A stretch of 49,063 nucleotides of DNA, filler included, from Dirinaria sp. TL-2023a (Eukaryota), in assembly GCA_051941275.1 (NCBI GenBank). It is 2 parts of 2 records of this genome, joined end to end, with 100 filler letters (N's around TTAATTAATTAA, not from the genome) between each part and the next. Parts side by side here need not be neighbours in the genome. Positions count along the whole stretch, not along the records: positions 24,601 to 49,063 come from JAVEBF010000186.1; 1 more part is not named here. One strand, written 5' to 3'. How positions within the stretch are numbered: position 1 is the stretch's first letter; every line of letters begins with the position of its first letter. The position numbers and the translations under genes are program-made. This document shows positions 1-49,063 of this stretch, in pieces. Under the pieces are notes generated by a model, which saw nothing but the letters and a program-made list of their open reading frames with translations, searched no databases and had not been told where the DNA came from.

Positions 1-729
1 GGGTTAGGGAGGGGGGTGGTGTCTTTCAAGAGCTGCTCCGCGAGCGAGATATGCTCGTCCGATGTGCCAGGCGGAGTATCGATGAGCAGGTAATCGATGG
101 GCGGCCAGAGCACGTCGGTCAGGAATTGTCGCACCATGGCCGTTTTCTTGGGGCCGCGCCATACCACGGCCGACGAGCGCGAGGAGAGGAGGAAGCCCAG
201 CGATACTAGGTGGAGAGAGCCGATCGCTGTGTCGGTCAGGTTTGACAGAGAATCTTTGGACTCTGGCGCGAGTACGGTTGCTGTTGTCCCGTTTGTGGCT
301 CTTGCTTCGCCATTGCTCAGGGAGCTGGCAATTGTGTTGGTGTTACTATTACTGCTATTGTTGGCCTCTTGAGGAGGAGATTGAGTTGGTAGAGGCCCTA
401 GTATTTGTGATGCGTGCACCTGCACAGGCAGCCAGCCGCCCTCGGCTTGAACGATTTTCGCATCCTCGAGACCGAAGAGGCGCGGTATCGATGGGCCAGT
501 CAGGTCGACGTCAAGGATCCCGACCGAGTGACCCGCGAGCGAGAGGGAGAGCGCAAGTTGGGTCGTTATGGAAGATTTGCCTACGCCGCCTTTGCCGGAG
601 AGAACCTGGTGGGAAGAAGGATGGTGAGTTTGGGCTTTGTTTACCGTGCTGCGGCGGCGCTGGCGGGGAATGGCGGGGTTGAAGAAGGCAACTTACGAGC
701 ACGATGTTGCGGACATTGTCGAGGGACAT
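1..729 (-). CDS. CFD1: Cytosolic Fe-S cluster assembly factor Cfd1 (Mrp/Nbp35 P-loop NTPase), 3' end runs off the window
   Basis: [17 protein letters not shown] intron, then [45 protein letters not shown]; later [43 protein letters not shown]. Lacks the N-terminal Cys cluster of Nbp35. Confidence 0.92.
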
Positions 730-1711
730 GTCCGCGTCGCAATGGTCTGGATGTTGTTCTTGAATACATCGTGATGGAGGTTCTGCAAGTTATCGCAAGT
801 CTTAGAGCTGGATTTCGAAGCAAACACTAACCGAGGCACGTCATACAAGTCACGTGAGAGCAGATGGATATCATTTATTGAGGTATTCTTGGGTAAGCTT
901 CTGTGTGTCTCAATCGTCGACTTTTCTGAAGTGAAGTTGAGTCCTAACTTAGGACCTATCTTTGCTTAATGTGTGGGCATAAAGCTGTTCATGGTCTCTG
1001 AAATTGGACAAGCCAACTCCTGAAACTGTGGGCGTCTGAATTATTCACTTGTGAGCATCAATGTTCTATCATACGGCCCAAATTGACATCTCATACATGT
1101 AGCCAGGCAAAGCTGCAGTGCAATACAGGATCTATCTAGTTAGACGCTCAAGATGAGATATAAGAGGCTTTATGGGCTGGGATAGATTAGCCCCTTTCCA
1201 TTTTGAAAGCATGCTTGTATAGACTTCTTGATCAAGACATAACGACCCGTATATGGTAGGAGAACGCACAGAAAGCAGCGAGCACTCATATCTGCTGATA
1301 CGGAAACGGAAGAAATGCGAATGTGACCTTGAATATGAAACGCACTGCATCGTGGATGAGATGATGCGAATGCGCGATTAACGACAGGTGCTTGTTCTTG
1401 GATGCCTCGTAGATATTGAGCAGAATGCCAATATATCGATCTCTTGCGCATCATTCCAAACGGTAGTTCAAGCGAGCATTGGATGCTGAGGCCCCATATT
1501 TGGAGGAAGAGGAAGCAGTGAGAAATCGACAGGTCTGAAGAATAATTAGCTTAGGGTTAGGGTAAATGTGATATTGTCCACCCAATTGGCCTGTCATGAT
1601 TAGCTACCGCTGATCCCATACACCGAGGCTTGAGTGAGGCTTGACACCTTCGATAAAGAACAGTAATGTAGAGTCCTCTATATTCCCCAAAACAATTATA
1701 AAGCAAGTATC

Positions 1712-2391
1712 ATGCTGGCTCCGAGGCTTGTTCAGCTATCCACGAGGCGGAGTATGTTGAGATGCTAAGACTCTGTCCAGAAGTCGCTGATGTGCTTTGC
1801 AGTCCTCGCCTTCCAACGCAGTCCCTTAGCTCTTCACAGGCTAGCAACGCCGGCGATTGCAACACACAAGCCTTTCATTTCTTCAAGGTACACTTGGTTT
1901 CGACTCCCATCCACTCTTCCACTGTCCGACCTCACTCAGCTGACAGATACAGACCCTCCGCGACCCAAACCATCAAAGACTCAACCGCCTATTCTATCCT
2001 CGAGCAGCAGCGCCGCAATCGTCCTGTGTCACCCCATCTGACGATCTACAAACCCCAAGTCTCGTGGTATCTTTCCGCACTGAACCGTATTACGGGCTCT
2101 GTCCTCAGCGGCGGTTTCTACGTTTTCGGCGTCGCATACCTCTGCGCCCCGCTATTCGGATGGCACCTAGATAGCGCAAGCATAGCGGCCGCGTTTGGAG
2201 CGTGGCCGGTCGCAGCAAAGGTGCTGCTGAAAACGGGCATCGCAATGCCTTTCACCTTCCATAGTTTCAACGGGATCAGGCATTTGATTTGGGATACGGG
2301 CGCGGCATTGACGAACAAGCAGGTTGTCAGGACAGGATGGACGGTCGTGGGCTTATCTGTTGTTAGCTCAGTGGCTTTGGCTATGATTTGA
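1712..2391 (+). CDS. SDH3: Succinate dehydrogenase cytochrome b560 subunit
   Basis: MLAPRLVQLSTRR presequence, two GT-AG introns (~1752-1802, ~1888-1952); QRRNRPVSPHLTIYKPQ, SALNRITG, FTFHSFNGIRHLIWD motifs. Confidence 0.93.
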
Positions 2392-4386
2392 TTGAATGCA
2401 AAAGATGAATTATTCCTTTGATTGATACATGGTGGGTATGTGTATGTTCCGGATGAGTGCCACAATCATGTGCGTGTGCTTCTTTCCCGTTCCGAGCCAT
2501 CTACCAACGCAAACTCCATTGCCCAAAATGTGAACCTTACGATGTATGTGTTTAGCTCTCCACCCACATTTCTTCCGTCCGGATTTCGCAAATGAGCTCA
2601 CGATTCAGTCATACGGACGAGACAGCCAGCAGAAGTGCCACTTCTGACCCAAACTGGCATGGTCGAATTCCGCTGCAGTGATGGTAAGTCGAGGCTTTTT
2701 CCAGGGTTACGTGTGACAGACTAAGGATCCTTACTACTAGGCACCGTCTGCACAGCGCTGCCTTGGCATGTCAAGTAATCTAAGAGGGACTCGGCGGTGG
2801 AGCGATGGGGTACGGGAGTGGGGATGGTGTTTCCCGTCGAGACATGGTGCTGATTGTTGATCACTACTTGAATGAGGTTTCTGGAGTAGATAAGATAGGT
2901 TGTAGATTCTGCTGGCTACTCCTCTGCTCGCTCTGGTACTTTATATCGGAATCCCCTGTGACTGTACAGACCTACATATCTCAAGACCACTAACTGGGAA
3001 ACCTTGCTGAGATAGGATTTGAAATCCAGGCAAGCTGTCTCTCGCAATCCGAGTGAGGTACATGTGGTACCGGGCCATGAATAGACCTTGGTCGTACTTG
3101 GTGCCCGAGGCGAAAGTCCATATTGATTGAAGAATGTCCAGATATCGTTCGATGTTCGACGTGATACGTATTGAGCTGTACGTTCGACTCCAATCATCAA
3201 ATTAGCTGCAACGGAAGCATCCCGAGAGAGGCAGAACGAATGCGACATTAATAGATATGCACACGTTGTTTGGGTCTTCAGGGGTTGATGCCCAACCGGA
3301 ACTTAGCCCGGGTACCCGCATCGGGGACGCGAGGGAGCTGTAAAGATCCTTGCTAGTCAATGTAGCTTAATGGGACCTGCTAGGAATCGGATGCAAGGAC
3401 TCGCATCGTAGATACTGCCAGGTGGTGCATCGTCTGAATAGGGAAGATCTCGAGAACCATGGACTATTGGAAAGGAAAACTTCAGGTCAAACGCTGCCAT
3501 GATGCAATAATAATACACCGGATTGAGCTAGAACTCTAAGGCAAGAAGACCCAATCCATGCTCCGATGGGTGACCCGCCAGACATTCCTTGAGGAAACCG
3601 GAAACCGGGTGATACAGAGCCCTGTGATACAATCCGACATGACACTGCACAGGTGAGCTGCAAACCCAACGAGGCACTGATTCTGCCACTGAGAAATATC
3701 CAGCAAACATCGACTGCCATGATGGCCATTTTATTTTGGGGCTTTTGTGACGAAGTAATAGAGCGTTTATGAACAAGCTTACTGGTGATTTTATGAGAAT
3801 CGTTGTCGCTTCTATTATTTATATCTTCATCTCACTTTTCAGAATGTAGCAGAAGCGTCGACTTCAATCACTCCACTTGCTGAAATTTATAACAAGATGG
3901 ACCGAGGACTCATACTTGTTTGCAGATTGTGCAAAGGAGCCAAAGGAGCCAAAGCTTCCTTATCCGAGGACATTCCAGGATTAAGTTAGCCGCGCGTCTT
4001 TTGTAGCCGCCTTGGCAACACTTTAGCGTTCCTGCACATCATCTCGTATGCTTTCATATGTCATCTACAATATCTCAACTCGCTTTCACCCATACTCTTT
4101 TAAGAGCTGTTGATGATGCAAAAGCTACGGACCCTTATTATTCCTCATGACGCATTTACATAAGCATCAGAGTTCATGAGTTTTATCTCCCAGGCAAGCC
4201 AAAACGATCTAGTCGGCCCCAGAGGCGGTGACTTCTTTGTCGCCAAAATTCGTTATTGAGTTAGCCGAAGCCTAAAACTCATTCCAAACATATATTTTCA
4301 TTTTCCACTGAGAGCTGGATCTGAACCGAAGGTAGAAAACAGCTTGGGGAGACCGAGCTAGGATTTAAGCGGACTGAGCTGTTACC

Positions 4387-5840
4387 ATGTCAGTCTGGAA
4401 TCCGGATAACATTAGAGATGTCGCTGAGTCTGTTGGTATCGGCACTCTCGGTGATGAAGTCCTGCAAACGCTCTGTTCAGATATCGAGTTTAGGCTGTCG
4501 CTCGTCCTGGAAGAGGCTCTCAAATTTATGCGCCACAGAAAAAGCGGTACACTTTCAACGCAAGATGTAACACAGGCCTTGAGGGTACTAGATGTAGAGC
4601 CGCTGTACGGTTACGAGTCCACGCGGCCGCTGAAATTTGGCGAAGCTTCCATAGGGCCAGGCCAGCCCCTCTACTATGTAGAAGACGAGGAGGTGGACTT
4701 TGAGAAATTCATTAACGCGCCACTGCCTAAGGTCCCAAGGGAGATCGCTTTCACTGGTAAGTAGATCATGATAGGCGCTCTAGTACATGACTCATAGCTT
4801 CTCAGCGCACTGGTTGGCAGTCGAAGGTGTGCAGCCCTCAATACCACAGAACCCTTCAACAGCCGATGCAAGGAACCAGGAGCTGGTACCGAAAGGGCCT
4901 GGCGCCAATCCGCATATGTCGGCCATCAACGGTGATAATGTGACCGTCAAGCCCCTCGTCAAGCATATCTTGTCAAAAGAGTTACTACTTTATTTCGAGA
5001 AGATCTGCGGTGCGCTCGTGGATGAATCTAGTGACGAGTATCGCCTGGCCGCGATAGCGAGCATTCGGACGGACCCCGGACTTCATCAGCTCGTCCCATA
5101 CTTCGTGCAATTTATAGCCGAAAAGGTCACGCATAATCTGAAGAATCTATTCATCCTTACGCAAATGATGCACCTTGCAATGGCGATGCTAGAGAATGAC
5201 AGCCTCTATGTAGATCCATACGTGAGTGCCAGTTCTGGAGTCTGTCATTGATCATGTGGGAATAACATCAGCGCAGATCGCATCTGTGATCCCTCCTATC
5301 CTGACCTGCTTGATTGGCAAGCGTCTGGGCCCAATATCGAATCCTGCAAACCCCGTTGATCCAACGTCATCTTACCCACTTCGTTCCTTGGCTGCATCTA
5401 TCCTTCGCTCAATCTGCAAAAAATACTCCAAAACATCTCATACGCTGAAACCGCGACTTGCACGAACGTGCCTTAAACATTTTCTTGACCCTACGAAACC
5501 TCTAGGCAGCAACTACGGCGGGATTGTTGGCTTGGCAGCGATCGGTGGACCTGAAGTCGTGCGGGCATTAATCGTGCCGAATTTAAGCGACTATGACCGC
5601 TTGATCCTTCGAGAGGCTATGGAAGATGAAAGTCGCAGGAAGGAGGCGGAAGTGATCACTGAGGCACTGGTCGAGGCACTTGGGTCGTTAGAAGCAGATG
5701 GTGTAGGGATGGCCAATGGACATGCCAATGGGGACGCGGAGCTGAATCAGAAGCTCAAAGAAAAAGTGGGCGATTTGGTCGGTACTAGACTACTGGATCT
5801 AGATCGACCAAGGTTAGTGAAGGCCATTCTGGAAGCGTAA
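4387..5840 (+). CDS. TAF6: TFIID/SAGA subunit Taf6
   Basis: [18 protein letters not shown] histone fold, [43 protein letters not shown]; two introns (~4757-4805, ~5222-5276). Confidence 0.95.
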
Positions 5841-6239
5841 GGCGACGGCGTTTTCGATGTGCATTGCAGGAGTTGAAGATACCCCTGAAAATACTATATA
5901 TTTCTTCATGCGTGTCATGTCTTCCATTCAGATTCCGGTGGCCAGCATCACATCTTGATTGAGGCTCAGTGTTGCTTTTCTACCACAGCATGAGTTGTTA
6001 CATCCCTTTCAGCTTCTATCTCACTCGAAGTGTCAGAATCCTAAGTAAAGTACTTTGAGGTAGGTAGATTCGTGTACCTTGAGACACCTTACTGTGCCCA
6101 CCGTACTCGTGCCGTATAGTATCAGGGTCATTTCAGGGTTAATTACACTATCCAGCTCAGGTACCTTAAGATATCTCTCGAGTATCTACCACTGTTTTAA
6201 AAAAATCATTCCAGTAAGGAGACCGTGGCAAAGTCCACC

Positions 6240-7958
6240 ATGTCTCCTTTGCGTATGAAGTCCAGCTCATTGCCCTCATTAACGAAAATAATACGGATAG
6301 AATTTGCGACTTCACGACCTCAAGGTATATCACTATGTCAGAAAAGTCGCATTTTTACTTCTCCAATTTCTACGAGCGCTCCCAAGCACCAAGGCCCGCA
6401 GACCAATGAAAACCCGCCGAAAGACAAGCAATCGTCCGTCGATGCTATATCAGACTCTTTACGGAGAACTAAGGCTGAAGAGAACAACTTGCTGTCTCCC
6501 GTGAACATTCCTAAAGACCCAGATGGAGTGCTTAACGAAAGCCATCCTGCGGCAGACCTGTTGTCGCACTCGTCCCTTATCGTCACACGGCAGCTCGAGA
6601 TGCTGAATATCATGGTGGGCTTCGAACAGGCCAATCGTTATACAATCATGGATCCACAAGGCAATCAGGTGGGATATATTGCGGAGCGGGATCATGGAAT
6701 GGGGAACGCTATGGCTCGACAGATGGCCGGCACGCATCGAAGCTTTACTGCACATGTGTTCGACAAGCACCAAAAGGAGGTCTTGCGTTTCCATCGGCCT
6801 TTCGCCTGGATATCCTCCAGAATCGGCATCTACGATCCCTTGGAGGTAGCTTCGAACTCGCATTCGACGTCAAAAGCTCTCCAGAAGCCACAAGCTGGAC
6901 CTGTCTCTACGGAAGTAGCCCAAGGCTCCGCAGATGTCTCGCCGCTAGAGGTCAAAGACATGCGCAGTATCGGTGAGGCTCAACAGCAATGGGCACCTCT
7001 CAGGCGGAAATACAACCTTTTCCTCTTTCGAAAGTTCCCAAGTCAGGAGACGCAAATGGGAACAAAGCAAATATCATCAGGTGATCTTCCATCATCCAGT
7101 TCGCTGGAACTCAAGGCCTCGCAAGAATCTACACATACGGAGACAACAAACGAAGGCTCTTTTAACCAATTCGCCTACGTAGACGAGCCAACCCTATCTT
7201 GGGACTTTTCTCTACTATCGTCAGATCAGCATCTTATCGGCTCCGTCAACCGCAACTGGTCTGGTTTCGGTCGGGAGCTCTTAACAGACACAGGGGTCTA
7301 CATGCTGCGTATGGACTCTGCAGGTCTCGCGGAGGAGCCAAAACACCTGATATCCCAGACCGGGCAAGCCGGCAAATCTGCACGCAACGACTCGCCTCGA
7401 GCCAGCGGCCTGACACTTGATCAGCGGGCAGTGATGCTCGCCACTGCCGTCAGCGTCGATTTTGATTACTTCAGCCGCATGAGCCGGTCCGGGGGTGGGA
7501 TGATGCCAATGTGGTTTCCATGGTGGGGAGGAGGTGCCGAAGCCGGCGGCGCCGGTGCAGGAGCGGAAGCAGGAGGAGCTGCTGGCGCGGGCGAAGCAGG
7601 TGTTGGGGAAGCGGCCGGTGGCGGAGCTGGTAGGGCTGCTTCAGGCATGGCCGAGGGAGGAGCGGTTGGTGCCGGGTCGGTGGCCGGTTATGAGGCCATG
7701 CAGAGAGGCGCTTACGGACAGAGCGGGGATGATGCGTCGCCGACCGCTGGACAATCGGATTATCCCGGGTACGGCGCTGGTCAGGCACCACCGCCATCAT
7801 CGGAGGGAGGAGCTCCCCAGGGCGAAGATGTTTGGGGCCAGAGCAGCGATCCTTGGGATGAATCAGGAGGGGGAGGTGCACAGAGCGGTGGTGAAGGTCA
7901 ATCAAGTGGGGAGGGCGGAAGCTGGTGGGATACCGTGAGCGACTTCCTTGAGGATTAG
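6240..7958 (+). CDS. AIM25: Phospholipid scramblase family protein (Aim25-like, mitochondrial)
   Basis: CCACCATG start; RQLEMLNIMVGFEQANRY, LRFHRPFAWI, QQWAPLRRKYNLF, LTLDQRAVMLATAVSVDFDYFSR; Gly-rich tail. Confidence 0.85.
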   Translation: MSPLRMKSSSLPSLTKIIRIEFATSRPQGISLCQKSRIFTSPISTSAPKHQGPQTNENPPKDKQSSVDAISDSLRRTKAEENNLLSPVNIPKDPDGVLNESHPAADLLSHSSLIVTRQLEMLNIMVGFEQANRYTIMDPQGNQVGYIAERDHGMGNAMARQMAGTHRSFTAHVFDKHQKEVLRFHRPFAWISSRIGIYDPLEVASNSHSTSKALQKPQAGPVSTEVAQGSADVSPLEVKDMRSIGEAQQQWAPLRRKYNLFLFRKFPSQETQMGTKQISSGDLPSSSSLELKASQESTHTETTNEGSFNQFAYVDEPTLSWDFSLLSSDQHLIGSVNRNWSGFGRELLTDTGVYMLRMDSAGLAEEPKHLISQTGQAGKSARNDSPRASGLTLDQRAVMLATAVSVDFDYFSRMSRSGGGMMPMWFPWWGGGAEAGGAGAGAEAGGAAGAGEAGVGEAAGGGAGRAASGMAEGGAVGAGSVAGYEAMQRGAYGQSGDDASPTAGQSDYPGYGAGQAPPPSSEGGAPQGEDVWGQSSDPWDESGGGGAQSGGEGQSSGEGGSWWDTVSDFLED

Positions 7959-9347
7959 ATCTATGATGACGGATTACGTATTTCGATTAGATTATACTAT
8001 CGTATATCTTCTTGTCGGACAAAATAAACCAACAAATATAGCAATAAATATTCACCAAGAGAGGGGTCCTCTTTTGGTGCAATGTGCAAGATATTTGCTG
8101 TCTGACACTTCTTTATAAGGAGAGATCCGCATTTGAAAAAATTTTGATACATTACGAACAAGAACATATTAACGAGATAGCAATGGAGTAAACTACCAAC
8201 GAAGAGTCATCCTCAATTCAATAACCCGTTAAAGCTGTTCGAAGTCATAGTCGAAGCACCATAAGAAGAATCGCAAATATGAACCAACACGCGACAAGAT
8301 CACTCAATATAAATCCTACATTTATACCACATTACATAATCCACGCCAGAAGGTTTGGGTACTGAGGCAAAGCAAACCGATGGAAAATTAAGGCATCCCC
8401 CTACAGTTTAGATACCTCGCACCAGCGAGCTCCGGGGAAAGCTAGTCGGAAATGTTCATGAGCCTGCTGTTTTTGATACCAATCTACGTTCACAGGAAAG
8501 ATGTTCCCTCTGGTGTCGCAGTCTACATATTGTGTGAAAGCTCTCAAAACTGATAGATACATGAATCGAAAATGCTGTACTTAAAAAAAGGGGTGCACAT
8601 TTCGACTTCGCGCACCCCTATTATCTAAGCTCGGCGTGGATACGTCATGTATAATTTGGCGAAGGGAGGGTTTTCAAGACCATATTGGTCTTCATTTGTA
8701 TGATAGGTATGGGAGAGAGGTGATATGGTTGTGCTATGGTATACTGTAGTAGGTATAATAGTTTAGGGACTTAACACTCTATACACCTGTCGATATAATG
8801 TTGTGGGCTTGAGATGAGATCGGTTTTACGGCGATTCGAGCTTGATGAATCAAATCTCCCCCTCCCCCTGATTCTCATTATAAAATTGTTGAACTGGCTT
8901 CGACCTCTGCTTTCTGTTCTTCCGAGATAAGAATCAATGAAGAGTAAGGATTGTTAGGAAAGAAGGAATAATGAGGAGAAGGACATTGAGCGCATAGGGT
9001 CTGCCGTCGCATTATTCTCATGAAAGGGGGGGTCTATAATTATTTTTCCTTCTTCTGGCCGTCTTATTGTCCTTTAGACTAACCTACTTTTTCTTCAGGA
9101 CTTATACAGTTGACTTCTGTATGCTTCCAATATTTTATTATTGATTTGCGTATAAACAGGTTCGTTTGAGCTTCATCAACCGAACGGCGCAGCAGTTGCA
9201 GCAAATGAGAAAGCCTGAAAGGCAGGGAAGAGGGCAATCTCTAAACACTGAGGTTGCCATTGGATTGATTATTAGACGCACGCTCCAGAAAGACTTACAA
9301 GATTTCATGAGAAGTGATTATAGATTCCCATGTGTTTGTCATAGCAT

Positions 9348-10571
9348 CTAGGCACCCTGATCTAGCTTGACCAGCGCATCGGGAGTATGGCAGACATTTA
9401 TGATCAGGCGCGAGTTCGATCCTGTACATCAAGACTGTAAGCATGCAGAATATAAATTTTGCTTATTTAAGACCGAGAACACAACCTACCAAGCAAATGC
9501 CGCGAGCCACACTTCCCACGTCTCACACACATCCCGGTCAAAGCAACGCCCACCTCCCAGGCCTTGTACCAGGAGAAGATGTCGCTCAGGCCTGTGGTTT
9601 GTATGCTCAGACTGCACCTTTGATCGGCTGCTTTCCTCTTAGCGCATGAATAGATTCAATGCACGTCATGTGAAGCTGGGAATTGGATAAACAGTCGAAG
9701 ACAAACTCACGGGACGTGACAACAAGAGGTAAGAGCACAGAGGAGCTGGACAGGATAGATCCGAATGTCGTTGGGGTCTTTGATACGGGCATTGCGTCCA
9801 GCATCTGCTGGCATGATTTTGAATACGCAGGAGATATGGGGCCGCCATTGCAGAGAACCGCGGTTGGTCGATAGATGGCCACCTCGGCGAAGACATGATT
9901 GTCGCCGCCTTGCCCACCACAGAGCCCAGAATTAGCAAACACACCCATACAGTCCTGTAGCGGCTGTACAGCATTTCCAACAGCGATTGTCCTTGAAGAA
10001 TCCAAACAATGAGTGGTACATTTCTGCGGCGAAGGAGTCTCTAGTACACATACCAATATCCGTTACTACGCCACCTTCGTGGTCTCGTCCCTCTACGCAA
10101 ACATGGATTAGATGCTCTAATGCATGTGCCAGCTGCTGCTGACTTGTGATACCGCTTTCGTAGCCAGCCAACACTTTCGGTTCGATGATGCAGAGTCCAT
10201 CACCTGAAGTAGCGCAGTTTAGTCTGCGACCACATCCAGAACAGATTTTGTCATTCTGTGTTAGCAAGATACTCACCGCTAATATATCTTCTGGGCAGAT
10301 TGATATCAAATTGCTTGGGAATACGTGAGTTGCCATAGCTTCGGAGACGCTTATCCTGAACATTAAGGCGTAACAAAGCATCAAGGCAAGACGAGACAGT
10401 AAGCCCGTAGCCGTAAGCGTTGCCGTTGCAGGCAGGTTGGGCCCCTAAGGTCAAGTTTCTCGGGTTGGAAGCTGGATTTATGTTTGGAAAGGATAATGCC
10501 GAAGTGCTCGACAAGGGAAAAGCTGGAACGACGGTGATCAAAGCAAGTATGAGAACAATAAGAACGGGCAT
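9348..10571 (-). CDS. Secreted cysteine-patterned protein with two tandem homologous domains, unknown function
   Basis: Signal peptide MPVLIVLILALITVVPA; five exons joined by GT-AG introns (donors near 10276, 10053, 9709, 9490) give an open frame ending ..GSNSRLIINVCHTPDALVKLDQGA*. Confidence 0.75.
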
Positions 10572-11451
10572 GATGGTGATTTTCTCATGACTTGATTAGT
10601 ATAATCGAGAATCTGTGTGTACTTAGGAGAACGGAAAAGGAGTCCATAAGGTAGGTGTCTTGCGTCACGCCGAGAACTCAAGCGGCTATGCGCATGGCAG
10701 AGTACGGTAGAAACCAATTGTACCGTTAGGAGGCGCGCTCGGCGTGCAATTGTAGAAGCGCACGGCCATGAAGCCTTGAAGCTACAGCGTTTGGATCGAA
10801 GGATTTACTATCCACATCATGCTCACCGTAGGAAAGAAAGCGAATGAGAGCCAAACGTTTTGATTTGGTGCAGCATGCGTCGTCTATATGAGTCCGTTTC
10901 TGGCAGTGTTACCGACCTGCTGATCTCGTATGAGATTATGTGAATCTCATTTGAGACTGTTTTCCTATCAAAAGGTGAATTCCTGTCAATGTCGATGAGA
11001 GATACTGCCGCAATGTTCTAGTGTCGGTTCGAGGGGTTGCGCCTGCTGCCAAGACATTTAATCAGATCGTTTGCAGATAGATTAAGATACGCGCTTTCCC
11101 TAAAAAAGGTACCTTTAGGTTCAAGTAGATGAGTCTTACCTTATTATTATGTGACCAACAAACGTTTTGTCTACCTCGGTCCTGCTTTCATCATATAGTA
11201 CTTTTGGGGAAAAGAGATGCAGGACGTTGAATGACCAATCTAAAGTATCTTACGTTTCATGCCTAAGCCAATTACCGATAAAAAGTACATACTGGGGGCT
11301 ACCTTAGTCACCAAAAAGAGCTTGTCATAAAGGATAATCTTGATTGACCCTGGAACCTTTTAAAGTAGTACCTTAACATCTCAACCCAGTATCATACCCA
11401 TCACCAACCTCCGCCCACAAGAACGTCCCTTCACCTGGCATCTAAAAAGCA

Positions 11452-12124
11452 ATGGCATCAACCCTAGCAGCGCGCCGCCTCTTCTCCGAATATAAGAATC
11501 TAACCTCCAACCCTCCGGATGGGATAACCGCGGGCCCCGTCTCCGAAGACGACATTTTCCTCTGGGAAGCCATGATCCAGGGGCCTGACGGCACACCCTA
11601 CGAAGGCGGGATTTTCCCGGCCGAATTGAAGTTCCCCAAGGACTACCCGCTGGCGCCGCCGACGATGAAGTTTCTGGGCGAGGTGTGGCATCCTAATGGT
11701 GCGTCTCCGTCCATGTTTCCTCCCCCTTCTTTTGCCTGGACACGGAGAAAAGGAGACGGAACGGCAATTTTGGGGAAGGAAGGGAGTAGTGGATAGATGG
11801 GTGCTTGGTATTCGATCAGTGGAAAAGGAGGGTGAGGATGAGCTGCTGACGATGAAGATGAGAACAGTCTACCCCACAGGCCTGGTCTGCATCTCCATTC
11901 TGCACGCCCCGGGCGATGATCCACATCACTACGAGCAGGCGTCCGAGCGGTGGAGCCCGATCCAGAGCGTTGAGAAGATTCTCATCAGTGTCATGAGCAT
12001 GCTGGCCGAGCCGAATGATGAGAGCCCAGCGAATGTGGAGGCGGCGAAGATGTGGAGAGAACAGCGGCCTGAGTTTGAGAAGAGGGTTAGGGACGCTGTG
12101 AGAAGGGATTTGGGGCTTGCTTAG
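11452..12124 (+). CDS. UBC7: Ubiquitin-conjugating enzyme E2 (Ubc7/UBE2G2)
   Basis: [13 protein letters not shown] / [39 protein letters not shown] with the acidic loop insertion; intron ~11699-11867. Confidence 0.93.
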
Positions 12125-12430
12125 GGGATCGAGGTCTGAGGGTCTATGAGCGGAGTGCTGGACGAGCGTTGGCGCTGGTACCTGGTTGCGGTTTGGCAGG
12201 GCGGCGCTCACGTCAGGAGCGATGGTGTTTGGCGCCATGGTCGATGTATTGGTATGGTATGAATGATTCTACTTAGTCTTTGTGTTTTTATTTCATGCGA
12301 AGCTTGTTCTGGCTCAAGCTCTCCTCCCTCTGCCGCTTTGAGCTCGTTGCTACTCAATTGCAATGTTGTTCTTGCCCTTACTTTCTTGCGTCTTATGTTC
12401 GACAGTTGTGGTAGATCCTCTCTCTACATA

Positions 12431-14262
12431 TCAGCTCTGCATGGTGTCTCCCTGAAAGTGCAACTCCTCAAGAAGACGCTCATCTACCCATCTCTCAAGG
12501 CCATCAGCCCTATCAGACATAATCTCCATTTCAGCCTTTACTCCTAACATAAGCATAACCTGCAGCTCTCTCCTCCATTCCTTCTCCGCCGCACCTTCGC
12601 TCAGCTGCGGATTCTCTAGTATCTTCATAGCTTTCTTTCTATCGCGATACGAAAGCCGTAGCAATCCTTCGCTCGCGTCGTCAACACGCCTTTCAAGAAG
12701 CGCGCAGCTTCGAAGACCCAGCCATTCTACACTCGAAACGTTCAAGGCGGCGTTTTCGTGCGAGAGCGTGCGAGATCCATGTTTGAAATTCCCTATGATC
12801 GCTATGCCATCAGGATCAAAATCGGCAAGTGCGAAGACGCGTGGAGGCAGAGCGTCTGATGTTGCAAGAAGTCGTAGGAGCTTGCGAGTCGCAATGTCAG
12901 GATAGCCCTTGGCCTGATATCGTCAGCAAGGACGCCCCTTTGCTGTATTTGGTGCGAAACGGAACCGTGAGTATGATTCCTTTCCCAGCTCGAGACTTCC
13001 TGTGAAATTTAGTTGATGCCAGAGTACGGAAGCTCGACTGACGCATCTCAGCATGACTCATGAGAGGCGTAGATTTATACCTCTTTCTCAACAACCAGTA
13101 TCCAGGCAGCGCCTTCCGCATCAGCATATCCTGCATTCTGGATATCTCCGATAAGAGTTGCCTAGAGGCCTTCAACTGCTGTGGAGGCTAAACGAGGTGA
13201 TCGATCCATACCTCTGCGTCATGCTCATGCCGAGTCACATGTCTGTTCTCAGTGATCAAGCTGAAGCCTCCGACGACGAGCCCTTTGGCCGCTGCAGTCT
13301 TCATTCGAGAGCGTTAGTAATAAGAGACACAAGAATGCTTGGAAAGACACCGCGGACAACATTGAGAGCATCCCGCCGAACCCCAATAGTAAACGCCAAG
13401 ATATCGATGGAGCGATCGACGATTTGTTGAGACTTGAAAAGTGACGGATCCTTATAATACAAGTTCCTAATGGCTAGTGGATCAGCGCACAAATCAATGG
13501 AAATAGGAGAGGAAAAATCCATCACGACATAAGATTGTCACACCAATGCTTCATGCAGATGATAACAGGGCATCATCTAGTAGGAGGCGTACCTTTTCGA
13601 GACTACGACATTCTCAACCAAAGCCTGATGCACGAGCTCGAGGATACGGAGCCAGACCGCTAGTGCTATCTTCAGCATATTCCGGGCATTGGCACTCTAA
13701 AGAAGGAGTACTGCGTACTAAACCTCCAGGCCTCTTGTGCGTTGCGTCCAGGAAATCTGATTTCGCTGACAGCAACTCGTCCAGTGGCGAGTAACCTCTT
13801 GATCTCAATCGAGAGCTCCTCCTGTTTCCCTAGGCTGTCTCCTATCTTGAAGAACATACTCTCTATGGCAGCAATCACAGCGGGAGCCCCGCTTCGGGTC
13901 ATGGATGCTTGTGTAGTGAATGGATCGCGTCCCAGCCTTGAAATTTCCAGGCTGGAAGGTTCCGACAGACCATCAATCGTGTTGCCACTGGTGTTAACGG
14001 CCGCGAAGGGAGGTGGAGTGGATTTTAGATTATTTTGGCTAGGCGTATCACGCCGTAGAGATGGTAGAGGTACGAAAGGCTCATTATGATATTGGAATGC
14101 AGTGGACCGAGCACCGAGACCATTCGCTGTGTCAATTTCTGCAAAGCGGGACGAGGTACTCGCGGCAGCGAAAGCGTCGACTGCATTGTTCGGGCTTGCA
14201 TGGTTGGAATTTGAGCACGATAGATCCTGCTCTGAAGGATTGAGAATCTTCCAAAGGTCCAT
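12431..14262 (-). CDS. SPO11: Meiotic double-strand-break transesterase Spo11 (Topo VI-A)
   Basis: Spliced frame gives SKRNLYYKDP (catalytic Tyr), TAAAKGL, WILVVEKE, AKGYPDIATR, LADFDPDG (TOPRIM DxD), KAEME; multiple introns. Confidence 0.9.
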
Positions 14263-14722
14263 TTTGAACTGCTAACACCTGCTTCAAAGAGATCACACCT
14301 GATCACAAAGGTCGGGGGATAAGCGGTACTGGGTCCTAATGCGCGAAAGAGCCTTTTAGAACGTGGGGAAGGGGGAAGATGCTCTGGATTTCGGATAATT
14401 TGGGCTTTCAGGAAGTTGGGTAGTGTGGAACGTCCGGATCAATCAATCACCCATCTCATTATCACGAACCTAAAAGTTTGTCCGTCGAAATCCTGTAGAA
14501 TCTCCATTTAAAGGGGGTGCGAAACTTGTGAAAGAATTCGTAGGTTCAAAGGCAGCCTACCTTATGAGCACAAGTACGTTAGGAAACATGGCCTACGCTA
14601 CTACAATTCTCAATCTATCCTGGACGTTTCTTGGTGATGGTTTCCTTTTTTTTTAGCAGTCCTCTAGATCCATAACGCTTCACAGATGGTCTCTGCCCAT
14701 GCTGGCATTGATGGCAGGGGCG

Positions 14723-15573
14723 TCATGAAGCATCCAATTCTGGATAATGACCTGAGAATAGATTTCAGCCCTGCATGTCTGTATAGTAGCGATTGACTTA
14801 CGGTAGATACCCATGCTAAATTCTTGTCGCCGATCGCTCTCCAAATACTTCTTGATATTTTCGCGATTTCGCACTCTTTCCACCAGATTGAATACCCTAT
14901 CGAACTCGCCGCTCTTTTTCAACTTCTCGATTGCCTTCGGGAACGCAAAGCTCACACCGTCCATGGTATGAAACAGTACCAAATCTGCGTAGGTTAACTT
15001 GCCCCCATAGAGCCACTCGCCGCCCTGGCTAGCATCGCTTTTAAGCACCCGCTCAAAGTAGCCCACGAACTTAGGCAGCCGATTCTTAATGTAGTCGGTG
15101 GCTCTCTTCTTCGCTTCCTCCTTCTGATTTTCATAATATTCCCCAACAGCTATTGGATGATGGGTCTCGTGCGGCTCATTTGAGAGGCCATCTAAGGCAG
15201 TCAAAGCCAGCTGGTTGACTTCGTAAATTGCATTCTCATCCTGCTCACCGTCCGGCACCAAATCTAGCCGCGGGCCAAGATAGAGTAAAATATTGGGCAA
15301 TTGACTGAGAAGCAAATCACCATGACGCAGTAGGGGTGGTGCCAAAACGGGTAAATTATTCCCCTTCCCTAAGTTTGAAGGATTCAACTGGGCGGTCAGG
15401 GTCTTCATACCATCTTTCGTTTGGTTGCACGTATCTATGTAAGGAGTGCCCGTCTCCTCGAAGCAGAGGCGGATGGGCTCGCCACGCCCGGGGATGCCCG
15501 GCCAGTAGAGCAACTCATAAGGTATTTCGGAGCTGGACGAGGTTTTTTGGCGCTTGCTCTCACGTGTCGACAT
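14723..15573 (-). CDS. Glutathione S-transferase
   Basis: YELLYWPGIPGRGEPIRL, APPLLRHGDLLLSQLPNILLYL, LTYADLVLF; 3' intron (~14752-14800) gives the ending IYRHYPELDAS*; likely start MSTRESKRQK. Confidence 0.88.
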
Positions 15574-16164
15574 ATTGAAAGATGGGAATGGGATATTGCT
15601 TGTTCTCGTGGAAGAAGATTGAAATACAAAACTGCGTGCGGAAGTCGCTAACCGAGTAACGCTTGACCTAGATGACAAAAAGTCGACGAAATACTTTCTT
15701 CCGGAGAGCATGTAATCGAAAAGGTACTTGGGACTTGAGAAGTTGTCACAGAGTAAGAAGCGCTTGGATTTAGTACGAGACAAGAACAGATGACAGAATA
15801 ATTCAGAGATTACATGTAATTTACGTGTATCGTTTGATGCAATTCTGTACCTATCAAGGCACTGAAGCTTATCGGGTTAAGGTATCTCCGATGACGAAAC
15901 GGGTATGGAGGTATAAGTTTCTAAAGGATGGACAGACATTGAAAGAATTGAGACCACTTTCATCGCTGGACGTCGATTTTATGAATAGGTAAGCTACGGT
16001 AGCCATTCGTGAAACCCTAGTCATCTCGCCCTTGCTCACTCGCTACTTCAGGCTCCAGGTGGAGTATCTGCAGTGGGAGGTCCAATGACAGGTAGTACCC
16101 TTCCTTGCCACATAGCCGGTCCCACGGGTACTACATGATCTGGGCCGGCTCAAACGCTCCTGCG

Positions 16165-18416
16165 TCACTTGCCTGCTTTGCCGGTGGGTATATTGAACAG
16201 CACCGCGGGTTTGCCATGCTGAAACGCCCGATCGACTCGAAAGTAGCCTAGTCTCTCGAATTGGATGATATCGTCCTCCGCTAGCTCTGCCACATTGCAA
16301 TCTGCGAGAGCGGTCGTCCTGAACTCGGTTTGCTTCGTCAGAAAATCATCAACATTATCTTCCTCCTCGAGCTTGTCCTTTGTAATCAGGTAATCGAAGT
16401 CTACCAGCTCGACGGGTATCAGCTCCTGACCTTCCTTCGACAACCACGTAATTTTTTGCTTCGTCTTCTTGACATCACCTTGAAGATGCAGTTCGAGCTC
16501 GAGCCCTGTGACAGTGCTGCGATGAAGCGGATTCAATGAATGCGAAATCTTGCGGACAATGGCATTTCCCCAGTTCATCAGTGTGATCTCTTCATCCTGA
16601 GCAAAAGCCTGTGCATCGGATTGAGAGATCAAGATACTTGGACTGTAGGCGACCTTTTTGCTCCCGAGCTCAGGGTTCTTTCCATGCTTCGGTTTGTTCT
16701 CAGTATAAGCCGCAACTCTTGCCCCTTTCACCGTGGCAGTAACAACATTATCCTCATGGACAGCAGTATGGCGTGGAGCTACGGGATCAATGTACTTCTT
16801 GTTGGTCGCCCAGAATAGCGTCCAGTCTAAGTTGACAATGTTGCGGCTAGGCCCTTGCTTAAGGATGAATTCTCGCAGAGCCGCTATAGTCATGCCCCTT
16901 CGCCTTATGCCACGAATCGTAGGAAATCTTGGATCATCCCAGCCCCAGACAATACCTTGATCGACAAATTTGGTAAGCTTGCGCTTGGAAAGAAGTGTGC
17001 GTATGAAATTCATGCGAGCAAAGTCCCAAATGTGGACCTTGCGGAGGTTCAAAGCATCAAGCATCCACTCGTACTGTGGGTTGCGGTCTCTGTACTCGAT
17101 AGTCCTTAATGCGTGCGTTACACCCTCCATAGAGTCTACAATTGGGCAACAAAAATCGTAGGTAGGATATACCTTCCACTTGTTGCCTGTTCGATGGTGC
17201 GGCAAAGGGTTGCATCGGTATATGACGGGGTCTCGCATGGCTTTGTTCGGGTTGTCAACGGACATCTTGGCTCTGATGCACCATTTGATGCCTTCTTCAG
17301 AGCCTTCCTTCATCGCCTCGAAATGTGCGAGATTAGTCTCAACGGTAGCGTCGCGGCGCTTGGACGCTATACCATTCATTCTCTCGCTGCGCATGACCTC
17401 TAGCTCGGTATCGTCGGCGTAAGCTTTACCTGCTTTGAGCATAGTGACACAATATTGGTAGAGCTCTTCGAAGTAGTCACTTGTGTAGCTAGTCTTATCC
17501 GGGTGGATTCCCATTAATGCGAGATCCTCAACAATGGCATCCTGGAATTCTTCTCTTTCTTTTGAAGGATTAGTATCATCAAAACGGCATAAAAGTGTTC
17601 CACCATATTTCTCGTGGGCGAAATAATCGTTTAATAAAGCAGCCTTCGCATGACCTATGTGCAGATAACCCCTGATATCGAATCAGCAGCTGCAATTCAC
17701 TGCCAACCCTTAGGGTGGCATACGACGGCTCAGGAGGAAAGCGAGTGATGACACCTTTCTCAGTGTCTGGCAGGGCAATTTCGAAACTTCCACCCTCCTT
17801 GCTCTTTGCAGCTTTCTTCTCCTGGGCGTGAGCATTCAACGCGTGCACGGCTTCCGCGATCCAAGGATGGGTCTCCTCGATGAATTTAAACCATCGGCTG
17901 ATATTTAGCATAGCACCTTTCTTGATCGCCGCGTTCGCAATCTTATTACCTCTGACAGCGCCCCATATTGTTAAGTCTACAGCCGTAAGATTGTATCCTA
18001 CGATGTAAGACCTAAGCGTAAGATGCGAGTCTAACTCTAACATAGGCTCTTCAACGGTTTTGAAATCCGCGGGAAAGAAGGAAGATGTTCTTCCTATCCA
18101 CTCTTTGACCTTACAAATATCAGCGCTACTCGTGATAGTCATAATCAACGACACGCACCAGTTCCGGGTGCTTTCCTTGCAAGAAGGGAAAAAAGGAAAG
18201 TAGCTCGCTTATAATGTTCTCGCAGCTGTAGACTGGTGGGAGCTTCCCTCGGATGAGCTCCGCAGATGCCATGTCACCAGATTTGAGGATGTGAACATCT
18301 TCAAAATTGATTTTGACGGAGGCATTCGAGTCAGATTCGTTCGCATAACTAGTCACAAGCAATACTGGTAAGGTAGAGGCCTGATTTGCTTGGGATGCAA
18401 TATTTAGAGTCGCCAT
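16165..18416 (-). CDS. GUS1: Cytoplasmic glutamyl-tRNA synthetase
   Basis: N-terminal GST-like domain, TRFPPEPS/GYLHIGH (HIGH), RFDDTNP, THALRT, LLSKRKL, WDDPRFPT, QFERLGYF; two introns. Confidence 0.95.
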
Positions 18417-18644
18417 GCTGTAAAAACAAAAATAGTTAGATCACACAGTATTGATCAAATTTCTATATTCCGAGCTCGACTCACGAATTGCTAAGGTAAT
18501 ATAATAAGGTATCCTGCAGTACCTGAAGTGTGAATTGAGTTGATAAAAGACTCGAAAGATTAGGGCTATGACACGGATCAATGTCGGTCCGACAATCCAG
18601 ACTCTCAGTCCGAGTGGTCCGAGAGTCGGGCCCGATTCCATACT

Positions 18645-19729
18645 ATGTTGCTTTCATATCCTGGCTCATGGTCAATGGCTTCCACCATATTCATTCCTCG
18701 TTTATGTATTCAAACCCAACTGCTAAGACATGTGCAGCCTTTTCAATTTTCGATAGCGCGGCCTGTTTCCCTATGCTTGCAGCGCCGCGCTGCATCCAAC
18801 AGTAGCAAACGGAACAGAAACAAAAGGGATCGGAACAAGCCCAAGAAGAAAAAGCAGCGTCCGGACTTTATTCAACATGATCTCAAAAAAGCCGAACAGT
18901 TTGCACTATGTGACGCCATGCGGTATGCCGCACCTCCGTAAATCCTGTCCATCAACTGCAATTCATGACCAGCGTAGGTACATTCGAGCCTTCGAGGTTG
19001 GCCAATCACCTACGTCCTCAAAATACGACCTCTCAGTTCGCCTTCGTTCGCCCAGGAACGGCCCCGTTGTCCGGAATCGTCTGCGTCTTCCCCATCCAGT
19101 GGACACCTCGATCCGTATTGCCGTCATCTGCCGCCCTGACTCTCGCGCAGCGGCGCAAGCTGCTAGAGCTGGCGCTTGCCTCGTCGGCGAAGACAACATT
19201 ATTGATGCGGTCAAAGACGGCCGTATAGAATTCGATCGATGTCTATGTCATATTGATAGCGTTTCTAAGTTGAATAAAGCTGGGCTGGGTAAAATTTTAG
19301 GACCAAGGGGCCTAATGCCAAGTGTTAAGCTTGGGACGGTAGTGAGGGATGTGAGCGGAAGCGTAAAGGCTATGGTGGGGGGAAGCGAGTATAGAGAAAA
19401 GCTCGCAGTGGTCAGGTTAGCAGTGGGTCAATTGGGATTCACGCCAGAAGAGATGCAGAGGAACATCAAGACCTTCATGGACGGCCTAAAGAAAGACCTC
19501 GCGCAAATGAGTGATCGGGTGGACAAACAGATACACGAAGTGGTAGGTAAAAACCGTGGCACTGCTCCAAGTGTGGACTAGGTTTCACAGCTGGATATCC
19601 CTGCATCCGAAACGAAAGGCTGACAGTGGGGTTTAGGTATTGAGCTCGACGAATTCGCCAGGTTTTAGTCTGAACGGCGAGGTTAGGGGCCCAAACTCTG
19701 TTTCTACACGGGATCTTGCTGTACTATAG
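18645..19729 (+). CDS. MRPL1: Mitochondrial ribosomal protein L1 (uL1m)
   Basis: QFALCDAM/RYIRAFEVG, RLPHPV, LGKILGPRGLMPS, last exon VLSSTNSPGFSLNG; start may be 18675. Confidence 0.88.
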
Positions 19730-19961
19730 CATAGGATGGCGTCAAGTAACATGGTTATCTTGATTTATTGCTTCTAATACTGTGACGGCTGATTCGAAAT
19801 TGAGCTGCATGCAATCGCTGCTACTGAAGACCGCCTCAAGAGTACCTAGTGTGTAGCTCGCCATGACGATGATGGAACAAGATTGTTACGGAGTATCGAT
19901 GCGTAATCGACATGATTACACATCAGGCCTAGTTATACGCATAATCGAGTAGACTCACCGG

Positions 19962-21365
19962 TCATGCATGAGCTCCAAATCTCTTATCAAAGTATTTTAA
20001 AGTCTGCAAGATACTAGCAGCTTCAATATCAAACGCGGTCATGTTACCGTCCGTCGGCACAGTCGTGAGCTTGGGCATCCAAGATTCTGGATCTTCTTTG
20101 GCGCGATTGTATCCTGGGTGGCGGCTGAGCGTTGTGTATGCATCTGCACAAGAGAAGGAAACGCTAGCGGTTGCAGTATTGTTCGATTCCGTCTCTCGTG
20201 AGGATTCGTTCTCTCTGGAGAAGGGCAAGTCGACAGTATCTCTCGAAACCCTCAGACGGTGGTCAGGCCGAGAGAGAGCACGCGTAGCGGCGAGCGACTT
20301 GCAAAAAAACGTGCTGTTTTCATCGGCCCGACACTGTGTGCAAGTTCCCGGGCCATTGGCACATGGATTTGGTAAAGTATCCGAGATTAATTTCAGGGCG
20401 GCTGAAGTTGGAGGTTCCTTCAATTCGTTACAATTTCGCTGCTCAGCAGCTAGTTCTGCGCAAATGCAAGCCGTTCCCTCCTGACAGAAGCCACACGGAT
20501 CTGGCGCAGCTGCAGCTGATGCTGACGACGTAGAAGTCGTTAATGCAGGCTGTGGCTTAGCAGCAAACCGAGCAGTGAAGTCGATCTCATCGCCCTCTTC
20601 TTCTGGCTTAGCGTGACTAACCTTTTGGCGAGGTTTTCCATTTCCTGTAGTGGTTGTGGGAGAATGTGGACGCTTTGTCGACCAAGTTGAAGATTCTTCG
20701 GCAATATTCGGCATCTCGAAAGCTTTGTCGATGCATTCGCATCGGGTATCAATCCTGCACTTCCCACAGCCGAAGGCTGACTCATCTTTGTGGACAGCTT
20801 GTGCAGATGGTCCTGCGTTTGAAACAGTAACAGCCTCGTTAGGAGGCCGTGGTCTTGAAGGCAATGGCACGGTGTCATCACTCCCATACTGCAACTGCTT
20901 CATCATCGCGACTGTTTTCTCACTGATATTTCGCCCCCGCTTCGCTTCGCCAAGCTCCGTGTCTAAAGCTTGACATTTTGCACTCCAGGAAACGGCCAGG
21001 CGTTTGCAACGCTCAACATCTCCTTCCAACTGTTTGATGCGAGCATTGAGTTCGTCCTTTTCTTTCTCATACTCTTCTGCCATGTGATCCATCTGTTCTT
21101 CCAGCTCGCCCACGCGTGCTGCCCTGCGCTCTCTGAAAGCTCGCTGTGCCTCCCTGTTCTGGGCTTTACGCTTTGTCGGAGGGGTATCTTCAGCAGGCTT
21201 TCGGCCTGGCTTGGGTCGAGGAGGAACAACCCATTGCTTATTTGTGAAGATTGACGGTATTTGTAACGATCCTGGAGTTGGTGCTAAGGGCTTATTCATC
21301 GTGGATGAGGATAGTGGTGCTAATTCCTGGGGTGCGGGGGAGGTAGAGATTTTTAAAGCCGACAT
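19962..21365 (-). CDS. hapX: bZIP iron-homeostasis regulator HapX
   Basis: Hap4-like KQWVVPPRPKPGRKP, bZIP KRKAQNREAQRAFRERR, Cys-rich regions CGKCRIDTRCEC, CGFCQEGTACIC, CANGPGTCTQC. Confidence 0.92.
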   Translation of the reverse strand: MSALKISTSPAPQELAPLSSSTMNKPLAPTPGSLQIPSIFTNKQWVVPPRPKPGRKPAEDTPPTKRKAQNREAQRAFRERRAARVGELEEQMDHMAEEYEKEKDELNARIKQLEGDVERCKRLAVSWSAKCQALDTELGEAKRGRNISEKTVAMMKQLQYGSDDTVPLPSRPRPPNEAVTVSNAGPSAQAVHKDESAFGCGKCRIDTRCECIDKAFEMPNIAEESSTWSTKRPHSPTTTTGNGKPRQKVSHAKPEEEGDEIDFTARFAAKPQPALTTSTSSASAAAAPDPCGFCQEGTACICAELAAEQRNCNELKEPPTSAALKLISDTLPNPCANGPGTCTQCRADENSTFFCKSLAATRALSRPDHRLRVSRDTVDLPFSRENESSRETESNNTATASVSFSCADAYTTLSRHPGYNRAKEDPESWMPKLTTVPTDGNMTAFDIEAASILQTLKYFDKRFGAHA

Positions 21366-21898
21366 CTCTGGCAAGGCACTGGAGTCAGTTTCAGAGTCCG
21401 TGCTTCATAAGGTTCTGGCAGGCTTGAAGCAGGCAAGGTCGAAGCATGTATGCCGGTCAAGAAGTTGTGTTGATAGGACAATGGCGACAGATGTGGTGTG
21501 CGGGGACTTGAATAGCATGAAGTAGGTAACAAGATCATCGAAATCAAGGTCCCTAAAGTATCTTGAGGTAAAAGTTGGGGTCGTAAAAGAAACCGCTAAG
21601 ATCCGATATCGCCCCGCAGCGACTTGGCTGACACGTGATTTGGTGAATTGGTGGGGGTCCCTCGGCTTTGATCGAGCGTGACTGATTCTAGTCCGCAAAG
21701 GTAAGATCTTACATGAGGTACTACTGCATGCCACATGAATCATACATGACTGGACTGGAGTTGACCATCTTAAGGTAAGATACCTTACTTACCCTCATGT
21801 AAGTAAGTACGTAAGCAGTGTTATTACTTTACACTGCTTTACTTGTCACAGAGAGAGAAGACCCTGGGGTGTTTGGCTTGTAAATGGTTTGACCTCGA

Positions 21899-22792
21899 CT
21901 ACGTCTTCAATGCCTTAAGCACTTTAACAGCCTCCTCAGCCTCGTCCATACCTCGATATATGCTCAATATTCTCATTATCCTTGCCTCGTCTTTTACACC
22001 CATCGACTGCTTCAATGCACTATTCAAATCCAGCAGTACAGTATACTTCAACCTCATCATCCGCTCCTGTTGCTTTATTATGAAAGGGTGATCGGGACCT
22101 ATCTTATCTGCCAATTTCTGGATGTAGAGAAACTGCTCAGAATGTCTTTGTAGCCGTGACGTGGGAATATTTGTAGCCCGTTCGTCCTCCGACTCGTCTT
22201 CGCTGTCACTAAGGTCCACGGACTCCCCATCTTCGGGCTCTTCTTCGGAGGATTTGCTCGGAACGATCATGAGCCTTTGCTCGAGCTTCTGTAACCTCTG
22301 ATCGATGTCCAGCAGCGTTCGACCAAGCTGTATCTCCTGCCGGATAGCTTTCCTTCTAGTGATGAACCCTTCTATTTCCTTCTTCCTCTCATCGACCTTA
22401 TCTTTCAGACCCTGGACCTCTCTTCTGAAGCCAAGGAAGCCCAAGCGCACTTCTTCGACCTTCTCCTCCCCGCCTTGCAGGCTACTCCCAAGCGAAAGGA
22501 AATCCTGGTAATTCTCATTTACGAGATCGAGCAACTCCTTGTTGAGGTCCTGGCTTCTCGAGCGGAGCTCGGCACGGAGATCTTCCAGAGTCTGATGGCG
22601 GTTACGAAGACTGGAAAGAAAGGTGGTAGGCTCGAAATCCGGGGTGAGAAAGGAGGCCCTCGTAAGAGGTTTGGGGTAGGGTAGATTGTCGTCTCCAGAA
22701 TCTGACGAATCAGAGCCACCGAACTGATATTGAGTTTAATGATCAATTCCAATAGATGCCAGTAGAGCTACACTTACATAGAATTTGTTCAT
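21899..22792 (-). CDS. COG2: Conserved oligomeric Golgi complex subunit 2 (fungal short form)
   Basis: Micro-exon MNKFY, intron, then LPYPKPLTRASF..RHQTLEDLRAELR..LLDLVNENYQDFLSLG. Confidence 0.85.
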
Positions 22793-22984
22793 GATGTTCA
22801 CTAAGTCACGTAGTTAGAGGCAGTTGTGCTTTTGGCAGTAATTAATGCGGGCAGCGGGGGATATTTCCCTTTTGGGAACGCTAGTCACCGGGACGTTCAA
22901 TCTTCATCCTCATAATATGCTTTTGCAACTTAGGTCTCCACTTCAATTGTATCTGGGTCTGCACAAACTATACATCAATTCAAC

Positions 22985-24162
22985 ATGCCTTCGCCGCCCT
23001 ACCGCTCGCCTGCTGGCTCTCCACCTTACCCTAATCCGGCTGCACTTCCAAATGCCAATAAGCGGCCATCTCTCTCCTTGGCCGCCAATCCAGCCCCATC
23101 CAAGCGGCGAAAGTCTACCTTCCACTCTTCAGTATCAACACCTGGGGCGCTACATCCGCTACGGCAAACTTCGTTCCCACCGGAGGAATCCGTCTTCAGT
23201 GCCCGTAGCCCTAGCGCTGAGACTGATCTCACGGGGGTTACAGGTGGTAGGAGCAGCACCACTGCCGCATTGGGACCTAAGAAGAGAGGACGCAAAAGGA
23301 AAACCGCAGGAGGAAGTGTAAAGAGTGATGCGAAGGGCAAAACTGGAACCGTAGATGGAGCGAGTCTGAAAGAGGGGGATGAAGGGGAAGAGGAGGAGGA
23401 TGAAGACGAGGACCCCGAAGGCATGGTTGACGAAGGGGACAAAATTGACAAAGCCAAGGAGAGGGAGCGTCTCGCGTACGATCACTTGTGATTCAAGAGA
23501 CGAATACATCTACTAATGGATGTAGTGTGCTTGTCGGCGCTTTCAACCAGGATCAAGCTGATAGATATGACATGTATCGTCGAGTTAAGCTACGCAAAGA
23601 GACAGTTCGAAAGGTTTGTTCTACCCTAATACTCTGCGCAATGTAATCTGAAAAGACCTTCCAGATCGCGAACCAGACCCTCTCTCAGTCCGTTCCTCCG
23701 TCAGTCATCCTCACCATCAACGGCTTCACAAAGATTCTCGTTGCCACATTGACCGAACGAGCGCGGGAGGTCCAGGAACAATATGCCTGCCAACTTCCCA
23801 CTCCATCAGCCGACGAAGCGCGACGAGCGCAGACGCAGTCTCGTCCGGGTACCAGCTCGAGTACAGACATCAAGCTAGAGCCATCCTCGACGGACGACGT
23901 TGACGACCTCCTCGCTTCGCCTCATGCAACTCAGTCGACACAGGTTGCTTCACAGTCGACGCAAGCTACATCACAGGAGACCTTGGTCCCACCGCGTAAG
24001 AATGATCTAGGCCCGCTTCAGCCAGATCAATTCCGCGAGGCGTTCCGACGATATAAACGCGATGGCGAAGGAGGAAGCGTTGGCATGGGAGGAATCAGCT
24101 TGGGACTCGGGATAGGGGGAAGTGGAACGGCAAGGCTGAGCGGGAGAAGGCTGTTCAGATGA
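22985..24162 (+). CDS. TAF11: TFIID subunit Taf11
   Basis: HPLRQTSFPP, FNQDQADRYDMYRRVKLRKETVRK, IANQTLSQSVP..INGFTK, GPLQPDQFREAFRRYK; two introns. Confidence 0.9.
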
Positions 24163-24500
24163 GACGGTAATCAAGGTGTACGATGATCTCGATCACACGG
24201 CGCATACGAACTGGTCGATTCGACCGGCTTGTGGAATCAGATACAGGGATATCGGACTTCGGATACAGACCCTCATCTTGATCGTCTTTGATAGTTTTCA
24301 GTCCATCATATCATGAGCACACAGCAGAGATAGATTTGCAGGAGCAATCATCCGCCCAGACATGGGCTCCCTTCCAACGCCTTCGCTATGCGATCCGAAC
24401 CGTCCTATCCCATCCCAGATGCAAAACTTGTTTCTAGAGCTGGCGAAAATCTTTGTGATAGTCATCTCCTTCCTCTTCCGCGCCCAGCACCGCCGCCACC

Positions 24501-24600
24501 NNNNNNNNNNNNNNNNNNNNNNNNNNNNNNNNNNNNNNNNNNNNTTAATTAATTAANNNNNNNNNNNNNNNNNNNNNNNNNNNNNNNNNNNNNNNNNNNN
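24501..24600. other. Assembly gap with artificial TTAATTAATTAA spacer
   Basis: 100-nt block of N with TTAATTAATTAA at 24545-24556, which places stops in all six frames. Confidence 0.93.
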
Positions 24601-25215
24601 CCTTCATCCCCCACCTCCCCAGTCCCCTTCCTGCACATGCTCGAGCGACTCAAGACCACCAAACGCGAAGGCTGGCGACGTTTCGGCATCACCGCCGGCG
24701 AATCGATCTCGGATCACATGTACCGAATGTCGATAATGACGATGCTCGCGCCCGCCACTCTCGCTTCTCGCATCAATATCCCGCACTGCACGAAAATGGC
24801 GCTGATCCATGACATGGCGGAGTCGCTGGTGGGGGACATCACGCCCAAGGACGGCGTGGTGAAGGAGGAGAAACACCGCCGAGAAGGCGAGACGATGGCG
24901 TTTTTGACGGAGAGGTTGCTGGGGAAAGGAACCGGAGCTGCTGGTCAAGGGCAGGCGATGCGTGAGGTGTGGCAGGAATATGAGGAGGGGAGAACGCTGG
25001 AGGCAAAATTCGTGCATGATGTTGATAAGATGGAGCTGGTCTTACAGATGGTGGAATATGAGACGCGTGCTGGGGGGAAGATTGATCTGAGCGAGTTTAC
25101 GCGTGTGGCGACGGAGATTCAGTTGGAGGAGGTGAAAGCTTGGTGTGAGGAAGTTCTGAGGGAGAGGGAAGAGTTTTGGAAAATCGTGCGGGAAAAGGAG
25201 AAGAATGGGACATGA
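24601..25215 (+). CDS. HD-domain 5'-deoxynucleotidase (HDDC2/YGK1-like), 5' end lost in the gap
   Basis: SPVPFLHMLERLKTTKREGW, ESISDHMYRM, MALIHDMAESLVGDITP, FVHDVDK; frame is open back to the gap. Confidence 0.9.
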   Translation, partial: PSSPTSPVPFLHMLERLKTTKREGWRRFGITAGESISDHMYRMSIMTMLAPATLASRINIPHCTKMALIHDMAESLVGDITPKDGVVKEEKHRREGETMAFLTERLLGKGTGAAGQGQAMREVWQEYEEGRTLEAKFVHDVDKMELVLQMVEYETRAGGKIDLSEFTRVATEIQLEEVKAWCEEVLREREEFWKIVREKEKNGT

Positions 25216-25372
25216 TTGGTGGAGTTTTCAACTCATCCAATTTCTATTGCTGGTAGTGGGGGACTAGACTATTGATACCCAGCTGAATGCTTTCCTCGAA
25301 CAATTCCCGCACCCAATGCGTCATTCAATGCGAGTTCCATCATGTATGCAGTCTGCCCCTTCGTCCCTCGAA

Positions 25373-26159
25373 TTACAAGATCAGAACAACCATCGCCGCG
25401 ACCACCATTGCCTCACCCCAGCCCCGAGTACTCGTACCACACTCCCTCCTTGCTCCCACGCCAGGAACGCTGGACGCTGTGACATGAGATGTAACTATAA
25501 CGAGATCCATGATAGTCACAGTCCTCTGTGCAGGAGCAACTTCATCTTCTCTTGCGCTCGCGGCTGCGGACGTCGTTGCCACTGAGGATGCTAAAGACGC
25601 GACAGTAGACGAGGACTTCACTAACGATCCAGAAAAGGATGTAGGGCCCGCCGCACCTGCGATTTGGAATTGAGGGGAGTAATTGATGGTACCGGACTGG
25701 GTGATGGACAGAGCATAGAGGCCTGCTGCAAGGCTTGTGGAAGGTGTCCAGGAGTAGGGGGATTCGGTGGTGTCTGAAGATGGAAATGAACGTCAGTCAT
25801 TGAAATTTGAGCAACAGTAGAGCGATTGCAGGTCATTTGGTACGAGAAGAGTGGTTGGGTAATGTGACGTACTGGCGGCAATGGTAAAGATTGGCTGGAG
25901 GGCGTTGGATGGCCCATTCAAAAGCTGTATGGTCACTGGCTAGATTCGATGTCAGCAAGGTGAGTTCCTATGAAGAGAATGATCGGCTAAGCATCTGAGA
26001 GAGAATCTCGCGTACAGTTCCATCACCGGACCAGCTGATCGAGAACGGAGAACCGGCTGTGATGCCGGTGAATTCGGAATTCGTGAAGGCAGCAGATTCA
26101 ACGCAGACTAGAAGAAACAAAAGCACTGTAGCCCGTTGGAGGAGGGAGAAACGAGCCAT
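25373..26159 (-). CDS. Ser/Thr-rich GPI-anchored cell-surface protein (Kre9/Knh1-like N-terminal domain)
   Basis: Signal peptide, ITAGSPFSISWSG, PVTIQLLNGPSNAL, YSWTPSTSL, INYSPQFQI, S/T-rich stalk, hydrophobic C-terminus; two introns. Confidence 0.8.
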
Positions 26160-26482
26160 GGCAAACACGTTACGGGATCTTGTCTAATCCTGGATTTTGG
26201 GCAAGGAGATGGGATGCAGAGAAAGGATAGTGATGTCTGGTAATGATGGACAATGATCTTGGAGAAGAATTGGCGACAAGAGATACTGAAAAGTTATGAA
26301 GAGAGAGAGACTCTGCCGTCCGAGGAAGGCGCATTCTTCAGCATGTTGGCACAGCAAGATATTGGAAACCACGCCTGCAACCAGTTCTCACCATACATCT
26401 AGTAATGCTATAATGATCTGTATTGTTTGCACTCGGTTGCAAAGGTACTGACACTCGAATCCTAATGTAAGCTGATCAGCCG

Positions 26483-29114
26483 TCAAGCTGATAAGCCTTT
26501 CTTCTCTGACTCGGAGAAGAATATAATCTACTGATTGTCAGCATTAGTTATCAAGACAGAGAGCTGACGTACCATCCGCCACAGCTTCTTCACTAATACC
26601 TCAGCTTCCTCGTCCAGGGCCTAAAGCACAGGCGATTAGTAAGTATACAAACGCAGGACGAAAAGTCTTACCCCTTCAAGCTGCTCCACTAGTCCGTCTG
26701 GGGAGCCACGCTTCCTAATATGATCTTCGACAACCTCCACTAGCATCTGCTCTTGGACGCCTAGATATTCCATGATCTTCTTCTCAACGAAAGGTCTGAG
26801 CTGATCTCCAAGGACGGCCTCGTCAACAAAGTCCCACTTGACAGGCCACTTCCACAGCCCTTCTTTATCCGAAGGAATGTCGGCGGCCAATTGTCGCGCG
26901 GCTTGCGCCCTCTCCTCGTCTGTCAATCCCATTGCTTCGGCTGCACTGTCGAATTTGATCGGTATGAGGGTTCTCTTTGCCACCGTGTCGGCTTCCTCCT
27001 CATCCTCTAGAAGACCTTCGACATCAGCAACGGTTCTCTTATTGCTTGCGGCAGCTTGTGCTTTCTGAGCTGCTGCACCAAGCGATAGCTTGAAGCGCTG
27101 GGGCTCCCTTGGCCCTAGATCCCGAGTATCAAGCTCCATTGCTTGACGATTGAGGAAGTCATCAGCCATGCCTTTAGCTTGTTCGCGTTGCTGCATCTCC
27201 CGTGCCTTTTCTCGATCTTCAGTCGTTCGGTCCAGGTCATCGAGATTGGCCTCCCTCGTACGGAAAGCAGCTCGATTCCGGATCCATAAACTCCGATCGA
27301 GGTAGTATTCTTCGACTCGTCGGCTGGCCTCAACATAGTCATTCCACTCCCTCAATCGCTTCGAAACGGCCTCTTTCTCAGCGTCGCGGTGGCTCTGTTC
27401 ATCTTTATCCCGCGCTTTTTCCCGCTCCACAGCAGCTGTTCGACTACGCTCACGATTGAGCCATCTTCGCTTCTGATCCTGGTACATCTTCTCAAGTTCA
27501 GCATCCTTTTTCTCCCTTCTCCTTCGCTCGAGCTCCTCATCGCTAGCATCACTGTCCTCTGCTTCTCGATCGATGAGTCCTGCGGTGCTAGCTCCGTTGA
27601 TGCCGCTCCCATTCACAAACGCAACACCTTTTTGGTAATCTGATGGGAGCTGTGAGCCTTGGTAGCCCTTTGGTCCTGCCGGAGCATGTGGTACACCTCT
27701 ATCCCTTGGTCCAATTGGGATGCCATTCGCCCCACCTGCAGGACCACTGGGTGCTGTGGGCGGTGGTGATGCGAGTCTACTTGGTCGTGGCTGAGCCATA
27801 TTCCGCCTCCTCTCCTGTGCCTCGAGCTCTTCTTCTCGTCTCAGGCGCTCCATGTCGCGTCGCGTGCTACGATCTCGGAATGCTGCGATTTCCTTAGCAA
27901 CCGTCTCACGCATTTCGGCAGGTATCTCAGAGAGCTCGTCGTCGACCGTGAGCGGGATTGTGACGACCTCTTCTCCAATTTTATCTTCTCCATTCTGCAT
28001 TGAGGCGTCGCCGTCAAAGTCTACAGTAGACATGGCATTCTGCTCAATTGGAGCCGAAGGGTTCTCTAGTTCAGCGAGGACTCGGGCTAGCGAGCTTTTA
28101 GCAGCATCCTGGCGAAGCTGGGCCTGTATTGGGTCTTGATCTCCCTTTGATGCTTGGTATTGTTCAAGGTAGCTGAGTGAGGCATCATCAACCATTACCT
28201 TTGCCATGACATTAGCTTCAAATAAATGAAAGTCCCACAACTCGCACTCACCAGCAATTTGCTTTTCTCGATCTTGGTGTCCTCCTCATCCTCTTCCTTC
28301 TTCACGCCATTTGTAGACTGCTGTTTGACGGGGACCTCCACATCTCTCAGCACATCTATGGCTGTAGCAAGGCTTTCGGGATCTTCGTACTCTGCAAATC
28401 CAAACCGGCAAGCTTTGTTGTCCGCATCCATAGCCCTCGTCCAGCGCCGGAGATTCCCTGCAGATTGTAGAATTCGCTCAATGCCGTCATCTCCACCCGC
28501 GCCTTCAGTAATACCGCCAACAAATATTGTTCGGAGGACCTCGTCTTTCGTTGGTGGTACTAATGACACGATGTTGTCACGGATTGCCTGACGCTGTGCA
28601 TCCATGCCTGGGGCGGCCCCCAAACCAGGACGTGTTGATCGTTGTTCCACATTGCTCTCGCGCCGGCTGGGATCCCCTCCAACCGGTATTGTGGGCTTTG
28701 CGGGTCCAGTTGTGCCTAGACGTATAACGGGGGCATTGAAATTGATGTTTGGCATATTGGCAGGCGGTTGAAAATTTGGAGGGAACCCGCCAGGCCGACC
28801 TGGTTGCTGAGAATTGGCCTGCATACCCGGCGGAGGCGATACGCCTGGAGCTGACATTCCTGGAGGTGCTATGCGATATCAGTATCAAGGCTGAAGCCAG
28901 CTTGTGAAGCCAGACATACCCCCAGAACCGCCCATACCAGGTGGCGCATTCTGCCCAGGGAAATTACCGAAGCCTGGAGGTCGGCCATACGGAGTACCAC
29001 CTTGAGTTTCTTCGTTAGCCTGGAGCTCTCACTCGTTTTGAGGATTGAGGTTTAGATGCAGCATGCGACGGGCGCAAGCTTGCGGTAAAGATTCGTACCC
29101 TGATAGTTGTACAT
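26483..29114 (-). CDS. SNU71: U1 snRNP-associated factor, Snu71/Usp107/RBM25-like (RRM, charged region, PWI)
   Basis: RTIFVGGI..CRFGFAEY (RRM), R/E-rich region, LRPFVEKKIMEYLG..ALDEEAEVLVKKLWRM/IIFFSE (PWI); start codon approximate. Confidence 0.85.
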
Positions 29115-30729
29115 TGCGGCACATGCGTGTCGGCACTTGGAGGAAGAGGTGGTCAGACGGCACTGTGGCCTCAAGCTGGATATACAATGAGTAACTATAG
29201 CTAGAAATATGTTAAATCTACTCTGATCAAATTGTCGGCAGGAAGTCTTGGCGGACGCCAAGGGCGCCATGGCACTAGAGCCAAATGAGAAATATTAGAT
29301 CGTAAGGTAAAGTAACTTCACCACTCTCGCGATATGTGGCTTCAACGAACGAATTCAATATATAGAAAGCCATGAAAGACCTCTTCTAGCCTTTGCTATG
29401 AAGGGACTGTCATACTGCCACAACCATCCTTCTGAGAGGGAATTGGATTGAGCGTCACAGCACAGGGGTGAACTTAGGTTGAGCTGTGCCTGTTCATTGA
29501 AAACTCGTTACCTAGTCTGTACTGTTACTGAATACTATCATATCCTGTAAGCATTCTTGTTAGACCATTTATTGTACATCAGCTCTCTTTGAACAGCTAA
29601 AGAGACTTGCATTCATTCCAGTAAGAAAGTGTTGGACTAGAGTCTTGTAAGCGACTGCAGCGTTGACTTGCCTTAGCGATCTTGTCTCTTTCTCCATTTC
29701 CTCTAAACTTCTAGCACGCGAAAATATAATCTCGAAGACCTCATCAACGGGTTTGATCTTCCTGATTTCGAACACGCACTGATTATTTAGGATTTCTTGC
29801 TGCCGCTTCCAAACAATCCATTTGGTTCCATGAATTCTGGACGCCTCTTTCAAGCATAAGGCTTATAAGGAATTCGGGGGGTTTCTGTTGCTTGGTGGTG
29901 CATATACAGGCAGTGCGTCAAATATGGTCACATCTGACGTTGGACTAATGATGGCTAAAACCTCGCTGTCGCCAGGTTAGAAAAGATTTGGCGGTATACA
30001 TGCTCGTTGAGCCGTGTTCCTCTAGTGCTACATGAAGGCAATCGGCTCATACACGACACATTAAGATTCGCCCTACCATAAATCCAATCAATACGATAAA
30101 AAGGTTGGAGAGAAAGAAAAGGAAAAACTTTGAGGGGTAAATTTCATCTAATCTTGCATCTCGCACGGAATGTCAAGGCCCACAGTACGCAAGATGAACC
30201 AAACTCAACCAAACGAAACCTCATAAGGGTGCATAATTTACCTGGCCCATACTAGTCTTAACCTAGGAACTTCAGACCCTAAATTAGCCGTAGAATAATG
30301 TAACTAGCGATAGTGGGAAATTCCGCCTTCCCTTGTTTCGTTTAGAACACCGATTGGGCCATCTGCCGACGGACCACGGAGCACGGCCGCCGGTAGGCGA
30401 ACTCGGCGATTTCGAGGATGGGAAACATAGCAAGGCTTCCATGCAGCACAATTAAAAAAATGGAGCTTTTTTGGTTTAAGCAGGAGCAAAATGTTAGCGT
30501 GAGGGCCACGTGAAAAAGCAAGCATTTGCCAATCTCTCTCCTTGGACGACAAAAGATTAAATTTCGTCGATCTCCCAAATTTTGCACCCGAGATTAGAGA
30601 AATACCTGGAAAAGCCAGTTGAAGCCCCGAAAATTGGTACTTTTCCTGCTTTGCTTGCAAAAGTCGAGCGGAGAGCATAAAGCTAGCAATCCTTCCAATT
30701 TCTAGGGAAAAAGGGACCAACAGATCAGG

Positions 30730-31713
30730 ATGAACGGCCATCACACCAATGGCCACACCGACACCTGCGCAACGCCCGCCCACGACAGTCAGTCTCTAAG
30801 AGGAAAGATAGCCTTGATCACCGGCGGCTCCAAGGGCATCGGCAAAGGCGTCGCCATCGCTCTCGCCCGCGCCGGCGCACAAGTGGTTTTCACGTACCTG
30901 TCGGACAGCAGCGCCGCCGAGGCTCTCGCAAGTCACATCGGAAGAGACAAGGCCGTCGCTATACAGTCGGATGCTAGTAGGATGGAGGAGATTGAGGAGT
31001 TGATCAAAGAAATTGCTCGGAGATTCGGGTGTATTGATATATTGATTGCTAATGCTGCTGTTTCGCCGTCCAAGGTCAGCGTTTTTGTTTGTGTCCCCCC
31101 TTGAAAAGTCTGAGATTTTGACGATTTTCTGGGGGGGCTCCACTCATGACTCTTTCGAATGCTGAGACTGCTTGTTTGCAGGACCTAGAAGCTACGACGG
31201 AGACCGATTTCGATCGGGCGTTTGCGCTGAATGTGAAGGGGCCGTTTTTCCTGGTTAAGGTATGGCTATTTCTCTTTCTGTCATCACCTCGTGATCGGAT
31301 GCATGCGCGAACTTCTTCGGCTGAGAAACGAGATTCAGAAAGCTGCGCCGTTGATGCCGCCTCGATCTCGCGTGATACTCGTATCTTCATCCATGAACGC
31401 CACCTCGCAGGTATGGCCAGACAAGTTGGTGTACTGCTCCACCAAAGGAGCCATCGAGCAAATGGCGCGTCTGCTCGCTAAAGACCTGGGCCGGCGGGAG
31501 ATTGCAGTGAATTGTATCGCACCTGGCGCTACGGCCACGGAGCTGTTCTATGAAGGGAAGCCGGAACACATCGTCAAGGCCATCGCTGGATTCAGCCCGT
31601 ATAATCGGATCGGAACGGTAGAAGATACTGCTTCCGTATTCCTTTATCTCAGTGGAAGTGGTAGCCAGTGGTTGAGTGGTCAGACGATACGAATAAACGG
31701 TGGAGCGGCGTAA
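30730..31713 (+). CDS. Short-chain dehydrogenase/reductase, 265 aa
   Basis: TGGSKGIG, ILIANAA, YCSTK, VNCIAPG; introns 31075-31181 and 31260-31338 keep the frame. Confidence 0.92.
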
Positions 31714-33987
31714 GAAGAGACTGTGCTGGTAATGAAAAGGCCGAGGCTCCGGGGACGGTTGATAGCCACCAAGGATGCCCATGACTACATGGTACCTTAA
31801 TTACTTTACATACCTTAGATAAGCAACTGTTACCGCTGGCAGGTCACATACTTCTGTGTCTTTGCGCCCGGCGGTAGAACTGGTTTTTGCGCGGGCTTGC
31901 CAGCGGAGGCGAACAGAGAAGGCAACTAGAAGTGTATCGAGTGTGTTGTCCTTTCATCGACGGTAGCAGATAGAAAGCCTTACATTCTGAGGCATGTATC
32001 GCCTTGATAAGAGTATGTACGAGTTGCGGCCACAATGCGATCATAATCAGATATCATTTGTGTCATTCTACCGATAATTATCTGCGATATTAGATCGATT
32101 CGAAACCCAACCGAGTAGGAAGTCGTCGCCGCTCAGAAGAGCCATGTCACCGCCTCGTTGCGTTGTATTACTCGCTTTTGATATAAAATTCAAAGATACT
32201 GCCGACATGCGGATTGCGATGCGTTGTGCAAAGTCATGGAAATCGTCTCGATAGAAAATCAAAAGCTAGAATGAATGTACTGTTTTGAGCATCTGCTTCC
32301 AGACGAAATCGACTGGAGATGTACAGTAGTACCGATCATGAGTATGCTCTTTTTCTTTTGCCTATAATGCAGGATATAGCGTATATGATATCAGTGCTAA
32401 GTATCTCAGGTGAAAAAAGATGAAGGAGGAAAAGCGCATACAATTTTGATGGGCTCGGTAAGCTAAGGTAGGGCACTGGCATGCCCTTTTCGGGATAGCG
32501 TCCAAATTTGGTGCGGGCAGGGATGTTTCTATCAAAAAATGCTTGGCGTTGTGGGGGCTTCCAATCCTGGCGTTTTGCTTTCTTTTGCTTTCTTTTTCTT
32601 TTCTTTTTCTTCCCATAGCACCGGGTAGCAATACAAAACACCATCATTGCCTACTAGACTTTCCACGGCACGGATAGGGATTAGCTACCACCATTGTACG
32701 GCGAAAGGGCCTCGGGCTTGCGGGAGCTACGAAAGGAGATACCGTGGTCCTAGCGAGGACGCTACCACGTGTGAGGACGAAACAAAATCACAAGCCCAGA
32801 GCCAGAAGCCACTCGGACGGTAGGCACCGACCCGGATGGTCATCGCGGGAGAGTGGTGGTATATCAAGTATTAGGGTTTTCAAATTTCGGATTTTGTGAA
32901 TTAATTAGTGTGACAGGTCACATTTCCAACCCGGACTCAACGTTTTTGCCAATTCGCATTTTTATACCTGTCCTGGGACACGCCAAACCGAATCCTGGCC
33001 AGCGACTGGTCAATTGCTGCAATCACCCACGCGAGCCATGCTGAAAACCCTGACACTCTTTGGCTCCTACCAGGAAATGGGTGAGTGTTGAGATGAGATC
33101 GATGGCAGAACGAGCGCTGTGCCTGGACCGATGTCACCGATCTTCGTTCGCATTAATATCTTTTCAAAATCCGATGGGTCCGCACACCAATCAAAGCATG
33201 CGATTGTTGGCCAGTGTACCGAGGACCGCGTCATACCTCAGGTCAGTCCTGGCTAGCGCTATGTACGGCAAGAAGGTGTGACTGCCTACTGTACCTTACC
33301 TTTTGTAGGAGCAGTTGCGCGTGGGTGAGCACAGATGCAACCCAGGGAAGGTACTAAGTACCTACTAGGTACCTCGCCAGTTGGCATCAGTTGGCATCAG
33401 TTGGCGTCTCCGGGTAATACTGGCGACTCCCAGTCAACCACACTAGTGAGCTTGACTGCGGCTAGCCGGGATTCATGGCGTGGTTCTCTGTGAGGCGCCG
33501 AAGAAATTCTCCCATTGGGTAAGCGGGCGTTGCTCCAGGTTCGCAGCTAGGCCAGATGGATTCTAGCCCCTGGCCCTTCGACAGCTGATTGAGCTGAAAG
33601 GCACGAATCCCGTCCAAGGTACGGTCACTGTGTTCGATTCGCAACCAGAACCTTCTGGGATCGTCACATGTCCTCGCAGGAACCTGTTCTGCAATAAATC
33701 TCCTAGCAATGGTCAATGTAACCCTCATGTTGGAAGATACGCAAGGATCAGAATCGCAATTTGGCCTGTCCATCGCGATGAAGCCTCACGGTGGGCATCA
33801 TCCCCGCCGTGTGCTGTCTCTCACCCTGCCCCTCGTACGACATTGCATAAACTGCGACTGATCACGCCCCTTCTCTCCATTTTACCCGGTTTCCACCATC
33901 GGAATCATACAGATAAACTTTCCTCGTGTTTTCGTCTACGACCCGGATCGGATCAAGAAGAGCTTCAAACCTCGGTTGTACCGGCTG

Positions 33988-35082
33988 ATGGACCCTTCGC
34001 CAAAGGAGCCCACCAAGTTTAGAGCTTCCTGCGACGGATGCTACTTTGCCAAAGTGAAATGTACCAAGGAGAGGCCGACGTGTTCTCGCTGCGAGACTCT
34101 GGGCCTGGAGTGTGGATACAGTCCATCCCAAAGAAGGGGCAAGACACGTCGAACCAAGGCCCACCGACCATCAAGCTCGCAGGATCTGGAATGGCCGCCA
34201 GCAATATCAGCCCGGCCCAGTCCAATGCTCCCACCAGACACTCCAATTCAACCGCAATTCGAAAGCACGGCTCGTCCACTTGACAATGGTTTCCGCACTT
34301 CCCATTCAGACACGACCTTGGCCACTTGGCCCAACTCAGGATCGATGATGCACGAGTTGGACCTGAACCTTCTCGCGCCTTGGCATGACTACTTGCCCAT
34401 CTCCGAGAAAGACCACCACTCTTTGTCTCAGATCTCGGACGACTTGCTCGACCTGGCCACGACCACAGCCACACCCACTTCCCCGTCTTCCCGGGACCAG
34501 GAACTGATCACAACACCGGGAACAGGAGGACCTGCGCACTGCCAAGGCTACAGCTCGTGCAACTGTTTCACCTCGCTCATGCAAGCCCTGCACGTGATGC
34601 AAAGCCAAACCCAGCGCCAATGCGGCGCCCCCACCCTCGAAACGATGCTCGTCCGCAGCAAAGACATCACCGGCCGGGGCGAGGATCTGCTGCGCTGCAG
34701 CTGCACCGAGGAGGACAGCACGCTGGCTATGCTGTTCGCGGCCTTGGTCGCGAAGTACCTCTCCTTCTACAGCTCCAACAACATCGACCTTGTGTCCTCG
34801 CCGTCATCCCTCACGGGCACGTCGTTCGGCACCTCGCGTCTGACGCTGGGCAAGCATACCATCGACACGGAGGACGAGGAGCGATTGCGCATGGAGATCA
34901 TGAGCATGGAATTGCAGAAGCTGAATACGCTGCTGATAAAGTTTCGGGGAAAGTTCTCGTCGTTGCCGGTGGGGTATGAAGCGCATCTGCACGAGAGCGT
35001 GCTGAACTCGTTGACTTCGCGATTGCGAGAGGCCATGGAGAAGTTGCGGGAACAGAAACAGAGGCTCAAAGGAGAGACTTGA
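33988..35082 (+). CDS. Zn(II)2Cys6 transcription factor, AflR-like
   Basis: [36 protein letters not shown]; short intronless gene with CNC..L..L and LLRCSC in the C-terminal half. Confidence 0.88.
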
Positions 35083-35678
35083 TGAGATATGGCAGTAGGA
35101 TAACGAAACTTTTTTAAAGACGTTTTTAGAATAGACGCCGGGTTTTTCTGAACCCTGATATAATATAAATCTCCTTCTTCACCTCTTTGGATCATACTGT
35201 AGTTTCTCCAAAACCGAAAAGAAATCAGAAAAGTATGTTGCGAGAAGTGCAGTGTAGCGAGATTACCCAGGCACACCTAAGCCCAATTAGGGCAAAGACC
35301 TTCGCACCTATAACTACCTTAGACCTCGTGATTAAGATACAGGTAAGTAGAGTGCAAGCCACGTCAATAGGTAGGTCACTATACCTTAGAGAACCACACC
35401 ATAAGTCCTGGCTACCTAGGTAGTGCCAGGTACGCCAAGACTGTGTTGCTTAAATGAGTACAGTTGCCTTTTAGTAAGCATGACTGCCTCCTAGGTGGCA
35501 AGTTGGCATGTCGGGGCGATGATCTCGGGTGGTCTCCTGGGGCGATTTCCAGTTGATCACAGTAGCTAGGACTTATGATGTGGTCCTCCTTACCTTACCT
35601 GATTTCCCAAAAAAAAAATTCGGGGGTTTTTGGAATTTAGGATTCGTGAATGATGTGATATGAATGCTAGAAAAAAGA

Positions 35679-35683
<5 letters not shown>

Positions 35684-35719
<36 letters not shown>
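35684..35719 (+). repeat. Poly(A) tract of about 36 nt
   Basis: Uninterrupted A run. Confidence 0.9.
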
Positions 35720-35724
<5 letters not shown>

Positions 35725-35876
35725 AAAGACCTGCAGAAAATGTATGTAGGGAGATGGTTCTTCTTTCCATAGATTGGGGTGGAGTAGCAGAGGGGGCGGA
35801 ACTGGAGTACCTCCTAAATCCCAGAATTTTTCCTCCCTATAACTATAAGTGACTAACTCTTCTTCTGTTCTTCAAC

Positions 35877-35900
35877 CGAAACGAAAACGAAAACGAAAAC
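35877..35900 (+). repeat. (GAAAAC)4 microsatellite
   Basis: gaaaacgaaaacgaaaacgaaaac. Confidence 0.85.
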
Positions 35901-36915
35901 AAGAGATTGCGGTAGCCAGCACCCCCTCCCATCTGCCCTGAAAAAAACGAAAAAGAAAGAAGGGGGAAAAAAAAGAGACGTGGAGTAACCAACCCATCGC
36001 GAGCTTTATACTGGCTCATCTACCTTATCTAGTGTATCTATCACGACGCCGAGAAAGCCTCGCCTAAACAATAATTAAAGAGAGGAAAAACAAGGGAAAA
36101 AATCGGGTTGGAAAGCACAGCCATCTGAGAATTGGGGCGGTTTGGTTTGAAGGCGTAAGAGGGGAAACATTAGCTCGATTCGAAGAACAAAGTGTGTATG
36201 GGTTCGAAGTGGATTAGGAGGTTTGTGATGAGGATGAGGGAACGGTGGATGGATGAGCTTTTTTTAAGTGGCAAAGGAGGGGGAGATTCAAGGGTGGATG
36301 TTATATGATATGAACCGACATGAGAGAAAGGGGGTTGGTGTATAGAAGAAGAGGAAATAATCATGAGATCTTTGTGCTGGAATTTCTGGTTCCCTCCTAA
36401 AAACGAAACAGAAAAAAAAAAAAAGAATTTAAGCCATCACATTGCTCGAACTAAACGAAGAAGACGTGAATTTTCAACCAGGGAATGAACGCAAACGCGG
36501 GGATTCTATAGGGAGTTTTTGGATTTATTATTGGTTTAATTATGCGCTTGTGTTTATAGGGGGCGGTACGGGTCACGAGATAAAATGATATCTTTGAAAG
36601 GAGGTGAAGAGGTGAGGTTGTGTTGGTTGGATGCAGGAGTCATTTAATAAGTAAGGTATGGACGGTCTGCTTCGGCTAGACCCCAAGAGCGGCAGGGGGG
36701 GTTTTCCTTTTGTGATGGCAAGGTTGTGTCTCAGGGCTATCGTCGTCAGCTTTCTCTTTCTCTTTTTCTTTTTTCTTCCTTCTTCGTCCTTTGTCTAGCT
36801 GTGCGACGCTACGTCCAGGAAGATTCCAGATCAGGCATCATTTTTCTGCTTCTCTGCTTGATTGAGTAGACGGGAATCTCGACTCAGTAGTTTGAAAATT
36901 GGCAAGAGATTTTAA

Positions 36916-36965
36916 TGTGTGTGTGTGTGTGAGAGTGAGAGAGAGAGGGGGGGGGGGGGAGAGAA
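36916..36965 (+). repeat. Compound (TG)n(AG)n(G)n microsatellite
   Basis: tgtgtgtgtgtgtgtgagagtgagagagagaggggggggggggg. Confidence 0.88.
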
Positions 36966-37407
36966 GAATAAAAGGTGAGAAGTCAGCTTGCTTTCTTCTA
37001 CTGGAAAGTGCATTTCCTGCCTTCCGCTACGAATCGTACCTGGAGAAAAGGGTTATGCAAGGCGCCAACGGTATCTATTTGATAGATCTCTAAGGCTCTC
37101 TTTATCGAAAGATGGTTAATCAAGAGAAGAAGGACGTTGGCAGCGCAGCACTCTGTGATGATGAGCAGACTGAAGCCACAACGGGAGCTCACTTTCATGT
37201 TCGTCTTGTGCTCCCTTTCTTGAATCCAACATGTCTAATCAATTTCTGTCCATACGAAGGTAGATGGTGTGAAAAGAAATATTTCGTAAAAGACGATCTA
37301 GTTCCGTCGTGTCAAACGTTGATTGAAGACCACAGGACATATCGAGCAACACTTCTCTTTGACTTCAAATCCCCCTCTCTATGGTTCTTGTCTGCCCAGC
37401 AGATTCG

Positions 37408-40400
37408 TCAATTAAGGCCTTGCTTGATCAAAGCAGCCAATTCTTGAACCTAACAGGGACATTCCTTCAGTCAGCTGATAACGCTTCCTCGATCAACCGG
37501 CTGAACCGATCATGAAAGGAAGGGGGGGGAAATTACCATCGGCTGCCTCATCATCGTGAAATGATTGCACTTCATGGTCGCAAACTGCATCTTGCCCTTC
37601 CCAAGCAACGCTTCCCATCCATTGCTCCCAAAATCCGTTCGGTTCTCCAACAGCCAGCGCATGTTCTCTGGATCACCTTTCTCGTATGCAAGCTTCGGGC
37701 CGTCCGGGTCTCCGCACACGCCTTCACTTGCCCATATAGCCAGGACTTTCTCCGGCCCTGTGGCTGGATCCATAGGCACCGGCCGGTACTCGTCCAAGGC
37801 GCGGATCGCGGAGCGGAAATGTGGTAGCAACCAGCTTGGCGCCGTTCCAGTTCCCGTGCCCAGGAGCCCTACCTCGTCGAAGAAGTCGTGAAGGCGTGGC
37901 GGCAACGCTTCCAGGCGGACGGGGCAGGGCGCGTCGAAGAGGATGAGTCGTTTGATGGTCTCGCCCTCGCGGATCAGCTGCAGGGCGACTTCGTAGGCAA
38001 CGACTCCACCAGCGGACCAGCCACCGAGGTAGTAAGGGCCAGTAGGTTGGCGGCGCCGGACTTCGGCTTTGTAGAGCGCGGAGACTTCAGGGATGCTGCA
38101 GAAAAACTGGTCAGGGATCTTCAAGAACGGACAGTTGAGGCCGTAGACTGCGACATCGCGCTCGATTGGCGAGATGGCTGCGTAAGCTGCGGCGGCACCG
38201 GAACCGTCGGGGAAGAGGAACAGAATCTTTGTGGCTGACTTCGGGTTTCCTTGTAGCAAAAGCGAAGTTGCAGACGGTAGGCTCTCGATCGGGACCGTTC
38301 GAGGCTTCTCTGGAAGTGACCTTTCGATCGACGGGACCATAACCGTTGGTTTGGACTTGGGACACAAGGCTTCCTCGATCGCAGTGATAGAAGGATTGTC
38401 TACAAAGAAATTAGGAGACAGATCCTGCCCGGTGGTCTCTCGTAGTTGGGCCAGGATGGTCAAAGTCATGAGGGAATCCATCCCCATCGACGCTAAATCT
38501 GTATCGCCAACAACCTCATCTATTGGCACGCCCATCTCGCCAGCAATGGCAGCACGTATATTGGTCACCATATCCTCGTCGCCAGCCATAGATACCGGTG
38601 TAACGGGTGAACCACCAGCAGCATCATCATCGGAAGATTCATCGCCAGACTGGAGTGTATCAGGAGAGCCCGAACCCGTCGAAGTCTCAGGCACCTCAAA
38701 CGCAACAATGGCTGGGTCAGGTGTCTTGAAATACTTCAGAAATTGTGCGACCGTTGGACAGTCTAGAAACAATGTAGGGCTAATTTCCATGTGTAGTTCC
38801 TCGCGTAGTCTCGCTGATATGGTGAGGACCATCAAAGAATCGACTCCTACTTCCTGAAAGACGACATTATCCGATAGCTCGAAAGTCGAAACGCCAACTT
38901 CTTCGGCCACGATAGTCAAAGCACGACTTGAAACGGTAGTCTGTTTTTGTTGAAATGATGCAGTAGTTACAAGCTTAGGTGCTACCGTGGGCTTCCGTTT
39001 GTCCACCTTTCTTGTAGGTTGTTCTTTAGTAACCTGCGGATTAGTCTTTTGTATTGAGCATCCAGGCGGAGGAAGAAATTTGTTCAGCAGGGTGCGTGGG
39101 ATGCTTTGAAATCGGATCCCTTCAATGACGCCTATAATCTGGTCCTCTTCAAACAAAATAACGTCACCCGCCATCACCTTGCCACCAGCAGGTTGCATTT
39201 TGACGTAGGACCGATAGGTGACGTTCTTTGACAGAGCATGCGCAAAGCACATGGATTCCCAGCCATGAGATATGAAAACTTGGGTCTTGTCTCCAAGTGC
39301 CTCTTTGACGTTAAGGATAAACCCAGATAGATGGCCCACCGAGTCAATCCAGTAGGGGCTACAGATGAAGTCGGATTCTTCATCTTTAGTCTGGAAGGCG
39401 ACTTTGGCGGTAGCCTCGTACTCATCAAAATCGAGGTCAACTTCCTCGAGGCCACGGTAGCTAGCGCCATATTCGACAAAGCTTCCAAAAAGGGAATAGG
39501 CGAGGCTCCGACGCATTTTGTCCCCCTTGCCAGTATTCGCGCCGTTCACAAGAGCCTCGATGCGAGGTTTGATGAGGTATCTATTTCGTTGCCAGTTTGA
39601 GAATATTGCTTCAGAAGTTGTGAAAGAAACGACACATTTGGCATGGTCAGTCTTTTTCTTGCCTTCAGCTGTAACGCTGTAGAAATTGACTTTAACTTCT
39701 CCAGCCTCAAGATTTGCGGAGCCATGCGCCCTCAAAAGTTGTACCTCGCTCCCACCACTCAAGATGAGGGGCTTATTGACCTCCATTCGGCTGCAATTGA
39801 GAGCTGGCGTTTTCGAGCCCGGTTTTAAATGCCGGTACAGGTAATCGGCAATTGTCAATGCCATATCCGCATTTAATGACGAAGGGCAAAGGGCATTGTT
39901 ATTGACTCGATGGCCTTGGATTACTGCTTTGAGCATTGGTTCAGACAAGTCAGACTCGATGGTCACGTTGGCTTCAGTTCCTTGGAGATTTTCTTCTATG
40001 ATTTTTTGTACGGAGATGGTAGACAGTTTTGGCGTCGGCTTGGAAACTTGTGTGGTGGTTTCGACGTCCCCCTTCGTTAGACACCAATCGCCCACATAAT
40101 TGATCCAGTAGTTCTTTAAATCGAAACAGTAGGTCGGGAGTCGCAGAAGTTGGTGCGCTGAATTGAATTCTTTGTGATACTCACTCCAATCAATATCAAG
40201 GCCACTCCTATACAATGAAGCCAAGCTGTTACTGATGACCTTCCAACAATCCTCATTGCGACGAAGCGAGGGTACAGCGGTAACGGTCGGACCTAGGGCT
40301 TTCTTGACCATGGATAGGCAGACAGGATGAGGGCCAACTTCAACCCAGATCGTTTTCTCCGAAACGACTCCATCGCGGAATCCAGCATCAACTCCCCTGG

Positions 40401-43400
40401 GAAAGTCTACCGTTTCCCTAGCATGGCGCTTGACGTACGTCGGGCCAAATGAGCCTTCTTGGCGGACTACCTCCCCAAGAAGGGGAGAGAGAACAGGAAT
40501 AGACGGTACATTGAAGGTCACACCTGTCGCAGCTTTCTCAAATATTTCAAGGATTGGATCCACTTGCGACACATGGAATGCAAATGGCATCTGTAACTTC
40601 GTACTTTTCACGCCTTTGCGACCAAGTTCTTCCGCGAGTTTCTCAATCTCATCCTTGGGACCCCCGAGAACCGTATCGTTGGAGCTATTGATGCAAGCGA
40701 TTTCGACAGCGTGATCAGCCATATATAATTCCAGGGAGCTCACAGATTCGGCAACAGCCAACATCGCATGAGTACCAGGAGTACAGGTATTTTCAAGCTC
40801 CCGTGCTCGTTTGCCAACCAAGTATATGGTATCACTCGCTGAGAGCACGCCGGCTGCATTTAATGCTGCATATTCGCCAAGGCTATGCCCTACCACTACT
40901 GATGGGTTAACGCCCCAGGCAATCCATAGACGTGCTAGTGCCATCTGGACACAAACACAACCTATTTGCACTATTACCGAGGACAGACCCGATATATCGG
41001 CGAGGCTTCCATCGATCAAAGGAAGAAAAGACGGAAGATTCTCAGCTTGAGCCATCTCGTCGAATTGAAAGATATCGGACCGGAATTGAGTAGACTGGTC
41101 GAAAAGTTGCTTGCCTAGAGCACTATAGTGAGCGCCCTGCCCGGTAAATACGAAGGCAACGTCAGGTTTGGTCGGTGCTATAGGAGCGACATCTTTGTCT
41201 AGCAATGAAGTAAGTGACTTCTTGACTGCAGCAAGTCCTGGCTCAGTGACTGCTATACGGTAATTATGATGAATTCGACGAGCAGTAGTTGTGTAAGAAA
41301 GATTTGGCAATGTTGTCGATGTACCTTCATCAATGAAATCAATCAGCCGCTGAATATTGTTGCGTAAGGAAGTTTTGGATTTTCCAGACACTGTAACGGC
41401 ATGAAACGAGCGGGGATCTTGAGTGTCCGGTGCCAGAACTGACGGGGCATCTTCCATTATCACCCCAGTATTTCCACCTGCAGCGCTAAAGTTGCTCACA
41501 TAAACTCTTCGTTTCCCATCCTTGGGACGCGGCCATGACGTTGGGCGGAGAGGTATATGAACATTTCGAGCCTCGAGATCTTTAGGGAATCCCTGATTTA
41601 TAACGCGTTTAATGCCACAATTTGGGGGAATCACGTCCTTCTCCATCATAAGTAAAACTTTGATAAGTGCACACACTCCGGATACTGCTTCACCGTGACC
41701 GATATTGGCTTTTACAGCGCCAAGGTGGAGCGGTTGGTTCGATCGTCGTTTGCGCTTAGGATTAGCAAATACATTCGTAACGGATTCCATTTCTGCTCCG
41801 TCACCTGCTTGGGTCCCCGTGCCGTGCATTTCCACATAGCATATATCGTTGGCATCAATGCCCGCACGATTCAACAATTGCTGATATAGATACTGTTGGG
41901 TTGGCGCATGAGGATGCGTAATGGAGATAGCATCAGCCGAGTGATTTGTTGCGGATGAAAGAATGACACCAAGAATGTTATCCTTATCGGCTTCGGCGTC
42001 TTCGAGTCGTTTCAAAATTACAGAGGCAACTCCTTCGCCACGACAATAGCCGTCAGCTTCATTGTCAAATGTCTGACAGTTTCCCGACTTGGAAAGAAAT
42101 TGCCCACGACTGAGACCGCTAAAGATATCGGGATTTGTAAGCACATTCATCCCACCGGTTACTGCTGTATCACAGTCGCCTGCTCGTAACGAGGTGATAG
42201 CCAGTTGCAGGGCCGCGAAACTCGATGAGCAAGCGGTATCAACGCTAAAGCTTGGGCCACTGAATTTGAAATAGTAATTGATTCTCCCAGGAGCAAAAGC
42301 ACGGACTCCTCCCGGGATAAAGTAGGTATCGATATCCTGCCCTTCTTGGATTTCTCGCCAGTCATCACTAGTCTGGCCATAGAATGTTCCGATCCGGTGA
42401 AGCCTTGTGGATGTTGTCCTGTTTGGGACATAGCCTGACATTTCAAGCGCTTCATATGCCGTGAGAATAGCAAGTCTGTGCATTGGGTCGGTCTGGGTCG
42501 CCTCTCTAGGAGACATTCTAAAGAAGCGAGGATCAAAAAGCCCAGGCTCGTCGATGAAGCATCCATACGGGGTGTAACTCGTGTTTTTACGATGTCCCGT
42601 AGGGTCGATATGAGCCTCATCAAACCGGTCTTTCGGTATTATCTTGTGTGTGTCGGTGCCTTTTCCAAGTAACTGCCAAAAAAGCTCATGATTGGCGGCG
42701 TTTGGAAACCTCCCTGCCATTCCCACAACAGCAATCTTTGAATCGGCAAATTTTCCTGAAGGTAAGATCGAGACTTTTGTATGCGAAGAGGTCCAGAGAG
42801 AATCGTCCAAAGATGCGACGCAATCGCCTTTGCTTTTTTTCAACGACGAAATCAAACTTCTTCCCGACTCTATCGAACCCAGGGGAAGGATGGTGCATTC
42901 AGTTACTCCTAGAGATCCCACCTCGGAGCAAACACTTTCGACTATTAGATTCCAGCGAATTTGTTTTTGAAGAATGTCTTCTACAGCAACCTGAACCAGG
43001 CGAAAGGCATCCGATGCAGAAACCAATTTGCCAGTAAATGATGAGATTAGGGGAAGTTTTGGCCTGTATAGTCTCAAGATATCGTCGAATGGCTGGAGAA
43101 TTGCCCGAATAGATCTTTCGCTGTATAAATGCTGGGCATGGTAGGCTCCATGGATTGGAAGTTGGGCTTGCCTAAGCGACCCAAAAGAGGGTACCGAGTC
43201 TGCTAACTTTTCGAGCGTCGAGGGTGGCCCACTGATAGTTAGGGAATGAAAACTAGTCGCACTGACGTATGCTCTATGCAATGCTGAAATTTCCTGTTTT
43301 CACGTAATAAGAAACCGTCACCGGAAGATATCATAGTAAGTCTAACCTTTTTGAGATGAAATTGTTCAAGTGTAGCCTTGATGGCGTCTTCGCTCGATTC

Positions 43401-43972
43401 GGCTATGGCTACAGACCAGCTTGCTTGGCCTTTTGATTCTTGCTGAAGTCTATCTCTTGACTCTGCAACGGCCACTCCTACCCGGAATGCAATCCGCACC
43501 AGCGCGGTTCCGAGGTTTGGGAGGTCTGAAATTCCTCGTGACGAGCATAAAGCTGTGGCGGCGAGTAGACCGGTGCATGATCCTATTACCCTGGTACTTC
43601 TGGGGTCGATGCAATCAGATGTCGCTTCTAGATAACTAAGAAAAGTCAGAGCCTGTGCTGCACATACACAGTTCCTTCTCACCTAATAAGACAAGCTATT
43701 TGACAAGTTGTACAAATGACACTTTCGATTATGGGATTCGATGCATTGGATTGAGCAAATCGCTCCACAAGATCTATCAGATTCACAAAGTCTGGTATTG
43801 CTTTTCGTACGAGTGCTGTCTGCTGAGCAATTTCCACCCTTAGAGCAGCAGTGACTCTTTCCAGAAAGGATGTCAGTACAGGATTGTTCTTTTGGCGTAG
43901 CTTCTCCAGAAGGTTGTTGTGGTAGTTGGTTGTCTGATCACCAAAAAGAAAGATGTTCATCTTGGGGGACAT
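37408..43972 (-). CDS. Non-reducing iterative type I PKS, SAT-KS-AT-PT-ACP-ACP-TE, 2125 aa
   Basis: Exons 43972-43683, 43635-43347, 43293-37537, 37449-37408 (6378 nt). Motifs: LFGDQT and GSCTG (SAT); DTACSSS, HGTGT, GHGE (KS); GHSLGE, AFH (AT); GHRVN..DSVGHL (PT); GVDSL and GMDSL (two ACP); GWSAGG..D..NHF (TE). Confidence 0.96.
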
Positions 43973-44723
43973 GTTTTGTCCGAATCAAAGAGGAAGGGAT
44001 TGAAAATGGGACGCTGAAATCATCTGATGCCAAAACATGTTTGAGATGAAAGACAGTCCTTTTCCGAATCGTCCCAGATATGCAAACTCGAGTAATGCAT
44101 TCTCATTCCGTTTGCTGGATAAATTTCAATGTCTCTCAATGCAGCTAATGCAAAAGACAGCAGTCAACTACGTCAACTTATCTTGCATTTTTTTCTTCGG
44201 TATTCGTCCCTCGGTGGTACTGTGTTGCGACAGAATTCCTCCACACGGTCATCTTAGGATGCAACTGGTGCCGCGTGGAACTCTTCAGGCATTTCATGCC
44301 AAAAGCGTATGATTGGCATGAGCTTCGGCGAAGCTTTCCTCCCATCTCTGCTGTCGGGCCGTTATCTCGGTCCGTAACGACAAGCATTGAAGGCAAGCAA
44401 GGCCGAAAAAGAAGAGATCACATGTAGAATTTGCAGAAAACAGTTAAGGTTAACAAAGTCGACAGGAAACCGCGGGCTTGAACGGCCACGATCCTTCAGA
44501 CTCCATGTAGATCCAGTAAGTATGCAATGGACCATGTAGCTCAACAAAGATGATAAGATGGATTGCTCGAATGGGTCTGTAACCGTTGGTTTTCTAACCT
44601 TTAACAATCTGCCATGAAAAAAGCAGCACAGAGGCGAGAGAGTCTTACTAGAACGGCTTAGCAAGCTCTGATCAATTCAGCGAAGCAGAACTCTCGTACA
44701 AGTGGCAAGTAATGGTAACAATT

Positions 44724-44734
44724 TCGATCACCGA
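44724..44734. promoter_or_regulatory. Candidate AflR-type site TCG-N5-CGA upstream of the PKS
   Basis: TCGATCACCGA about 750 bp upstream of the PKS ATG; single match only. Confidence 0.3.
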
Positions 44735-45435
44735 GAGTCAGGAGGACTAAGCTTACCGGTTTTGCTACGCCCAATTAAGAAGATGATGGATAAAATCCGG
44801 TAAACTTTCGAAACGTCCTAGCTCTCACCTGGTTTGCCTCGAAGGATGCTTGACGTGATACCATTATGCTCATAGTGTAGGTTAGAGCTTGATAGGAACT
44901 TTCCGGACGACTGATCTGTCAAAGCTTCTGCTTCTACGGCTTAGAGATTTGGTAGAGTACGAAGAACATCGACTTAGCTAAGAATTGCGCTTGCAGCCGC
45001 ACTTGCGACCTTGTAGATAGACCATATTGATACTAATTTATTCTTCAGGTCCAGTGTTTACATATATGCTTAGATGGATTGTCGTTCAAATCAGGGTTTT
45101 ATCTATGCCAAGATATAGTCATGTGATAAATTTGGTATTTTTCGATTTCTACTTTGACGACCTGACCTCAAGCTTTCTCATTCCTACCCGAAATTCTAAG
45201 CAGATCAACATTATACTACTCTCATGAAATCATCGCGTCCGAATCTAGATATTCCCAGCGTCTTTGAATGCGATACCATCGCCAACTGAGCTTCGGTTGC
45301 CGTGTCGACTTCCTTTTGAAAGCCTGCGAGTTATACCAAGACGGTCAGGTCAAAATGGAGGCAAGAAAGTCGATAGGACACTCACCTTTTGGGCGCTAAC
45401 GATAGGTTCGAGCTTGTTCACGTTTATCGCTGGCA

Positions 45436-46746
45436 TTAAGGCTTTCTCACGGAAGCCTTGCTGGACTTTGATTCGTTCAACTTTTCGTGCAACATCGTAA
45501 TCGCACTTGCCACCTGCTGATTCAAATCTTCGTGCCAAATCCAATGAAACCTCTCGTCCAGTGTTGCTTTAATCTTATTGAGATCTCTTCCGATGCTTTC
45601 GCCACGCATCATGCAGATTTCGCCATTCTCTCTGCTAGTGTTCACAACCTTGAGCGTTCGGGGCCGTCTGGCAGCATCATATGCCGCGAAGGCGTGTACA
45701 ACGTGTTCAGGCAATACGACACTCTCGTCTGCAAGAAGACTGCACATGACAAGGGCATCTTCAAATGCCTGTCCACACCCAGCTCCTTGGTGCGGTGTTG
45801 ACGCATGCGCAGCATCTCCGATAAGCGCAAATCTCCCTTTACAAAATGTGGAGCAATCAGGGTGATCGAAGAGGGCCCACATTGATGGCTTGTCCATCAT
45901 GGAGATAACTTTTTGCATTACTGGCCCACACCCAGCGAAGTCCCTTCTGACTGCTTCAGCGCTTGATGGAACCACCCAATCGTTGTGTTCCCACTTCTCT
46001 GAAGATCGACAAGCAACTAAATTCAGCAACGTACCCTTCTCGACTGGATACGTTGTGGTCAAGCAGTTGGGTCCGATATTCACCATGCTGTTTCTTGCAA
46101 ACTCGTCACCAAGCACAGCCACTGCCCTCTCCATTGGAACCATCCCTCGGTAAGCAAATTCTTTAGCGTATTTGGGTGACGCCTCTGGAGAGTTGTGTCC
46201 AAGAAGGATTTTTCTGCATGTCGATTTGATCCCGTCTGCTCCAATGATGACATCTACGATGACAGACTTTCCATCAGCGAACATCAGAGTATACCTTCGA
46301 TCTCCTATATTTCTGACAGATATCAACCTCTTTCCCAAATGAAAGGATCCCTTGGGCAGCAGAGCAACCAGATCCTTTGCGAATAGCGTCCGGTGAACGC
46401 TCTCCTGCCCTGTATCGGCACAAATGACCGAAGTTAGTAATTCTCCATCTGCCAATCCGTTTCGATAATCCATGTATGTGGTTTTCTTACTCGCCCATCC
46501 TTGCCCTGATGAGCGTTTTGCAAATGCTTCGTATATATCAGGACTAATCTTCTTCATAGCAGCCATCGAATTCTTGGCAAATACAAGCCCTGCTCCAGCA
46601 TCTGTCCAGCCGGTTGCACCCTCATAAACCTGGACTGATATGCCGCGCTGCACTAAGCCAATTGCAAGAGAAAGACCGCCAAGGCCTCCGCCGATTATTG
46701 CAAAATCAAAATCCTTCTTAGGGCCATCCTTAATTGCTCCGTTCAT
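45436..46746 (-). CDS. Class A FAD-dependent monooxygenase, salicylate hydroxylase-like
   Basis: IIGGGLGG, IGADGIKS, LIGDAAHASTPHQGAG, C-terminal WIWHED. Confidence 0.92.
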   Translation of the reverse strand: MNGAIKDGPKKDFDFAIIGGGLGGLSLAIGLVQRGISVQVYEGATGWTDAGAGLVFAKNSMAAMKKISPDIYEAFAKRSSGQGWASKKTTYMDYRNGLADGELLTSVICADTGQESVHRTLFAKDLVALLPKGSFHLGKRLISVRNIGDRRYTLMFADGKSVIVDVIIGADGIKSTCRKILLGHNSPEASPKYAKEFAYRGMVPMERAVAVLGDEFARNSMVNIGPNCLTTTYPVEKGTLLNLVACRSSEKWEHNDWVVPSSAEAVRRDFAGCGPVMQKVISMMDKPSMWALFDHPDCSTFCKGRFALIGDAAHASTPHQGAGCGQAFEDALVMCSLLADESVVLPEHVVHAFAAYDAARRPRTLKVVNTSRENGEICMMRGESIGRDLNKIKATLDERFHWIWHEDLNQQVASAITMLHEKLNESKSSKASVRKP

Positions 46747-47376
46747 GTTTGTATAAGTCTGTTGGAATGAAATCTTGCTTTTGCAATTTTTGAGTGGTCG
46801 TAAACCATGAAATATCAGGTATTATGACAATCTACCTTTGAGCAATTGATCAAATTCTCGTGTATCCTAAAGCGAACACTTGCAGCTGACGCATCAATTC
46901 CTAGGAAGGCTTCGATGGGTGTTGTATCGACGGTTGGGCATCCCGGCCGTTTCACGGCGTTGTCCACCGATCTCTGCTCAGGTCACAAGGCCAAGTCTTG
47001 CTTTTCTCAATATCCTTGCTACTATGGTGAAGCTCCGGCCCTCGGTCCATCTTACAAAGATCTTCCCGGTCCAAGCCTTCGGCGCAAAGGGCACTGTGCC
47101 GAAAAGTGTCTGAGACCGATCAGCCGGACTTTTGGCTGGCACGCACCATGGATTTGAGCTTTGAGACTTCGGTGGTAATACATGGATTCTGCGTTTCTAG
47201 TACTTGCCGAGCTGATGATGAAATAATCAAGTAATCGGATACTTCGTACTGTAGATGGACGGACCAAAATCGACTTACCGCGTTTTCGATTACAACTATG
47301 GCTCCAAATCCAGCCGCAGCAGGTGCGTCGACACTGTCATCATTCATGACTTTCGTTCTAGAACCCACGACTTCAC

Positions 47377-48255
47377 ATGCTAAGCAGAACTACAGGCTTC
47401 AATTTCACGTCTACCATTAGAGGCGACACATACCCAGCCATTGAACCCACCAAGTTAGATTTACGGGGCAAATGCGTCTTTCTGAGCGGAGCTTCCAAAG
47501 GCATAGGCCGCACGGCGGCCATATCCTTCGTCAAAGCAGGCGTGTCCGCGATTGCAATAGCAGCGCGCTCCGCTTCCTTGTCTTCCCTTGAGCGAGAAAT
47601 GCAGGAAGCAGCAAATTCAACTGGTAAACCGATCCCGCACATCAAACCTATCTACCTCAACGTCCTCGATGCTTACAGCATTGAGCGAGCTGCCCAAATC
47701 ACGTCCGATGCTTTCGATAGAATCGACATCTTGATCAACAATGCCGGCGCAATGGAAGAATTCAAACCCACGGTGGACAGCGACCCCAATGAATGGTGGC
47801 ACACCTGGAACGTCAACGTCCGGGGCACGTTCCTGCTCACGCGCGCCCTGCTGCCGCTGATGCTGAAGGGTGGTGACAAGCAGATCGTCATCCTTACCAG
47901 CATCGGCGCGTTCTTGCCCGCCCCCGGCGGCTCGGGGTACCAGATCAGCAAGTTGGCGCTCCTACGCTACGCGGAATATTTGAACATCGAGTACGGTGCC
48001 GAAGGCGTGGTGGCGTATGGCCTGCATCCTGGGGCATTCCCGACGGAGCTTGGACTTAGGATGCCAGAGTTCCTGCACGCAAAACTGATCGACAAGCCCG
48101 AGCTCGCGGCCGATACGATGGTGTTCTTGCTTTCAGAGAGACGGGATTGGCTTAGGGGGAGATATATCTCGTGCACGTGGGACATGCCGCAATTTCTCGA
48201 GAAACGTGAGGAGATTGTGAGCGAGGATAAATTGAAGATAAGACTTGCACTCTGA
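47377..48255 (+). CDS. Short-chain dehydrogenase/reductase, 292 aa
   Basis: DTYPAI, SGASKGIG, ILINNAG, YQISK, WLRGRYISCTWD. Confidence 0.92.
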   Translation: MLSRTTGFNFTSTIRGDTYPAIEPTKLDLRGKCVFLSGASKGIGRTAAISFVKAGVSAIAIAARSASLSSLEREMQEAANSTGKPIPHIKPIYLNVLDAYSIERAAQITSDAFDRIDILINNAGAMEEFKPTVDSDPNEWWHTWNVNVRGTFLLTRALLPLMLKGGDKQIVILTSIGAFLPAPGGSGYQISKLALLRYAEYLNIEYGAEGVVAYGLHPGAFPTELGLRMPEFLHAKLIDKPELAADTMVFLLSERRDWLRGRYISCTWDMPQFLEKREEIVSEDKLKIRLAL

Positions 48256-48606
48256 GTAATGCCATCTTATGTCCTAAGCTTGAATTCACGTTGAAATTTA
48301 GGTGTTTTTGCCAAATTGCAACTTTAATCTTTTCTGCTTTCAGCAGACCGAGAGATACTGTGGCAGTGAAGCGGGATTTGAAATACTCTCTCTGTATGAG
48401 CGCATTCCGAGTTTTTCAGTCGTTTGATTTTCAATTAGAGAGTTAATGCTGGTTGTGCCTCAGCGACAAATACCTATATTGAGGACTTGAAGCTGGCCTC
48501 GCCCAAAATTGCAACCGCGCTGTTACTCCACCTAAGCTTGGCATGGCTTTATATTCAGTGAATCATAGCCCTGATTCTGATCCACAGCCGCTGCCGTGAT
48601 GTCAAG

Positions 48607-48963
48607 TCACTTATTGAACACATTAGCAGGATCGTACTTCAGCTTGATTGCAACGAGCTTTCCGAAAATCTGGTCTTTGCAGCCGTTATTTAGATATTTG
48701 GTAAGGCGAAGAATACTGGTAGCGGAGTAGTATCGTGTCTGTTCGCATTCATTCTTTTTCTGTGCCCGTGTGGTTGACTGTGCCGCTTACAGCAGCGAGG
48801 CCGTAGTCGCCGGCAGCCTCATCAAAGTTCTTTCAGAGGCATCCTCCTGCAGCAGTGATGGTCATGCTGGATGGGTCGACTGCGACGCGGTTCATCTTGG
48901 CAAGATCAATGACAATGCCACTCACGGTCGAAGAAACCCTATCGGTGGCATATCCTCCACCTA
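48607..48963 (-). pseudogene. Remnant of an FAD-linked (FAD_binding_4/BBE-like) oxidoreductase
   Basis: GGGYATDRVSSTVSGIVIDLAKMNRVAVDPSSMTITAAGGCL*KNFDEAAGDYGLAAVSGTVNHTG with TGA at 48833-48835; about 100 bp later FGKLVAIKLKYDPANVFNK* (BBE C-terminus). Confidence 0.82.
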
Positions 48964-49063
48964 ACCGGCGCACCCCCTAGGAGCGGAGCGACTAGGGGGT
49001 GCGCCGGTTAGATGGAGGATATGCCACCGATAGGGTTTCTTCGACCGTGAGTGGCATTGTCAT
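48909..49063. repeat. 72-bp inverted repeat (fold-back) reaching the last base
   Basis: 48909-48980 is the reverse complement of 48992-49063 with one mismatch (48960/49012); loop GAGCGGAGCGA. Confidence 0.95.

Follow-up and report, generated by a model that had tools for sequence, protein, structure and literature searches.

The locus described here is a pigment-type polyketide cluster from a lichen fungus, with five genes that are all intact. Sequence comparison indicates that these are very probably orthologous to crz5-crz9 in the nine-gene candidate cluster (crz1-crz9) put forward in Cladonia metacorallifera for cristazarin, a red naphthoquinone (Paguirigan et al. 2023, PMC10289310). The cluster lies in a 49,063-nucleotide stretch of DNA from Dirinaria sp. 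TL-2023a, parts of two records joined end to end, which we call the window. Because gene order, strand, exon sizes, and sequence all match crz5-crz9, the locus corresponds to the core of a published candidate cluster and is not an orphan. On balance we regard it as the counterpart of this core in another lichen-forming fungus, probably with the proposed naphthazarin-type route. A first-pass annotation had left the product unassigned and matched the genes to no known cluster; that view no longer holds, since a syntenic match of all five genes to a described cluster was found, albeit one whose own product link is co-expression based. The kind of pathway is already known, and the cluster is a further, diverged example of it. 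Few lichen metabolites have assigned clusters and fewer have experimentally assigned ones: PMC10289310 counts two that heterologous expression has proven, besides a handful tied to a product via transcription. The window adds another version of the candidate cristazarin core, diverged from the first (~72 to 81% protein identity), indicates that the genes staying together are crz5-crz9 and not crz1-crz4, and narrows the minimal gene set for a heterologous host.

Gene models were compared with the crz layout in the GenBank file supplied with PMC10289310. From left to right, the window carries a short-chain dehydrogenase/reductase, SDR1 (plus strand, join(30730..31074,31182..31259,31339..31713), 265 amino acids, 3 exons; crz5 counterpart); a Zn2Cys6 pathway regulator (plus strand, 33988..35082, 364 amino acids, single exon; crz6); a nonreducing polyketide synthase (PKS; minus strand, complement(join(37408..37449,37537..43293,43347..43635,43683..43960)), 2121 amino acids, 4 exons; crz7/PKS22); a class A FAD monooxygenase (FMO; minus strand, complement(45436..46746), 436 amino acids, single exon; crz8); and SDR2 (plus strand, join(47298..47322,47396..48255), 294 amino acids, 2 exons, divergent from the FMO gene; crz9). 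Order and strands (+ + - - +) are the same in Cladonia. Exon sizes are equal at PKS exons of 278, 289, and 42 nt, SDR1 exons of 78 and 375 nt, and the 25-nt first exon of SDR2, and identity is 72 to 81% for PKS, FMO, and SDR2 and ~73 to 81%, counted by eye, for SDR1 and the regulator. None of the five genes has an internal stop, all introns are GT..AG, and a motif scan found the catalytic motifs intact in every enzyme. Pfam searches returned all parts of the gene set named in the first-pass annotation, whose start, position 30730, is the ATG of the SDR1 model; its assignment of the locus to the NR-PKS clusters, with an aromatic polyketide as the product, is likewise upheld. Taken as a whole, that earlier interpretation is partly supported.

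The PKS has the architecture SAT-KS-AT-PT-ACP-ACP-TE, the same domain set as Crz7. Pfam matched SAT (in three ORFs), KS, AT, PS-DH (PT), PP-binding in two stretches, and a thioesterase. Active-site motifs were recognized for SAT, KS, AT, TE, and each of the two ACPs. The protein is 72.4% identical over 2120 residues, with 4 gaps, to PKS22/Crz7 of C. metacorallifera (P0256, WHF58402.1), and its exons of 278/289/5757/42 nt correspond to crz7 exons of 278/289/5745/42 nt. Among solved structures, it is closest to norsolorinic acid synthase (8cg4) and CTB1 (6fij). In a FastTree phylogeny of 57 PKS rows (40 from lichens and 17 around melanin-type PKSs), the window PKS forms one clade with P0001 and P0002 (support 100). 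Its sister group (support 99) is the Cladonia Crz7 clade, whose 90% cluster contains PKS22 of C. metacorallifera and a C. borealis homologue, and the 40 lichen rows split from the 17 melanin-type rows with support of 100.

The FMO has the PF01494 fold (FAD_binding_3, 2e-15) and is 79.6% identical over 421 residues to the "FAD-dependent oxidoreductase [Cladonia metacorallifera]," which is Crz8 (P0132, WHF58403.1); crz8, too, is a single-exon gene on the PKS strand. GxGxxG, DG, and GDAAH, the motifs of class A flavoprotein monooxygenases, are all present. Full-length matches in the PDB, from 2.5e-65 to 1.9e-59, comprise salicylate hydroxylase (5evy, 2.5e-65), TropB (6nes, 3e-65), SorC, and AfoD, as the first-pass annotation had anticipated in calling the enzyme salicylate-hydroxylase/TropB-like. 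It is not a salicylate 1-monooxygenase proper, because its TIGR03219 score (277.6 bits) falls below the equivalog cutoff of 446; the substrate is presumably a naphthol. SDR2 (adh_short, 8.4e-32) is 81% identical to the "short chain dehydrogenase [Cladonia metacorallifera]," Crz9 (P0302), shares with crz9 the 25-nt size of exon 1, and retains TGxxxGxG-type, NNAG, and YxxxK motifs.

SDR1 matched adh_short (5.7e-20) and adh_short_C2 (4.6e-24) in the exon ORFs at 30706-31104 and 31237-31713, and it contains the motifs TGxxxGxG, NAA, and YxxxK. Across exons 2 and 3, whose sizes of 78 and 375 nt recur in crz5, 121 of 150 residues are identical to Crz5 when counted by eye (~81%). The regulator scored above the cutoffs for both Zn_clus (4.6e-10) and AflR (6e-06; 26.7 bits against a cutoff of 24) and has a six-cysteine pattern from residue 15. 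Counted again by eye, it shares with Crz6 44 residues of the N-terminal 60 and 61 of the C-terminal 81 (~73 to 75%), and crz6 is also a single-exon gene. Sites of the AflR type (TCGN5CGR) occur 43 times in the window, where 46.2 are expected, and show no enrichment, and no k-mers of 8 to 10 nt common to the cluster promoters were found.

A DHN-melanin-type pathway, in which the PKS would make T4HN and SDR1 would serve as tetrahydroxynaphthalene reductase, has to be weighed against these data. The nearest non-lichen PKSs are indeed melanin-type (Bipolaris maydis, 49.5% identity; Cochliobolus miyabeanus PKS1; Alternaria; ~50% in general). DHN-melanin PKSs (group II-a, including Alternaria PksA) share this domain order, including the pair of ACPs and the TE, and they constitute the next-nearest clade at 48 to 53% identity. 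SDR1 exon 3 also matches T4HN/T3HN reductases, weakly (1ja9, 3.4e-15; 1ybv, 8e-14), but its best PDB matches are FabG-like ketoreductases (6pzm, 4.5e-23), to which it is nearer. Moreover, the PKS belongs to a separate clade with support of 100, no scytalone dehydratase domain was found in Pfam scans of the window, and the window, unlike DHN-melanin clusters, encodes a ring hydroxylase and an AflR-like regulator. To our knowledge, the DHN route includes no ring hydroxylase. In Cladonia, PKS13 and PKS15 lie in separate clusters with both melanin hallmark enzymes (PMC10289310). We consider a melanin pathway highly improbable and rejected a DHN-melanin cluster as the identity of the locus.

The naphthalenone (asparvenone) cluster of Aspergillus parvulus, with a group XI nrPKS (Mosunova et al. 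2022, PMC9239057), was also tried. As described in that paper and in PMC10289310, the asparvenone route is analogous, leading from 2-acetyl-1,3,6,8-tetrahydroxynaphthalene (AT4HN) to an ethyl-substituted, oxidized naphthalene by means of FAD oxidoreductases and reductases. The apr enzymes reported there are BBE-type (COG0277) oxidases, an aldo-keto reductase, a T4HN reductase, a scytalone dehydratase, an O-acyltransferase, and an O-methyltransferase, and the group XI PKS shares a promoter with a BBE-type FAD oxidoreductase. The window encodes none of these enzyme types apart from a BBE-type fragment, which is dead (48610-48976). According to PMC10289310, Crz7 falls outside group XI and the crz tailoring genes have no reciprocal best hits among the apr genes. 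A group XI cluster was rejected on the missing apr set, with the window PKS judged by the published placement of Crz7.

The left side of the cluster differs from that of Cladonia. There, crz1-crz4 encode two O-methyltransferases, an NmrA-like protein, and a DUF1772 protein, whereas the window has housekeeping genes on the corresponding side of crz5. Family matches were obtained by Pfam in 22 of the 31 upstream ORFs scanned, in agreement with the housekeeping block noted in the first-pass annotation; they include a PWI-domain protein, an HD-domain protein, TAFII28, COG2, a bZIP/Hap4-motif protein, ribosomal L1, Glu/Gln-tRNA synthetase, GST, Spo11, UBC, scramblase, TAF6, SdhC, and NUBP. The last of these genes before SDR1 encodes the PWI-domain protein (minus strand, ORFs at 26639-28963) and is followed by the left border of the cluster, a gene-less spacer (28964..30729) whose 33 ORFs of at least 35 amino acids gave no Pfam match below an E value of 0.06. 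PF00891, PF05368, and PF08592 were absent from the 31 upstream ORFs. Of the 164 intergenic ORFs of at least 35 amino acids, 149 were scanned with Pfam and likewise yielded no O-methyltransferase, NmrA, or DUF1772 domain. On the right, the cluster is bounded by the window end, shortly past SDR2, so that the first-pass description of it as self-contained was not confirmed.

From these genes we infer the following chemistry. The NR-PKS would build a hexaketide and release AT4HN through PT-guided aldol and TE-mediated Claisen cyclization; the FMO would hydroxylate the electron-rich naphthol ring to a hydroxynaphthoquinone or naphthazarin; SDR1 and SDR2 may take the acetyl side chain toward an ethyl group; and the AflR-like Zn2Cys6 protein is predicted to turn the cluster genes on. 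The first-pass annotation had proposed that an aromatic ring is oxidized to a hydroquinone/quinone-type intermediate and then reduced by the SDRs. Ring oxidation fits the published crz proposal, but there it is the acetyl side chain, and not the quinone, that both SDRs reduce, yielding an ethyl group (PMC10289310). The product is most likely an AT4HN-derived ethyl-hydroxynaphthazarin, and possibly an unmethylated one: because both Cladonia O-methyltransferases are missing from the syntenic place, methylation would call for a methyltransferase elsewhere. Whether the product is a cristazarin-type naphthazarin we put at even chances. The absence of crz1-crz4 from the window, the proximity of SDR1 to FabG-like enzymes, and the lack of TCGN5CGR enrichment were all counted against a cristazarin-type reading.

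The PKS22 family was described in 2023 from Cladonia and Teloschistales, and our database matches extend its range to Parmeliaceae and several further lineages. PKS, FMO, and SDR2 occupy consecutive locus tags in three Teloschistaceae metagenome-assembled genomes (MAGs), those of Blastenia (Q9170_001394/95/96), Polycauliona (Q9169_004719/20/21), and cf. Caloplaca (Q9219_005731/32/33), and we therefore regard the three genes as a conserved functional unit. PKS-FMO or FMO-SDR pairs are adjacent in four more (Usnochroma, Teloschistes hypoglaucus, Gallowayella weberi, and Fulgogasparrea), and close homologues of FMO or SDR2 occur in the Parmeliaceae Cornicularia normoerica (79%), Usnea florida (74%), and Letharia lupina (79%). 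We know of no report of cristazarin from Teloschistaceae or Parmeliaceae. The occurrence of the PKS-FMO-SDR trio in Teloschistaceae and Parmeliaceae was counted against a cristazarin-type product.

This distribution allows a tentative reading, which we hold with less confidence than the cristazarin-type one, in which PKS, FMO, and SDR2 (with SDR1 and the regulator) would form an ancient unit that has stayed together across Cladoniaceae, Parmeliaceae, and Teloschistaceae and would make an unmethylated hydroxynaphthoquinone or naphthazarin that has been overlooked but is widespread in lichens. The Cladonia methyltransferase, NmrA, and DUF1772 genes would then be a lineage-specific add-on and cristazarin one decorated output among others. 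A somewhat less probable alternative keeps the orthology but has the core make a different naphthalene or naphthoquinone, widespread in Lecanoromycetes, with cristazarin a Cladonia decoration or a misassignment. The Teloschistaceae trios and pairs, the Parmeliaceae homologues at 74 to 79%, and the lack of methyltransferases in the window all fit such a product, as does the Cladonia cluster-product link, which in PMC10289310 consists of co-expression and phylogeny. That paper, however, reports the crz genes as co-induced on fructose and glucose, conditions yielding cristazarin, so that crz expression coincides with cristazarin induction. One hydroxylase and two reductases working on an acetyl-naphthalene scaffold would also account well for an ethyl-naphthazarin, and the literature searched proposes no alternative product. 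We retain the naphthazarin-type route as the working interpretation.

Some features of the locus could instead point to a decaying cluster, in which crz1-crz4 and a BBE-like oxidase have been lost and the remainder is silent or heading for loss. The syntenic side lacks four of nine genes that make up the Cladonia cluster; the gene-less, AT-rich spacer between regulator and PKS, with a 49-nt poly(A) run, measures 2.3 kb, against ~0.6 kb in Cladonia; and the BBE-like gene is down to two fragments. Decay seems quite unlikely, though, given that the five genes keep their reading frames open, their splice sites canonical, and their catalytic motifs intact, that relatives at 92 to 94% protein identity retain full-length PKS, FMO, and SDR2, and that the Teloschistaceae trios show long-term maintenance of the core.

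The BBE-like FAD-linked oxidase remnant (minus strand, 48610..48976) follows SDR2; the Cladonia file has no counterpart annotated beside crz9. As the first-pass annotation had it, this oxidase is dead, consisting of two small Pfam-matched fragments: 48836-48976 covers FAD_binding_4 positions 30 to 72 of 139 (E = 8e-06; 26.0 bits, just under the cutoff of 26.4), and 48610-48786 covers BBE positions 22 to 39 of 45 (E = 3e-05). Because the fragments are only 50 nt apart, we estimate that ~300 residues have been lost between them by deletion of the middle part. The window ends in a fold-back, in which 48909-48980 and 48992-49063 are 99% complementary over 72 nt, and the N-terminal part of the remnant runs into it.

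The window is of fungal origin, and the genes listed in the first-pass annotation were all recovered between 30.7 and 48.3 kb by Pfam searches of stop-to-stop open reading frames (ORFs). They comprise an SDR (SDR1; 30730-31713, plus strand), which is spread across two ORFs; an AflR-like Zn2Cys6 regulator (33988-35082, plus strand; Zn_clus, 4.6e-10; AflR, 6e-06); a PKS (37408-43960, minus strand) with SAT, KS, AT, and PT (PS-DH) domains followed by two PP-binding stretches and then a thioesterase domain; a flavin monooxygenase (FMO) matching PF01494 (45436-46746, minus strand); and a second SDR (SDR2; 47298-48255, plus strand). Gene models were assembled from frame maps and splice sites and then checked. 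All five had open frames, and their introns were exclusively GT..AG. Catalytic motifs were found in the FMO, in both SDRs, and in the SAT, KS, AT, TE, and both ACP domains of the PKS; the six cysteines of the regulator were also present. We consider it quite unlikely that this gene set is a decaying, silent remnant. An NCBIfam scan returned only generic SDR and hydroxylase models, every score falling under its cutoff; the solved structures closest to the FMO were salicylate hydroxylase, TropB, SorC, and AfoD.

A nine-gene cluster, crz1 to crz9, has been described in Cladonia metacorallifera, where fructose and glucose co-induce the crz genes and the same conditions yield the red naphthazarin cristazarin (Paguirigan et al. 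2023, PMC10289310). There, crz5 to crz9 encode an SDR, a Zn2Cys6 factor, PKS22 (SAT-KS-AT-PT-ACP-ACP-TE), an FAD oxidoreductase, and an SDR (PMC10289310), which is exactly the order of the five window genes. The strands are also identical (+ + - - + in the supplementary GenBank file of PMC10289310). Exon sizes agree closely: the PKS exons measure 278, 289, 5745, and 42 nt in crz7 and 278, 289, 5757, and 42 nt in the window, exons 2 and 3 of crz5 and SDR1 are 78 and 375 nt in both, the first exon of crz9 and of SDR2 is 25 nt, and the regulator and FMO are single-exon genes in both genomes.

For sequence comparison, the Cladonia reference proteins were P0256 (PKS22, WHF58402.1), P0132 (the FAD-dependent oxidoreductase, WHF58403.1), and P0302 (the short chain dehydrogenase), whose visible ends are consistent with the translations in the supplement of PMC10289310. 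The spliced window PKS aligned with P0256 along 2120 residues, with 4 gaps and an identity of 72.4%; its identity was 67.4% to a Wetmoreana protein, 49.5% to a Bipolaris maydis PKS, and 48.2% to Preu8. The window FMO and SDR2 were 79.6% and 81% (aligned columns) identical to P0132 and P0302, respectively. Approximate counts made by eye gave 121 identical residues of 150 between Crz5 and SDR1 (exons 2 and 3), and, between Crz6 and the window regulator, 44 over the N-terminal 60 residues and 61 over the C-terminal 81. The first-pass annotation was thus correct about the genes and partly right in its interpretation, but its description of the product as unassigned was not borne out, given the match to crz5 to crz9 in order, strands, exon sizes, and sequence. 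We conclude that the cluster is a reduced, new representative of an already described lichen cluster family.

A database search with the large PKS exon returned two top proteins at 92% and 90% identity and then a series at 62 to 73%; melanin-type PKSs matched at 53% or less. At 62% identity or more, 46 database clusters matched the PKS, 16 of which carry organism names. These 16 named entries come from metagenome assemblies of lichen fungi in genera assigned to Teloschistaceae (the placement was checked for one of them, Blastenia). A midpoint-rooted FastTree tree was built from 57 rows (39 of the 46 close matches, 17 named distant ones, and the window). It separated a 40-row lichen clade (support of 100) from the rows around melanin PKSs. 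Inside the lichen clade, the window grouped with the database proteins P0001 and P0002 (100), and this group was sister (99) to P0003 to P0005; the 90% cluster of P0005 includes PKS22 and its C. borealis homologue. One 12-row clade was found among the members of the PKS22/Crz7 family. A melanin-type route is contradicted by this tree, as well as by the lack of a scytalone dehydratase in the Pfam scans and the presence of a ring hydroxylase, and we regard it as highly improbable.

Under the proposal published for Cladonia (PMC10289310), the window PKS would release 2-acetyl-1,3,6,8-tetrahydroxynaphthalene (AT4HN), and ring hydroxylation by the FMO would give a naphthoquinone or naphthazarin. 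Reduction of the acetyl group towards ethyl would fall to SDR2 and SDR1, and activation of the gene set to the AflR-like factor. We infer all of these chemical steps for the window cluster by following that proposal. Cristazarin is 3-ethyl-2-hydroxy-7-methoxynaphthazarin (PMC8397021), and in the absence of the methyltransferases the product predicted for the window cluster would be the desmethyl form. The link to cristazarin in Cladonia is based on co-expression and phylogeny only (PMC10289310), and the literature surveyed, including passages of PMC13062703, PMC12136951, PMC9907504, and PMC12711211, contained neither a functional test of crz nor a different product assignment. That the conserved core makes a different product is possible, if somewhat doubtful. 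AflR-type sites (TCGN5CGR) were not enriched in the window (43 matches versus 46.2 expected) and no 8- to 10-mers were common to four promoter regions, so that neither search found a motif supporting co-regulation of the cluster genes. The window cluster is of value in delimiting the conserved core and a minimal gene complement for expression in other hosts.

In Cladonia, crz1 to crz4 (a pair of O-methyltransferases plus one NmrA-like and one DUF1772 protein) directly precede crz5 (PMC10289310), whereas in the window this side is occupied by housekeeping genes. The abrupt left border noted at first pass was upheld, with ordinary housekeeping genes lying upstream of 28963. Pfam detected no trace of O-methyltransferase, NmrA-like, or DUF1772 sequences in 31 upstream ORFs or in 149 of 164 small intergenic ORFs, where matches were limited to two BBE fragments. 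The ORFs omitted from the intergenic scan were 9 in 46747-47297, 4 across a poly(A) run, and another 2 that extend over the start of the regulator; the ORF at 46828-47154, within the omitted spacer, gave no Pfam match in a separate scan. Because the window stops ~0.8 kb past SDR2 and cuts that side, crz1 to crz4 may lie past its end, lie elsewhere in the genome, or be absent, and the cluster cannot be claimed to be self-contained, as had been proposed. The spacer between the regulator and the 3′ end of the PKS (35083-37407) also differs, measuring 2.3 kb in the window and about 0.6 kb in Cladonia. This gene-less spacer is rich in AT, includes a 49-nt poly(A) run (35671-35719), and shows strong GC skew (0.356 at 36 to 37 kb). 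Within the housekeeping block, the ORF at 19965-21404 (minus strand) combines a bZIP domain with a Hap4-type Hap2/3/5-binding motif and is a HapX-like regulator gene with no relation to the cluster. Two 44-N runs (24501-24544 and 24557-24600), separated by 12 bases, directly precede an HD-domain gene and mark a gap or, alternatively, masked sequence.

The dead BBE-like oxidase reported at first pass proved real but tiny. It consists of two minus-strand pieces within 48610-48976, 50 nt apart, which cover positions 30 to 72 of 139 in the FAD_binding_4 profile and 22 to 39 of 45 in the BBE profile; we estimate that ~300 residues were lost between them. Nothing comparable to this remnant is annotated beyond crz9 in Cladonia. 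The final 72 nt of the window (48992-49063) are an inverted copy (99%) of 48909-48980 with an 11-nt loop, which looks like a fold-back artifact at the contig end. This fold-back cuts the remnant and conceals the sequence after the cluster.

Blastenia crenularia, Polycauliona sp. 2, and cf. Caloplaca sp. 3 each carry homologues of the PKS, FMO, and SDR2 under consecutive locus tags, and two of the three adjoin in Usnochroma, Teloschistes hypoglaucus, Gallowayella weberi, and Fulgogasparrea. The 2023 study did not find a PKS22 homologue in Lecanorales outside Cladonia (PMC10289310), whereas Parmeliaceae yielded close FMO or SDR2 homologues (Cornicularia normoerica, 79%, family placement checked; Usnea florida, 74%; Letharia lupina, 79%), indicating a wider distribution of the PKS22/Crz7 family than was known in 2023. 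With the 46 database clusters at 62% identity or more, the family also greatly exceeds the size visible to that study. Matches to the FMO were 69 to 94% identical among lichen fungi, against 55% or less elsewhere. Polytolypa hystricis (Onygenales), which is not a lichen fungus, has FMO and SDR2 homologues with neighboring tags (AJ80_08920, 54%; AJ80_08919, 50%), which suggests that the FMO-SDR pair may predate the lichen cluster. One 436-aa database protein, P0270, from a 24,463-base NCBI contig, is 100% identical to the window FMO, so that the genome of the window, or one very close to it, is also represented under another assembly. Alignment of SDR2 in a JGI metagenome scan returned 72 loci, the best at 44% identity, with no close relatives among them and thus no further information on cluster context. 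Finally, the deposited Crz9 (P0302) lacks a 21-residue stretch including NNAG that is kept in the window (47395-48252) and in all five other aligned orthologues; the 60-nt "intron" annotated in Cladonia crz9 is probably a mis-call.
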